The notes: generated by a model not told the origin, from the letters alone. A stretch of DNA of 64,000 bases from an uncultured Lentisphaerales bacterium (GCA_943788985.1 CALSSJ010000005.1:1-64000); one strand, 5' to 3'. Positions 1 through 64,000 are shown, counted from the first letter of the stretch. Numbers and translations: made by a program.

Positions 1-37
1 TAAATTTTTTGCCTCCTAATTTTTTACCCATTTCTTT

Positions 38-931
38 TTATTGCCGTCCTCGTAGCCGCCCGCGATACGCCGTCGGCGGGCAGCCAAGCAACTGCCGAAA
101 CTTGCGGTTGAAGTAGGTCAGGTCGCGGAACCCGCAATCCAGGGCAATGACGATGACCTTGTCGTCGGTTGTGCGCAGGCGCAGCATGGCGGCCTGAATA
201 CGGCGTTCGATGAAATAGGCAAATACAGTTTTGCTGGTGTGCCGTCCGAAGGCGCGACACAGATAGCCCGCACTGAGCCGGACCGCGGCCGCCAGGTCGT
301 CCAAGGTCAATGGCTGTGCGTAGTGCGCATCCATGTGTGCGCAAAGCCGCCCCACCCACGCAGGCGTATCGCTGGCATGACTGGCATGGATGCCGCTGCG
401 CCGGGCGGCGCGACAGCACTCGATCAGAAAGATCTGCAGGCATGCCGAGACGGCGTCCGCCGCCCCTAGGGCGGGTGTCTCGATCTCGCGCTGCAGTCGT
501 GCGGCGATCTGCGCAAGTTGCTCCGGTTCCTGGATCTCCAGGTGAATCGCCCGGTTGAGCAGATTGCGGAAGCCGTGATGCTGCGGCAAGATCACATGCA
601 GGGTCTCGCGCAGGTCCGTCGGCATCGTGGGTAACACGCAGGCAGCGGGATCAAGGAAGATATTGTAGATATCCATGCCATCAGCGTCTGTGAGGATGTC
701 ATGGACTTCGTCATAGTAGGTGATGCCGATGGAACCGCCTGACTCCGCAAACACCGTCTCCCCCATCACGTGCTGCCCACGCCCGCGAACGATAAAAGAA
801 AGCAACAACGCATCCACCGAATGTGGCCGGAGCGTGCGATTCACGTAATTGGGAAAGTACTGCACGGCTACCCCATGCCGCTGCAATGCGGCCTTCAGAC
901 TCGTGCTGGGATGGATTCTGTGCGGACGCAT
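38..931 (-). CDS. AraC-family transcriptional regulator
   Basis: N-terminal cupin-like region; C-terminal double HTH (LTLDDLAAAVRLSAGYLCRAF...IALDCGFRDLTYFNRKFRQLLGCPPTAYR). Confidence 0.9.
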   Translation of the reverse strand: MRPHRIHPSTSLKAALQRHGVAVQYFPNYVNRTLRPHSVDALLLSFIVRGRGQHVMGETVFAESGGSIGITYYDEVHDILTDADGMDIYNIFLDPAACVLPTMPTDLRETLHVILPQHHGFRNLLNRAIHLEIQEPEQLAQIAARLQREIETPALGAADAVSACLQIFLIECCRAARRSGIHASHASDTPAWVGRLCAHMDAHYAQPLTLDDLAAAVRLSAGYLCRAFGRHTSKTVFAYFIERRIQAAMLRLRTTDDKVIVIALDCGFRDLTYFNRKFRQLLGCPPTAYRGRLRGRQ

Positions 932-1043
932 AAAGGTGAAGATTATCGGGCCGATAGGTTAATATATACAAAGAAAACATCAGAAACATCGTCTATACTT
1001 TCTTAATTGCGACCCGAAATACCAATTCCAAGCAGAGATTACC

Positions 1044-1898
1044 ATGAACTTCTCCCTGAGTGATGAGCAGATTGCCGCCTATGGCCGAGACGGGTTTATA
1101 GCCCATCGGGCTTTCCTGAGTCCAAGCGAGGTCTCCGAACTGAAAGCTGCAGTGCTGGCGGCCATTGCCGGCGTGGGCAGAAACAAGATCGCCAGTCGTG
1201 ATGATGCAGAAACGATGACTGAGGGCGACACGTACTACGACAGCGTCTTCACCCAGAAGCTCAATCTCTGGCGCATCAGCGACACGATCAAACGCTACAT
1301 GCTGCACCCCGAGCTGGGACGCATGTGCACGCGCCTGGAGCAGGCCAATGAGATCACCGCACCCGACGACAGCCCCGTGGACGGGTTTCGCGTCTGGCAT
1401 GATCAGGCCCTGATCAAGGAGCCCTACGGAAATCCCACGGCCTGGCATCTCGACACGCCCTACTGGTCGTTTTGCTCTCGTCATGCCCTCAGCATCTGGA
1501 TTGCGCTGGAAGATGCTACGCTGGAGAATGGAGCCATGTGGTTCATTCCTGGCTCCCACCGCCTGGCAAACTTCGAGAACGTGCCCATCGGACAGAACTT
1601 GAGCAGCCTCTTCAAGGTTTACCCGGAGATGACTGGAGTCGATCCCGTTCCCGTCCCCATGAAAGCTGGCGATTGCAGTTTTCACAATGGTCTTACCGCT
1701 CATGGCGCTGGCGCCAACATGACCCGAGGCCGCCGCATTGCCATGACCTGCGCCTACATGCCTATCGGCAGCACGTTCAATGGCAACAGGAACATCCTGC
1801 CCCCGGCCCTCCTCGGCCAACTCGAGGTGGGCGACGTGCTCGAGGACGACGACTGGAATCCCATCGTACACCAGGAAACGACACGGAGCACTCCATGA
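1044..1898 (+). CDS. Phytanoyl-CoA dioxygenase (PhyH) family Fe(II)/2-oxoglutarate dioxygenase
   Basis: LSDEQIAAYGRDGF start, WHLD (HxD), WIALEDATLENGAMWFIPGSH, distal His in FHNGLTAHGAG; divergent from the AraC gene. Confidence 0.88.
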   Translation: MNFSLSDEQIAAYGRDGFIAHRAFLSPSEVSELKAAVLAAIAGVGRNKIASRDDAETMTEGDTYYDSVFTQKLNLWRISDTIKRYMLHPELGRMCTRLEQANEITAPDDSPVDGFRVWHDQALIKEPYGNPTAWHLDTPYWSFCSRHALSIWIALEDATLENGAMWFIPGSHRLANFENVPIGQNLSSLFKVYPEMTGVDPVPVPMKAGDCSFHNGLTAHGAGANMTRGRRIAMTCAYMPIGSTFNGNRNILPPALLGQLEVGDVLEDDDWNPIVHQETTRSTP

Positions 1899-2185
1899 CC
1901 TCTCCTAATTAGCGCCTTCTGACGGACCGGTAGCAGTAGCGTCGCCCGCGCCGCCAGCAATGGCACCGGGCGTAAACGCCGCTGGGGAGGAGGGCAAGTC
2001 ACAGCGCCTCGGGCGACTGCTGGTGCTGATTATGAACCATCATCGCGATCTCTGCCCACGCGAGAGGCAACCAAGCGTTACTCGATGTTGGCGCAGACGC
2101 CTGCTGCTTCAAAAGCGAATTCTCCGACATTGCAGAAGTCATTCTGAAGTCACTGTAGAGAGCTTCACGCGACGATCCCGTCTTT

Positions 2186-2250
2186 TACAGGAAGGAAGGA
2201 AGAAAGGGAAGGGATCGTAGGTTGCCTTCCTCCCCTTCCCACCTTCCTGT
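2186..2250. repeat. Purine/pyrimidine inverted repeat (TACAGGAAGG...CCTTCCTGTA)
   Basis: Complementary arms read directly. Confidence 0.55.
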
Positions 2251-2396
2251 AGCAATCTGCCTCCCGGTCCGCCGAAAACGCGGGGGCCGTATTCTATCGA
2301 AGATCACTTGCGAAGTTCGCAGCCGTCACCTAACGTCGGCCCATCAAATCCCAAGTTCAAATGACTGTAGGGCAATAGGTCAAGGCGCAGGTACCC

Positions 2397-3140
2397 ATGA
2401 GCATAAAACGAAAAGAACGAATCCAGACCTTGCTCAAAGGCATCGAAACGGGCGATGCGGATTCGGTTGCCGTCGTCAATCCTGGCAAGTACATCCAGCA
2501 CAACCCGCAGACCCAGGAAGGTGGCGAGGGGCTGGCGGCCTTGTTCAAGCGGTTGGCGAAGAGTTCGCCTCGCGTCAATATCGTGCGCATCTTCTCGGAT
2601 GGCGACTATGTCTTTGCCCACACCGAGTACGATTTTAGCACGTCACGCATTGGCTTCGAAATCTTCCGTTTCGAGGGCGACCTCACCGTTGAGCATTGGG
2701 ATAACATCCAGCCCCGGAAAGGGCCCAATCCAGCCGGGCACTCCATGGTCGATGGCCCCACCAAAGCAACCGATCTTGACAGGACTGAGGACAATCGAGA
2801 ACTCGTGGAATCCTTCGTGGACAAGGTGCTGATCAATGCCCAACTCGACAGAATCGAGGACTATATCGACGCCAATCGCTTCACCGATCACAACCCACGC
2901 AGCAGTGGAGGGCTCTCGATGCTACGGGCGGCTTTCACCCAGCCAGCATTCGGTGACGGAGTCTTCATCGCCTACGATAGGATGCATCGGATCCTCGCAG
3001 ACGGGGATTTTGTGCTTACGGTCAGTGAAGGGGCTGCAGATGGCGTCCACACATCATTCTTCGATCTATTCCGAGTCGCGCAAGGCAAGCTCGTGGAGCA
3101 CTGGGATACCACCGAGCCCGTCCCGCCGCGGCCAGGCTGA
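2397..3140 (+). CDS. Tandem SnoaL/NTF2-like domain protein, C-terminus apparently clipped at a junction
   Basis: Two domains, YIQHNP...FRFEGDLTVEHWD and FTDHNP...FRVAQGKLVEHWD; ends abruptly at PVPPRPG*. Confidence 0.8.
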   Translation: MSIKRKERIQTLLKGIETGDADSVAVVNPGKYIQHNPQTQEGGEGLAALFKRLAKSSPRVNIVRIFSDGDYVFAHTEYDFSTSRIGFEIFRFEGDLTVEHWDNIQPRKGPNPAGHSMVDGPTKATDLDRTEDNRELVESFVDKVLINAQLDRIEDYIDANRFTDHNPRSSGGLSMLRAAFTQPAFGDGVFIAYDRMHRILADGDFVLTVSEGAADGVHTSFFDLFRVAQGKLVEHWDTTEPVPPRPG

Positions 3141-3297
3141 CCTCTCGGTGGTTGTGACCCCGGCCGTCCAGCGCGGGCAGGTCTTCGTGCCGATGCATTA
3201 CGAAGAGGCAAACGAGTTGACGCAGTCGGTGTTCGACCCGTACTCGCATCAGCCCCCCTACAAAGGAAGCGCCGTCGCCCTGGAGCCAGTCCATTGA
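3121..3297 (+). pseudogene. C-terminal fragment of a molybdopterin-dinucleotide-binding domain (assimilatory nitrate reductase-like)
   Basis: SRRG...GQVFVPMHY...ANELTQSVFDPYSHQPPYKGSAV; the rest of the gene is absent. Confidence 0.75.
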
Positions 3298-3308
3298 CGC
3301 GAGCCAAC

Positions 3309-3621
3309 ACTGGGAGCGCTGGCGGCCCGCCGGCCTGTTTCCCAAGGCCTTCTGGCACCCCTCCGGGGCGCGGGGGGGGAGGACGCCAAATACCGGTGGT
3401 TCCTCCCGCATTCGCGGGATCCACCACCGGCTACGGTCTGAATTCCCTCCGGGAAAGAGAGCGCGGCATTCCTCCCATCCCGGAGGAATGATCGAGCTTA
3501 GCCGGTCGTAAAACCACCGGAAAGGATGCCTTCAATACCGGAGGGATGATCGAACGTAGCCGGTGGTAAAACCACCGGAAGGGATACCCCAACGATTACG
3601 CCCCGGAGGGGCGAAAGAAGC
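3309..3621. repeat. Cluster of REP-like palindromic units in inverted arrangement
   Basis: Two tandem CCGGAGG-ATGATCGA-C-TAGCCGGT-GTAAAACCACCGGAA units, an inverted relative at ~3350-3453, and a dispersed copy at ~37494-37574. Confidence 0.7.
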
Positions 3622-3914
3622 AGTCGCCCTAGACGGAACCATTTCGCTGGACATCACGACACGGTCCCGTATCGCTCGTAATCGCCCCCAGCAATCTCTC
3701 CAGATCCCCCGGCCATGCTCGCTCCGTTTCGCTCGTCTCCCTCCTCCACCGCACTGGCGACACAGATGCCAACTTTACCCACATGCAGATAAGTATATAG
3801 TTTCACATTGCAATCGCGGCCAAACGAAGTTAATTTATCGCGTGCGTGTCGTATTTCGGAATTGCAATGTGCGCGCACGATCCAGACCCATAACATTCCG
3901 CGTTGAGACCAACC

Positions 3915-6900
3915 ATGAAACCACACACTCCTTCGATCAAGTTCTGGCGCTTCAATCCTAGCCAGTCTGTCAAGCCTACGGCGCTGTCGTCACGCAGCGC
4001 CATCCAACCAGCCGTAACAGCTTTGCTGCTGATCGTCGTCAGCGTTACCGGACCGACTTGGGCGGCGACCGAGACGTGGGATGGCGGTCATTCGTCTTCC
4101 AATTTCTGGTTTGCCAACATCAACTGGCTCGATAACACCGCCCCTGTTGACTTCGATGACCTGGTCTTCGCTGGCACCACGCGGCTGAGCCACTCCTCCT
4201 ACGGTAATCTTGGTGGTGCTGATGGGGATTTTGACATGAACAGCATCACTTTTGACGCGGCGGCCGGAGCCTTTGTCATCAGCAACGGTGGCGGGGGAAC
4301 ACACAAGCTTCATGGGACGATCGCCAACAACTCTACGAACCTTCAAACCCTCAATTTCCCGTTTCAACTCACGGGAAACCGGACGATCGATCTTGCCAAC
4401 GGCGACATTACCATCGGTGGCGTGATCAGCCAGGATGGAAGCAACCGAGGGTTTACCCAGATTGGCACTGGAACGCTGACGCTCAATGGCGCCAACACCT
4501 ACGCGGGCACCACCGGAATCGGCATTACAAACGGGGCTACAGCAGGCACCGTGATAGTGACGAACAACAGCGCCTTGGGAACCGGCACCGTATCGTTTGG
4601 GGCTGGCGGCACATTGGTCCTGGGCATTGATGGACTGACGATCGGAAACTTTGTATTCGTGCCAAATCGTGCCGACACCGTTCCACGGACCATTCAGTTG
4701 GATCTCGCAGGCACCAACACGGGGACGATGACCAACACCATCGACATGCGAGAAGGTGGCAACCTGTTCGTCATCGACGTGGGTGACAGCGACACGCTCA
4801 CTGTCAGTGGAAGCGTCAACACTGGTGCAGGCGGTGGCGCGGGGATTACCAAAACTGGCACGGGCACGCTGATTCTGACCAACTCATCGCATACCGTCAG
4901 CGGTGCCTTCAAAATCCAAGAGGGCACCCTCCAAGTAGGCAACGGCGGCACGACCGGCGCACTGAATACCGGCGCCAACAGTGACATTGTAATTTCGGCC
5001 GGCGCCACCTTAGCGATCAATCAAAGCGACACCGTGACCCAAGGCACGGAGTTTAACAGCGACCCCATCACTGGAGACGGCAGCTTCGAGCAAAATGGCA
5101 CAGGGACGACAATTCTCAACGTGGCCAACACCTACGCTGGCACCACCACTGTCAATGCCGGTGTACTCCAAATGGGCAACAACTCTGCGCTCGGCTCCGG
5201 GGGCCTGGTTACGACCGTCAACAGCGGCGCGGCGCTGAACCTGAACGGCGCGGACAACATCAACGAGGATATCAGCATCGTCGGCGTGGGCCCCGGGGTG
5301 GACGGCGCCCTCTACAACAACGCCACTAACACCGCCAGCATCAGCGGGAGTCGTACGCTGACGCTGACCGGAGATGCCACGATCGGCGGCGCCCGGCGAA
5401 TCGATATTTCTGCCACGATCACTGACAATGGCAGCGACTACACCCTCACAAAGATCGGCAGCACGACCGGCGGGATCAATCTCTGGACCACAAACTTGGA
5501 CGTCGCCAACTTGGACATCCAGGCAGCCACAGTCATCATCAAGGACCTGCCACGGGATACCCTGACGGTGCGAAGTGGCGCCACCGCAATAGCCTGGCAG
5601 CTCACCGACTGGGGTACGGGTGATATCGTGCTTGAGAGTGGCGCCACCATTCAAACGAACCGGAATGTATTTACAACCGCAGCAAACATTTCCATTTCTG
5701 GCACAGCCACTCTGAGAGGAAGTAACAACAACAGCGGAGTTACGCCGGACCAAGCCACCTACAGCGGCGACATCACTGGCACAGGCGGGCTGACCATCTT
5801 GGATTACACCGAAAACCAGAATTTCAAGTTTATCCTCTCCGGCTCGAACAGCTATAGCGGTGGTACGACCGTGGGCAACAGCTCTCGGGCTGTTGCGCTC
5901 CTGGCTGGCTCAACCACCGGGTTGTCGAGCAACTCCGCGTTCAACGTGACCACCAACGCCACTCTCAAACTCAATGGCAACAACAACACCATTGCCTCCC
6001 TGACTGGAGCCGGAGCGGTCGAAAACGACAACGCCAGCGCTGCAACCCTGACCGCCGGTGACGCAAGCGACACCATCTTCTCGGGAGCCCTGCAGGACGG
6101 AGCAGGCGGTGGCGCGCTGTCACTCATCAAAACTGGTGCGGGCACGCTGATCCTCGAAGATGCACAAACGTACACCGGCACCACCACTGTCAACGCCGGT
6201 ACGCTACAGCTGCTAGGCACTTCTGGATCGATCAATCTCACATCCACCTATCAGATCAACAACGGCTCCACGCTGTACTTGAATGACACAACGGCAAACC
6301 ATTTTCTCGTCGGTAGCAGCGATGACTTCACCTTTGGCAGCAATGGCGGCGGCACCTTTTCCCTGAACGGCAACATCCTCTGGCGCACTGCCACCATCGC
6401 GACCACTGGCGGGGCGAGGAACTTCGTGAGCGGCGGTGCGTTCAACCACCAGAATACCTACTCGATCATTTTCGACTCTGGCGTGGGCACAGATGTGGAC
6501 GGCATTGACCTTGAGGTCTCGACCCGTGTTGAACGCGGATCCATCGTCAAGAATGGTGCGGGTACCGTGTTGCTGACCAACGCCAGCAACAGACCGCGGG
6601 TATCCAACAGCATCACCATCAACGACGGCACCCTGGAAGTGGGCTCTGCTGGCCAGATCGACACCTTTGGTGGCGCAAATGGCGACTGGTCCGGCCCGCT
6701 CACCCTCAACAACGACGGTGTCTTCAAGCACAGCAGCAGCAATGTTCAAACCCTCAGCGGGGCGGTTTCCGGAACCGGATCGGTGGAGAAAATCAATGGC
6801 ACAGCAGTGCTCGTGCTCGCTGGTACCAGCACCTACAGCGGAACGACCACGCTGGGCGACGGGGCGGGCACATCTGACTCCCTCCTGTCGGCTGGGTCGA

Positions 6901-7337
6901 GCACTGGTTTTTCGCCCAACTCGGCCTTCACCATCAACAGCGACGGGGCACTTTTTCTTGAGGGGTTCGATAACACCATTGCCTCGCTAGCTGGGCCTGC
7001 GTCCGCCATCCTCAGAAACTCGAATGGCGCGGCAGCAACCGCCACCCTGACGACCGGTGGAGACGGTACCTCCACCGAGTTTGCCGGTTTTATCCAGGAC
7101 GGTGGCGGCGGCGCCAGCGTCCTGTCGCTCGTCAAGGAAGGCGGTGGCACCATGACCCTCTCCGGTGCCAGTAGCTACACTGGCACCACGACCGTTAGCG
7201 CTGGCGAGCTCACTGTCACGGGCGCAACCGGCAGCGGCGCGCACACCGTCGCCAGCGGCGCTACCCTGTCCGGCACCGGCACCATCGGCGGCACGGTCAT
7301 CATCGGTAGCGGCGGAACCCTTTCGCCCGGCCTGTGA
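3915..7337 (+). CDS. Autotransporter-associated beta-strand repeat protein (PVC type), probably 3'-truncated
   Basis: Signal-like N-terminus; many K.G.GTL.L.G.NTY.GTT.V.AG.L repeats; ends at GGTLSPGL* with no beta-barrel or sorting domain. Confidence 0.85.
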   Translation: MKPHTPSIKFWRFNPSQSVKPTALSSRSAIQPAVTALLLIVVSVTGPTWAATETWDGGHSSSNFWFANINWLDNTAPVDFDDLVFAGTTRLSHSSYGNLGGADGDFDMNSITFDAAAGAFVISNGGGGTHKLHGTIANNSTNLQTLNFPFQLTGNRTIDLANGDITIGGVISQDGSNRGFTQIGTGTLTLNGANTYAGTTGIGITNGATAGTVIVTNNSALGTGTVSFGAGGTLVLGIDGLTIGNFVFVPNRADTVPRTIQLDLAGTNTGTMTNTIDMREGGNLFVIDVGDSDTLTVSGSVNTGAGGGAGITKTGTGTLILTNSSHTVSGAFKIQEGTLQVGNGGTTGALNTGANSDIVISAGATLAINQSDTVTQGTEFNSDPITGDGSFEQNGTGTTILNVANTYAGTTTVNAGVLQMGNNSALGSGGLVTTVNSGAALNLNGADNINEDISIVGVGPGVDGALYNNATNTASISGSRTLTLTGDATIGGARRIDISATITDNGSDYTLTKIGSTTGGINLWTTNLDVANLDIQAATVIIKDLPRDTLTVRSGATAIAWQLTDWGTGDIVLESGATIQTNRNVFTTAANISISGTATLRGSNNNSGVTPDQATYSGDITGTGGLTILDYTENQNFKFILSGSNSYSGGTTVGNSSRAVALLAGSTTGLSSNSAFNVTTNATLKLNGNNNTIASLTGAGAVENDNASAATLTAGDASDTIFSGALQDGAGGGALSLIKTGAGTLILEDAQTYTGTTTVNAGTLQLLGTSGSINLTSTYQINNGSTLYLNDTTANHFLVGSSDDFTFGSNGGGTFSLNGNILWRTATIATTGGARNFVSGGAFNHQNTYSIIFDSGVGTDVDGIDLEVSTRVERGSIVKNGAGTVLLTNASNRPRVSNSITINDGTLEVGSAGQIDTFGGANGDWSGPLTLNNDGVFKHSSSNVQTLSGAVSGTGSVEKINGTAVLVLAGTSTYSGTTTLGDGAGTSDSLLSAGSSTGFSPNSAFTINSDGALFLEGFDNTIASLAGPASAILRNSNGAAATATLTTGGDGTSTEFAGFIQDGGGGASVLSLVKEGGGTMTLSGASSYTGTTTVSAGELTVTGATGSGAHTVASGATLSGTGTIGGTVIIGSGGTLSPGL

Positions 7338-7403
7338 TGCGTGATGCGTGATCGGTCATCAATCCGGCCGAGTGGCTGAGAACTCCAAGATGCCTGCCTC
7401 CCA

Positions 7404-7428
7404 GTAGGTTGCCCTGTACAGGGCAACC
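7404..7428 (+). repeat. GTAG-type REP palindrome
   Basis: GTAG overlapping a perfect 22-nt palindrome GGTTGCCCTGTACAGGGCAACC. Confidence 0.6.
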
Positions 7429-7646
7429 CTTCTTCGAGTACCGTAAATCGCCTGCACACATCTTCATGTGAGCCATGTGCCGGCTGCTGGCTGTCGTAAC
7501 GGCCTAATGGCCCAACAGCCCCATTCGGCGCCCTGCATATTTTTGTCTTCCCATTTTTCTGTCAAATTCCTTTCCTGGCGAGCTATGCCAGGCGATAGTC
7601 CCTGCCCCCAAGTCATTGAAGCTACAAGTCAGGACATTAGAACTTC

Positions 7647-7772
7647 GGGGTCACACCTACTATTTGACATTAGCATCATTTCGCTTCATTAATCGTTGCC
7701 TCAACTCGGGCAACCCGTCTGGCCAGCGCCCGGTCTGATTTGAGGCGTTGCTGAAATTTGTAACGACCAGAG
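7647..7772 (-). pseudogene. Possible 3' remnant of a REP-associated (Y1) transposase gene
   Basis: RYKFQQRLKSDRALARRVARVEATINEAK* followed by ATGTCAAATAGTAGGTGTGACCCC, resembling the TGACCCC ends of such elements; cut by the MITE. Confidence 0.35.
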
Positions 7773-7776
7773 CTAA

Positions 7777-7995
7777 GGGCCCACGCGGAAATAACTTTAC
7801 ATTTTGCTGCTGGCTGTTTTGGTTCCTGGCAAGGCGCGAGCGAGTGGGTATACCCGTAGGTATATCCCGAGCGAAGCAACGCCGCCAGGGGGCAAAACAG
7901 ACGCAGCCCTACGGGCGGGCCGGCGGACGGCCATCTGCGGCGTTGCGTGTCGCATACGTACCTACGATACACCGAAATCGGAGAGCAATGTAACT
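7777..7995. mobile_element. MITE-like structured element (long copy)
   Basis: Begins CTAA|GGGCCCACGCGGAAATAAC; nested inverted repeats; shares its left end and ACGGCCATCTGCGGCGTT with the copy at 37688. Confidence 0.65.
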
Positions 7996-8179
7996 GGTTG
8001 AAGGTGAGCGCAGTAGGCTCTCGTAGCAGAATCGCGTGAATTATGCAGGCTAGGAGTTGCGAACTCCGCATCGCTGGACGTCAGCCGAGTTGGCAGCGAT
8101 GTCGTGGTCTCTGTCCCCGCAAAGTCCCTGGATCCGTCGATGAGCGTATTGAAGGTCGAACTAGCTGGCGCGCCCGTCG

Positions 8180-8429
8180 TAGACAATGCGATTCGCCCGT
8201 TGAAGTCGCGGGACAATGGTTTGAGCATGTCGTGAAAGCGGGGAGCAAGAAGAAGGGGCGCCTCTCTCCCTTTGCTGCAGCGTTTAAGGTCGTGACACTT
8301 GGGAAGGCGAGGTTCGAGCAACCGGGGCGCTACACACTCTCGGTGAAAGCCTTGGAGATCGATGCACAAGCCATAGAATATGACCAGGGGCTGATGCTGC
8401 TGCGTGAAGTGATTCTGAGGCCGGTCTAA
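8180..8429 (+). pseudogene. C-terminal beta-sandwich fragment of a probable glycoside hydrolase or sulfatase
   Basis: FKVVTLGKARFEQPGRYTLSVKALEI...LMLLREVILRPV* resembles accessory C-terminal domains of PVC hydrolases; no credible N-terminus. Confidence 0.4.
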
Positions 8430-8582
8430 CTACAGTAACCACCCACGATCTGGCTTTGACACTGGCAAGTTGTTGCCCGCAGTCATGCGGTACAATCACC
8501 ACTGCATTGGGATAGGATCACTTACGTCCAGGGCCAGTGGTCCCGAAAACGGCCACCTCTCATCTCCCCAGTTTTGAACGCT

Positions 8583-9311
8583 ATGAACCCTCGTAATCAA
8601 CTGATTGAACGCCAAGAAGTCGTGCATGCTATTGACGCGCTTATTCCGTTCGGCATGTGGGAGTGTACTGCAGATGGCACCTTCACCCACCTCAGCCCGA
8701 TCTGGCTCGAGAGGATCGGCAAGACGCTTGAGGAATGTCAGGAAACCGGTTGGATGGCTGGGGCCATCGACGGCGAAGAAGCCAAGATGCTGGTCACGTG
8801 GCAGCAGTGCATCTCATCTGGGAAGCAGTGGGAGCATGAGTATTGCATCTGTGACAAGCATGGCAAGGATCTGTGGATTCTGAGTCGAGGCTTTCCTTTG
8901 CGCGAGGACAGCGGCGAGATTCACGGTTGGGTAGGCCTCAATATCGATGCGACTGAGAGCAAGGAAGCCGAAAAGGCCCTGCGACAGAGTGAGGAACGCT
9001 TGGACTTTGCTTTGGAAACCAGCCGAACTGGTGGCTGGACTCTCAATCTACAAGACCACTCTTCCTATCGATCGCTGCAGCACGACCGTATCTTCGGCTA
9101 CGACGAGATGATTCTGGATTGGACCTACGAGATGTTTCTCGAACACGTGATGCCTGAAGACCGCACCAGGGTGGACGCTCTATTCCGCACGGCAACTGAA
9201 ACTCAAACCGACTGGAGTTGGGAGTGTCGCGTGCGACGCAAGGATGGCGAGGTGCGCTGGATCTGGGCAGCTGAGCAGATCGTCCCAACTCACCCCGCCA
9301 TACGGCGTTGA
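8583..9311 (+). pseudogene. PAS/PAC sensor protein, truncated (no output domain)
   Basis: Two PAS-PAC units ([41 protein letters not shown]); sense is lost at ~9272. Confidence 0.8.
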
Positions 9312-9605
9312 CCAGCTATTGGTCCCATTGGTCGGGTACACATCATCACCATCACCTGAGTACATCAGGATGGCAAAGCCAATCTGCTTCTGATTGTTCA
9401 TGCAGTGGGTGGTTCGGCCGCTGTCTTTTGCCCGACTCATGGCGGGCAACAGTAGCGATGCCAGAATCGAGATGATGACGATGACCACAAGCAACTCGAT
9501 CAAGGTGAATGCTGCTCTCTTCCGCGATACCCCACAGATCATGTCCAACGTGCTCTTGCGATCCGTGAGAGCCTCAAGTTCCTGCATATCCGTCATGTAA
9601 TTCAT
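9270..9605 (-). pseudogene. Prepilin-type N-terminal cleavage/methylation protein (PVC family), truncated
   Basis: [29 protein letters not shown]...[15 protein letters not shown]...SWDDLLS, then a junction. Confidence 0.8.
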
Positions 9606-10008
9606 CCAACTTCAACCCATTGCAAACCAAAATATTCGCCAGCGCCGAAAATATTCCTGCCCTGCCGTGCTTCTGAAGCCCCAACAGTCTGCTTGCAACC
9701 GGCAAAGCGATCCTCACAAACTGCGCAGCGGAGACTCGACATGGTGGAGCGAAAAGTTGGCGTGACACGTTGAGGTGGCGCAGTTGGTCGTACGCAACTC
9801 TGCTGATGAGGTCGAAGACCATATACAACGTGTGGCTATGCTAAAAAGAAGCAACTTTGAAACGCGCAAAATACGCGAAAGCTGTTCACCGCTCGATGTG
9901 AAAGAGAGTCAGTAGGATTGGCTCACCGAGTCATTGTTGCCAAGACCGGCGCAACGGTAGTAGCGAGAGATGGGAGCTTGAACTGATTCACGGCCCACAG
10001 CCCGAGAG

Positions 10009-11563
10009 CTACTTGCCAGCTTTCTTCTTTTCCGCTGCTTCCCGCTTCCCTCTTACCGAAGTCAACTCCACTTCGCCACCACGCGCACGCATCTCGGGAA
10101 GCATGTCGTCCCACCATGCGTCATATGCGCGGATCATGTTCATGACCCGCTCCGGGTTTGCCTTGGACAGGTCGTTGCGACATTCCGGGTCAGCCTTTGC
10201 ATCAAACAGCAACCACCCGTCCTTTGGGCTCACACCCCAATGAAATTGGGCGTTCTTCTCCGTATAGTGCCCCGAAACGCTGCCTCGTTCGACTGCGCGC
10301 AGTGAGGCGCACTGGTTCCCCAGTACGGCAGTGGTGCACTTGGGATCGTCACAGGGTCGGCTGCGCAGCAGCAGGAAGTTGCCCTGACGGACCCCGCACA
10401 TCGCATACTTGTGCGACTCGGCCTGGCCGCTTGGCCAGCGAGCCACGTGCTGAAACAGCATCCGGCTGTCGTTCCAAGAAGTGGCTGTCTCAGACTCGAG
10501 CAAAGGCACCAGGCTGAAACCTTCAAGCTTGGGCTGCAGCTCCTGCGGAATCTTCACGCCAGCTACCTCGCACAGCGTCGGGACAACATCGAGGTGCGCG
10601 GTCAGCTTATCCACCCGATGCGGCTTCCACGTGCCTGGCCCAGCGCCAGAAGGACATGGCTCGTGCGCCGCCTTCCCAGATCGAGCACTTGCTGCCACGC
10701 ATTCCTGCATTGTAGACATCGAGTCCTACAGTCACGCCATTGTCATTCATGAAGATGATAATCGTGTCTTCGTCAATCTTGCGCTCTTCGAGGTGCGCCA
10801 TCAGACGCCCGAGATTGTAGTCGATGTTGGCAATCATCCCAAGGTACTTGGCCTGGTCGTCCGTGACTTTTCCCCGGAATGGCTCGATGTATTTCTCCTC
10901 TGCAATCAGGGGCGTATGTGGCGAGTACGTGCAGAGAAATAGGAAGAAGGGCTGATCTGTGGATTGGTCGATGAAGGACATGGCTTCATCAAAGTAGATG
11001 TCTTCCCGATAGCCTTTTCGCTTCTCTCGCGTCTTCATGTTGGTCGTAATCATCGGGTCGAAGTGCTCGTCACCGCTGATGCTGAAGTCGAATCCGCGCT
11101 GGTGCGGGTGGTACTTCTCTTCCCAGGCCAGATGCCATTTTCCGATGTGACCGGTCCGGTAGCCTGCGGTCTTGAGGAGTTGTGGCAGGATGGTGGCACC
11201 GAGCCAGAGGTGCTCGCGCGGATCGCGGGTGTGGGTCACGCCATTGCGAAACTCATGCATGCCGGTTAGCAGTGCCGCACGCGTCGGCGAACAGGAGTTG
11301 CTCACGTAGAAGTTGTCGAATCGGACGCCTTCATCGTGCAGGCGGTTCATGTGCGGCGTTTTCAGCAACGGATGCCCATGGCTCTCGACATCGCCGTAAC
11401 CCTGGTCATCGGTGAGGATGAAGATGATGTTGGGCTTTGCAGCACTCGCTGCGCAGACGAACAGAAAGCTCGCCAGCATCAGGATGCCGACGAAACGGCT
11501 CCGAAAATTCCTCATGCAGATCTTTGCCTCGATCTGACTTTGGAGTTTCGTTTCTTGTCTCAT
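10009..11563 (-). CDS. Secreted arylsulfatase (S1 family), one frameshift near 10640
   Basis: Signal peptide, KPNIIFILTDDQGYGD, CSPTR (CxPxR), GKWHL, PHTPL, NDNG; continues in ORF 10009..10719 (AHLDVVPTL). Confidence 0.9.
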
Positions 11564-11817
11564 TTGTCTATCTCCAGAATGTTTCCCTGTTCCTCAGCTT
11601 GATCAGGGACCGGGTGGTTCCCTTGGAAGTTCTATCCGCAACGGTAGCGCCTTGCAACTGGCGAGGCAAGTTCCAAATCTCTTCATCGGGAAATCAGGAG
11701 ATTTTCCGCGATCGGTACCTACTCAAGATGCTGAGGAAACATCTTGCGGGCGGCTCCTTCGGCCAGGCCGACTTTTGGGACGAAAACCTTACCGAGTCGG
11801 GACTGCTTCAGAGCTTG

Positions 11818-12340
11818 CTAACAGATCTCGGAGGCGGGTAGGATCACATCGGCCCGGTCTGGCTTCAGGCGCAGGTCCTCGACGAGTCGCTTGGGGCTGC
11901 AGGCAGCCAGCTCATCGATTTTGGTTCCGAACTGTTCGACGGTCATTGGCTCGCGCGTGCGCTCCCCCGCAAATTTTGTGCATCTTATTGATGTTTCCGC
12001 CTGTGCCAATGGCATGCCTTGGTTGGATTTGCGCAGCATATTTCTCCACCCACGAGGAGAAGCGGGTCCACTCCTTCTCCGTCTGCTGGCCGTGCAAGGA
12101 CCGCAGGTAGCCGAGTTTGAAGGATTGCGACTTCTCGCGTTCTCCGTTGCGGAGTAGGGTGATTTCTGTGCTACCACCACCGACGTCAATGCTCACGTAG
12201 GATTCAACTGGATCAATACGGGACGCTAGGCAGACGCTTTCGAAAATCGGGTCCGCCTCTTCCTCTCCGTGACTATGATCGATGCCCTAGGACGTGTTAC
12301 GGACGGCATTCGAGCCAACATCGACAACGGCGACTTTCAT
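11818..12340 (-). pseudogene. ppx: Exopolyphosphatase Ppx/GppA remnant with internal deletions and frameshifts
   Basis: RBS GGAG plus MKVAVVDVGSNAVR, then directly GEEEA, IDVGGGSTE, IGTGGNIN and, in another frame, PDRADVILPA. Confidence 0.8.
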
Positions 12341-12827
12341 GGGGGGCTCCTGTCCAGCGTGTGATCGCGATTCGCAATAGTGCCCGAGCACTACTTAGCC
12401 AAGCATTGTGGTGGTTTGAAGCGAAACAAACCCAAGCAGTTGGCAACGTTCAAATTCCAACGCCAGGTCACTAAAGTTGCGCCGATCCGCTCCCTGAAGT
12501 TTTTTCTCGTCAAAGAAGCTGGTCGTCGTCTAGATCCCGGAGTCGGAAGCTGGGAGCGCCCCGAAGGATCGGGCGGGGAATAAAAGGGGGAGGAAGAAGA
12601 TGTCACCACGGAGGCACGGAGAAGGAAGGTTGGTGCCGAGAGCGCAGGCGGTTCGCCTGCTGCATATGAGGGGAAAGTCTCTGCTACGAAAGGTTCGAAA
12701 TACGCGAAAAAAGCGGATGGGAGTGTGACAAATGGCCCCCATCGCGTACCTTGGTGCTCCGCCGTTCCAGAGGATTGACGTGAGAAAGGGAAGGAAAAAC
12801 ACCGATGAGGCTAACAGGGGTTCAAGT

Positions 12828-14282
12828 ATGGAACCGGGTTCTTGCGCATTGAGTAAAGACGCTACCTTGGTCTGGTTTCGGCGTGATCTGCGCATTGCTG
12901 ACAATCCAGCGCTTGCTGAGGCGATTGCACGCAATGGGCCCCGGTCATTCCAGTCTACGTCCACAGCCCGGAGGAGGAAGGGACAAGTGCTCCTGGAGCT
13001 GCGAGTCGCTGGTGGCTGCATCATGCGCTCGAATCACTGGATCAGCAACTGCGCCAGCTGGGGCTACGCCTGATTCTTCGCACTGCAGACTCCGCAACCG
13101 CTGCTCTCCATGAGCTTGCCGGAGAAACTCGAGCCACCGCCGTCTTTTGGAATCGCCGCTACGAGCCGGACATCATCGCTCGTGATACGGTTCTCAAGCG
13201 CACGCTATCGGGCGCTGGTCTGAGCGCACGTAGCTTTGCTGCTGCAGTGCTGTTCGAACCCTGGCAGATTATGACTGGCGCTGGCACCCCTTATCGCGTT
13301 TTTACACCATTCTGGAAGTCACTCAGTTCTGGCATGGATGGCATCCAGCCAGTTCCCCGCTCCGACGTGTACCGATGCGAAGGCCCCGCAAGAATGGCCG
13401 GACTCCGCACCGTTGAACGAGCTCGGCCTACTCCCAACTATCGCCTGGGACGGTGGCCTTCAGGAGGCTTGGACGCCGACTCTGATCGGTGCGGATGCGG
13501 CTCTCAATGGTTTTCTCGCCGATGGGATTGACGGCTACAATGAGCGTCGCGATTTTCCGTGGGATACGGGCACCTCAGCCCTGTCCCCCTTTCTTCACTT
13601 TGGACAGTTGAGCCCGGCTCAGTGTCTCGCTGCGGCTCGTTGCAGGGCCAATCCAGAGCCTTGGATTCGGCAGCTGGCTTGGCGCGATTTCGCAAGCTCT
13701 ATTCTCTACCACAACCCGAATACTGTCGCACACCCCTTGAACCCCAAATTCGCCGACATGCCCTGGCACAGCGACCCTCAGGCTCTTCGTGCCTGGCAGC
13801 GCGGCCTTACGGGGTTTCCGATTGTGGATGCCGGGATGCGCCAGCTATGGCAGACTGGCTGGATGCATAACCGCGTGCGGATGCTGGTTGGATCGTTCCT
13901 GACGAAAGATCTGATGCTGGACTGGCGGCATGGCGCCGCATGGTTTCACGACACCTTGGTAGATGCAGATCTCGCCAACAACCTGATGGGCTGGCAATGG
14001 GTCGCTGGCTGTGGTGCAGATGCCGCACCGTTCTTTCGCATCTTCAATCCTACGACGCAGGGGAAGAAGTTCGACGGGGATGGACACTACGTGCGGCGTT
14101 GGCTGCCGGAACTCGCCAAGCTACCGAATCGGTGGATACACCAGCCATGGAGTGCGCCTGTCGAGATTCTTCGTCAGGCTGATGTCACCTTGGGTCTGAC
14201 GTATCCGCATCCCATTGTGGATCACGCAACAGCGAGAAAGGCCGCACTCGACGCCTATCGCGAGTTGGGAACTCAGGAGTAG
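12828..14282 (+). CDS. phrB: Deoxyribodipyrimidine photolyase, two frameshifts (~12940, ~13355)
   Basis: LVWFRRDLRIADNPAL, WNRRYEP, PYRVFTPFW, TSALSPFLHFG, TGFPIVDAGMRQLWQTGWMHNRVRM, WQWVAG, FRIFNP. Confidence 0.93.
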
Positions 14283-14313
14283 TAGTCGCCAGCCGCCCCG
14301 GTTCAGTAGTCGC

Positions 14314-15216
14314 TCAGGTATTCTCACCCAAGTAGGCGCGGAATTCTGAAAACTCCGCCATGACAATGCCGCCCGCTGCACGAATGCTACCTGCATAGCA
14401 GATGACGGCCCGGCCACCGGCAATGAATGGGATCGAGAACTGCTCCGATAAGCGTCCGAGTTGTTCGATCTGCGCAACCGTTCGGGGACTTGCTCCGGGA
14501 TATACGAAGCTCAGTGCGATCAGTCGCGCCGAAAGCTGCTTTGCGGTCGCCACCAGCTCTTCAGCTGGCAGGCTTGGCCCAAGGTACGCAGGCCGCCAGC
14601 CCTGAGATGCCGCCAGCCAGCTTACGATCAGCGCACCAATCTCATGCCCTTGACCACTAAGAGTTCCTGCGACAACTACGGGGCCGTTTGCCTGCGTCGA
14701 GGCATTGCGCAGCATGTTCCCGAGAAAGGTGCGTATCGTACCCAATGCCAAATGTTCGTGCGCGATGCGAAGTTCTCCTTTTTGCCACTTTTCCCCGATA
14801 TCGTGGACTAGGGGAATGATCAACTCATTAAGTAGGCCCTGTTGGCTGAAGCGCACCATACCCGATTCGAGTAGTTGCATCAGCCCACTGGTATCCATCT
14901 CCTGCACGGCCTGTTTGCATGCATTCAATAGATTCTCGGACTGTCGAACAGGGCCGTTCGGCGCATAATCGCCTAGCAAGGCTAAGATCTCGTCATCTGA
15001 GAGATTCGCGATCGCACTGATGGTGTGGCCTTGGGAGACCGCGCGCTGCAACGCGCAAAGACGGGCGATCTCTGCAGCCGAATAGAGCCGCCGGTTGGTC
15101 TCTGTTCTGCGGGGGGACACGGCCCCGTAACGGCGTTCCCATGCCCGCAAGACATGGGCCGATAGCCCGGTGCGCCCCACTACGACGCGAACTGGATGAA
15201 GCGATTCAGATGCCAT
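14314..15216 (-). CDS. carH: MerR-family B12-binding photoreceptor/repressor (CarH/LitR type)
   Basis: LRAWERRYG in the HTH; W-x9-EH (WQKGELRIAHEH); B12 motif QGHEIG...YLGPSLP...ALS...AGG. Confidence 0.85.
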   Translation of the reverse strand: MASESLHPVRVVVGRTGLSAHVLRAWERRYGAVSPRRTETNRRLYSAAEIARLCALQRAVSQGHTISAIANLSDDEILALLGDYAPNGPVRQSENLLNACKQAVQEMDTSGLMQLLESGMVRFSQQGLLNELIIPLVHDIGEKWQKGELRIAHEHLALGTIRTFLGNMLRNASTQANGPVVVAGTLSGQGHEIGALIVSWLAASQGWRPAYLGPSLPAEELVATAKQLSARLIALSFVYPGASPRTVAQIEQLGRLSEQFSIPFIAGGRAVICYAGSIRAAGGIVMAEFSEFRAYLGENT

Positions 15217-15221
15217 GCCCT

Positions 15222-15297
15222 ACGATAGCCTCTGTATAGGTCTTGTCTAGGTTTAGTACGGGCAAAATCCAGCGCACTGCACATGTTGTCTAGGACG
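15222..15297. promoter_or_regulatory. Candidate CarH operator (11-bp direct repeats)
   Basis: ACGATAGCCTC TGTATAGGTCT TGTCTAGGTTT AGTACGGGCAA in 11-bp register, plus a further TTGTCTAGG at 15286. Confidence 0.6.
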
Positions 15298-15301
15298 AAG
15301 T

Positions 15302-15329
15302 TTGACAATAATTGTTTGTTGCCTACTAT
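15302..15329 (+). promoter_or_regulatory. Sigma70-type promoter for the lipid-modification operon
   Basis: TTGACA-N16-TACTAT, 35 nt upstream of ATG 15364. Confidence 0.6.
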
Positions 15330-15363
15330 ATCGGACATTGGCGAACACTACCGAGCGAAACGA

Positions 15364-16299
15364 ATGACGAGCAAAAGAATGATTCAGGCACTAACCGGAT
15401 GGGCCGATAGCTGGCACGGTGCTGAGGCATGGAATCCGTCGAGTAACGGCTCGATTGATTGGATTCGTGCGATCCCGTTTGTCGGATTGCATCTTGCACT
15501 GCCTCTGGTCCTGTGGGTCGGCTGGAGCCCGCTGGCAGTGGGCCTCGCGGTGGCTCTCTACCTAGTGCGAATGTTCGCGATTACGGCCTTCTACCATCGC
15601 TATTTCTCGCATCGAGCGTTCCGGACAGGCCGCATCCGTCAGTTCCTATTCGCGGTCCTTGGCAGTTCTGCTGCGCAACGCGGTCCGATCTGGTGGGCTT
15701 CCCATCATCGGCACCATCATGCGACCGCAGATTGTGAGGGAGATCACCACTCTCCTACCTTATTGGGGTTGGTCTGGAGCCATGCTGGCTGGATCGTATC
15801 GCCCGCATGCCGCTACCCAGACTTTGATCGCGCGAGCGATTGGATGAAATTCCCAGAGCTGCGGTTCCTCGATCGCTTCGACAAATTTGTGCCGGTCCTG
15901 CTGATTGCTGTTCTTTATGGTGCCGGCGAATATCTGGCAGGCGCCGCTCCGCAGTTGGGTACAAATGGTCTGCAGTTGGTCATGTGGGGCTTCATTATTT
16001 CGACGCTGTGCCTGTGGCATGCGACCTTCACCATTAACTCCCTGTCGCACTACTGGGGCAAGCGGCGATTCGCCACCAAGGACGATAGCCGTAACAACCT
16101 GTTGCTGGCAATCCTCACGCTTGGCGAAGGCTGGCACAATAATCACCATTACTACGCAGGAAGCTGCCGCCAGGGGTTCTACTGGTGGGAAGCCGACATC
16201 ACCTATCTTGTTTTGCACGTCATGTCTCGCTTTGGGATTGTCGCTGATCTCAAGCCAGTTCCCGCACGGGTGTATGAAGTAGCCGCTGAGAATCCATGA
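15364..16299 (+). CDS. Delta-9-type acyl-CoA/acyl-lipid desaturase
   Basis: His boxes HRYFSH, HRHHH and GEGWHNNHH. Confidence 0.92.
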   Translation: MTSKRMIQALTGWADSWHGAEAWNPSSNGSIDWIRAIPFVGLHLALPLVLWVGWSPLAVGLAVALYLVRMFAITAFYHRYFSHRAFRTGRIRQFLFAVLGSSAAQRGPIWWASHHRHHHATADCEGDHHSPTLLGLVWSHAGWIVSPACRYPDFDRASDWMKFPELRFLDRFDKFVPVLLIAVLYGAGEYLAGAAPQLGTNGLQLVMWGFIISTLCLWHATFTINSLSHYWGKRRFATKDDSRNNLLLAILTLGEGWHNNHHYYAGSCRQGFYWWEADITYLVLHVMSRFGIVADLKPVPARVYEVAAENP

Positions 16300-17558
16300 A
16301 CATTGCAGTGATAGGCAGTGGAATATCCGGCCTGACCGCGGCTCGGAAACTATCCGCTGATCACACGGTTGCTTTGTTCGAACGCGAGTCACGGCTCGGT
16401 GGGCACACCCACACAGTCACGGTTCCCTATGAAGGCCGAGAGTGGCACATCGATACGGGCTTTATCGTTTTCAATCATCGCAACTACCCGCGCTTCACTG
16501 CGCTATTACGGGAGCTCGACGTCCCGACGCTGCCGACCACCATGAGCCTTGGCGTGTGCTCAGATGCAGATGGCATCGAGTACTGTGGCAGCAGCTTGTC
16601 TCAGCTATTCGCGCAACGTCGAAATCTGGCCTCACCGCGATTCTACGGAATGCTGCGTGATATTATCCGCTTCCACAAAGCCGCCGACGCCTTCCTGGCT
16701 AAACCAGATCCGAAAGAATCCATGCTCAACTTCGTGGGGCATTTACGTCTGGGCAAGGCCTTTCGAGAGTGGTATCTGGTCCCCATCATGGCGGCGATCT
16801 GGTCCACAGAGCCAGCTCGCACGCTGTCGTTCCCCGCGCTGTTCATCCTCCGCTTCTTGCGAAACCATGGCATGACCCAAGTGAAAGGTCGCCCGCAATG
16901 GCATGTGCTTCGGGGGGGCTCATCTCAGTACCTCGCCCCAATTTCTGCCTCGTTTCGCGATCGGATTCACCTGCATACTCCCGTTGATGGGATTAGCCGC
17001 ACCAGTCGTGGTGCTGAACTCTACTCTGGGGGGCGGAAAATCGGCTTCTTCGATGCAGTTGTGATCGCGACTCATAGCGATACGGCACTCAAGCTCTTGG
17101 GTGATCAAGCGACCTCTGCCGAGCGTGAGGTTCTGGGCGCAATTCCATATCAGCAAAATGATGTGGTGCTTCACAATGACACCAGCATCCTCCCGCGCTC
17201 GCGCCGCGCCTGGGCTTCCTGGAACTACCGTGTCGGCACTGAGGCCACCAAGCCTCCTATCGTGACCTATAACATGAACGAGCTTCAGCGGCTTGAGGCA
17301 CCGACAACCTTCTGCGTGACTTTGAACAGCGATGCAATTGCACCCGAGGCCGTATTCGCGCGCTTTCGCTATGACCACCCCCTGTTTACCTCGCAGGCAG
17401 TGGCTGCGCAAGCGCGTCACCGTGAAATCAACGGTCAGAATCGCCTCTACTTCTGTGGGGCCTACTGGGGGAACGGCTTTCACGAAGACGGCGTCGTCAG
17501 TGGCGAGACTGCGGCGGCTCACCTCGAGGCAGATCATCCTCGGGGGATTGCGGTATGA
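16296..17558 (+). CDS. FAD-dependent oxidoreductase (amine oxidase family, UfaD-like)
   Basis: IAVIGSGISGL, RLGGHTHT, DTGFIVFN, AWASWNY, GAYWGNGFHEDG; ATGA overlap. Confidence 0.88.
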   Translation: MNIAVIGSGISGLTAARKLSADHTVALFERESRLGGHTHTVTVPYEGREWHIDTGFIVFNHRNYPRFTALLRELDVPTLPTTMSLGVCSDADGIEYCGSSLSQLFAQRRNLASPRFYGMLRDIIRFHKAADAFLAKPDPKESMLNFVGHLRLGKAFREWYLVPIMAAIWSTEPARTLSFPALFILRFLRNHGMTQVKGRPQWHVLRGGSSQYLAPISASFRDRIHLHTPVDGISRTSRGAELYSGGRKIGFFDAVVIATHSDTALKLLGDQATSAEREVLGAIPYQQNDVVLHNDTSILPRSRRAWASWNYRVGTEATKPPIVTYNMNELQRLEAPTTFCVTLNSDAIAPEAVFARFRYDHPLFTSQAVAAQARHREINGQNRLYFCGAYWGNGFHEDGVVSGETAAAHLEADHPRGIAV

Positions 17559-18295
17559 CAGCCAGTGCAGTCTATCACGGAATCGTCACGCACGAGCGTT
17601 CGGAGCCCACCCAGCATAGCTTTCAGTACCGACTGGCCATGCTGTATCTGGATTTGGGCGAGCTGGACGACCTTATCCAGCACAATCGTCTGCTCTCTCG
17701 CTCTCGCTTGGCCCCCATTAGTTGGAACCGTAGCGACTATCTGGCGCCCGACACACTCTCGCTGGCGCAGGCCGTTCGTGATGCGGTCGAGGGCGCACTC
17801 GGCTTCCGCCCCGAGGGCGCCATTCGGGTACTGACCCACCCACGCTACTTTGGGTACGTCTTTAATCCTGTGAGCTTCTACTACTGCTTTGACGGAGCTG
17901 ACGAACTCGTTGCGATCTTGGCAGAGATCACCAACACGCCATGGAAAGAGCGGCACAGCTACATCTTGCCTGCCGCAAACCGCTGCGTGATTGCGGAATT
18001 TGCAAAGGAGTTTCACGTCTCCCCCTTCATGCCAATGAACCAGTCCTACCGCTGGTGCCTGACTGAGCCGAGGGATGAATTGCATGTGAACATGCAGACG
18101 CTTCAGCAGAGCCAGCAAGTCTTCTGCGCCACTCTTGCCCTGTCACGGCAGCCGCTGACCACCCGTTCCTTGGCTGGCGCCATGGTGCGCTATCCGCTTA
18201 TGACGCTGCGCGTGATCAGTGCCATCTACCTCCAAGCGCTTCGTCTGCGCCTCAAGCGCACTCCCTTTCATCCACATCCGCGAGGTTCCGTATGA
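17555..18295 (+). CDS. DUF1365 family protein (UfaO-like)
   Basis: PRYFGYVFNPVSFYYC, AEITNTPWKERH, KEFHVSPF, IYLQALRL. Confidence 0.9.
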   Translation: MTASAVYHGIVTHERSEPTQHSFQYRLAMLYLDLGELDDLIQHNRLLSRSRLAPISWNRSDYLAPDTLSLAQAVRDAVEGALGFRPEGAIRVLTHPRYFGYVFNPVSFYYCFDGADELVAILAEITNTPWKERHSYILPAANRCVIAEFAKEFHVSPFMPMNQSYRWCLTEPRDELHVNMQTLQQSQQVFCATLALSRQPLTTRSLAGAMVRYPLMTLRVISAIYLQALRLRLKRTPFHPHPRGSV

Positions 18296-19545
18296 TGCTC
18301 CCGCACTTGGGCACCAGAGCTATGCCCCTTCAGCCTAGTTCGCTCGATCTACTCTCTCGTTTCGCTCGCCAAGCGGTCTTTCGCCAGCTCGGCACAATCC
18401 AGAAGGGCTGGATCGAGCTGATCGATACCGATGGAACGATACACTTCTTCGGCTGCAAAGACGCAGAGCTGCACGCTCAAATCGAGGTGTTGGATCCACG
18501 CTTCTACCGCCTGCTGGTCACCGGCGGCGCCAATGGAGCCGCAGAGGCATGGTGCCTTGGCTTCTGGAAAAGTCACGAACTTGTCACTCTACTGAGGATC
18601 TTTGTCCGTGACGGGCAAACGCGGCGAGAGATGGAATCCGGTACGGCGCGTGTGGCCCAGTTGCTGCGCAAGCTGCGCTTGTCCAGTGCCAACAATACCC
18701 GTGGCAAGAACAAGCTTTACATCGCAGCGCACTACGATCTTGGCAATTCGTTTTTTGCCCAGTTTCTAGATGAAACGATGATGTACTCTGCAGCGATCTT
18801 CGATTCGCCAGAGGTGGACCTGCATACCGCACAGGCACGAAAGAACCGTCGAATCTGTGAGCTGGCTGGTCTGAGACCTGGCATGGAGGTGTTGGAAATT
18901 GGTAGCGGCTGGGGAGGCTTCGCTGCCATGGCAGCCGGGGAATTCGATTGCCAGGTGACCACCACTACGATCTCTGAAGAGCAGTTCACCTACACCTGTG
19001 AACGAATCAGATCGCTTGGCTTGAGCGAGCGTGTCACTGTGATCCGCGAAGACTACAGAGATCTGCAAGGGCAGTACGATGCCATCGTCTCGATCGAGAT
19101 GATCGAAGCCATCGGAGCGCACCACTACGACGACTACTTTGCGGTCGCAGCAAGGTGTCTTAAGCCCGATGGACGATTCGTCGTCCAGGCCATTACCATT
19201 GATAACGATCAGTACGAGCGGGCGAGCCGTGAGGTTGATTTCATCAAGCAGTACATCTTTCCCGGCAGCTGCATCCCTTGTGAGGGAGTTCTGCGGGCGA
19301 GCTCGTCACGTGCTGGCCTGGTTTGGGAAAGTGCCGATGATATTGGCCAACACTACGCCACAACCCTGGCGCACTGGCGCGATAACTTTCTTGGCAATCT
19401 CGCGCAAATCCGTGAACTTGGCCTACCAGCAAGCTTCATTCGCATGTGGGTCTACTACTTCTGCTACTGCGAGGCCGGCTTCCATGAGGCCTATATCAGC
19501 AATCTGCAGATCACCTTGCGGAATCCCGGAAAGTCGCTGGCATGA
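18292..19545 (+). CDS. Cyclopropane-fatty-acyl-phospholipid synthase family methyltransferase (UfaM/Cfa-like)
   Basis: IAAHYDLGN, MMYSAA, LEIGSGWG, SIEMIEAIG, FIKQYIFPG, YYFCYCEAGF. Confidence 0.92.
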   Translation: MMLPHLGTRAMPLQPSSLDLLSRFARQAVFRQLGTIQKGWIELIDTDGTIHFFGCKDAELHAQIEVLDPRFYRLLVTGGANGAAEAWCLGFWKSHELVTLLRIFVRDGQTRREMESGTARVAQLLRKLRLSSANNTRGKNKLYIAAHYDLGNSFFAQFLDETMMYSAAIFDSPEVDLHTAQARKNRRICELAGLRPGMEVLEIGSGWGGFAAMAAGEFDCQVTTTTISEEQFTYTCERIRSLGLSERVTVIREDYRDLQGQYDAIVSIEMIEAIGAHHYDDYFAVAARCLKPDGRFVVQAITIDNDQYERASREVDFIKQYIFPGSCIPCEGVLRASSSRAGLVWESADDIGQHYATTLAHWRDNFLGNLAQIRELGLPASFIRMWVYYFCYCEAGFHEAYISNLQITLRNPGKSLA

Positions 19546-20315
19546 TTTTGAGCTCGTTTGTGGCAGCGACGGTGCTTATGACCCTCGGGTGGTGGGGCGT
19601 CCGTCGTGGCATATTTCCGCTTGGCTGTGTGGACCTGCTGTGGGCCGTGTGCATCTGGCTTACTGCAGTCATGGCGTTTGCCAGCGGCAGTCACTCACTT
19701 CCCGCTTTCCTGCTGCTCGCGATGGTCACGATCTGGGCATTGCGCCTGGGCATCCTACTCGTCTCCCGGTTTCGTTCCGGGCGCGAGGACCGGCGCTACG
19801 CCAGTCTTCGTACTCACTGGGGCGGTGAAATCGGCTGGCGATTCTGGAGCATGTTTCAGGTCCAAGGCATCTTCGCGGTCCTGCTTGTCTGGCTCCTGGC
19901 TCCTGCGTTCTTCGCACCACTTGTTCTTCCTGGCCTGCTCGCTGGTGGAATTGGGCTATTCGGCCTTGGCTTCACCGGCACTCTGGTGGCCGACTGGCAG
20001 CTGTCCCGCTTCAAAGCGTCCGGAGCGTCCGGCCTGTGCCGCCAAGGCCTCTGGCACAGCGCTCGGCATCCCAACTACTTCTTCGAAATGCTGACCTGGG
20101 CAGGAATGGGGCTGGTCACCCTTGCCTGCGCCGACGGCTGGCCAGGCATCATCAGCGTACTGCTAATTTCTGGCAGTATCTGCTTTCTGACAGGCGTCCC
20201 CCCGAAAGAGCGCCTGGCTGCAGAGCGCTATGGCGCCGCCTACCAAACCTACAAAGCCGAAACCAATCGCTTCCTTCCCTTATCCCTCACAGACCCAAGA
20301 AATGGTGCAACATGA
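19542..20315 (+). CDS. DUF1295 membrane protein (steroid 5-alpha-reductase-like)
   Basis: EDRRY, ADWQL, GLWHSARHPNYFFE; multiple transmembrane segments. Confidence 0.88.
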   Translation: MILSSFVAATVLMTLGWWGVRRGIFPLGCVDLLWAVCIWLTAVMAFASGSHSLPAFLLLAMVTIWALRLGILLVSRFRSGREDRRYASLRTHWGGEIGWRFWSMFQVQGIFAVLLVWLLAPAFFAPLVLPGLLAGGIGLFGLGFTGTLVADWQLSRFKASGASGLCRQGLWHSARHPNYFFEMLTWAGMGLVTLACADGWPGIISVLLISGSICFLTGVPPKERLAAERYGAAYQTYKAETNRFLPLSLTDPRNGAT

Positions 20316-21334
20316 TCACCCGCAAGCTCGATCTCCTCACCCTCCCAGACAGCCTAATCCGCGTCGGCATCAGGGTCTTAGTCAAGCGGCGACTCAAAGC
20401 CCTTCGACACGGTGGTTCTGTCCAGCAAGAAGAGCGCAAAGAAGAGCTGATCAAACAGCTGAGTCAAGGGCCAATCGCCGTCGCGACCGATGAGGCAAAC
20501 GACCAGCACTATGAAGTCCCAGCCGCCTTCTATTCCTACGTACTTGGCCCCATGCTCAAATACTCGTGCTGCCACTGGCCAGCGGGCGTTACGACATTGG
20601 CAGAAGCCGAAGTAGCGATGATGGATCTGGTGATCGAGCGAGCTCAAATCAAGGATGGTCAGGATGTCTTGGATCTTGGCTGTGGCTGGGGTTCATTCAC
20701 CTTGCACGCGGCTCAGCGGTTCCCACAGAGTCGGTTTGTGGCCGTGTCCAACTCCAACTCGCAGCGCGTGTTTATTACCGAGCAGGCTGCTCGCATCGGT
20801 CTGGAAAACGTCTCCGTCATCACTGCCGATATTAACGAACTTAAGCTGAGCGAGACCTTCGACCGCATTGTCAGCATCGAGATGTTCGAGCACATGCGCA
20901 ACTACCAAGCGTTGGGCCAACTCGTCAGTTCGATGCTTAAGGATGACGGCCAGCTATTTGTGCACGTTTTTTGCCATAGCAAGCATGCGTACCTGTTCGA
21001 GGACAAGACCGATGATGACTGGATGGCACGCTATTTTTTCACTGGCGGCACCATGCCCTCGGCAGACCTGCTGCCGCGCTGCTTTGATACATTGAGCTGT
21101 ACAGAGCAATGGTGGCATAGCGGAGATCACTACGCCAAGACAGCCGAAGCCTGGCTGGAGAACATGGATCGTCATCGGACCGAATTACAACCACACTTTC
21201 AAGAAACCTATGGAGACGAAGCGAAGCGTTGGTGGGTCTATTGGCGCACCTTCTTCATGGCATGTGCCGAACACTTCAATTACAGCCATGGTGCCGAATG
21301 GCATATCGAACACTACACATTCCGCAAATCATGA
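20312..21334 (+). CDS. Second Cfa-like SAM-dependent methyltransferase
   Basis: ANDQHYEVP, KYSCC, LDLGCGWGS, SIEMFEHMRN, WMARYFFTGG. Confidence 0.9.
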   Translation: MITRKLDLLTLPDSLIRVGIRVLVKRRLKALRHGGSVQQEERKEELIKQLSQGPIAVATDEANDQHYEVPAAFYSYVLGPMLKYSCCHWPAGVTTLAEAEVAMMDLVIERAQIKDGQDVLDLGCGWGSFTLHAAQRFPQSRFVAVSNSNSQRVFITEQAARIGLENVSVITADINELKLSETFDRIVSIEMFEHMRNYQALGQLVSSMLKDDGQLFVHVFCHSKHAYLFEDKTDDDWMARYFFTGGTMPSADLLPRCFDTLSCTEQWWHSGDHYAKTAEAWLENMDRHRTELQPHFQETYGDEAKRWWVYWRTFFMACAEHFNYSHGAEWHIEHYTFRKS

Positions 21335-21816
21335 CACGGTATCTACTGATGACACTGCTCTGTGCCACCACATCTCTTGCCGCCTCCGACCGTGCCGAAA
21401 CCATCGAGAGCTTCTTCAATGCAGTCTCTCGCGACACCATGCACGTTCTGGACGACTTCTACGCCAGCGATGTCCACTTCATCGATCCACTAGGTGAGCT
21501 ACATGGTCTCCCGGCGCTCCGTGCCTATTACGAGCGAATGTACGAGCCCGTGACCGCCATTCAGTTCGACTTTCCCAGCATTCAGCTGATCGAAAACGAG
21601 GCCTTTGCCACGTGGACCATGACCTTCTCATCCAGCAAACTGAAGCGTGGTCGTTCCATCGTCGTTGATGGTCTTTCACACATCCGTTTCGGTGCTGACG
21701 GCAAAGTCATCTATCACCGAGACTACTTCGACGTCGGTGCCATGGTCTATGAGCATGTGCCCGTGCTTGGCTTCTTTACCCGCTACCTTAAACGAAAACT
21801 GGGAGACCATCCATGA
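21331..21816 (+). CDS. SnoaL/NTF2-like protein with predicted signal peptide
   Basis: YASDVHFIDP, HRDYFD, YEHVPVLG. Confidence 0.82.
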   Translation: MTRYLLMTLLCATTSLAASDRAETIESFFNAVSRDTMHVLDDFYASDVHFIDPLGELHGLPALRAYYERMYEPVTAIQFDFPSIQLIENEAFATWTMTFSSSKLKRGRSIVVDGLSHIRFGADGKVIYHRDYFDVGAMVYEHVPVLGFFTRYLKRKLGDHP

Positions 21817-22412
21817 AATCACTGGTCGGCCTGGCCCTCTCATTGCTTTGCCTCAACCTTCACGCAGGCAACTACGAAGCCCCCCTATTCAGCAGCCATC
21901 TCAGCGAGGGAAGCTTCGAAATCCGCGACTACACACCCATGAACGTCGTGCAGACCAAATTGCCCAGCGATACAAAAAAGGATCGCAACGCCGGCTTCAT
22001 GCGGCTCTACGGTTACATCACCGGCAAGAACCAAGGCAAGGAGAAGATCGCCATGACGATCCCGGTCATGATGACCCGCGGCGTCCAGGAACCGACCATG
22101 CGATTCGTCCTGCCCCGTGACACCGATCCGATTCCCCCCCCCAGTGACAGCAAGGTTTCGACGACCTCCTTCGCTCCCGGCTGGGTCGCCGTGATTCGCT
22201 TTAAGGGCCGCGAGTGGGATTCACGTTGCGAGAAAGAAGAGAAGGAACTTCGCGCCTGGCTCAAGACCCAGAATCTCAGCGGCGGAACCGCCAGGCTTGC
22301 CGTCTATAACGAGCCGTGGGTTCTCGGTTTCCTCCGGCGAAACGAGATCCACATCCAGCTCACCGACCCCATCCCAGTGCTACAAGAGCGGTTCAGCGCA
22401 CAGCCGGAGTAA
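21813..22412 (+). CDS. SOUL heme-binding family protein
   Basis: FEIRDY, GFMRLYGYITGKN, KIAMTIPV, MRFVLP, YNEPW...RRNEI. Confidence 0.88.
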   Translation: MKSLVGLALSLLCLNLHAGNYEAPLFSSHLSEGSFEIRDYTPMNVVQTKLPSDTKKDRNAGFMRLYGYITGKNQGKEKIAMTIPVMMTRGVQEPTMRFVLPRDTDPIPPPSDSKVSTTSFAPGWVAVIRFKGREWDSRCEKEEKELRAWLKTQNLSGGTARLAVYNEPWVLGFLRRNEIHIQLTDPIPVLQERFSAQPE

Positions 22413-22823
22413 GGCACTTGGAGCGCAGGCATCCCACTTGCTGCATAGGTAAGTAGGGATTTCAAACTACGAAACACGCAAAACACCCAAAAACACCCAA
22501 AACACGCGAAGGGAAGCCGGGAGCGCGGGCAGCTCGCCCGCACCACTACGTGATTCGCACCAAGCGGTGGCCGCGGGGGGCCGCCCCACATTCTTCCAAG
22601 CGTGCGTTCCAGTGTTCACGATTGCCAATCGGGCCATCGCCATCAATCAACCCGCAGCGTTCCTCTTGCGCAGTCAGCCGTGCGAACTTCGCAGCGTGCG
22701 GATAGTCGTCTAGCACAAAGAGCTCTGCGAAGCATTGAAGGCTGCGTAAAAACTTTGCTAGACGATTTAATGAGGAGCAAGATGCTTCAATGCATTTCTG
22801 CTGCGAAGGCATAGAGTGTGGGG

Positions 22824-25800
22824 ATGAGTGATATGGCTAACCTGAACTGCATTTTCTGTGGTGAACCTCCCTCTGTGGTGGTTGCGGAGAATGAGCTTGC
22901 GGTCGCTTTTCGGGATGGTTTTCCGGTCAGCCCGGGGCACACGTTGATCGTGCCTCGGCGACACGTCGCTGACTGGTTTGATGCGTCGGAGCAAGAACAG
23001 GCGGCCATCCTTGAGCTGTTGAACGTGCGCAAGAACGCATTGTCTGCAGAACTCCGGCCATCGGGTTATAACGTCGGCATCAACTGCGGCCAAGCTGCTG
23101 GACAGACCGTCATGCATCTGCACGTGCATCTGATCCCTCGATTCGAAGGCGATGTCGACTGCCCGGATGGTGGGGTTCGATTCGTGATCCCAGAGAAGGG
23201 TGACTACAAGTCACCAGGACGCATTCCTCAGATCAATGCTTCGCAACAACGCCTGACCAAGGGTGGAAGCCAGGATCCCTTGTGGACGCAGCTCCGACCG
23301 CTATTCGCTCAAGCGAGCGTCATTCGCATCGTTGCTGCATTCGTGCAGAATAGTGGCGTTCGAGTCTTGGATGATCACATCCAGTCCGCGATCTGTCGCG
23401 GATGCTCGGTACAGATTATCACCGGTGACTATTTAAATATCACACAGGAACAGGCCCTCCGGCATCTCCTCTTGTTGCAGACGGCTGAGGCTCTTCCTGA
23501 TGAGGAGCTTGGCGGTCGAGAAGCCCGGGGACAGCTTGAGGTGAGAGTGGTAGAGATCGCGCGAATCGAAGCGCGCACGTTTCACCCAAAGGCTTGGATG
23601 TTCTCCGGGGCTGGATGTGCTGTGGCATTCGTTGGCAGTAGCAATATGAGCCGCGCAGCCTTGATAGATGGTGTCGAATGGAATCTGCGCGTGGATTGCG
23701 CAGGAGATGCCACAGCGTATACTGAGATCATTCAGGCCTATGAGGAACTCTGGGACGAAGCCCGAACCATCGATGACGATTGGTTGGATGGTTATGCGGA
23801 ACGTGCAAAGACCGCTGCCCGGCAGTTGCCCCCGGGAGAAATATGTGAAGCCCCGCGTGAGCGGCCGGAGCCCAGGCCGATACAAGAGGAAGCGCTAGAG
23901 GCGTTGCGGAGCACACGTGCAGATGGCGTTGACCGTGGCTTGGCAATTCTAGCGACGGGCTTGGGGAAAACGTGGCTAGCGGCTTTCGATTTTCAGCAAT
24001 TTCGTGCGGAAAGGCCGGGGGCGCGTCTATTGTTCGTTGCGCATCGTATCGAGATTCTGCGCCAGGCTGCACGTACATTCCAACAGTTACTCCCCGATGT
24101 TGATGTCGGATTTTGGGTGGGAGGGGAGAGAAGCTCGGATCGATCCATGGTCTTTGCGTCTGTGCAGGCGCTTCGGATTGAAAAACTCGCGATTTTGGAC
24201 CCCACAGAATTTGACTATGTCGTCATTGACGAGGTGCATCATGCGGCCGCAGACAGCTATCGGGCAATCATGGACACCCTCAAGCCAGGTTTCTGGCTCG
24301 GGCTGACAGCCACTCCGACGCGAGCGGACGGTGGCGATGTCATTGGCCAATTCGATGATAACATTGTTTTTGAAGCTGGATTGGATGTGGGGATCCGTGA
24401 TGAGCATCTTGTACCGTTTCGGTATTTTGGCTTGGCAGATACCGTTGATTACAGCGCCGCCCGAATCCCTTGGAGACGAGGCAGATTCGATCAAGCTCGA
24501 CTTGACGCGGCGTTGCGAAGCGAGGGCCGCATGGGCACTGCATGGAATGCCTGGAATACGTATCATGGTACGCGGACGCTGGTGTTTTGTTGTTCGATCG
24601 AGCATGCCAAGTACGTCCGAGACTACCTCCTTAAGCGAGGTGTCCGCGTAAAGGCGGTGCACTCGGGCCCTGGAAGCGATGATCGAGCTGAGGCATTAGA
24701 GGAACTCGCGGCTGGCCAACTCGACGCGATTTGTTCCGTGGATGTCTTTAACGAAGGGGTGGATGTTCCGGAGGTTGACCGAGTCATGATGCTCCGGCCC
24801 ACGGAATCGAATGTGGTTTTTCTTCAACAACTAGGGCGTGGGCTACGAGCCGCGCAAGACAAAGAGCATTTGACCGTGATCGATTTTGTCGGGAATCATC
24901 GCATGTTTTTGGAAAGGCTGCGGACGCTAATGACGTACGCTTCTGCTGACATGAAGGAGGGACTCGTTGCCGCGTTGAAGCGAGCCGTTCTGGAGTCGCC
25001 CTATGCGGAGATAAATATTGACCTGGAGGCCATCGATCTTCTCGAAACACTGATCCGCCGCACCCAGACGAATCCGACGATACGTCTCTTTCGGGAACTG
25101 GTCGATGCAAGAGGCAGCAGGCCAAGTGCGGCGGAGCTAGCTCGCTTGGGGGGCAAACTGAAGAAGTCGATGAAGCCGTGGTTTCAGTTTCTGACAGAGG
25201 AAACGCAGTTGTTACCAGAGGAAGCGGAGGTGCTGGATGAGCATGGTCGGTGGTTTTCAGCTTTACAGAGCACGTCTATGAGCAAGTGCTTCAAGGCAGT
25301 GACATTGCAGGTTATGCTCAGTGAGAAAGTATTTTGGTCAGGCATGAATCTGCAAGCACTGGCAGACGAGAGTATCGCATTCATTCAGCGCTCTCCAGGC
25401 TTGCGCGTCGACCTGAATGTACGGGATAACCTGGAGTCGCCCAAGGGGCGCCTCAGCTATTGGAAGAAGAACCCGATACGAGCTTGGAGCGGATCTGAGT
25501 GGTTCAAAGTGCATGATGGGCTTTTCAAATTCTCGAGAGACGTGAAGGCCGAGCATCAACTGGCATTCAGGCATATGACGGAGGAGTTAATTGACTACTT
25601 GATCTATTGCTATCGTCAGAGGGAGAAGATCAAAGAAGCTGAAGAAGGGGGCGGGCTGGCCATTTTTGCATCCGAGCCATCCGGCGTTCAAGCTGTACCG
25701 ATTCTGGACATGGCCGCAGCTGCTGGCGGCTTTCTATGGTCCATCGGTGAGGGCCTTCCTGCCGGCTGGATGCAGGTCGAGCGTCCTGGCCGATTGGACG

Positions 25801-26156
25801 ACCTGTTTGTCGCCCCGGTGAAGGGGAAATCCATGGAGCCTAAGATCCCCAGCGACTCTTGGTGTCTTTTTCGGCGATCCCCTGGTGGCTCCCGAAATGG
25901 CCGGCTGCTCTTGGTAGAGCACCATTCGATCTATGATCCTGACTTCGCAAGTGGGCTAACAGTTAAGGAGTACCAACGAGCCCCACAGGCGCTTGTCGAT
26001 GGTGAAGAGCGCCAAGGCGCTATTGTACTTAAACCGCGCAATCCCGCTTTTGATGAGATTCGAATCGAAGCCGATGATGCGGAGGAATTCCGTGTGCTCG
26101 GTGAGTTTGTCGAGGTGCTGGCTCCTATCTCTGACAACGACTTATTGCGCTTTTAG
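22824..26156 (+). CDS. HIT-PLD nuclease-SF2 helicase-S24/LexA-like peptidase fusion (candidate defence protein)
   Basis: CIFC and HLHVHLIPR (HIT); FHPK...VGSSN (PLD); ATGLGKT, DEVHH, TATP, FNEGVD, QQLGRGLR (SF2); GKSMEP...TVK...LKPRNP (S24). Confidence 0.88.
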   Translation: MSDMANLNCIFCGEPPSVVVAENELAVAFRDGFPVSPGHTLIVPRRHVADWFDASEQEQAAILELLNVRKNALSAELRPSGYNVGINCGQAAGQTVMHLHVHLIPRFEGDVDCPDGGVRFVIPEKGDYKSPGRIPQINASQQRLTKGGSQDPLWTQLRPLFAQASVIRIVAAFVQNSGVRVLDDHIQSAICRGCSVQIITGDYLNITQEQALRHLLLLQTAEALPDEELGGREARGQLEVRVVEIARIEARTFHPKAWMFSGAGCAVAFVGSSNMSRAALIDGVEWNLRVDCAGDATAYTEIIQAYEELWDEARTIDDDWLDGYAERAKTAARQLPPGEICEAPRERPEPRPIQEEALEALRSTRADGVDRGLAILATGLGKTWLAAFDFQQFRAERPGARLLFVAHRIEILRQAARTFQQLLPDVDVGFWVGGERSSDRSMVFASVQALRIEKLAILDPTEFDYVVIDEVHHAAADSYRAIMDTLKPGFWLGLTATPTRADGGDVIGQFDDNIVFEAGLDVGIRDEHLVPFRYFGLADTVDYSAARIPWRRGRFDQARLDAALRSEGRMGTAWNAWNTYHGTRTLVFCCSIEHAKYVRDYLLKRGVRVKAVHSGPGSDDRAEALEELAAGQLDAICSVDVFNEGVDVPEVDRVMMLRPTESNVVFLQQLGRGLRAAQDKEHLTVIDFVGNHRMFLERLRTLMTYASADMKEGLVAALKRAVLESPYAEINIDLEAIDLLETLIRRTQTNPTIRLFRELVDARGSRPSAAELARLGGKLKKSMKPWFQFLTEETQLLPEEAEVLDEHGRWFSALQSTSMSKCFKAVTLQVMLSEKVFWSGMNLQALADESIAFIQRSPGLRVDLNVRDNLESPKGRLSYWKKNPIRAWSGSEWFKVHDGLFKFSRDVKAEHQLAFRHMTEELIDYLIYCYRQREKIKEAEEGGGLAIFASEPSGVQAVPILDMAAAAGGFLWSIGEGLPAGWMQVERPGRLDDLFVAPVKGKSMEPKIPSDSWCLFRRSPGGSRNGRLLLVEHHSIYDPDFASGLTVKEYQRAPQALVDGEERQGAIVLKPRNPAFDEIRIEADDAEEFRVLGEFVEVLAPISDNDLLRF

Positions 26157-26204
26157 CCGGCGCCTATCGCGGCTCTAAAGAGTTTCACTAGGATAAGGTT
26201 TCAA

Positions 26205-27092
26205 ATGGCAACGAAGAAGATATCAGCCTCGGCCGTAGCAAAGAAGATCGGGTGCAGCAATCGCGAGGTATTCGGCAAGCTCATGAAAGCAGGACTGTTG
26301 GTCAAAAAGGACGACGCCTGGTGCCTGACCGATGCCGGCCAAGAGGCCGGTGCTGAATACCGGGAGTCGAGCAACTACGGCCGATATATCGTCTGGCCTG
26401 CCGACTTGTTTGAAGTCGCGCAGGTGCAGGATACGCCACTAAACTCAACCAAGCTCGGCGTCCATTTTCAGCTCAGTGCCGGACGAATGAACAAGCTTCT
26501 TGCAGAGATCGGCTGGATCGAGCGAGGTGTTAAGGGGTGGCACGTGACAACCGCCGGGAAACGCGTAGGAGGCTATGAACGCGAGCATCACAGTTCCGGC
26601 GTACCCTACGCAACGTGGCCCGACGACATCGTCAACAATCCCGTCCTAGTGGAGAATGTCAGCGACATCACTGGAGCAACGGCTGAGCCACCTGTACAGC
26701 GTAACGCCCCCAAGACGGATGCCCAAGAGATCGCGAGCTTTCGCGAGAAGTTTGAAGCACGGATTCGTACAATGGATGGCCACTACGTCCGTTCACGTGC
26801 CGAAATGGCGATCGATAACTGGCTCTACGTAACGGGCCTGGTTCATGCCTATGAGCGCAAACTTCCAATAGAGGAAGACGTCTACTGCGACTTCTATCTG
26901 CCCGAAGGGAAAGTGTACATCGAGTACTGGGGGCTTGAAAATGATCCGCGCTACACCGAACGCAAGAAGACAAAGCTGGGGATTTACCGGAAATACACCT
27001 ACAACTTGATCGAACTCACCGATGAAGACATCCTCAGCCTTGATGACGTCATGCCTCGCAAACTCCTTAAATTCGGCATCAAGGCGGACTGA
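26205..27092 (+). CDS. Tandem winged-helix (KilAC-like) plus PD-(D/E)XK-like nuclease domain protein
   Basis: Two internally similar units, each ending W.(L/V)T.AG...G...WP; C-terminal VRSRAEMAIDNWL...YE...CDFYL...IEYWG. Confidence 0.7.
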   Translation: MATKKISASAVAKKIGCSNREVFGKLMKAGLLVKKDDAWCLTDAGQEAGAEYRESSNYGRYIVWPADLFEVAQVQDTPLNSTKLGVHFQLSAGRMNKLLAEIGWIERGVKGWHVTTAGKRVGGYEREHHSSGVPYATWPDDIVNNPVLVENVSDITGATAEPPVQRNAPKTDAQEIASFREKFEARIRTMDGHYVRSRAEMAIDNWLYVTGLVHAYERKLPIEEDVYCDFYLPEGKVYIEYWGLENDPRYTERKKTKLGIYRKYTYNLIELTDEDILSLDDVMPRKLLKFGIKAD

Positions 27093-27096
27093 ACTC

Positions 27097-30000
27097 ATGT
27101 CGCATTCCGATTCCAATCACGACGAGAGCGAGAGGTTCCCCGAAGGTCTCTACGACAGGCTGGCCACTGAAGAACTCCGAGAGGTACTCGGAGGCGAGAA
27201 CCCCAACGTCCGCTGGGAAAAGGTTGACCCAGCGGAACTGTATGACCGTGTGGCAGCCTATTATGCACACGAATTGGCACAGACGTTGTCCACTTCTGCC
27301 GGCCAAGCTGTGACCACGGCGGATCTCAGCCGGCTTGTGCAGAGCCTATTCGCGGAAAAGAAGCTACCGCTGGTCCCCGCCAAGTCACTAACGCAGATCG
27401 GCACGAAGTCGGTTTCGCGCCCGGAGACACCTCTTGCTCTCTCCGCCCTTCTAACAGGTTCCAGTCGCTCACCATCGTTGCGTGCTCAACTTGTGCGCGA
27501 GCTACAAAGCTGCGATCGCGCAGACTGGTTGGTGTCCTTCATCAAGTTCAGCGGACTCCGCCCGTTATTGGATGCGTTGAGGGAGTTTACTGCGACGCCA
27601 GCAGAATTAGGGCCGCGGCTACGCATCGCGACTACCTCCTATATGGGAGCAACTGACATTCGGGCCGTTGAGGAACTACTCAAACTCCCGAACACCGAAG
27701 TTCGCGTTTCGTACGATACGCACCGCACGCGGCTGCATGCAAAAGCCTACCTGTTCTACCGGCATACAGGATTCGGCAGTGCCTACATCGGGTCTGCGAA
27801 CCTCTCCAAGCATGCCATTGACGAGGGGCTCGAATGGACGGCCAAAATTAGCCAGGCACAGCTGCCATACCTGTGGCAACAAGCAACCGCGACGTTCGAA
27901 TCACATTGGCGCGACGAGGTGGAGTTTACTCGCTGCACCTTGGATTCCGTATCTGAGTTTCATGCTGCGCTGAATGCTCAACGAGCCCAGCCGGACGCAT
28001 TGCCTACGTTCTTTGACTTGCGGCCCTATACCTTTCAGAAAGCGATTCTTGAAGACATCGCCGACGAACGTTCTGCTGGCAAGGAGCGCCATTTGGTCAT
28101 CGCGGCAACGGGGACTGGCAAAACCATGATCGCCGCCTTCGATTACCGTGCGTTCGCAAAGGGAGGCTGCAACCGACGGCCGAGCTTGCTGTTTCTTGCT
28201 CATCGGGAGGAGATACTCAAACAAGCATGCGATTCGTTTCGCGCCGTATTGCGGGACGGGAGCTTTGGAGAAATCAAAACCGGTCAAACCCGCCTCACCC
28301 AAGATAAACACGTCTTTTGTACCGTTCAGTCCTGGCGGTCACAACTGGGCCAACTTCCCGCCAATCACTTCGACTACGTAGTACTCGACGAGGCACATCA
28401 TGCAAAGGCTCAGACCTATGAGGAGATCCTGGACTATCTTCGCCCAGTCTCTTTGCTTGGTTTGACTGCAACGCCGGAGCGCCTTGACGGAGGCGATATT
28501 CGAGCCCGCTTCGCTGGAACGTACACGCACGAACTACGGCTTGGCGATGCGATTGACGGTAAGCTCCTCGTGCCATTCCACTATTACGGGATTTCCGATC
28601 TTCCAGGGCTGAGCCTGGAAGACGTTCAATGGCGTGGCACGGGCTACGACCAAGCGCAATTGACCGACCGTCTCTGTTCCGATGAGCGCGCTGGCTGGGT
28701 GCTGGAGCAAGCAAAGAACTATGTCGCAGAATTGCAGGTGATGAAGGCAATAGCGTTTTGCGTGAGTATCAAGCACGCGAACCATATGGCAGCCTTCGCC
28801 GCTGAACGTGGAATTGGGGCAATCGCGTTGACGAGCCAAACATCACGGGAAGAGCGAATCGCTGCGCAACGTCGCCTCCAAACTGGAGAGTTGCAACTCG
28901 TCTGTACGGTCGATCTCTATAACGAAGGTGTGGACTTGCCCTTCGTTGACGCAGTCTTGCTGCTGCGTCCAACAGAAAGCCTGACGATCTTTCTGCAACA
29001 GATTGGCCGTGGACTCAGAACGTTCGATAATAAATCGCATCTCACGATTCTCGATTACATCGCGCCGCAGCATGATCGTTTTAACTACGCTGACCGCTTC
29101 CGCGCCTTCTCGTCAAACCGCAGCCGGCGGATTGATGATCAGATCAGTGCGGGCATGCCATACGTTCCTGCTGGCTGCTTTGTACAACTGGAGCGTCAAG
29201 CTTCCGAAACGGTCTTGGCGAATATCGGGATTGCTGCACGGCGTTTGAAGGCGCGCAGAATACAGCAGGAGCTTAGGGCGCTTTGGGAGGTGGAACAGCG
29301 CCGGCCAGAGCTTACAGAGCTCCTGAATGCACTGCTGTGCGATACTCCTGATGCAATCTATCGGTTAGTGTTGCCTTCGATGGCCTTGGATCAGGCCACG
29401 AACCGAGAGATTGAGCTAGAGCCGAAGCAAGAGATGCAACTTCGCAAGGGGCTACGTCGATTGCTACGGATCGATGATTCCCATTTGCTGGATCAATATT
29501 GTGATTTTCTAAACGGGAAAGCCTGTGACCAACAGATTATTGCGCTGGTCCACAGCGTGCTGTGGGGTGCCGGCGAGAAGGGGCTCACCTTGACTGGCAG
29601 CAAGGAGTTTCTGCGCGCTCGTCCTGGGCTGACAGCTGACCTGCTGGATTTGGTGGATTGGAAGAGAAGCAGGGATGTTGCTCGGCCGTTTATCCCGTGC
29701 AAGGGTTTGAACGCAATCTCTGTGCACGGGAGCTATACGCGAGAACAGGTGATTTTGGCAGCAGGTCACGGGACGTTTGAGCATCCCGTGAGCAATCGTG
29801 AAGGCGTATTGCACGTGCCGGAAAGAAAACTCGACATCTTCTTTGCCGACATACACAAGAGTGAAGCGGATTTCTCGCCCACCACAATGTACCAAGACTA
29901 CGCCATCACTCAGAATCTGTTCCACTGGCAAAGCCAAAGCGCTACGCACTCTAATTCCCGGGTTGGGAGACGATACATCGAGCACGAAGACCGAGGCTAC

Positions 30001-30180
30001 ACGCCCCTCCTATTCATACGTGATCGCAAGAAAGACGCCGCTGGCATGACCACCCCTTACCTATGTGCTGGCCCGCTATGCTATCGCGGTCACGAAGGCA
30101 ATCGTCCTATATCGTTCTCGTGGGAGCTGGAGACGCCACTTCCAGCTCGGGCTTTTTCTTGGGCTCAGCAGGCAGGGTGA
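27097..30180 (+). CDS. PLD nuclease-SF2 helicase-DUF3427 protein (SauUSI-like type IV restriction architecture)
   Basis: LHAK...IGSANLS; ATGTGKT, DEAHH, TATPER, QQIGRGLR; C-terminal REGV...FSPTTMYQDYAI...FHWQSQS. Confidence 0.9.
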   Translation: MSHSDSNHDESERFPEGLYDRLATEELREVLGGENPNVRWEKVDPAELYDRVAAYYAHELAQTLSTSAGQAVTTADLSRLVQSLFAEKKLPLVPAKSLTQIGTKSVSRPETPLALSALLTGSSRSPSLRAQLVRELQSCDRADWLVSFIKFSGLRPLLDALREFTATPAELGPRLRIATTSYMGATDIRAVEELLKLPNTEVRVSYDTHRTRLHAKAYLFYRHTGFGSAYIGSANLSKHAIDEGLEWTAKISQAQLPYLWQQATATFESHWRDEVEFTRCTLDSVSEFHAALNAQRAQPDALPTFFDLRPYTFQKAILEDIADERSAGKERHLVIAATGTGKTMIAAFDYRAFAKGGCNRRPSLLFLAHREEILKQACDSFRAVLRDGSFGEIKTGQTRLTQDKHVFCTVQSWRSQLGQLPANHFDYVVLDEAHHAKAQTYEEILDYLRPVSLLGLTATPERLDGGDIRARFAGTYTHELRLGDAIDGKLLVPFHYYGISDLPGLSLEDVQWRGTGYDQAQLTDRLCSDERAGWVLEQAKNYVAELQVMKAIAFCVSIKHANHMAAFAAERGIGAIALTSQTSREERIAAQRRLQTGELQLVCTVDLYNEGVDLPFVDAVLLLRPTESLTIFLQQIGRGLRTFDNKSHLTILDYIAPQHDRFNYADRFRAFSSNRSRRIDDQISAGMPYVPAGCFVQLERQASETVLANIGIAARRLKARRIQQELRALWEVEQRRPELTELLNALLCDTPDAIYRLVLPSMALDQATNREIELEPKQEMQLRKGLRRLLRIDDSHLLDQYCDFLNGKACDQQIIALVHSVLWGAGEKGLTLTGSKEFLRARPGLTADLLDLVDWKRSRDVARPFIPCKGLNAISVHGSYTREQVILAAGHGTFEHPVSNREGVLHVPERKLDIFFADIHKSEADFSPTTMYQDYAITQNLFHWQSQSATHSNSRVGRRYIEHEDRGYTPLLFIRDRKKDAAGMTTPYLCAGPLCYRGHEGNRPISFSWELETPLPARAFSWAQQAG

Positions 30181-30199
30181 GCATGAGCGGATGTAGCGA

Positions 30200-30530
30200 C
30201 AACCGCCGATGGACACGAATGTGGGAGTAGGAAGGAAGATTTCACCACGGAGGACACGGAGAGCACGGAGAAGAAGGAGGGGAGAGGAGAGCCAGGAAGG
30301 TGGCCCGTAGGTATGGCGTCAGGAGGTCATGAGCGTCGTCGGGAGTCGGGAGTCGGTAGTCAGGAGTCCTATCAAACCGGCAGGGAAAGGAGAAGCGTGG
30401 AGGCTGTGGGGGAGTGGGAAGGAAGACTTTACCACGGAGGTCACGGAGAGCACGGAGAAGAAAGAGGTGGGGAGGTTGCCAGATGAATCTGGCGGTACGG
30501 GGAGAACCGCCTGAAGGCGGGACTACGAGC
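30200..30530. repeat. Composite intergenic repeat patch (CACGGAG units, GGGAGTC units, REP-like CCGCCTGAAGGCGGGACTAC)
   Basis: ACCACGGAGGACACGGAGAGCACGGAG at ~30244, a near-identical copy at ~30431 and a shorter one at ~12605. Confidence 0.7.
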
Positions 30531-30631
30531 CCTCTACTGATGCGGCAAAACTGCGCCATCATTCTGCAGGGCGGGCACCGGACCGTTATCTTGCCCCGTT
30601 CTCGGGAGCCTACCGTCACTAGCCTGCTCTC

Positions 30632-31180
30632 ATGAATCATGTCGGCCAAACTACTCGGGGTTTCGCCGTTGTGCTTCTGAGTCTCTGGTCGTTCTAACTT
30701 CTCGGTGGGTATCGCGGTAGTTGGCCATCACAACAAGGTTCCGGATGAGTGTGTGCTCTGTCATTCGATGGTTGCCTACGGGGCGCCGAACCGCTGGCAC
30801 AAGCGCTCGCATCGTGGTCGCAAGCGCTGCGGGATGCAGTTTGCCAGGTGGTCGGTTCGGGTTAAGCTGGGGCAGACCAAGCAGCCTAAGTACGATCCGG
30901 ATGTGTGGGCGAAGCGGTTGGTCAACGCCGATCCCTACCTGGCCAAAGTGCCGTATGGGACGGCTTCTGCGCAGGAGAAGGCGTTGCAGCGCTATGCATC
31001 CAGTGCTGCGGACGTGATCTCCGCAACGCGTTCGGCCTGGGACATCGCGCGGGATCGCTACAGGAGCGCAGGGATCACCTATGTTTCCCCAATGGCAGGC
31101 AGGCAGGCACGTGGCAATGAGATCAGGGACTGGAAGGCGATGCCGGCTGGGACGAAGTTGATTTTGCCTGCTGAACGCCC
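30632..31180 (+). pseudogene. Degraded gene, possibly N-acetylmuramoyl-L-alanine amidase-like
   Basis: Signal-peptide stub MNHVGQTTRGFAVVLL, then in another frame HSMVAYGAPNRWH...RGRKRCG...YDPDV...NADPYLA; family assignment from memory only. Confidence 0.4.
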
Positions 31181-31285
31181 AGAGACCCGCCAATTTCCGA
31201 GAGATTCGGCGCGGGATCGAATGGATGGTAGAAGGCCACTGCCGTGGCGCACTACCAACGAGGGGGGGCGCGTAGGGAGACGCGA

Positions 31286-32146
31286 TCAGCTGAAGATGAT
31301 GGTGCGATTGTCGTGGACGGCGATTCGCTCTTCCAGGTGCAGGCGCACGGCGCGTGAGAGGACGATCTTCTCGTTGTCGCGGCCCTTGCGTATCAGGTCG
31401 CGCACGGGGTCGCGATGGCTGACGCGAACGGTGTCTTGATCGATGATCGGGCCTTCGTCCAAGTCTTCAGTGACGTAGTGGGCAGTGGCCCCAATGATCT
31501 TTACGCCTCGTTCATGCGCCCGGTGATAGGGCTTGGCACCGGCGAAGGCCGGAAGAAAGGAGTGGTGGATGTTGATAATGCGCTCGCTGTAGGCAGAGGC
31601 GAAGCTGCTCGACAGAATCTGCATGTAGCGGGCCAGGACTACAAAGTCGATCGCATGTTCGGCCAGTAGGGCGAGTTGCTGGGCTTCTTGATCGGCCTTG
31701 TTATCACGTGTAACGACGAGTTGGTGAAAGTCACAGCCAAACTGCCGCGCAGTATCTGCGAAGGTATCGTGATTGCTGATTACGAGGGGGATGTCGACGT
31801 CTAATTCGCCGGACTGGGAGCGCGTAAGCAGGTCCCAGAGGCAGTGGCCCATCTGCGAGACCAAGATGGCCATGCGCGGGCGATTCCCCGGGAGGCGGAT
31901 GCGCCAGTTCAGTCCCAGTGGCTCTCCGATTTCACGCGCGAACGCATCATGAATCTGGCCGCTTGGGATGATAAAGTGGTCCAAGTCCCATTCAATCCGA
32001 ATGAAGAATTGATCCGTGCTGCGATCGACATGTTGGTCGAGCTCCAGCAAGTTCCCGTGATGGTTGTGAAACCATTGAGTGATCGTCGCGACCAATCCAG
32101 TTCGGTCCGCGCATTGCGCGACCAGTATGGCACGGGAGTCCGGCAA
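31286..32146 (-). CDS. purU: Formyltetrahydrofolate deformylase (start codon uncertain)
   Basis: ACT domain CADRTGLVA; VLARYMQIL, INIHHSFLPAFAGAKPY, GATAHYVTEDLDEGPII. Confidence 0.95.
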   Translation of the reverse strand: MPDSRAILVAQCADRTGLVATITQWFHNHHGNLLELDQHVDRSTDQFFIRIEWDLDHFIIPSGQIHDAFAREIGEPLGLNWRIRLPGNRPRMAILVSQMGHCLWDLLTRSQSGELDVDIPLVISNHDTFADTARQFGCDFHQLVVTRDNKADQEAQQLALLAEHAIDFVVLARYMQILSSSFASAYSERIINIHHSFLPAFAGAKPYHRAHERGVKIIGATAHYVTEDLDEGPIIDQDTVRVSHRDPVRDLIRKGRDNEKIVLSRAVRLHLEERIAVHDNRTIIFS

Positions 32147-32868
32147 AGCTACGCGCTGTTGCGCTCTACTCTTCGCCTTCGTCTTCTTCTTCCAATTCCG
32201 CCACAATCCGGGCGCGTTGGAGAGTGCGTTCGGCGCTAGTGAGGCCACGCCACCAACGCTTTAGGTCGCTGGGCTTTTGGTCCGAATATTCGGCCCACTG
32301 ATTTAAAAGACGTGCAGTCCGTTCGTTCATCGTGCTATTACCTAAAAATAATGCTGGATAATGCCTGGCCTGCCGTTGGCTCGCACGGCTGCTCTGGCGA
32401 AAAACAAGCGCGTAAGGTAGTCGCAGGCCATGTTCCCGTCAAGCGCAGCCTCGACTGAGACTACAGACGCACTGTTGTCGGGCAGTTAGGGGTGCCTATT
32501 CTATCGCGATTGTGACGCTTTCGCTGTCCTCCGGCAGGGGCACGTACGAGGCTCCGCCTTCAGCGAGGTGGTGAGGGTAGTAGGTGCGGAGCTTCGCCAA
32601 GGCGCTGTTCTTATCGCTGCCCGGGGTGAATTTGATGTGGACACTACGCGGGCCCGGGGCGCAAGGCCCTTGCAGTGGCCTGGGTCATTACGATGCTGCA
32701 CAGCAGCTCCAGGACGCGATCGAAGAGCGCGAGCAAAACGCCTGAATCTCCAACAGCCAACAGCCGAAGGCAGCTGGGATGCATGCTCCACGGTCTTGAT
32801 TTGGCAATTGGACATTCCGTATCGACAGTTGGATATTGTCTCCATCCTCACCGAACTACGAGTGCACC

Positions 32869-34260
32869 ATGTCCCAGCCGAATATCCTTCTAATTAACTG
32901 CGACGATCTTGGCTATGGCGACCTTGGCTGCTATGGCTCGACGCGAAATAAGACGCCCCATCTCGACAACATGGCCGAGCAGGGCCTACGGTTGACCGAT
33001 TTCTACGTGGCCAGCCCGATCTGCTCGCCATCGCGCGGTGCCATGATGACCGGCTGCTATCCGCCGCGCATCGGTTTCGGCGACTTCGATGGCGCTGGCG
33101 TCCTCTTTCCCGGCGCCGCCATCGGCCTGCATCAGGACGAGCACACCCTGCCTCAACTACTGCGCGATGCTGGCTACCGCACCAAGCTGGTCGGCAAGTG
33201 GCATTGTGGCGACCAGCCCGAGTTCCTCCCTTGCGAACGCGGCTTCGATGAATACTACGGCATCCCCTTCAGTAACGACATGGGCCGGCAGGTCGGCCAT
33301 GAGCACCGCCCCCCGCTACCGCTAGTGCGCGACTCCAAAGTCATCCAGGAGCAGCCCGCCCAAGCCGGGCTCACGGAGCGCTACACCGAAGAATGCGTCC
33401 GTTTTATTCGCGACAATCAGGACGGTCCCTTCTTCCTTTACCTCGCACACATGTACGTCCATGTCCCGCTCTTTGTCCCCCGACAATTCCTCGCGGCGTC
33501 GGAGAATGGTGGCTATGGCGGTGCTGTCGCTCACATCGACTGGACCACCGGCGTGTTGTTGGACGAGCTGCGTGAACTCGGGATCGACGACAACTCCATC
33601 ATCATCTTCACCAGTGACAACGGCTCTCGGGCCCGTGATGAGGGCGGCAGTAATGCCCCCTGCCGTGGTACCAAGGGCACCACTTGGGAAGGCGGCCAGC
33701 GCGTGCCTTGCATCATCCGCTGGCCCGATAAGATCACCGCTGGGCAGACCAGTGACGCCATCACCTCAGCCATCGACTTCCTGCCGACCCTCGCCACGCT
33801 TGCTGGGGCCATACATCCCACTGACCGCCAGATCGACGGTCTGGACCAATCCGCCCAGTGGTTGGGCCAGTCAGCTGAATCAGTCAGAGACACATTTGTC
33901 TACTATTTCATGGATCGTCTCGAGGCTGTGCGCCAGGGAGACTGGAAGCTACATCTCGGAACCACGCGCAGCTGGGGAAAGAACCTCACCTGTGAAGAAC
34001 CCGCCCTGTTCAACCTCCGCGAAGACGTGGGCGAGCAGACCAATCTTTATGCCGATCACCCGGACATCGTCGCCACCCTCCAGGACGTTGCGGACTCCGT
34101 ACGCGCCGACCTTGGCGACTCATTCCAGGGCGTCGAAGGCGCTGGGCGTCGGCCGCACGGCCGCATCGAGAATCCGCAGCCGTTGACCACGTACGATCCC
34201 GATCACCCGTACATGGTCGCGATGTACGACTCTGCCGACAGTAAAGTCATGGCTGGCTAG
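32869..34260 (+). CDS. Arylsulfatase A-like sulfatase, no signal peptide
   Basis: PNILLINCDDLGYGD, CSPSR, GKWH, FSNDM, HVPL, FTSDNG, WEGGQRVP. Confidence 0.93.
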   Translation: MSQPNILLINCDDLGYGDLGCYGSTRNKTPHLDNMAEQGLRLTDFYVASPICSPSRGAMMTGCYPPRIGFGDFDGAGVLFPGAAIGLHQDEHTLPQLLRDAGYRTKLVGKWHCGDQPEFLPCERGFDEYYGIPFSNDMGRQVGHEHRPPLPLVRDSKVIQEQPAQAGLTERYTEECVRFIRDNQDGPFFLYLAHMYVHVPLFVPRQFLAASENGGYGGAVAHIDWTTGVLLDELRELGIDDNSIIIFTSDNGSRARDEGGSNAPCRGTKGTTWEGGQRVPCIIRWPDKITAGQTSDAITSAIDFLPTLATLAGAIHPTDRQIDGLDQSAQWLGQSAESVRDTFVYYFMDRLEAVRQGDWKLHLGTTRSWGKNLTCEEPALFNLREDVGEQTNLYADHPDIVATLQDVADSVRADLGDSFQGVEGAGRRPHGRIENPQPLTTYDPDHPYMVAMYDSADSKVMAG

Positions 34261-34353
34261 ATGGTGCGACGTGTCTCCATGCACGCCGGGAGTTTCGGGA
34301 GAAACGCGCAGAACCGTTTGGCATAGGGCGGATATAGCGTAGCATACTCCCGT

Positions 34354-34514
34354 TGAGGAAACCGGTGCGGGAGAGAGGTGGCTTGCCACCCGCCGAAGGT
34401 GAAAGAACTCCCCGTAAGCTCTCAGGCAAAAGGACCGTGCCGGCATCTCAATCTCTGGAGAGCAGCCATGCGCTCACCGAAGGAGTTTACACTCTCAGGT
34501 ATCTGGACAGAGCG
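34354..34514 (+). ncRNA. Tandem glycine riboswitch
   Basis: Two aptamers (~34362-34443 and ~34453-34512), each with GGAGAG...CCGAAGG...CTCTCAGG...GGAC, directly upstream of gcvP. Confidence 0.93.
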
Positions 34515-34545
34515 GGGTAATTGAAACTCTCCTCGGAGAACACCT

Positions 34546-37393
34546 GTGCCTTCTGCTTCCATCTCTTCCGACTCCGCGACCACCCCATCCTGGTATGGCG
34601 AATTAGCGCCGCCTCACTTTGTCCACCGCCATCTGGGGGTCGACGCCGATACCTGTCAAGGCATGCTCCAGACCCTCGGCCTCGAGTCCGCGCAGGATTT
34701 GGTCGATGAAATCGTACCTGGTCACCTCAAGCGCCGCAGCAAGCTCGACCTGCCAGCGCCTTGTACCGAAGAAGAGGCCCTAGCTGAGCTTTGGGAGATC
34801 GCAGACCGAAACGTGCGCACTCGCTGCTGGATCGGACAGGGCTTTTACGGCAGTCATCTGCCGCCCGTGCTGCTGCGAAACCTGCTCGAGAACCCCGGTT
34901 GGTACACCCAATACACGCCCTACCAGGCCGAGATTTCACAGGGCCGCCTCGAGCTGCTCTTTGCCTTTCAGACCCTGATCACCGAGCTCACCGGCCTCCC
35001 GGTCGCAAATGCTAGCCTGCTCGACGAAGCCAGCGCCGTTGGCGAGGGCGTTTCGCTCGCCTTTGGCCAGCTTCGCAGACGTCGGCGCACCGTCGTTGCG
35101 GACTGCGCACTGCATCCGCAATCCTTGGCCGTGCTTCGCACGCGGACCGAGGCACTTGGCATCACCCTGCTCGTGCAGGACGCCTTTAGCGCCGAGCTAC
35201 CGCAGGATGACCTGTGCGCCGTGGTCGTGCAGACGCCCGACACATTTGGCCGACTTCGTGACGGTCTCGCAGCACTTGCGGACTCCGCACATGCCGCCGG
35301 TGCCTTGGTGGTTGCCGCCGTCGACCCTCTCGCACAATGCCTGCTGCACACCCCCGCTTCGTGGGGCGCAGATATCGCCGTGGGCGTAACCCAGCGATTT
35401 GGCCTGCCCGTGGGCTTCGGCGGCCCACATGCCGGCTTCATCGCCGTCACTGACAAGCTCAAGCGCAAGCTTCCCGGCCGCATCGTCGGCCTATCCGTCG
35501 ATCGCAACGGCAAGCCCGCCTATCGCCTAGCGCTGCAGACCCGCGAGCAACACATCCGGCGCGAAACCGCCACCTCAAACATTTGTACTGCTCAGGTCCT
35601 CCCCGCACTGCTCGCTACTGCCTACGCCGCTTGGCACGGCCCGCAGGGCCTCAGACGCATCGCTCAACGCGTGCAGTCACTTACCGCTTGGCTACAAGCC
35701 TCCTTGCAGAAAGCGGGCATTGCCGTCGAAACCGACGCCGTCTTCGGCACGCTTACCGCCGAGGCACCAGCCGGACTCTTTGCTGCTGCGGACTCGGCAG
35801 GAATCAGCGTTCGCTCGCTCGCGGGTAGCCGCGTTGGCCTCAGCCTGGATGAAACCACCACCGTGGCCGACATCCACGCCATTCTGGGCCTGTTTGGCGC
35901 ATCAGCCTCCAGCCAGGTCCCTGCGAACCTCGCAACGCCGTGGCTGCGAACCAGCGAATTGCTGCCGCAAGAGGTCTTTGGCAGCTATCATAGCGAGCAC
36001 GAAATGCTGCGCTTTCTGACCCCGCCTGCAGCATCGCGATCTTTCCCTCGCGCAATCCATGATCCCGCTTGGCTCCTGCACCATGAAGCTCAATGCCGCT
36101 GCCGAGATGATCCCGCTGACCTGGCCCTCCATCGGCCAGATGCATCCCTACGTGCCAGCCACGCACGCTCGGGGCTATGCCGAGATCTGCACAGATCTCG
36201 AAAACTGGCTCTCCACCATCACCGAGCTGCCCGGCTGCAGCTTGCAGCCGAACGCTGGCTCCCAAGGCGAATATGCTGGCCTGATCGCTATTCGCGCCTA
36301 TCTGCAGGCGCAGGGCCAGGCTGGTCGCGATGTCTGCCTCATCCCGGCCTCGGCGCACGGCACCAACCCTGCCTCGGCGGTACTAGCCGGGTTCCGGGTC
36401 GTCACCGTCGCCTGTAGCGACAATGGCGACATCGACCTTCGCGACCTCCACCTGAAAGTAGCCGAGCACGCCGAGACTCTCGGTGCCCTCATGATCACCT
36501 ACCCGTCTACCCACGGCGTTTTTGAGGAAGCCGTAGCCGAGGTCTGCGCCATTGTTCATCAAGCAGGCGGCCAAGTCTATATGGATGGGGCGAACATGAA
36601 CGCCCAGGTTGGCCTTACCTCGCCCGGCGCGATCGGTGCCGATGTCTGCCATGTCAATCTGCACAAGACCTTCTGCATTCCTCACGGCGGCGGTGGTCCT
36701 GGCATGGGGCCTATTTGCGTCGTCGAGCATCTGTGTCCCTATCTGCCGACCGATCCGGCGTCAGCCATCGATCCGCCGATTGCGATCTCCGCAACCCACT
36801 ATGGCAGTGCCAGCATCCTGACCATATCTTGGATGTATGTCCGGATGATGGGGGCCTCTGGGCTCACCAGCGCCACGCGGGTGGCGTTGCTCAACGCCAA
36901 CTACATGGCGACCCGCCTGGCCGACCACTTTCCGGTCCTGTACACTGGGCGCAACGATCGCGTCGCCCACGAGTTCATTCTCGATCTGCGGCCCTTGCTC
37001 GGCGAAAGCGGTCTCACGGTCGAGGACGTCGCCAAGCGTCTGATGGACTACGGCTTTCATGCACCCACCGTCTCCTGGCCCGTGGCCGGCACCATCATGA
37101 TCGAACCGACCGAGAGCGAGTCACGAGAGGAACTGGATCGTTACTGCGAAGCGTTGATCGAGATAGCCAGCGAGCTCGACGCCATCCGTAGCGGCGCAAT
37201 CAGCGCCGCTGACAGCCCATTGCACTACGCGCCCCACACCCAGGCGGACCTGCTTGGCAGCTGGGATCGCGCCTACACACGAGAGCAGGCTGCCTTTCCG
37301 CTACCATGGGTTGCCGGTCGCAAATTCTGGCCATTTGTCGCCAGGATCGACAACGCCTATGGCGACCGCAATCTCGTCTGCGCTTGTAGCTGA
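34546..37393 (+). CDS. gcvP: Glycine dehydrogenase (P protein), one frameshift at ~36020
   Basis: [79 protein letters not shown]. Confidence 0.96.
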
Positions 37394-37493
37394 GCTGTTT
37401 AAAGCGCCAAATATGTCTCCGGAAACGCCCTCTGGCCCCCTCCAGAGCGCCGGGAATGACGCTGAACAGGGAGCCTGATATTCTTGCCATCTC

Positions 37494-37574
37494 GAGTGGA
37501 TGATCGAGCGTAGCCGATGGTAAAACGACCGGACTGGGAAAGCCCAACTATTACGCCCTGGAAGGGGGACAGAA
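37494..37574 (+). repeat. Dispersed copy of the REP-like unit at 3541-3621
   Basis: GATGATCGAGCGTAGCCGATGGTAAAACGACCGGA...ATTACGCCCTGGAAGGGG aligns with the 3.5-kb copy. Confidence 0.7.
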
Positions 37575-37687
37575 GGAGGGTAAGCACCCACTCAAGGACT
37601 GGAAATGCGGCGACTGGTGCTTGAGCTCAGGTCAGAACGGAAGGTCATCATCCAACTGATGGGAGTCGGTGCCGCCCTGCTCGCTCT

Positions 37688-37770
37688 GGCCCGCGCAGAA
37701 ATAACGTTACATTTTGCTGCTGGTCGGGGCGGCGAACGGCCATCTGCGGCGTTAATTCGGCGCGGGCCCC
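37688..37770. mobile_element. MITE-like element (short, internally deleted copy) with terminal inverted repeats
   Basis: GGCCCGCGCAGAAATAAC ... GTTAATTCGGCGCGGGCC (18-nt inverted repeat, 2 mismatches). Confidence 0.65.
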
Positions 37771-38008
37771 AAGCTGGCAGCAAATCGTTGAGATAGACCG
37801 TCCCGGCACCATAGGGGGAAGTAAGGGTTCCAGAGCCCGAGACTTCGGGATCGTCGAAAGCGAAGGCTTTGGGGTGCTCGTCCGCGAACAGGTAGTTCAC
37901 CCGTCCCCTGTGGAGTGTCAAGGTTATGGTGCTGGGAGCCAAGTCGGCACGGATTTGCACGCCGACGCTGTTGGTATCGATTTGATAAGGAGCGATGTTG
38001 TTGACCAC
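37771..38008 (-). pseudogene. C-terminal fragment of a prepilin-associated H-X9-DG protein
   Basis: LHRGRVNYLFADEH motif variant; no N-terminus. Confidence 0.5.
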
Positions 38009-38048
38009 AGTCGTGGTCCCGGACTGTCTGTTCTAATCCTGAGCCAGT

Positions 38049-38565
38049 TCAGTGAGCAAGGCGGTTTCGGCCCGATGCCGCGGCTGTATGGAGTGGGGTT
38101 GCATTGCTCGAATTTCGCCGCGCTGGCAGGGCTCCCTTGTTTAACAACCAGCTGATTAATTCCACTTGCTCAGCCTCCAATATCAGGCACCAGTAGCGGT
38201 CGTAACGAGTGCTATTGACAACAGAATGCAGTGCCATTTCTCTCCACCATGCGAGGGTTAAAGCTGGCCGCCGCTTTATGCAGCCGGGTTTCGCGCGAAG
38301 CATTGCGAGCGTGAATATTTGCCCCCTATTCAAGATCGCTGTAGCGACTGATATTTCGGCCATTCGACAAGCCACATGTAACGGAGTGTGAGGGTCGTCT
38401 GGACTGGTTGCTGTAAGATCAGCCCCGTGTTCAATCAGCAGCAAAGCCGCCTTTTGCTTGCGCTAGACCCAAGCCGCGTGCCATGGCCGCCAGCCATCGT
38501 CCTCGTCGCGCAGATTAACTCAGTGTCGCCTTGGGATGCTGCACGGTGAATCTCTTCAGAAACAG
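38049..38565 (-). pseudogene. Ankyrin-repeat gene remnant
   Basis: IHRAASQGD, LLIEHGADL...TPLHVAC and LLNKGA...TPLHTAAASG spread across frames. Confidence 0.7.
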
Positions 38566-38627
38566 CAGTCGCCCCAATTAGGAATCGCCCAACGACATGA
38601 ATTATAATAAATTTTCTGCTTACCCCA

Positions 38628-39765
38628 TCAGCACCTGATAGGCGAACCCCAGGCCCCATCCGTCTGATAGGTCCTGACCACACGGTTGCCAAAGGAGCAG
38701 ATCACGTCGTAGGAGATGGTGCCGCGGGCTTCTGCCCATTCGGCGATCGGGATGTTCTCGCCGAGGCACTCGACTTCGTCGCCAGCCGTGGCTTCCGGTA
38801 GGGCGCTGACATCGACTGTGACGTAGTCCATTGAGACCCGGCCCAGCACAGGGCAGGGCACGCCGCGGATGATCACGCGGCCGCGGTTGGAAAGGGCGAT
38901 CGGGAAGCCATCGGCATAGCCGACGGCAGCGGTGCCGACCCTCGTGTCACGGGCCAAGGTGTGCGTGCAGCCATAGCCGATCGTGGCCCCGGCAGTCATT
39001 TCACGAACCTGGACTAAGCGTGTCTTTAGGGTCAGCACGGTCTCGATCGCGAGGCGGCGCTCGCCTGCGAGGTCGAAGGCGCCGTAGAGATTGATCCCAG
39101 TGCGGACCATGGTGAAGGGGGCATGGCATGACTTGGGCTGGTTGTTTACGCCATCGCTGTTGGCCATGTGCACGTGGTCGAAGCGGATTCCAGCGGCCGC
39201 CAGCTGCTGGAGCAGGGCCGTGAATTCGCGCACTTGTTGGCGGGAGCGTTGGGGATCGCCATAGGCATGGGGGAAATGTGAGTAGATGCCCTCGCAATGT
39301 AGGCCCGGTAGCCGATCGATGTCTTGGATTACGGCGAAGGCGGTGGCGATTGGTAGGCCCAGGCGGCCCATCCCGCTGTCCACCAGTATGTGGCAGGTAG
39401 CGGTGGTTGCTTGCGCGACCGCGGCGGCACTTAGCTCTTTTGCGATCTCCGCATCGCCGATGGGGGCGACCAGGCCACTGCGAACCGCAAGCGGCGCTTC
39501 ATCGGGTAGCAATGCGCCCAAGATGTGAACCGGGCGGTCAAGCTCGAGCAGTGGCAGTGCTTCGCGAACTTCGGCGACGCCAAAGCGGCTGGCGCCAGCC
39601 TTTGCGAGCGCGGCAGCGACGGGGCCACAGCCAATCCCCGTAGGCGTCTGCTTTGAGCACCGGCATGACGTGCAGCGGTGCCACGGTGCGGCAGATCGTG
39701 CGGTAGTTCCGCACCAGCGCCGTCAGGTTTACCTCTAACCAGACGCGTGGCGCGGCGTCGCTCAT
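38628..39765 (-). CDS. alr: Alanine racemase, frameshifts near 39630 and 39530
   Basis: VLKADAYG (PLP lysine), VDSGMGRLG, HMANS, VGYADG, LGRVSMD, TISYDV. Confidence 0.92.
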
Positions 39766-40463
39766 GCGGTTTCGCTCAACGGCACGACGTAGCTGCATTC
39801 CGGGAAGTTTCGGCAGCCCCAGAATTCATGCGAGTCTTGATCGCCGACGCTGGAACGACAGCGCGCCATGGCGACGCCACATTGCGGGCACAGTGGTGCC
39901 GCAGACACGGGCACGCCTGCTTCGTGCGCGTCGCCCGGCAGCTTGGTCGAGTCATCGGCATACTCTCCTAGCGCCAGCCCGCGAAACACTTCCTCCCGAA
40001 GCTCTTCCTCGTCATACTCATCTTGGGCATCGATTCGCAAGAGTGGAATGTCCGCCGATGCCAGTACGTCCTCGACAAAGCCACTGCGGATATAGCGTTG
40101 CCGGCGTGGATCTTCCAGGTCCTCGAGTTCGATGGCGCCGCACACCGTGAGGTCCGAGGCCTGACAGACCACGATCCCGACCCGCCGCCGTTCCGAGCGC
40201 CCGCGAACCCGCCGCCGCACGTCGTCTGCCAGGTTTTGGTCCGGCGTCACCATATCGGCGAGTCTGACCTTGCCGAATACGCGAAACTGCGGGCCCAGGC
40301 AGCGGGTCAGCACCAGCACAAAGTCGCGCTCCGAGGGGCTAAAAAAAGAGCGAAGGCCGACGAAAGGCGCGGTTGCATCCTCGGCACGCGAGCTAGTAGG
40401 CTCGCGCCGTAAGTAGGCTAGGACCACGCCCACCAAAACAGCAGATGCGGCGGACAGCAACAC
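39762..40463 (-). CDS. DUF2726 protein with C-terminal topoisomerase-type zinc ribbon
   Basis: FGKVRLAD, AIELED, IPLLRI; CPQCG...FWGCRNFPEC. Confidence 0.8.
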   Translation of the reverse strand: MLLSAASAVLVGVVLAYLRREPTSSRAEDATAPFVGLRSFFSPSERDFVLVLTRCLGPQFRVFGKVRLADMVTPDQNLADDVRRRVRGRSERRRVGIVVCQASDLTVCGAIELEDLEDPRRQRYIRSGFVEDVLASADIPLLRIDAQDEYDEEELREEVFRGLALGEYADDSTKLPGDAHEAGVPVSAAPLCPQCGVAMARCRSSVGDQDSHEFWGCRNFPECSYVVPLSETA

Positions 40464-40493
40464 TCGCCACCGCCAACGCAGCGTGAACAGAAA

Positions 40494-41180
40494 TCAAAGG
40501 ACTAAGACCGGTCGGAATCCGAAATTAAGCAACCGCGTCGAGGGCTCTCGCGGATAGCGATTGTTGATGCGCAGATATTCTTTCTGACAGGTGGTCCACG
40601 ACCCACCGCGGAGTTCGCAACTGGTGCCGCCTGCCTGAAACGTCCATTCATAGACATTTCCGCCTACGCCCCAGAGGCCCCACTCGTTCGCGCCAGATTC
40701 CTCCACCGGGCAAGTCACCGTGGCATGATCGTCATAGCCAGCAATGTGCTCCCAGTCCCGGTACTTCCGGCGAGCGGTTTCATCCGCGTAATTTCCATAT
40801 ATCGGGGGCCATTCATCGCCCCAAGGAAATTCCTTCTGCTTACCGCAACTGGCAAACACTGTCCATTCTTGGTGAGATGGCAGGCGCAGGAACTGGCCAT
40901 TCTGGATGGCGTTTCTGTCGCGCAGTCGCTCGGTGAACCAGCCACAGTATGCCATTGCATCCTCGTAGCTCACCTGGACTACGGGTTGCCGGTCCCCGTT
41001 TAAAGTCTCTCCCTCGTATTCGCCGCTGTCATGCGCGGCGTTGAAGGCCCGATACTCAGCATTGGTCGTGACATGCTTGCCCACCCAAAACTCCAAGGCA
41101 GGGAGCCAGATAAACTCAACGTTCAAAACCGGGTCTTTCCAATTCTCGCCGCGTACGATGCGGGTGCTGTTCTTGGTCAT
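40494..41180 (-). CDS. FGE-sulfatase (SUMF1-like) domain protein
   Basis: PVVQVSYEDA, RLPSHQEW, ANEWGL..VGGNVYEW, RGGSW, FGFR. Confidence 0.85.
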   Translation of the reverse strand: MTKNSTRIVRGENWKDPVLNVEFIWLPALEFWVGKHVTTNAEYRAFNAAHDSGEYEGETLNGDRQPVVQVSYEDAMAYCGWFTERLRDRNAIQNGQFLRLPSHQEWTVFASCGKQKEFPWGDEWPPIYGNYADETARRKYRDWEHIAGYDDHATVTCPVEESGANEWGLWGVGGNVYEWTFQAGGTSCELRGGSWTTCQKEYLRINNRYPREPSTRLLNFGFRPVLVL

Positions 41181-41496
41181 GATGACTCTTCTCTCTCGAC
41201 GGGACTCGCTATCAGCCTGTCGGACTTGGGATGATCGGCTGCAAACCTGAGCGACTTCAATTTTTTCTTGCGTAATTTTGGTTGGGTATCTTCAATACTC
41301 GTCCTTTGAATGCGCAACTCTAATCGATTCGCTCCGATTTTCGCCAAGATCCCCGTTAGACAGACAGACTGCTAGCTACTATAACGATTCATGCGGCAAT
41401 AAACAGGTTGGTATCGGCAGTTTGTCCACAGTTTCTGCCACGTGCCGTGCGATGGGGCCAGCTCTCCTCTGCAGATGCGGCACTCGAACCTAGCGA

Positions 41497-42165
41497 CTAC
41501 TCGAGAAGGGAGCGGAATTCCTTGAACTCGGCCTGGAGGGCGGCGAGCTGGGACTCGAGGGTCTCGACGCGGTCGCTGAGGGCTTCGATGGCCTCCTGGC
41601 GGGCACGAACTGCGGTGGTTGCGGACTCCGCAACTGCGGCGGGGGCGACGGTGTCGATTTCAGGAGCGCCAGCGAGAAGGTGGGCGTGCCGAGGCTCTTT
41701 GCGCCCCGGTTGTACGAGCAGGGTCATCATGAGCGGCGGTTCGTTCTCGGCGAGCCGATGCACGGTGGCCTCGGCTTCGGTGGGGGAGGCAAAGGGGTGG
41801 AGTCTGGCGGTGCGGCCTTTGAGTTCGCCTGCGGTTTGCGGACCTCGCAACATGGCGACGCAAAGAACGGCTAGTTCGGCGTCGTCAAGGTCCAAGACGC
41901 GGGGCATGGTATGGGCGTATTTCGGCACGCGGCTTCCGGCGGTGGTGACTTGCTCGGCAAGCCCTTTGTGCCGCAAGCCATCGAGGGCCACTACGACGTC
42001 TTCGTCGGTGAAGTGCATGACCGGATCACGGTTCGACTTCTGGCTGGCCGCGGTGCTCAGAGCGTTGAGTGTGAGCGGATAGTAATCCGGGGTTGTGACC
42101 TGCTTCTCGATCAGGCAACCGAGCATGCGTACTTCATCGTGGGTAAGCTGTGAAAGTTCTGGCAT
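41497..42165 (-). CDS. yceH: YceH / DUF480 family protein
   Basis: RMLGCLIEKQVTTPDYYPLTLNAL...QKSNRDPVM; LRGPQTAGEL. Confidence 0.9.
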   Translation of the reverse strand: MPELSQLTHDEVRMLGCLIEKQVTTPDYYPLTLNALSTAASQKSNRDPVMHFTDEDVVVALDGLRHKGLAEQVTTAGSRVPKYAHTMPRVLDLDDAELAVLCVAMLRGPQTAGELKGRTARLHPFASPTEAEATVHRLAENEPPLMMTLLVQPGRKEPRHAHLLAGAPEIDTVAPAAVAESATTAVRARQEAIEALSDRVETLESQLAALQAEFKEFRSLLE

Positions 42166-42269
42166 TGAGGCTTCCGTGTTGTGACGCGTTATACAGTGCG
42201 CGCGCGGCGTTAGTACAAGTGCTCGGGAATATCTAGGTACACATCCGCCATACTTTAACAGGGTACACG

Positions 42270-42731
42270 ATGAACGACAACTACACGAAATTTACCCTTC
42301 CTACCGTTCTGGTTTTGGCACTGGCCGCAGGCATGTTTTTGGGCGTGACAGGACTGGCTGAGGACGAACCGGCAGTTCCGGCAGAGCGCACTGTGGAGCA
42401 GCTTTCTGCGGACCAACTCGAGATCACCCGGCAGTTGCGAGCGCGTGCGGATGAGATCGATAAGGCCAAGGATGCCGTGGTACTGCGCAGTAAAATTACG
42501 GAGCTGACCCAGGAGCTGCGGGCGGCCCGGGCGGCGCTCACGCAGCTGGTCCACGATGATAAGGAGTATGCGAAATTGCTGGAGAAGCGCGACGCGCTCC
42601 GCGATGAGATGCGGCGGGTCCGGACCTTGCGCTCTAGGAGAACCCTGACCAGAACCACGCCACAGCCCCCGGCTGATGCGGATACTACGCAACCGGATGC
42701 AGCGACTCCTACCCCGGCCCCGCAGGACTGA
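42270..42731 (+). CDS. Secreted coiled-coil hypothetical protein, first gene of the pilus operon
   Basis: Signal peptide, heptad-rich middle, Pro/Thr tail; 9 nt upstream of the pilin gene. Confidence 0.6.
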   Translation: MNDNYTKFTLPTVLVLALAAGMFLGVTGLAEDEPAVPAERTVEQLSADQLEITRQLRARADEIDKAKDAVVLRSKITELTQELRAARAALTQLVHDDKEYAKLLEKRDALRDEMRRVRTLRSRRTLTRTTPQPPADADTTQPDAATPTPAPQD

Positions 42732-42740
42732 GCAACCACG

Positions 42741-43456
42741 ATGTCTGCAAAAACTGGTCGACGTAGCCGGTTCACTCTGATTGAACTGCTTGTTGTAATC
42801 GTCATTATTATGATTCTTATTGGCCTGTTGCTCCCAGCATTTCAGCAGGCTAGGGCGCAGGCACGGGCCACTAGCTGCACGAGCCAAATGCGCCAGTTTG
42901 GGATGGGGACGCTGTCGTATCGGGAAGACCATGATACGCTGATGCCGCCGTGGCTGTCTTCAATCAGCGAGGATTACTTGGGTGGTCCGGAGTTGCTGGT
43001 GTGCCCGCAAGACCCCTCGGCTGGTGCGGCAGGTGGGCGCCCTGGAGGTACTGATGGGCTTGAGCAGATCGATCCGCTTATCGAGCGATGACTTCGAGGA
43101 GACGGATGACATCGCGACCAATCCCTGATCGCCCCGGCACGGGTGCCGACGAGGATGTGGAGAAGTGCAGCTACATGTATGAGTTTGCCAACGTCGAAGT
43201 GCTCGTGGTGAGCGATTGCGAAATACGTGGTGGGCAGCGAAAACGAGTACAGATGGCCGACGGGCTTGGGCGAGATCGCGATCCGGCCCGCTTCAGCATC
43301 GTTGGGCGGGCGTGGGAGCCGGATCTATTTCCATCGGCTCGCTGCGTCTGGCACTTTGCCGTGCTTGTGGGGGAAGACAGGAGCTAGTGTTGAATACTTC
43401 GTTCGCCGGGGGCTTCTTTAAGAGCCGGCTCCACATGGGAAGATGGAGTTTACTGA
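42741..43456 (+). CDS. Prepilin/pseudopilin-type protein with several frameshifts
   Basis: [14 protein letters not shown]...CTSQMRQFG...LLVCPQD; continues in other frames (CSYMYEF; TWEDGVY*) and overlaps the secretin ATG. Confidence 0.75.
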
Positions 43457-45342
43457 TGAATCGATTCGCAGCGGCTAGTGTGCCGATCGTCGTGCTGTGC
43501 CTGGCTGGGCTGCTCAGCTCCTGCACGCATTTTGATATGCCCCAATTCAAAGTGGGGGGACAGGGCGAGGCGATCGCGTCGATGTCGCCCGAGAGTGCAG
43601 CGGTAGCCGGGCGGATTGAGTTGGCGCGCGAGTTGATTGAGGACAACGAGTTCTCGGCCGCGGAGCGGACGTTGCTACCGGTGATGGATGTGCCGGAGTT
43701 CTCGGAGGAGATCGCGGGTTTGTTGCAGACGATCAACCAAGGAAAAGCGTACGCGGCCCGGCAGCTGGCGAAGGAGCATTCCAAGGCTGTGGCGCTGGGA
43801 GAAGTGGATCAACGATTGGTGCTTCCGGAGAATTACGGCCGGACGATCCTGATCACGCCGAACATGGATCCGCAATCGATCCCGGTGGGGCGGATGGAGG
43901 AGCTGTTTCACAAGCCGATCGACCTGTCGGTTTATGGCGCTGATGTGCGCACACTGGTGATCGCCTTGAGCGAGATTGATGGGTTGAATATTCTGGCAGA
44001 TCAGGCGCTCAGCTCGGAAAAGACGCTGGACGTGAATGTGAAGGGCGTGCCGCTGGGTGAATTGCTGGCGTACATCGCTGCCAACCTGGATGTGTCGTTT
44101 CACTTGGGGGAGCACATGATCTGGGTGACTGAGGCTGAGCCAGGAGCTGGCGCTGGGCCAGAACTGGAGACGCGTGTGTACCGGCTGAATCGCGGCTACA
44201 TCCCGGGCTTTGCCGAGCAAGAGGAGGAAGAGCAAGGTGGCGGCGGATTTGGCGGCGGGCGCAATGGCGACCGGAATCAGGTCGGAAACATTGAGGGGCG
44301 TAATGTGAAGCTGGAGGCGCAGGATGAACTGCTCGATGCGCTAACTGATTTTCTGGAGACTAATCCAAACAGCCCGGACGAGGCAGCATACACACTGTTC
44401 CGCAACAACAACGTGCTGATGATCCGCAACAACCGCAAGAATCTGCGGCTGGCTGAAGAAATCATGCGTGCCTTCGATGTGATCCCGCCGCAGATTCTAA
44501 TTGAAGCGCGCTTCGTGACCTTGGGACAGTCTGATTTGTTTCAGCTTGGGGTCGGCCTGGAAGATGTGCAGTATGAGCGTGTTGATGAGAACGGGGTGCC
44601 GACCTTTCGGCTGGGCGGAGTGGGCGCAAATATACCGTTCGCCAGCGATGCCGGTGGCGCACCGGGCCGCTTGCAGCTGGCTGGTGTGTTGGATGAGGTG
44701 TCTTACAGCGCGGTGATTGAGGCAGTGGAGCGGGCTCGCAGTAGCGAGATGCTGAGTGCACCGCGGATCACGGTGCTGAATAATCAGCAGGCCAGTCTGC
44801 GGAAAGAGACGACCGAGTTTTACTACGAAGAGTTCGAGCGGGGCGATACGCTCTCTTCGAATACCAACACCAGCACTTCGCTCAATGGCAGCGGTGCCTT
44901 GGTCCCGACTGGTCAACCTACGCAGTTAGACACGGGCTTGGCATTGAATGTGAAACCCAGCATTGGCCACGACCAACGCGGCATTCTGCTGGCGATTCAG
45001 GCGACGATTTCGGAACTGGTGGAATTCAGGCCCGTTGAGATTCAAGAAGGAGACACCACCACAGAGTTTACCAAGCTGCCGGTGATCGACAAGAACACGC
45101 TTACGACCGTGGCCACGGTAAATAGTGGTGAGACCGTAGTCTTGGGCGGGATGTTGGAGACGACTCAGACAGAGACCGAGAGCCAGGTCCCGTTTCTTGG
45201 CGATTTGCCCTTGGTCGGGAATCTGTTCAAACGGCGCGACAATACGACAGACCCCAAGCATCTGCTGATCTTCCTGACGGCGACGATCGTGGATCAAGAC
45301 GGGCGATTTAACACGGCCAATCCGCGACGGAGTGTACCGTGA
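43456..45342 (+). CDS. Secretin (GspD/PilQ family), predicted lipoprotein
   Basis: Lipobox LLSSC; QILIEARFV, LSAPRITVLNNQ, NSGETVVLGG, VPFLGDLPLVGNLF, LLIFLTATI. Confidence 0.92.
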   Translation: MNRFAAASVPIVVLCLAGLLSSCTHFDMPQFKVGGQGEAIASMSPESAAVAGRIELARELIEDNEFSAAERTLLPVMDVPEFSEEIAGLLQTINQGKAYAARQLAKEHSKAVALGEVDQRLVLPENYGRTILITPNMDPQSIPVGRMEELFHKPIDLSVYGADVRTLVIALSEIDGLNILADQALSSEKTLDVNVKGVPLGELLAYIAANLDVSFHLGEHMIWVTEAEPGAGAGPELETRVYRLNRGYIPGFAEQEEEEQGGGGFGGGRNGDRNQVGNIEGRNVKLEAQDELLDALTDFLETNPNSPDEAAYTLFRNNNVLMIRNNRKNLRLAEEIMRAFDVIPPQILIEARFVTLGQSDLFQLGVGLEDVQYERVDENGVPTFRLGGVGANIPFASDAGGAPGRLQLAGVLDEVSYSAVIEAVERARSSEMLSAPRITVLNNQQASLRKETTEFYYEEFERGDTLSSNTNTSTSLNGSGALVPTGQPTQLDTGLALNVKPSIGHDQRGILLAIQATISELVEFRPVEIQEGDTTTEFTKLPVIDKNTLTTVATVNSGETVVLGGMLETTQTETESQVPFLGDLPLVGNLFKRRDNTTDPKHLLIFLTATIVDQDGRFNTANPRRSVP

Positions 45343-48300
45343 ATACGCAAGTTAAGCTCCTACTTCTGGCGGTCTTGGTGGCTTGCCCGCTGTTTGGCGG
45401 GCTGCCCCATGCGGGCGACGACTTCGTGGTAGTCGATGAAGATTCCTCCGTCACCTTCAATCCACTGGGCAATGACTTCGATCTGGATGTGAGCACTCAA
45501 GATCCTTCGACTACTGTTTCGGAAGATGGCAGCCCGGCTGAGAGACTGACGATTACGAATTATCGTTCGCCACAGAACGGCTATGTCACCCGGACCGCCG
45601 AGATGCTTACCTATACGCCGATCGCAGATTTCAACGGGACGGATTTCTTCTACTACACGATTACCGACGGCAGCGGGCATTTTGACGTGGGCAAGGTCAC
45701 GGTGATCGTGCAGTCGCAAGGAGATGACGTGATCGCGATCAATGACAACGCGCAGTTGGCGGAGGACGCAACGGCCGTCATTGATGTACTGGCCAATGAC
45801 AATAATCCGGACGATGACGATCTGATCGTCGCGGGCTTTACGCAGCCGTCTGCCGGGACCGTAGAGCTGTTGAACGATCAGACCATGCGCTATACACCCG
45901 GTTTGGATTTCAACGGGCAGGATTCGTTCAGCTACGTGGTCCAGGATCCGGACGGAAACACGGACACGGGGACCGTGCTGCTGGTGGTCTCGGCCGTGAA
46001 TGACGCACCGCGCACCAGCGGGATTGCGAACATCGCAGCAAAGTCGAACGATCCAAACTTTACGATTGATCTGACTGACGTGTTTTCCGATCCTGAGGAC
46101 GGTCTCCCGAGCGTGGAACTGGTCGGCATCTCGAGCACTTCGGTGTTTGACAGTGTGCTGGTAAATGGTGAAGAGGCGTTGCCCGTGGGCGGCGGGCGAG
46201 TCCAAGACGGATCCGACAGCAATCCTGGCGCTTGGCCGTTTATGGCGGCGTTGGTGCAGGCAGATGCAACAATTGCTGCCGATGGCTTGTTCTGTGGTGG
46301 CGTCTTGATTCACCCGGAATGGGTATTGACGGCGGCCCACTGTCTGCCAGATACCAGCGCTGAAGACGTGCATGTGGTGCTGGGGCGCCACGACCTGCGT
46401 ACCGCGGGCGGCGAACGAATTCAAGCCGCCGAGCTGATCGTGCATCCTGGGTATAAGGATGATACGCTAGAGAACGATGTCGCGCTGATTCGTCTGACCC
46501 GCGCCTCGAACCAGCCTACGATTCGCATGACCGTCGAGGCGGAGGCCGCCCGGTTCGCACCGGGCGTGAGCGCCACAGTGGTGGGCTGGGGGATTACAGA
46601 CCCGGACGGCACCGAGGCGTCAGTGATTCAGCAACAGGCTGTGTTGCCGATCGTAGCGATCCAGACTGCGGCGGCCAGCGGGCTCGGCCCATTTACGGAC
46701 ACGATGCTCGCTGCTGGCTTCGCAGACAGTACGACTTCGCCGTGTCCCGGGGATAGCGGCGGTCCGCTGTTGGTCTCTGATGGGGCTGGTGGTGAACTGG
46801 TGGCTGGAATGATCAGCTTTGTCACACCCGGCTGCATCAACTACAGCGGCTATACGCGTGCAGCGAGCTTTGTGGACTGGGTGACGGCGCGCACTGGGAT
46901 TCAGATCGCGGCAAGCTCCCTGATCCTTAATTACAAGCCGGGCTCAAGTGGGACGTCGGTGATTACGCTGCGGGCGACCGATGCGCAAGGGCTGCATGCG
47001 GACACGAATTTCACTGTTGCGGTGACGCATGAAAACGATTTGCCGCTGTTGACATTACCGAGCCTTGCTATGGTCGAGGATGCCGGGGCCCAGTCTCTGT
47101 CGCTTTACTCGCTGGCAGCAGATCTAGAGGACGAGGATGAGGATTTGGCGTTCACGGTGGTGAGCGTCGCCAACGGCGATCTTTTCGCGACAGGACCGGA
47201 GATTACGGGCGAGCCTGACTTGCTGGCTTTTGAGACCGTGGAGAATGCATTCGGCAGCGCTGAGATTGTGGTGCGGGTGACCGATAGCGAGGCAGGCAGC
47301 ACGTCTGCGATTCTGGTGTTAAGTGTCAGCCCGGTGAACGACGCGCCCGAGGGCACGGCAGCAAGCTGGGCCGTTAATGCGGACGCCGGCTCGACGACGC
47401 TGGACCTGTTCAGTCTGGTCAGCGATCTAGAATCTGCCGATGACCAGCTGGATTTTGAGATTGTGGGGAACACCAATCCGGATGTGCTGAGCGGCATCCT
47501 GATCGACGGGAATCCGCGGCAACTGCTGCGCATCTCGCCAGCCACGAGCCTTGCGACTGGCGACCATGTGACCACGGTGACGGTGCGCGCTACGGATCCC
47601 GGTGGCTTGAGCAGTGACCTTGTGATCACAATTACGGTGACTCAGGATAATCACGCGCCGACAGTGGTCGATGATTTCGCGTTTGTGGACGAGGACACGA
47701 CGCTCGACTTGACCGTGATGGCCAACGACAGCGATAGCGATGGCGATTCGCTGACAATTCGCGCCTTCTCCCAGCCTACACAGGGCTCGGTGGTGCGTCG
47801 GGACAGCCAGACGCTGCAGTATCGACCGAATCGCGACGCGACCGGAAATGACGCCTTCACCTACACCGTGAGCGATGGCACCGATCTGGCGACGGCCACG
47901 GTGACGCTGACGATCGTGGCGCTGAATGATGCGCCGGACGCGTTTCCGATGTTTGTCGTGGTGCCCGAAGACGCCCAGCAGTTTGAGATCGATCCGTTTG
48001 AGAATGCCGAAGATCCGGATGGGGACGAGCTGCAACTGGTCGACCAGAGCACGCCCGAGAACGGGATTGTGGCCTTTGACGGTGCCAAGATTCTGTACAC
48101 GCCAAATGCGGACTTCGCCGGGACTGATTCGTTTGTCTTCACCGTTTCCGATCCTGCTGGAGCCGTGGCCTCTGCAGCGGTCATGGTGATTGTCGAAGGT
48201 GCACCCGATGCACCGGTTGCGGCGGCTGACTTCGTGGTGGTTCCAGAAGATCAGCAGACGCAAATAGACGTGTTGGCTAACGACCTAGATGTCGATATTG

Positions 48301-51300
48301 GTGACGTCCTGACGCTGGTCGATATCTCAGATCCGAATGGCGCTTCTGCTTGGATTCAGGAAGGGCAGATTACGTTTGAGCCGGTCGCCGACTTTACGGG
48401 GACGAGCCTGCTGACCTACACCGTTCATGACCGTGACGGGCTGACTGACTCTGGTGTCTTGACGGTTGAAGTGACGGCCCAGCCCGACGCGCCGGAGCTT
48501 GCGGACTCCGCAATTGCCACGGATGAGGACGTCACGCTGAGCGGTGTGCTCACCGCGGTAGACGCTGATGGCGACACGACCACACTCGAGCTGCTCACGC
48601 AGCCTGCTCTCGGCGTGCTAACCCTGGCGGCCGATGGCTCCTTTACCTTTACGCCTACTGCGGATGCGAATGGATCGGCAGTTGCTTTGGTGCGGGTCAC
48701 GGATGCCACGGGGCGCTCGAGTTCCTCGAACCTGACGATCGAGATCGCCCCGGTGAATGATGCGCCGGAGATCGCCTCCCGGCAGTTCAACGTGAATGAG
48801 GACGGGTCGCTTACCATCGAGCTGCTCGCCGGTGCCACCGATCCAGACGGCGACACGCCGATTCTTGGTGCGATCCAAACCTTCCCCGCCACGGGCTCAT
48901 TGACTCTAGCTGGGACACAGGCAACCTATTCTCCAAACGCCGACAGCACGGCTGACGACTCGTTCGTATATCAGATCATTGATGGCAACGGTGGCTCGAC
49001 AACCGCTGAAATCTCACTCACGGTGATCCCCCAAAACGATGCCCCCAAGGCGGCTGATGATGTCTTCGTGACCCAAGAGGACGTTGCGATCTCAGGAAAT
49101 GTGTTAACCAACGACAGCGACCCTGATTTGGATACCTTGACCGCCAGCGGCATAAGCGGCCCCGGGGCTGGGCAGATCACGCTGTTGCCCGACGGCAGTT
49201 TTACCTATGTTCCGGATCCGGATGCGACCGGCGCAGATAGCTTCACCTACGCAGCCTCCGACGGCGTATTGGCAACCACGGCTACGGTGACGGTTCTGGT
49301 TCACGGGGCTAATGACGATCCGACGACTCCGGTAACGCTCGCGGCTGTGACCGAAGAGGATACCCCGATCACGCTGGATCTGGTGGGCCCGATCAGTGAT
49401 GTCGATAACGATCCGGTGCGCGTGGTGCAGTTCATCAGCACGCCAGCGCTCGGCGGGCTCACAGCGGCTGGAACTGGCACCTATCTCTACACGCCAGCTG
49501 CGAATGTTTCTGGACCCGATTCGTTCAGATATCTGGTGGTGGATGGCCAGGGCGGCAGTCTGACGGTGACGATGGAGATCTCGATCACCCCGGTCGACGA
49601 TGCGCCTGTTGCCAACCCAGACGTCTACAGCGTGCAGGTTGGGAGCGTGCTGACCGTCTCGGCCCCCGGCGTGTTGAGCAATGACTCGGATGTCGACAGT
49701 AACACGCAAACTACCTCGCTGTTGGTTCCGGCTGCTAACGGCACGGTCACAGTCAGTGCCGAAGGCTCCTTCTCCTACCAGTCTGACGTGGTCGGTAGCG
49801 ACAGTTTTACCTACCAAGTAAGTGGCGGCATTTCCAGCGCGATCGGCTTGGTCACGATCACCGTAACCGCGGAGCCGGTGGTCGCGCCGGTTGCGAACTC
49901 CGCAACCTACACTGTGGCTGAGGATGAGTCTGTGAGTGCCGAACTCACGACCGCTGCGGTCTCCGCAAGTATTATCGCAGCCCCGTCGCGCGGCACAGTG
50001 ACGCTGGTCGATCGTACCTTCAGCTATGTCCCTGACGGCGATGAAAATGGCAGCGACAGCTTTGTGTTTGTGCTGGACAATGGCTCTGCGACTGCGAGCG
50101 GCACCATTACGATTGAGATTCAGCCGGTCAACGATGACCCGGTACTGGACCGGAATGTGCCGGTGTTCACGGCCGAGGATACGGCGGTGGTGATTGATCT
50201 GCTGGAAGATGTGAGTGATGCGGACGGTGATGTGTTGTTCGTGGGTGAGATCACCGCGCCAAGCTCGGGGACGTTGTCTGGGCTATCGGGCAGCAGTGTG
50301 ACCTTTACCCCGCAGTCTGACTTTTCTGGAGATGTCGAGCTGGCACACACAGTCGTAGACGGCGCGGGTGGTTCCGTGGCGATCACGCGCACGATTCGCG
50401 TGCAACCGACAAATGACCGGCCGATCGCCGAGGCGGATCAGTACAGCATTGCCTTTGGCCACGTGCTGGAGGTGCGCGTGCAGGATGGCGTGCTGCTGAA
50501 TGATTTCGACGGGGAAGGCCAGCCGCTGACTGTGGATCCGCTAACGGGCCCAGAGAACGGCAGTCTGACACTGAATGCCGGTGGCGCCTTTACCTATGTG
50601 CCAGCGGTGACATTTTTCGGCGAGGATTCATTCACTTACCGAGTGGGCGATGGCGAGGCCTTCTCGAATAGCGGTGTGGTTAGTCTGTCGGTCGAGATCG
50701 ACTCGTTGGCAGGTGACTTCGATAGCAGTGGTGCTGCGGACGAGGAAGATGTAAACGCGTTGCTGTTGGCGTTTGGTACAAACAATCTGTTGTATGACCT
50801 GGTCCAAGATGGGATCATCGACTTCCGTGATCTGACGGTTCTGGTAAGCCTGGTCGAGCAGGGTGGGGCCCGCTACCTGGCGCATCCGTATCCTGCGGGA
50901 ATTGAGCTGGCACTGCTGGCGCCGCATCAGGTGGCTCCGAACGAAGTGTTCTCGGTAAACATTCTGATGCGAGATGCAAGCGGTGCTTACGGCGTGCGCG
51001 GCGGCGCTCTAGATTTGCATGTGGCGAACGCGACGCCAATCGGGTTTCACCCGACGACCGCGGTTTCTGCGGAGTTCGCGCAGCTGGCTACGCATGGGCA
51101 GGTCACGCCTTGGGGCATCTCCGGGCTCGGTGGGGTGACGCTGGCGCATGGCGTCGGTACGGCTGCACCTGCGACATTTGCCACGGTTGAGTTCCAGGCT
51201 CCGGCGACGCCTGGGACGGTGAGCGTGGGACTGGGGCTTGGAAACTGGCACCTCGGCCTGGGAGCTCCTGCCGGGCTGCAAGCGATCGGCAATATTGGGA

Positions 51301-52239
51301 TCCCAAGCCCGCAAGTTGTGCACGTTGTCGCGCCCACGGTGCCTGGCCTTCGGCTTACGCCTACGGCGGTGACCCTGCCGGTGAATTCGCCGGTGACGAA
51401 TCTGCTGGCTGGCGTGACTGCCGACCGGCTGGTCTCCGTGAATGGGTACGTGGATTGGCGTCAGCCGGGCGTTTACGCGGTGGATTACAGCTACAACGGC
51501 CTTACGCAGACTCGGAACTATACGATTACGCCAGACTGGAGAATGAAGTTTGTCACCGGCAACACGCACTACACCATCGGGATGGCAACGAGCGGCCTTG
51601 GGGCAGGAATGTTGGCGTTTGCGGATTCCGCAACCTGGACGCTGGTGCCAGGGCCGGGTGGGCTAAGCTGGGACCCGTTGACGGTTCCGCCAGGGGCGTT
51701 GTACCTTGAACCGCGGGATGCGCACGGCGTGAGCTTGGGCTATGCCTTGGACGCTGCAGCCTACGGCACTGCGCCGTTCGCGGCGAGCTATCTCGTGCGC
51801 TACGAGCACGCGATCGAAACCGTGGATGTGGCGCTGGTCCCCGGGTGGAACCTAGTGGGTGTGCCACTGAATTTGCTGGATTCGACACTAGGCGTGCTTG
51901 GGGCCACGGTGACTGGGCCTGTTTGGACCTATGAGCACGGCGAGCAATCGCAGGCCGATCGATTGCGGGCTGGGCGTGCTTACTGGGTGAACAGCACGGC
52001 TGCGACCATGCTGCGGCTCCGTGGCACGCGAGCTGGATACCCGACTGTCGGTTTGTCCGCTGGCTGGAATCTGATTGCGCTGCCAACGACGGATCGCCGG
52101 GCGCAGATCTCTGTGCCGGAAGGATCGCGGGGTCTATGCCTGGGATGAGTTTATGTACCAGCCTGTGAGCGAAGGTCTGCACCCCGGTGTGGGCTATTGG
52201 ATCTGGAGCCCGACTGCGCACGAATTGCCGGTGCAATAA
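45339..52239 (+). CDS. Giant secreted cadherin/Ig-like tandem-repeat protein with S1 serine protease, dockerin-like and cohesin-like modules; frameshift near 52130
   Basis: Repeats NDAP...DD...ED...VLAND.D.DGD...YTP..DF.G.DSF.Y; TAAHC / NDVALIRL / GDSGGP; GDFDSSG...DLVQDGIIDFRD; GWNL repeats; the other frame ends PGVGYWIWSPTAHELPVQ*. Confidence 0.88.
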
Positions 52240-52251
52240 GGGAGCCGACTG

Positions 52252-53977
52252 ATGGCCAGACAGCAGGTAATCGGGCTGGATATTGGTGCCGCTAGCACCA
52301 AACTAGCGATCGTGGAGCGGCATCGATCCGGAGCGCGGCTGGTGCATACTGCCCGGCTGGACCAGCGAGATGAGGGAATCGACGGTTTTGAGCTGGCCGA
52401 GGTGCTGACGGACTGGCTGCGCCAGGAGTGCCCGCAGGTGTTGGAGACCACGGCGGCGATTCCGCAGACCTTTGTCAACATGCGCGTGGCGGAGTTCCCG
52501 CCAGCGGACGGTAAGCGCTTGGCTGAGATGGCTGCCTACGAGGTGCAACAGTTTTCCGGCTTGTCAGATGAGAGTTTTCTGCATGCGTTTCACCCCTTGG
52601 ACAAGGCAGGTGGAAAAGGGAAGCAGCCGGTGTTGCTGGCGATTTGCCCGGAAACAGCAGCGCAGGAACGGGCCGATTTGGTGTCTGAACTTCCGGTGCA
52701 GTTGTGCAATTTAGCACCGTCTGGGGCAGCGTTGGCCGCGGCGTTTCGGCAGTTACACCCGAAGCAGTCGGGGCAGCATGGGGTGACCTTGGTCTTAGAC
52801 CTGGGCGCATCGAGTACGACGTTCCTGATCTTTGATGCCGGTCATTTTTCCTACGCCGGATCAGTGCCGTATGGCGCGGAGCTGTTTACGGACGCAATGG
52901 CTCACGCGATGGGGATCCGCGAGGACGAAGCCGAGAGACTGAAGCGCGCACAGGGGCTCAAACCGGCCGACAAGCTGACGCCCCCGCAGTTGATTGGCTG
53001 TTGTAGCGAGTTCGTGAGCGAGCTGTTCGCTGCCCTTGAGTCTTGGAAGTTTGATGGCGAGGCGGCGGTGCGGCCAACCTTTGACCACGTCTATCTGTGC
53101 GGAGGGGGGGCAAGACTACAGGGATTCGACGACTATCTGGCGGCAGAATTGAATTGCCCGGTAGAGCTTTTGCGAAGTTCGCAAGACGCAGAACAGGATG
53201 ACTACCTGGTGGCGTTTGGGCTCGGGATGCAGGGCCTCGGGGTGAGCACGGTCCCAATGCCGTTGACAGCCACAAAACGTGTGCTGGCAGACTTTGCGCC
53301 GCCGACGTCATGTGTTTCTGGCTGCAGCCATGTTTCTGATTCCCATGCTGCTGGCCGCGATTGTGGCTGTGGAGTACTTCAATGTGCGCAAAGAACAACA
53401 GAGTCTGGATCGCAAGGGCCGTACGCTTGATGAGTGCGGCAGCTTGATTCCCGGGCTAGAGAAGCAGCGCGCTGAGCTGGCGAATGCGGAGACCATGCTG
53501 AAGCCATTTGTCGCGCGTGGGAATCGTAATCGGGTGGTGATCAAGGCGATCGATGTGCTGACAGATTTTCAGCAGGAGGAGGACTGGCTGGTGTTGCTGG
53601 CAGACCCAGAGAGCTATCATGGCGATCCAGAAGAGCGGGAGGAGGAGGTCAGGCGCCCGCGTGGGCTGGGTGCCCATGCGATGCTGGTACGGAAGTCGGA
53701 GAAACGGACAATTCTGTGCGAGGATGTGGCACCTTGGGATGCCTTGTACTGCTCGGGCTTTATTCCCAAACAGAAGATTAGCCCGCTCGAGCATATTCGG
53801 TCGCTGCGCGAGAAGCTGAACAGCGAGCCTGGCTCGATTTTTACCGGCGCGGATGTGGTGACGAGCGATCGCTCGACCAAGGACTATCGAGTGAGCGCCT
53901 ACTGGCTAACCCGCTACATCGCGCGGCCGTTCGCCTTACGCCTGCCGTTGAAGGATCTGGAGTTCAAAAGCCAATGA
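52252..53977 (+). CDS. pilM: PilM-like actin-fold protein probably fused to a PilN-like region (frameshift ~53270)
   Basis: IGLDIGAASTK, LDLGASST, EAERLK, YLCGGGARL; then a transmembrane segment and coiled coil in ORF 53279..53977. Confidence 0.78.
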
Positions 53978-54894
53978 TCCCGCAGACGCATATTCGTACG
54001 ATTGTGGCCGGCGCGATCGCCTCGGTGCTGGTTATGGCGGTCTACTTGTTGGTGGTGTTTCCGATGCAGAAGTCGGTAAAGGTCACGGCTGCGAACCAGA
54101 AGCAGCAGAGCGAGAACCTGCGCCGCAGTGGCTTTCCCCTGGATCCGCAGAAGTTGCGCCAGCTGGATGCGGTGTTGGCGAAGGATAAGAAAAAGATTTA
54201 TAAGAAGTTTAGTGCGGTCTACCAGCAGGTGCAGAGGCCGTTGGCGCGGGAGATTGACCGCTATGATACGGTGGAGAACTTCTGCAACAGCATCCAGCGT
54301 TTCGACTATCAAGAATATTACGTGCAGACCACAGACGAGCTTGCGAAGCACGACGTGCACTTGTATGGACGAGTGCTGAAGCTGTCCGAAAACAGCGGGG
54401 CGGAAAAGGACTATCATCTGCTGTGCCACATCTGGACGGTTCGGAGCTTGGCACTTCTGGCTCGTAAGCATGATCTCAAACTGGCGGATGAAGCCCTAGT
54501 GGCTCCGCCTCCGCCTGAGGATGCGTCGGTGGAGGACCAGCAGGCCTGGCAACGCGAGCAGCAACTGCCTCCGGCCAATATCGAAGCATTGGAGGTGCGT
54601 AGCTATGCCACCAAAGCCGACGCTGATGCCTATGTGGAGGAGTTTCCAGTCCGCATGACCATGATGGGGACTGTGACTGACTTGACGCGGTTTCTGCACG
54701 ACTTGTCGGGCCCGACCACCTTCTTACCCCTGCAGCAGATCGAGATCGAAAAGATCGGTCGGCGCGCGCAGGATGACACGGTTAAGGTGACTGTGGTCTG
54801 TAGCCTGTTTCTGTTGCTGCGCAGTCAGGATAAGCTTGTGGAGCTGGGAGATGGTGTCTTGATTACTAAGCCACGGTGGAGGCCGGGAACGTGA
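53974..54894 (+). CDS. PilO/GspM-like inner-membrane platform protein
   Basis: N-terminal transmembrane segment, coiled coil, EFPVRMTMMG...LTRFLHDL; position after pilM. Confidence 0.65.
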   Translation: MIPQTHIRTIVAGAIASVLVMAVYLLVVFPMQKSVKVTAANQKQQSENLRRSGFPLDPQKLRQLDAVLAKDKKKIYKKFSAVYQQVQRPLAREIDRYDTVENFCNSIQRFDYQEYYVQTTDELAKHDVHLYGRVLKLSENSGAEKDYHLLCHIWTVRSLALLARKHDLKLADEALVAPPPPEDASVEDQQAWQREQQLPPANIEALEVRSYATKADADAYVEEFPVRMTMMGTVTDLTRFLHDLSGPTTFLPLQQIEIEKIGRRAQDDTVKVTVVCSLFLLLRSQDKLVELGDGVLITKPRWRPGT

Positions 54895-55611
54895 TGGCGA
54901 GCGTGATTAAGGAATGGGAGCGTACGGCTTTCGGGGTGGTGATCGTACTGGTTCTGATCGGCGGCGGCTACTGCACTGTGCGTATCGCACAGCTCTTCGG
55001 GCGCGTCCCGAGTAACCCGGTCCGGCACACACCTGGTACTCCTGTGTTCTCGGAGTCGGCTTTTGCCTTTTTGACCGAGAAGCCGCTTCCCGAGGTCTCC
55101 AACAACAATGCTTTCAACACTCCGTACGGAATCCGAAATCCAGAATTTCGTGAGACCCCGGCCGTGGTCCGGGAACCTAAGCGAACGCCTGAGGAGAAGC
55201 CGGCCTGGAAGCCTGCGTGGTTTAAGAAGAATCCCGACAAGCAGGCAAACGTGCCCAAAGTCCGTAAGCCGAAGGAAGTGGCCCCCAGTGCCGGCGAAGC
55301 CTGTGGAGCTGAATGTCGCCAAGAAACCGCCGGAACCGAAACCACCGCCGGGGCCGAAGGTTCAGGAGTTCATCGAATACATGGGGGTGATGAAGTCCCC
55401 GGGCGGGCACGAGTTTGCTTTTATCAACCTGATCAAGGTGACTGACGGAGTAAAGGAAGTGAGACCACAGTATCTCCAGACGGGGCGTCCGGTGAAGGGC
55501 TTTAAGATCGAAGCGTACGACGCAAAGTCCGTGACGCTGAACGGCAAGGGAGATCCGCCGACAAAGTTGCGCATCGGTCGTCAGTTAGAGGTCGGTGCCG
55601 TCACGCCATGA
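54894..55611 (+). CDS. Pro/Lys-rich PilP/GspC-like protein, one frameshift
   Basis: Transmembrane segment, Pro-rich linker, C-terminal IEYMGVM...AFI...GFKIEAYDAKSVTL in the second frame. Confidence 0.55.
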
Positions 55612-55656
55612 TCGTGAATTCATACCCCGTATTCCTCATTATTCATAGGCTCTGTC

Positions 55657-57375
55657 ATGGCTCGTGATCTTTTAGAGCTCCTGGAGCAGCAGGGCGAACT
55701 CGACCCTGCAGAAGTAGACCAGATTAAGAAGCGGCAGCGTCGCGGAAATGTCAGCGTGCCGCAGGCCCTCATTGGTCACGGCAAACTCTCGCAGTCCATT
55801 ATTTACAAAGCGCTGGCGGATGCCAATAAGCTTCCGTTTGTCGAGCTGTCAAAGGGCGGTGTTACGGAGGAGGCGGTAAAAAAGGTGAGCGCAAAGGTCG
55901 CGTTTCACTACAAGATTATGCCCATTTCGATCGAAGGCGGCGTGCTTACTTTGGCGTTTAGCGAGCCGCCTGATGTGCGCCAGAGGGAGAACCTGAGGAT
56001 GCTGCTGAGCATGCGGATCCGGCCAGCGATCGCAGCACCTAACGATATCTCGCACTCTGCCAAAAAGCACTATGGCCTAGGCGCGGATACGGTGCTGGCT
56101 ATTCGCAGCGATCGCGCGACTTTCAGTCGGTTCGACGATGGCGGCTATGATCGCGATACTGCGCAGGACATCGAACTGGAAGAAGGCGATGCTTCGATCA
56201 CCAGCCTGGTCAATCAGATTCTGGCTGAAGCTCTCGAGATGAAGGCGACAGATGTGCATATCGAGCCCTTCGAAGATACCGTGCGACTGCGCTACCGGAT
56301 CGACGGATTTCTGCGTGAAATCGCGCTGCCACCGGGGTTGCGGGAGCTGCATGCGTCGATTATTTCGCGGATGAAAATCATGGCGGATCTTAACATCGCC
56401 GAGAAGCGCTTGCCTCACGACGGGCGAATTAAGCTGGTGATCGCCGAGAACGAGTTCGACCTTCGTGTTTCGATCCTACCGACGCGCTTTGGCGAGACGC
56501 TCAACCTTCGTATCCTGAACCGTGACAACATCTTCTTCGACTTGGAGCGCCTTGGCCTGGAGAAGGAGCAATACCAGCTACTCCTGAAGCTGCTGGATCT
56601 ACCCCATGGCATGATTCTGGTGACGGGCCCGACCGGCAGTGGGAAGACGACCACGCTGTATGCGTCGCTCGCAAAGACGGATAAGGACACTCGCAAAGTG
56701 ATCACGGTCGAAGATCCGGTGGAATACCAGTTGTATGGCATTAGTCAAATTCAGATCCACGAGAGTATTGGGCTAACGTTTGCGAGCTGTCTGCGCTCCA
56801 TCCTGCGGCATGACCCTGACATTGTGCTGGTGGGCGAGATGCGCGATAGCGAGACCGCCGAAATCGGGATCCGCGCGGCGCTGACGGGGCATTTGGTCCT
56901 TAGCACGCTGCATACAAATGACTCGGTGGGCGCGATTAATCGGTTGATCGACATGGGCGTCGAGCCGTTTCTGGTAGCATCCTCACTGTCCGCATCGTTG
57001 GCCCAGCGTCTGGTACGACGAATCTGCCCGTATTGTAAGGTCCCGCAGACGGACATCCCGGATGCAGTGGCGCTGGAGATGGGTGATGCGCTGGATTGTG
57101 ACGCTGATGACGTACAGGCTTGGATCGGAGAAGGCTGCAATGAATGCACTGGCATTGGCTACGTGGGCCGGGTCGCGATCTACGAGTTCTTCTTGATGGA
57201 CGAGGATCTGCGTGACATGGTGAGCCGCCACGCGAATACCAATGAGCTACGATCTGCTGGCATTCGCAGTGGGATGCACACGCTGCGGGATGACGGCTGG
57301 CGAAAAGTTGCCAAGGGCGACACCAGTATTGAAGAAGTGCAGCGGATCACGACCGCTGCTCAGCTGCGCTACTGA
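55657..57375 (+). CDS. GspE/PilB-type assembly ATPase
   Basis: ATDVHIEP, EKRLPHDG, GPTGSGKTTT, TVEDPVEY, RHDPDIVLVGEMRD, LSTLHTND, CPYC...CNEC. Confidence 0.95.
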   Translation: MARDLLELLEQQGELDPAEVDQIKKRQRRGNVSVPQALIGHGKLSQSIIYKALADANKLPFVELSKGGVTEEAVKKVSAKVAFHYKIMPISIEGGVLTLAFSEPPDVRQRENLRMLLSMRIRPAIAAPNDISHSAKKHYGLGADTVLAIRSDRATFSRFDDGGYDRDTAQDIELEEGDASITSLVNQILAEALEMKATDVHIEPFEDTVRLRYRIDGFLREIALPPGLRELHASIISRMKIMADLNIAEKRLPHDGRIKLVIAENEFDLRVSILPTRFGETLNLRILNRDNIFFDLERLGLEKEQYQLLLKLLDLPHGMILVTGPTGSGKTTTLYASLAKTDKDTRKVITVEDPVEYQLYGISQIQIHESIGLTFASCLRSILRHDPDIVLVGEMRDSETAEIGIRAALTGHLVLSTLHTNDSVGAINRLIDMGVEPFLVASSLSASLAQRLVRRICPYCKVPQTDIPDAVALEMGDALDCDADDVQAWIGEGCNECTGIGYVGRVAIYEFFLMDEDLRDMVSRHANTNELRSAGIRSGMHTLRDDGWRKVAKGDTSIEEVQRITTAAQLRY

Positions 57376-57378
57376 CAC

Positions 57379-57430
57379 AAAAAAGCCGGTACCCAAGCCG
57401 CTCAGAGAGCGATTCAGATACCGGCTTTTT
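57379..57430. terminator. Bidirectional intrinsic terminator
   Basis: AAAAAAGCCGGTA...TACCGGCTTTTT between convergent genes. Confidence 0.75.
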
Positions 57431-57446
57431 GAGCAGCGTGGTGCTG

Positions 57447-57806
57447 CTATCTGCAGGAACTCACCCAGGTCCAGCATCCGGGACGAACGATTGTACGCAC
57501 GGAGCAGCCGGTGTAGCTGCGACGGTAGCCGTAGACCGGAGCGGTCCACTGCCAGCGCCCGGCTGATGCCGAGTAGTAGCTGTAGCTGTGGCTCTGGCGT
57601 GGGGAGCTATAGCTGTAGCTGTGGCGGGGGGAGCTGTAGCTGTGTGACCGATGCGAACGATGCCGATCGTAGCCAGACGAGTGATGGCTGTTTCCGCGAT
57701 ACGAGTCGTATCGCGAACGGCTGTCGCAGGATCGGTCTCCGGCGTGAGCAGCGGCGGTGGACAGAATCAGGGCGAAAAGCAGGACGAGTTGGGTGGAAAC
57801 CTTCAT
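57447..57806 (-). CDS. Small secreted Ser/Tyr/His/Arg-rich low-complexity protein
   Basis: GAGA upstream of ATG, signal peptide ending AAHA, SHSYS/SYSYSSPR repeats, GRWQW...PGCWTW tail. Confidence 0.7.
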   Translation of the reverse strand: MKVSTQLVLLFALILSTAAAHAGDRSCDSRSRYDSYRGNSHHSSGYDRHRSHRSHSYSSPRHSYSYSSPRQSHSYSYYSASAGRWQWTAPVYGYRRSYTGCSVRTIVRPGCWTWVSSCR

Positions 57807-57946
57807 GGCGGATTCTCGTTTGTTGTGGGTGCGTGTCAACACCCTCCGACGGCCCGTCATCGCACTTTATTCAACGTTTTTGGCGCTTTGCTCCCTTCGC
57901 TGCGCTCGGGCTCTGCCTGCGGCGGTGCGAACTTCGCAAATTTCGG

Positions 57947-58660
57947 TCAGAAATCGAGACGCAGCCCGACGCGGGCCGTGCGGCCGGGAACTGTGTAGCC
58001 ATTTACTTCCCGATAGTCGACATCGCCGATGTTCTCGACGCGGCCAAAGAGGGACAGATTTTCGCGAATCGGCAGTGAGCCGGCGAGGTCCACGCGCGCG
58101 TACGAATCTAGGGTGGTGGTGTTTGCCCGGTCGTTGAACCGCGGCCCGACGTACTGCACGGTGGCGTTGAGGTGAGCACCACTTTCCCAGAGGTAGGTGG
58201 CGCCGAGTTTCGCACTACGTTTTGCCCAGCGAGCCAGCTTTTTGCCGGTCGAGCGAACGACAAGATCCTGCCAGGTGGCATCGGCGTGAAGGGTCAGGGC
58301 CGTGCTGAGCCGAAGCTCCGTGGCTAGCTCAATACCTTGCAGGCGAGCCTCCGGAATATTCTCGGGGGCCCAAAATGAGAATGGATCAGTGGGGTCGACT
58401 GGGCGCCATTCGATAAAGTCCTCAACTTCAGAATGTAAGTACGTGGCACTTACCTCGAGCTCGTCCCTCAAGAGATTCTGGCTGACGCCTGCGTCCCAGC
58501 CGTGGTGCTTTCTGGTCTACGATTCGGGTTGCCGCCGAATGGTTGGTAGAGGTCGTTGAAGTTTGGTGCTTTGAAGCCGGTGCCTATTGCACCACGAAAG
58601 GTAGTGGCGGCTGCGTCGCAGGTGCGGGTGCCGGCAAGCCGCTAGGTTGTGATGCCCGCG
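57947..58660 (-). pseudogene. TonB-dependent receptor (BtuB-like) C-terminal remnant
   Basis: GTGFKAPNFNDLY...GNPN.RPE, frameshift, GWDAGV...ARLQGIEL...GRVENIGD..Y...PGRTARVGLRLDF*; plug domain and most of the barrel absent. Confidence 0.8.
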
Positions 58661-59015
58661 TGGTGCGAGCCCCAATGGGATTGGGCAAAGATTGCGCGGC
58701 GATCGCAATGAGGATGAATCGTGGATTCGTAGCTTCGCGCCTATGAGGATAGACCACGCTTCTGAGCCCAGCTGATGCTCGGCTCACGTCGAGATAGCTT
58801 TTAGGGCTAAGCAACTCAGGCGCGAAGTGGATTGTATGTCAAGGTTTTTGACTCACGAGCTTTTGCTTGTTTACAGTGGTGCGACCGCTCCGAATTCTCA
58901 CCGGATTCCGTTGACGTGCAGATGATCCCCCGCGGTGTCGCGAGCCTTTCGCAAGGCGGATCCTAGGATTAGTTATCCGCCGGTGGCGGCCGCCGCGAGT
59001 CAGGCTCCAGAGGGG

Positions 59016-60788
59016 CTATTGGTTGATTTTAATCCTCAACCTATCTGCTTCTTTCAGATCTCCGCCGAGGCGAATAAACTGCTGGAGCGAATTGTTTGCC
59101 GATTCCAAGTCCCGGAGCTGCCAGTGGGCCTTTGCTTCCCAGTAGTAAGAGCGCGGATCTTCGCGTTGAACGCGGGCGCCCTCGCGGGCCCAATCAAGGC
59201 AAAGCTGATAGTCTCCGCCATCATAGGCCGCTTCCGCCTGAATGAGAAGTGCCCGGATGTAGTCGGAGTCCTGCTCAAGAATCAGCGCTGCAACCCGAGT
59301 GCGCAGGAGTTGATTCTCCATGACCAGCGGGAGAAGCAGTTTGAATGCGTGCGTGCGATCAGCCCCATCCTTTACTTGACGGGCCTGAAGAGACAGGATC
59401 TGCTCAGTCAGCCAGGAGATCGGTTGTGTGGCTCCGGGTGATTCAATAGGCTTCCACATGCTATATTTTGTGGCTATTTCTAGCCCTCGCTGCGGATTGC
59501 CTGCCAAGGCGTGGGCTTCGGTCGCGATTAGCATCGCCGGTCGATAGCTGGGGTGTGATTCAAGTACCTGATCAATTGAGCGAACGGCGCGGGGAAAGTC
59601 TTCGACAATCATGGCCTGATCGGCGTCGGCCATGAGTTGCTGTGTCTTCCAGCCGGAATGACCGGCCACTCCCCCGACTACGAGGGCCATGCCAAGGGCG
59701 GCCACGATAAGGACGGAGAGCACGAGCTGAAATACCCCCAGGGCGAGGCGGAATGTTCCTCGGCTATTGTCGGTATGTTGGTGTCTGAGGTGCTGGAAAA
59801 CGTGCAGGGGGAGGTGGCCCCAGCGGGCGACGGGAAGAATGACTAGGTACCAATACAGCTTGGTCTCGAGTAGGAGCATTGCCACAAAGGCCAGGCCCGT
59901 GGCCCCAGCGGCAATGAGAGACTGTGGCGCGGCGATGACAGCCGGAATGGCAAGCATGAGGAACACATAGGGGCCAGCCCCGGAAATCATGCCGATGAAA
60001 CACACGGCGGCTGCCAGAATCAGCCAGGTGGAAGCGCCGCCGAATAGTAGCGCCACGGCGACTATCAGGCCGAGCAATATCCCTTTCAGGCCACGTACGA
60101 GACAGTACATGCTGAGCAGGTTGAATACGCCAGGATCAACCGGTGTTGCCTCCCCGGCTTCGCCGCTTGACGAGGGAGGTGGGATGGTCACGACAGTTTC
60201 GGTGGCGCGGCTGTGCCCATAGGTGTGGAGCAGTTGCATGGCAAAGAGGAAGATCGAAAATTGGAACAGGAGAAAGAAGCGGTGTTGGTTAGAAATGTGC
60301 GCCTGCTCCGCAAAGCGATTAGGCAGCTCTGCGGTGACTGAACCGTAGGAATCGGTGTCGCTTTCGAGGATGCCATCAAGCTTGCCACGGATGCTGTCAG
60401 GTTTTCCCTTCACCTCTTCTTCCTCGTCATCGTCCCCGAGCACGGTATTGGCCAGGTTGGCGGTTCCTTGGAGCGTCCGTTGTCCCAGATCGGTAACCTG
60501 CCCGACGTAGACTGCGGCACTGTGGTGAAAAGATGGATAGGCAATGAAAACCAGCCCAGTGGTGGCGAGAATGGTGGTCAGGTAGACAGCAATGGCTGCC
60601 GAGCAGCGTCCCCGGCGAGGTGTCAAGCGCTGGGCGAGGGGGAGGGTGCAAGCACTGCAGACGACGGCTAGGAGAAATAATGGCAGGGAGGCAAGCGGCT
60701 TAAGCAGCGCTCCGACTGCTACCAGCCCGAAACTCACGGTAACCACAACCCAGTTGGTCTTTTCTCCTCCGGCTTCTTCGTCACTCAT
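59016..60788 (-). CDS. Multi-pass membrane protein (divergent AI-2E/PerM-like) with C-terminal TPR domain
   Basis: Hydrophobic segments in an AI-2E-like arrangement; C-terminal helical repeats (SYYWEAKAHWQLRDLESANNSLQQFIRL). Confidence 0.6.
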   Translation of the reverse strand: MSDEEAGGEKTNWVVVTVSFGLVAVGALLKPLASLPLFLLAVVCSACTLPLAQRLTPRRGRCSAAIAVYLTTILATTGLVFIAYPSFHHSAAVYVGQVTDLGQRTLQGTANLANTVLGDDDEEEEVKGKPDSIRGKLDGILESDTDSYGSVTAELPNRFAEQAHISNQHRFFLLFQFSIFLFAMQLLHTYGHSRATETVVTIPPPSSSGEAGEATPVDPGVFNLLSMYCLVRGLKGILLGLIVAVALLFGGASTWLILAAAVCFIGMISGAGPYVFLMLAIPAVIAAPQSLIAAGATGLAFVAMLLLETKLYWYLVILPVARWGHLPLHVFQHLRHQHTDNSRGTFRLALGVFQLVLSVLIVAALGMALVVGGVAGHSGWKTQQLMADADQAMIVEDFPRAVRSIDQVLESHPSYRPAMLIATEAHALAGNPQRGLEIATKYSMWKPIESPGATQPISWLTEQILSLQARQVKDGADRTHAFKLLLPLVMENQLLRTRVAALILEQDSDYIRALLIQAEAAYDGGDYQLCLDWAREGARVQREDPRSYYWEAKAHWQLRDLESANNSLQQFIRLGGDLKEADRLRIKINQ

Positions 60789-61097
60789 ACCAACCCCGCT
60801 CGCTGAATGTTTATCCGCAGGCTGCTAAAGTAGATTCAACATCGTGCCGCGTCCATTGCTAGGATCCGGACGGGCGATGATAGCACCGTTTAGATCAACT
60901 CATCCTCAGCTGGCCACGCCTCGCAGGCGCACGCGAACACTAAAAGCCGCCGGCGCTGTTTCCGCGTCTGCGCATTGATGGATAAGCACGGGGCGGTACT
61001 GTCTGTATGACTTACGTATGTTCATACGAAGTCCCTCGCGTGGTGCCGCGGCTTCGCGCGACCGTTTTTGTGTCTGGATTTTAAGATGGTGATTAAT

Positions 61098-64000
61098 ATG
61101 TTTCGATTTATTCGACCGTTGCTGGTGATGCTCGCCGCCGGCTCCCTATCGGCTCAACAAGCTGATTTGAGTCTGGGCAGTACGTCTTTGTTGGGGGCGG
61201 CTAGTGGAGACAATCTTGGGGCTGATGGTGCTGTGGCGGTGGGAGATTTTAACGGGGACGGTGCTGTCGATTTGGCAATCGCCAGTCCGGGTGCGGATGC
61301 ACCGGGAGGTACTCGGCCGGACGCTGGTTCCGTGGCCATCGTGTTTGGTGGCGCCGCGTTCCCAGCTGTGACCGATTTAGCCGGAACGTTTGGCGCGGTT
61401 GCCGACGTGTTGATTTACGGTGCTGGGGCGTTTGATCGTCTCGGTAGCGATGGTGGGTTGCTGTTTGCAGATTTGAATGGCGATGGGCGCGATGAGTTGG
61501 TGATCACAGCGTCGGAAGCAGATGGGCCTGGGAACGGGCGTCCTGGCTGTGGCGAGGTGTACATCATCGCTGGCCAGGTCGCTCCCCCTGTAACGATCGA
61601 TCTGGCGGTGGATCCACAAGTTACCACGGTCTATGGTGCTGAGCCGGATGACCGCATCGGCATTCATGGCGCTTTAGCGGCAGGCGACTGGAACGATCAG
61701 GGGCCGGTGGATCTGGCGATTGGCGCTTACCTGGCGGATGGGCCCGGTAACAGCAGGAATGCTGCTGGCGAGGTGTATATCCTGTTCGGACGCGTTGCCT
61801 TTGACTGGCCAGCATCGCTGGATTTGGCGACGCAGGCAAGCATGAGAATTGCCGGCCATCGGGCGGGAGATTCGCTGAGCCGTGATGGGGCGCTTGTCAG
61901 TGGCGACTTGAATCATGACGGTGTCGCGGATCTCGTCGTCGGGGCGGAACACGCCGATGGACCTGATGAGCGTCGCCAACAGGCCGGCCATGTGTATGTC
62001 CTCTATGGAAGTGCGAGCTGGGGCGGACTCTACGATTTGGCAGCGACACCCGCCGATGTGACCATTCATGGGGCCAATGCAGGCGATAATCTATCAGACG
62101 GTAACGCAATTTTAGTCGGCGATTTTGACGGCGATGGTGTGGGCCCAGATAGCGGGCATGATCTGATTATCGGTGCCTCTTTTTCGGACGGCCTGTGGGA
62201 GGGCCGCAGTGATTCTGGAGCAATCTTCTTCCTACGGGGAGGAAGCCTAGCACCTGTGATCGACTTAGATTTGAACCAGGCCGATGTGGTGATTTACGGT
62301 GCCGACGCTGGCGACCGTCTGAGCGGCGATGGGAGCATGCTGCTGGCAGATTTTGATGGCGACGGCATTCTTGATTTGGCGATGGCTGCAATTTTTGGCG
62401 ATGGTCCCGGTGAGGACCGCCCCGAGGCTGGCGAAGCATACGTAATTCGTGGTGGCCCAGGCTTGCCCTGGCTCCTCGATTTGGCGGTTGGTGATGCGGA
62501 CTCCGTGGTCTACGGGGCGGATGCCGGTGACTTTGTCGGGCGTGGAAACGGGATCGGCGCTGGCGACTTCAATAATGACGGTTTTGCAGATTTGATTTTG
62601 GTGGGTTTTGGTGCGGATGGCCCCGGCGAGTTGCGTGACTCTGCGGGTGAGGCCTATATCCTTCGCGGCAATGTCCTGTTGCCGCCAGCACGGGACCTGC
62701 GCCGGCACGAAGAGGATTTTATCGTCTACGGCGCTTCGGCTGGGGATACGCTGGGGATCGATGGTAGCGTCATCGCCGGTGACTTTAACGGGGACGACTT
62801 TGATGACTTGCTCATAGGGGCCCCGTTTGCTGATGGACCGGGCGGAAGAAGCGGCTCCGGGCAGGCTGGCCTGATTTCCGGCTCGGAGTTTCCGCCGGCA
62901 ATCAAAGTGACAAACGGGCCGCTGCCGACCGAAGTACGAATCGGTGAAACCCACACGTTCTCCTTTGATATCTTTTCGAAGGATGGGCAGCTTGCAGATT
63001 TCGTAATCACCGACCTGATTCCTGACGGCTTTCAGTTTGTGCCGGGCACCTTTGCCATCTCCACGAGCAATGCTGGCATATCCATTGATTACGTGGATGA
63101 AGCCACGAACCTCACAGATGCCCCGGGGCTTTTGACAATCGAAGTTGGAATTAATAATACCGCAGATGGCGACTTTACAAACGACCTGTTTGCGATCTCG
63201 TTTGACGTGCTGATTGCCAATGATGCGGTGAACCAGAACGAAGACGTGCGGAGCAATGTGATTAACGCGCACAACGGTCTGTTCGCCGCATTCGTCGCTC
63301 ACGATATTACGATTATCGAGCCAGTGCTACAGATTCTGAAATCGGTCATTGAACCCGATCCGCTGTCCGATCTTGACGCTGGCGACCCGTTGACCTATGA
63401 ATTGACGATCCAACATGCGCCGGCGAGCCTGTCGAACGCGTATGAGGTCCAAGTAGATGACGTCCTAGTGAACGCCACCGATGTCATGCTGGTCACGCAG
63501 ATTCGTTCGGTCACGAACAATGGCGCCGCGATTATTCTGGACTTTGGGATCGGCGGCAACCAGCAGAGCATCAACGGTCTGTTCGATCTCCCCTTGGATG
63601 CGAGCATTGTCCTCGTGTACGACGCGGTAATCCAAAATTCGGTAGCTCCTGGTCAAGCGATTCCCAATGCCGCCCACATGACTTGGTCTAGCCTGGCTGG
63701 CTTTCAGCCAAATGAGCGTACTGGGACAATGGTCGGTGCCAATGACCACGTGGCCAGTGCCCAGGTATACCTTGAAATCACGGACCGGCCGCACGTGGAC
63801 CATTTGTTTGCGCCGGCGTCCTTGACCATCGGCGAAGTGGGGCGCATGCAGCTTCGGATAGATCTCATTGAGGGGATCACGGCCAATACGGTGGTCACGA
63901 ACGACCTGCCTACTGGGTTTGCATACCTGCCGGACAGCGTGGATGTCACGGTTCCGGGACCGCCGCAACTCGAGCAGACTGTGGTAAGCATTAATGGTAC
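61098..64000 (+). CDS. Large secreted adhesin: eight FG-GAP (integrin-alpha-like) repeats followed by DUF11/isopeptide-type pilin domains; runs off the window
   Basis: Translated by hand: MFRFIRPLLVMLAAGSLSA, GDFNGDGAVDLAI, ADLNGDGRDELVI ... GDFNGDDFDDLLIGAPFAD; then IGETHTF...TDLIPDGFQFVPGT and DAGDPLTYELTI. Confidence 0.88.
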   Translation, partial: MFRFIRPLLVMLAAGSLSAQQADLSLGSTSLLGAASGDNLGADGAVAVGDFNGDGAVDLAIASPGADAPGGTRPDAGSVAIVFGGAAFPAVTDLAGTFGAVADVLIYGAGAFDRLGSDGGLLFADLNGDGRDELVITASEADGPGNGRPGCGEVYIIAGQVAPPVTIDLAVDPQVTTVYGAEPDDRIGIHGALAAGDWNDQGPVDLAIGAYLADGPGNSRNAAGEVYILFGRVAFDWPASLDLATQASMRIAGHRAGDSLSRDGALVSGDLNHDGVADLVVGAEHADGPDERRQQAGHVYVLYGSASWGGLYDLAATPADVTIHGANAGDNLSDGNAILVGDFDGDGVGPDSGHDLIIGASFSDGLWEGRSDSGAIFFLRGGSLAPVIDLDLNQADVVIYGADAGDRLSGDGSMLLADFDGDGILDLAMAAIFGDGPGEDRPEAGEAYVIRGGPGLPWLLDLAVGDADSVVYGADAGDFVGRGNGIGAGDFNNDGFADLILVGFGADGPGELRDSAGEAYILRGNVLLPPARDLRRHEEDFIVYGASAGDTLGIDGSVIAGDFNGDDFDDLLIGAPFADGPGGRSGSGQAGLISGSEFPPAIKVTNGPLPTEVRIGETHTFSFDIFSKDGQLADFVITDLIPDGFQFVPGTFAISTSNAGISIDYVDEATNLTDAPGLLTIEVGINNTADGDFTNDLFAISFDVLIANDAVNQNEDVRSNVINAHNGLFAAFVAHDITIIEPVLQILKSVIEPDPLSDLDAGDPLTYELTIQHAPASLSNAYEVQVDDVLVNATDVMLVTQIRSVTNNGAAIILDFGIGGNQQSINGLFDLPLDASIVLVYDAVIQNSVAPGQAIPNAAHMTWSSLAGFQPNERTGTMVGANDHVASAQVYLEITDRPHVDHLFAPASLTIGEVGRMQLRIDLIEGITANTVVTNDLPTGFAYLPDSVDVTVPGPPQLEQTVVSING

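Follow-up and report, generated by a model that had tools for sequence, protein, structure and literature searches.

Restriction enzymes of the SauUSI type combine a PLD nuclease carrying a single HxK motif, an SF2 DExH ATPase, a coupler and a DUF3427-type reader, in this order, with no methyltransferase encoded nearby. At least 60 SauUSI-like genes are linked to genes of the MutT/NUDIX type, according to the study by Xu et al. 2011 (PMC3141236). A second family of relevance here, PDC-S69, is a single-gene phage defence candidate listed in PADLOC, and a literature search with this term retrieved no paper. We analysed a window of 64,000 nucleotides from an uncultured Lentisphaerales bacterium, in which three adjacent genes, g1, g2 and g3, are related to these families. 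A sequence-only reading had proposed that the three genes form one undescribed anti-phage system built on two different PLD-helicases; the individual architectures are confirmed by Pfam, an AlphaFold model of g2 and fold matches, and the notion of a single system is not supported, g2 and g3 matching the single-gene entries PDC-S69 and mREase_IV, respectively.

Organization of the locus

Positions 22818-30180 hold three intact plus-strand genes without internal stops and with housekeeping genes on either side, as determined from the ORF listing and translations (Table 1). With g1 starting at the GTG at 22818 (the ATG at 22824 had been used previously) and g3 at the ATG at 27097 (27022 in the ORF listing), the gaps read directly from the sequence are 48 nt between g1 and g2 (26157-26204) and 4 nt ('actc') between g2 and g3, exactly as first described. 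A Pfam scan of the ORFs between 21.8 and 32.2 kb detected no DNA methyltransferase between the SOUL-type gene (21813-22412) and purU (31286-32248), also in agreement with the sequence-only reading, and the methyltransferases upstream of the locus are of the CMAS type, that is, lipid methyltransferases. The probable defence role is supported by the matches of all three proteins to PADLOC models. Repeat patches had been reported on both flanks. There are indeed two 76-nt copies downstream and a short A/C-rich run upstream of g1 (~22465-22505), but the upstream run differs from the downstream copies, and the downstream motif, searched with at most one mismatch, has seven matches genome-wide, four at 30246-30457 and three on other contigs; these are not direct repeats that bound an island.

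Table 1. Features of the g1-g2-g3 locus (positions in the window)
Feature	Position	Strand	Evidence and remarks
g1, 1112 aa: HIT, PLD nuclease, SF2 ATPase, coupler-like/winged-helix region, LexA-type S24	22818..26156	+	ORF, Pfam, PADLOC, SauUSI 7clg
g1 HIT domain, residues 16-110	22863..23147	+	Pfam HIT PF01230, E 2.9e-25, profile 3-97/98
g1 PLD nuclease, residues 171-312	23328..23753	+	Pfam PLDc_2, 1.9e-6; H256-x-K258, GSSN 273
g1 SF2 ATPase, residues 351-678	23868..24851	+	Pfam ResIII, Helicase_C; Walker A GLGKT at 381, DEVHH at 471
g1 middle region, residues 730-945, helical with winged-helix-like part, in SauUSI coupler position	25005..25652	+	Predicted model, VIA
g1 LexA/UmuD-like S24 module, residues 960-1112	25695..26153	+	Predicted cleavage A969-G970, Ser1005, Lys1050; Pfam, alignments, Foldseek, VIA
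g2, 295 aa: tandem wHTH and Vsr-like PD-(D/E)xK nuclease, PADLOC candidate PDC-S69	26205..27092	+	PADLOC, model, fold matches, family alignment
g2 C-terminal nuclease domain, residues ~170-295	26712..27089	+	VIA fold matches; invariant acidic, His and Lys columns
g3, 1027 aa: PLD, SF2, coupler, DUF3427 type IV restriction enzyme	27097..30180	+	PADLOC, Pfam, SauUSI 7clg
g3 DUF3427, C-terminal half, presumed modified-base reader	29710..30150	+	Pfam PF11907, E 3.4e-16, profile 125-274/280 only
Two 76-nt direct repeats	30220-30295 and 30407-30482	+	Just 3' of g3; 83% identity; repeat family D1

Two PLD-helicases with different relationships to SauUSI

The g3 protein matches the PADLOC mREase_IV model PDLC03659 (E 7.3e-184, profile 15-938/945), and its best solved relative is SauUSI (7clg, E 2.2e-84), consistent with its initial description as SauUSI-like. 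Its N-terminal PLD nuclease, matched by Pfam PLDc_2 and RE_NgoFVII, has a single HxK (H-A-K) and a GSAN motif, and is followed by an SF2 DExH ATPase (ResIII 6.1e-34, Helicase_C 1.8e-12; GTGKT and DEAHH). With DUF3427 also in place and no cognate methyltransferase, g3 is, by its domain composition, a predicted full-length type IV restriction enzyme of the SauUSI type. Two features set it apart from SauUSI itself: of the Pfam DUF3427 profile only the C-terminal half is matched, and an additional region of ~100 residues is present at the N-terminus.

The g1 protein shares with SauUSI the PLD nuclease, the ATPase and probably the coupler. It matches the same mREase_IV model in its core only (E 5.8e-99, residues 150-728), and SauUSI is again the best solved relative (7clg, E 4.1e-72, residues 240-695). 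Positions H256, K258 and S274-N276 show hardly any variation across 48 aligned relatives, and the ATPase is covered by ResIII (residues 351-502, E 4.3e-35) and Helicase_C (581-678, E 3.5e-15). The middle region was modelled with pLDDT mostly >85 and was matched by VIA to the ORC2 winged helix (Z 8.0) and, over 103 aligned residues, to SauUSI 7clg_B 618-799 (Z 7.1), both Z values being middling. Unlike SauUSI, however, g1 has a HIT domain before the nuclease and a LexA-type S24 module in the place of the reader, and no match to DUF3427 was found in Pfam at E 0.01 or better. Because it lacks a DUF3427- or SRA-type reader and ends in S24, g1 shares only the core of SauUSI and is not a full SauUSI-type member.

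The HIT domain contains the H-x-H-x-H-x-x triad (H-L-H-V-H-L-I from H100) and matches HIT-family and Ap4A phosphorylase chains in the PDB at 1e-15 to 1e-17. A nucleotide hydrolase thus accompanies a SauUSI-type enzyme here as in the SauUSI-NUDIX pairs described in PMC3141236, although in g1 it is a HIT-family enzyme and forms the N-terminal part of the same polypeptide. A HIT domain is present in 23 of 36 hand-picked relatives of g1 and an S24 domain in 20, with 10 having the two together; judging from these predicted domains, the g1 architecture is common independently of g2 and g3. An additional domain of ~100 aa found in most g1 relatives is absent from g1 in the alignment. The neighbours of g1 relatives are mixed defence genes, including DNA methyltransferases, a type III res subunit, McrBC, AbiEii-like ATPases and SLFN-helicase-S24 fusions. 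Literature searches retrieved no paper on SauUSI-like enzymes bearing HIT or S24, or on paired PLD-helicases.

A predicted LexA-type autopeptidase at the C-terminus of g1

The two helicases had been thought to carry different C-terminal sensor domains, and this description requires correction: by its hallmarks and modelled fold, g1 ends in a predicted autopeptidase of the LexA type and not in a DNA reader. Pfam Peptidase_S24 covers residues 994-1097 (E 3e-7), and the Ser-Lys pair is in place, with S1005 (G-K-S-M-E) and K1050 (T-V-K-E-Y) in invariant columns of alignment A3, where A238-A240, G241, S276 and K321 are invariant or nearly so. The predicted cleavage site, A969-G970 in V-P-I-L-D-M-A-A-A-A-G-G, lies ~35 residues N-terminal of the Ser, and alignments show that an A/C-G site is conserved among relatives and in other enzyme classes. 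When the tail model was compared using Foldseek, LexA, lambda cI and UmuD were matched with probability 1.0; 30 PDB chains had E 0.001 or better, all of those listed being LexA, lambda cI or phage 186 repressor, with UmuD next (E 0.007-0.013). VIA gave Z 13.7 (T. maritima LexA) and 13.2 for LexA. The fold, the Ala-Gly site and the aligned Ser-Lys pair are thus those of LexA, UmuD and lambda cI, whereas the S24 domain of g1 is fused to a restriction-type nuclease-motor rather than to a repressor DNA-binding domain or a polymerase subunit.

The g2 protein is a candidate nuclease of the PDC-S69 family

No Pfam family matched g2 above its cut-off. The PDC-S69 model PDLC05067, by contrast, matches g2 over its full length (E 1.7e-106; g2 residues 1-294, profile positions 1-288/289), and by this profile match g2 belongs to the candidate family as a full-length protein. 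In the AlphaFold model (pLDDT 80.9), two small wHTH-like domains precede a C-terminal nuclease fold, for which VIA retrieved I-Bth0305I (3r3p, Z 9.6, 92 aligned, rmsd 2.9), NGO0050 (3hrl, Z 9.1) and Vsr (1cw0, Z 8.7); the Foldseek match to 3r3p has probability 1.0 but an E-value of 4.4e-3. Residues E200, D229, E240, H193, H214 and K254 are invariant in the family alignment of 20 homologs.

The conservation of g2 is unusual, homologs from different phyla being ~50% identical and an alignment of 20 sequences having 68 invariant columns. In addition, the g2 tree largely follows taxonomy, the position of the gene is stable in seven Photobacterium species, and no homolog was found among 50,697 phage records. 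These properties would suit a cellular DNA-processing or repair nuclease that merely happens to lie between two restriction genes, so that part of the locus would have no role in defence. We regard this as scarcely likely, given that the family is patchy (485 stretches in a collection of 185,579 species genomes; full-length g2 in 2 of 41 relatives, namely G000 itself and G034), that PADLOC lists it as a defence candidate, and that nucleases, toxin-antitoxin genes and an integrase often flank g2.

Co-occurrence of the three genes in other genomes

Genomic neighbourhoods were examined from the side of each gene. Among 80 metagenome loci containing the closest g1 relatives, many of them on short contigs (at least 3 kb of flank on one side in 43, at least 3 kb downstream in 26), none contains g2, and a second PLD-SF2 gene lies near the g1 relative in three (L111, L127 and L168; the L111 genes overlap by 11 nt). 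A sample of 400 other genomes of the same phylum yielded g3-like genes in 26; neither g2 nor a second PLD-helicase was found around any of these 26, including G018, where the g3 relative is 55% identical and 8 kb of upstream sequence is available. Finally, 80 of the 485 g2 loci were inspected; a PLD-SF2 gene occurs nearby in nine, a minority, and both kinds, with and without DUF3427, in two. L053 (Bacillota) encodes a PLD-SF2 protein without DUF3427, g2 and a PLD-SF2-DUF3427 protein in the same order as the window with extra genes between them, and L048 (a deltaproteobacterial MAG) has the same composition; across the window, L048 and L053, gene order and spacing differ. Thus, the co-occurrence expected of a fixed system was found in 0/80, 0/26 and 2/80 loci from the g1, g3 and g2 sides, respectively, and the trio as a conserved unit is not supported.

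The same flanks bear on whether g2 might be an optional partner of large helicase-nucleases, encoded just 3' of them and providing DNA binding or a second nuclease, an arrangement we consider unlikely. It is doubtful, too, that g2 serves the reader-less g1 and/or g3, which would make the locus a real two- or three-part module. In seven of the 80 loci (Methylococcaceae), g2 directly follows a UvrD-like helicase-nuclease, as does, after 56 nt, one further g2 carried by a conjugative plasmid. Beside g2, PLD-SF2 genes occur far more often than defence families that are themselves more common: in these flanks, type I R-M and GmrSD were each seen in one locus, and no McrBC cluster extended to three or more loci. 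The association with PLD-SF2 requires at least three independent gains on the g2 tree, and label shuffling gave equally tight clustering in only 11 of 500 trials. In L002, the sister g2 likewise lies 3' of a PLD-SF2 protein with a weak S24 match (E 0.003), the gap between g2 and g3 is very short, and some SauUSI-like enzymes have their specificity domain as a separate adjoining protein, as noted in the introduction of PMC6765204. However, the association is invisible from the g1 and g3 sides, many g2 homologs stand alone among housekeeping genes (at least 10 of 25 further neighbours, picked for size, are ligA, bipA, argG, mqo, ilvA, pfkB and the like), the partners of g2 come from many unrelated families (NERD, Mrr_cat, HNH, GmrSD, UvrD-like, PLD-SF2), a mixture like that of a defence island, and their arrangement relative to g2 is not constant even in the two loci of matching composition.

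A pairing of the helicases themselves, with g1 and g3 forming heterodimers through their PLD domains and the reader-less, LexA-tailed g1 being targeted via the DUF3427 of g3 as a regulated mixed enzyme, appears very improbable. SauUSI is a homodimer formed through its PLD domains (PMC7913695), g1 and g3 are 33% identical over 604 residues spanning PLD and SF2, and the three g1-side loci together with L048 and L053 do contain two PLD-SF2 genes. Yet the second gene is missing from all 26 g3-relative loci and from 77 of the 80 g1-relative loci, although many of the latter contigs are short; 33% identity gives no sign of a matched interface; and the HxK, Walker A and DExH motifs are complete in both proteins, so that homodimers should work and, on these grounds, neither enzyme needs the other.

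A probable islet of separate defences

Since the genes rarely travel together elsewhere, the locus most likely represents an ordinary clustering of independent defences, and we favour the view that it is probably a co-transcribed islet of three autonomous DNA-targeting nucleases. This is supported by the match of each gene to a single-gene entry, mREase_IV for g3 in full and g1 in its core and PDC-S69 for g2, an outcome of the PADLOC comparison that speaks against one undescribed system. Independent restriction enzymes of different specificity likewise adjoin in one variable region in the mcrBC-hsd-mrr region of E. coli K-12; the enzyme families differ, and g1, g2 and g3 are packed like one operon.

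In such an islet, the three genes would probably share one transcript and provide layered cover rather than act as one machine. By analogy with SauUSI, the DUF3427 of g3 would recognise a modified base, the SF2 motor would translocate on ATP, and the PLD dimer would cut. The g2 protein may act on its own, its two wHTH domains binding DNA and its Vsr-like domain cutting, as the modelled fold suggests. In g1, the SauUSI nuclease, motor and coupler appear to have been kept without DUF3427, and the added N-terminal HIT nucleotide hydrolase may correspond, in fused form, to the NUDIX genes with which many SauUSI genes are linked; the LexA-type module of g1 should cut itself at A969-G970, which would couple the activity of g1 to a signal from RecA filaments or DNA damage.

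Several observations argue against the islet. The short gaps fit translational coupling and co-expression of the kind known from genuine multi-subunit systems, PLD-SF2 genes were repeatedly gained beside g2, the composition of the trio recurs in L053 and L048, and g1, lacking both DUF3427 and the ~100-aa domain of its relatives, might depend on a partner for targeting. There is a small chance that the LexA-like domain of g1 has replaced the reader, with RecA filaments guiding or gating the nuclease-motor, and that g1, g2 and g3 are a recurrent module. If so, g1 would be triggered by single-stranded DNA arising from phage replication or DNA damage and not by a modified base.

Organization of the locus

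The three genes of the locus, g1 (HIT-PLD-SF2-S24), g2 (a tandem wHTH protein with a Vsr-like nuclease domain) and g3 (PLD-SF2-DUF3427), are intact and co-oriented, with 48 nt separating g1 from g2 and 4 nt separating g2 from g3, as the open reading frames and their translations confirmed. On their 5′ side is a series of genes related to lipids and light, the last of which is a SOUL-type gene; on the 3′ side, purU lies on the opposite strand beyond ~1.1 kb without a recognizable gene (30181-31285), where three ORFs of 135-244 aa gave no Pfam or PADLOC match. As the sequence-only reading had stated, no DNA methyltransferase is encoded between the SOUL-type gene and purU. The same reading placed repeat patches on both flanks: two 76-nt copies are indeed present downstream, whereas the upstream patch is a short A/C-rich run and the sides do not match. 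The core motif of the downstream repeat has only 7 matches genome-wide at ≤1 mismatch, 3 of them outside this locus. Between 21500 and 32500, no Rfam family was detected at E 0.1 or better, and neither promoter-like (4 versus 3.8) nor terminator-like (10 versus 8.6) sites are in excess over shuffled sequence.

The neighbouring region that ends with the SOUL-type gene looks like a light/oxidative-stress lipid-remodelling cluster. Here, a B12-binding MerR-type regulator is encoded between a photolyase-like gene, the ORF of which (314 aa) contains the FAD-binding domain only, and a co-directional run comprising genes for a fatty-acid desaturase, an amine oxidase, a DUF1365 protein, two CMAS-type methyltransferases, and DUF1295, SnoaL-like and SOUL proteins. 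Elsewhere in the window, two adjacent ORFs are very large (708 aa and 2269 aa).

Coordinates of the genes, repeats and comparison loci discussed in the text
Feature	Location	Strand	Remarks
g1	window 22818-26156	+	ORF without internal stops, GTG start; ATG of the sequence-only reading at 22824
g2	window 26205-27092	+	ORF without internal stops
g3	window 27097-30180	+	ORF without internal stops
Two 76-nt repeat copies	window 30220-30482		3′ of g3
SOUL-type gene	window 21813-22412		last member of the run 5′ of g1
Lipid-remodelling cluster (candidate)	window 13338-22412		
MerR-type regulator	window 14314-15216	-	B12-binding
DUF2726 nuclease-like protein	window 39762-40463	-	233 aa
Two very large ORFs	window 43216-52148	+	adjacent
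S24-tailed SLFN/DUF2075-type helicase	L140 13071-15488	-	tail by Pfam
S24-tailed SLFN/DUF2075-type helicase	L101 1307-3721	+	tail by tblastn match only
PLD-SF2-DUF3427 and HIT-PLD-SF2 pair	L111 4178-10418		11-nt overlap
UvrD-like (~980 aa) and g2 pair	L010, L012, L018-L021, L029		Methylococcaceae
UvrD-like and g2 pair	L220 3958-7843		conjugative plasmid, 56-nt gap
MazG-like/THAP4-like/g2 operon	L066 9138-10349		
MazG-like/THAP4-like/g2 operon	L051 264-2797		
MazG-like/THAP4-like/g2 operon	L003 9016-10852		

A SauUSI-type enzyme and a putative PDC-S69 nuclease

The domain descriptions that the sequence-only reading gave for the three proteins hold when Pfam, PADLOC, structural models and alignments are considered, as does the likeness of g3 to SauUSI. 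The latter protein contains PLDc_2, ResIII, Helicase_C and DUF3427 (C-terminal half) domains, matches the PADLOC type IV model PDLC03659 end to end (E 7.3e-184) and has SauUSI (7clg) as its best solved relative (E 2.2e-84). By sequence, g3 is a SauUSI-type enzyme. From this homology, it would read a modified base, translocate and cleave as a PLD dimer, as is established for SauUSI.

No Pfam family above the cut-off was found in g2; the match to PDC-S69, a single-gene candidate of PADLOC, covers the entire protein (E 1.7e-106). PADLOC thus resolves g3 and g2 into a type IV model and a single-gene candidate, respectively, and lends no support to a composite system. The model of g2 (pLDDT 80.9) contains two small wHTH domains, weakly similar to RacA, Xis and BldC-type domains (Z about 5-6), and a C-terminal nuclease domain that resembles those of I-Bth0305I (Z 9.6), NGO0050 (Z 9.1) and Vsr (Z 8.7). 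Given this modelled fold, g2 would bind DNA via the wHTH pair and cut it with the Vsr-like domain. A g2 profile retrieved nothing under E 0.4 from PDB sequences, phage records contained no match, and the Protein Atlas returned its own family together with PvuRts1I-like (0.79) and DUF559 (0.77) leads, both below the trusted score. No mention of PDC-S69 was found in the literature searched or among the PADLOC PDC papers listed, the supplements of which could hold rows for it. Assignment of g2 to the END nucleases, which PMC12191111 describes as built on an inactive EndoIII domain, was rejected because no such domain was seen in g2.

g1: a SauUSI-like core between a HIT domain and a LexA-type tail

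The first protein of the locus is 33% identical to g3 across 604 residues and matches SauUSI (7clg) at E 4.1e-72, with intact PLD, Walker A and DExH motifs; the core is common to g1 and SauUSI, whereas both ends differ. The N-terminus of g1 is a complete HIT domain with the histidine triad present. Downstream of the ATPase, there is a helical region with a winged helix, placed as the SauUSI coupler and of middling similarity to residues 618-799 of 7clg (VIA Z 7.1); in PMC7913695, the coupler corresponds to residues 618-805 and the reader to residues 806-953. Where SauUSI carries an SRA-type reader at the C-terminus, g1 carries an S24 domain of the LexA type, for which Foldseek recovered chains of LexA, lambda cI and the phage 186 repressor with a probability of 1.0 (VIA Z 13.7 and 13.2 against LexA). 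The Ala-Gly site (A969-G970), Ser1005 and Lys1050 fall in conserved alignment columns of this tail, which, judged from its sequence, should cleave itself at A969-G970. DUF3427 is missing from g1, as is a ~100-residue domain that most relatives contain between the coupler and S24; the latter is also absent from two aligned relatives (P0193 and P0277). We propose that g1 is a nuclease-motor in which a self-cleaving LexA-like module takes the place of the reader and to which a HIT hydrolase is fused. The N-terminal HIT domain recalls the MutT/NUDIX genes, for which Xu et al. (PMC3141236) reported linkage to 60 or more SauUSI-like genes.

Searching 1.84 billion cluster representatives with g1 at an E threshold of 0.001 yielded 52,877 matches. 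The best of these span residues 10-940 (HIT-PLD-SF2-coupler), and 3734 reach E 1e-30 or better, most of them having only the core in common with g1. In a picked, non-random sample of 36 relatives, HIT was present in 23, S24 in 20, both in 10 and DUF3427 in 11, and several display S24 followed by the C-terminal half of DUF3427. LexA-like tails also occur in other protein classes, namely SLFN/DUF2075 helicases, a type IIG-like methyltransferase-nuclease, an HNH protein and a SWI2/SNF2-type protein (drawn from the 12 of 8000 scored candidates that reached E 0.001 or better), and S24-tailed helicases of the SLFN/DUF2075 type adjoin g1-like genes in two metagenome loci. The protein g1 is a member of a populous SauUSI-like branch that combines an N-terminal HIT domain with a tail of the LexA type, predicted to be self-cleaving; a description of this branch was not found in the literature searched. 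Among the matches listed, nothing concerned HIT-PLD-helicase fusions in defence islands, and DUF2075/S24/LexA queries returned solely LexA biology; by title and abstract, no relevant literature linked an S24 peptidase with a restriction endonuclease and anti-phage function. The variant to which g1 belongs is apparently undescribed, but its kind of enzyme is known.

The three genes rarely co-occur in other genomes

The sequence-only reading proposed a new three-gene anti-phage system. Of 3634 candidates, 2527 proteins belong to the g2 family at E 0.001 or better, and 485 stretches of the species-level genome set contain a g2 relative. We examined the best 80 of these 485 loci, 73 of which have a flank of 3 kb or more, and typed the neighbours by clustering followed by Pfam analysis of representatives. 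A PLD-SF2 gene flanks g2 in 9 of the 80 (L002, L045, L046, L048, L053, L073, L075, L076 and L080); other recurrent neighbours encode NERD proteins (10 loci), Mrr_cat proteins (6 loci) and, exclusively in Methylococcaceae, UvrD-like helicase-nucleases (7 loci), with HNH and GmrSD proteins as single cases. Within this set, PLD-SF2 genes with and without DUF3427 occur together near g2 only in L053, from a Bacillota genome, and L048, from a deltaproteobacterial MAG. The gene order in L053 is that of the window, with separate HIT and MazG-like genes in front and a GmrSD gene interposed; in L048, the order is unlike that of the window and both helicase genes are fragmented. Among 25 additional neighbours, chosen by hand for their size, at least 10 are housekeeping genes, indicating that g2 often stands alone.

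Anchoring on g1 gave a similar picture: g2 is found in none of the 80 closest metagenome loci, a null that is weaker than it appears, because a flank of 3 kb or more is available for just 43 of these loci. Defence genes of mixed kinds adjoin these g1 relatives. A second PLD-SF2 gene is present in 3 of the 80 loci (L111, L127 and L168). The tightest pair of differing PLD-helicases that we saw, in L111, consists of a PLD-SF2-DUF3427 gene (1061 aa) followed by a HIT-PLD-SF2 gene (1021 aa) and is devoid of g2. That g1 and g3 form a PLD heterodimer, as the sequence-only reading suggested, appears very improbable to us.

For g3, a homolog at E 1e-50 or better was detected in 26 of 400 other genomes sampled from the phylum of the window, and neither g2 nor a second PLD-SF2 gene is located beside any of the 26 (up to 8 kb per side covered for 20, and 1.5 kb for 6), including the closest relative, in genome G018 (55% identity). 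Homologs adjacent to g2 in other phyla are 42-46% identical to g3 in the ATPase, and full-length, g2-less homologs from its own phylum are 39-55% identical; g2-adjacent genes are no closer to g3 than g2-less ones, so g2 and g3 do not travel as a pair. With co-occurrence at 0/80 for g1, 0/26 for g3 and 2/80 for g2, the locus is an ordinary defence islet, and its interpretation as a new three-gene system finds no support. On balance, we favour three autonomous enzymes, probably co-transcribed, each of which would act as proposed for it.

Genomic associations of PDC-S69

Alternatively, g2 might be an optional partner of helicase-nucleases, which we consider unlikely yet keep in view because of its phylogeny and neighbours, the domains missing from g1 and a precedent in PMC6765204. 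A quick maximum-likelihood analysis of 81 g2 sequences gave a tree that mostly tracks taxonomy and groups the g2 of the window with two Lentisphaerota sequences (support 100). On this tree, the label "PLD neighbour" requires 5 changes, of which well-supported branches enforce at least 3, and is more tightly clustered than after label shuffling (11 of 500 shuffles as low). Beside g2, type I R-M and McrBC genes are far rarer than those for PLD-SF2, NERD, Mrr and UvrD-like nucleases. In Methylococcaceae, g2 directly 3′ of the UvrD-like gene is a conserved arrangement, and the same pair resides on a conjugative plasmid. The UvrD-like helicase contains Top1-type zinc ribbons, and towards its C-terminus it is similar to the nuclease domain of g2 (tblastn identity about 30%). 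Tight operons in three proteobacterial genomes combine a g2 homolog with genes for a MazG-like (PRA-PH) pyrophosphohydrolase and a THAP4-like beta-barrel protein. The g2 homolog of L066 follows the MazG-like gene after only 3 nt, and a HIT gene is located two to three genes away in L051 and L066. Finally, g1 itself lacks DUF3427 and the additional domain of its relatives, and the specificity domain of some SauUSI-like enzymes is a separate neighbouring protein, according to the introduction of PMC6765204.

PADLOC matches of the Methylomonas UvrD-like neighbour were RTasHel and a GajB-type helicase, and its identification as PDC-S68 was rejected. A small nuclease with a Top1 zinc ribbon is a build common to the NERD, Mrr_cat and UvrD-like proteins encoded beside g2 homologs; within the window, a DUF2726 nuclease-like protein with a C-terminal topoisomerase-I-type zinc ribbon is encoded apart from the locus, and PADLOC returned nothing for it at E 1e-5 or better.

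Autonomous enzymes remain our preferred reading of the locus, and PDC-S69 shows a marked preference for positions beside helicase-nucleases and small nucleases, which provides concrete gene pairs as candidates. If the LexA-type tail of g1 senses RecA filaments, restriction enzymes would be coupled directly to the DNA-damage signal, and such wiring would have implications for how cells escape self-cutting or put it to use.
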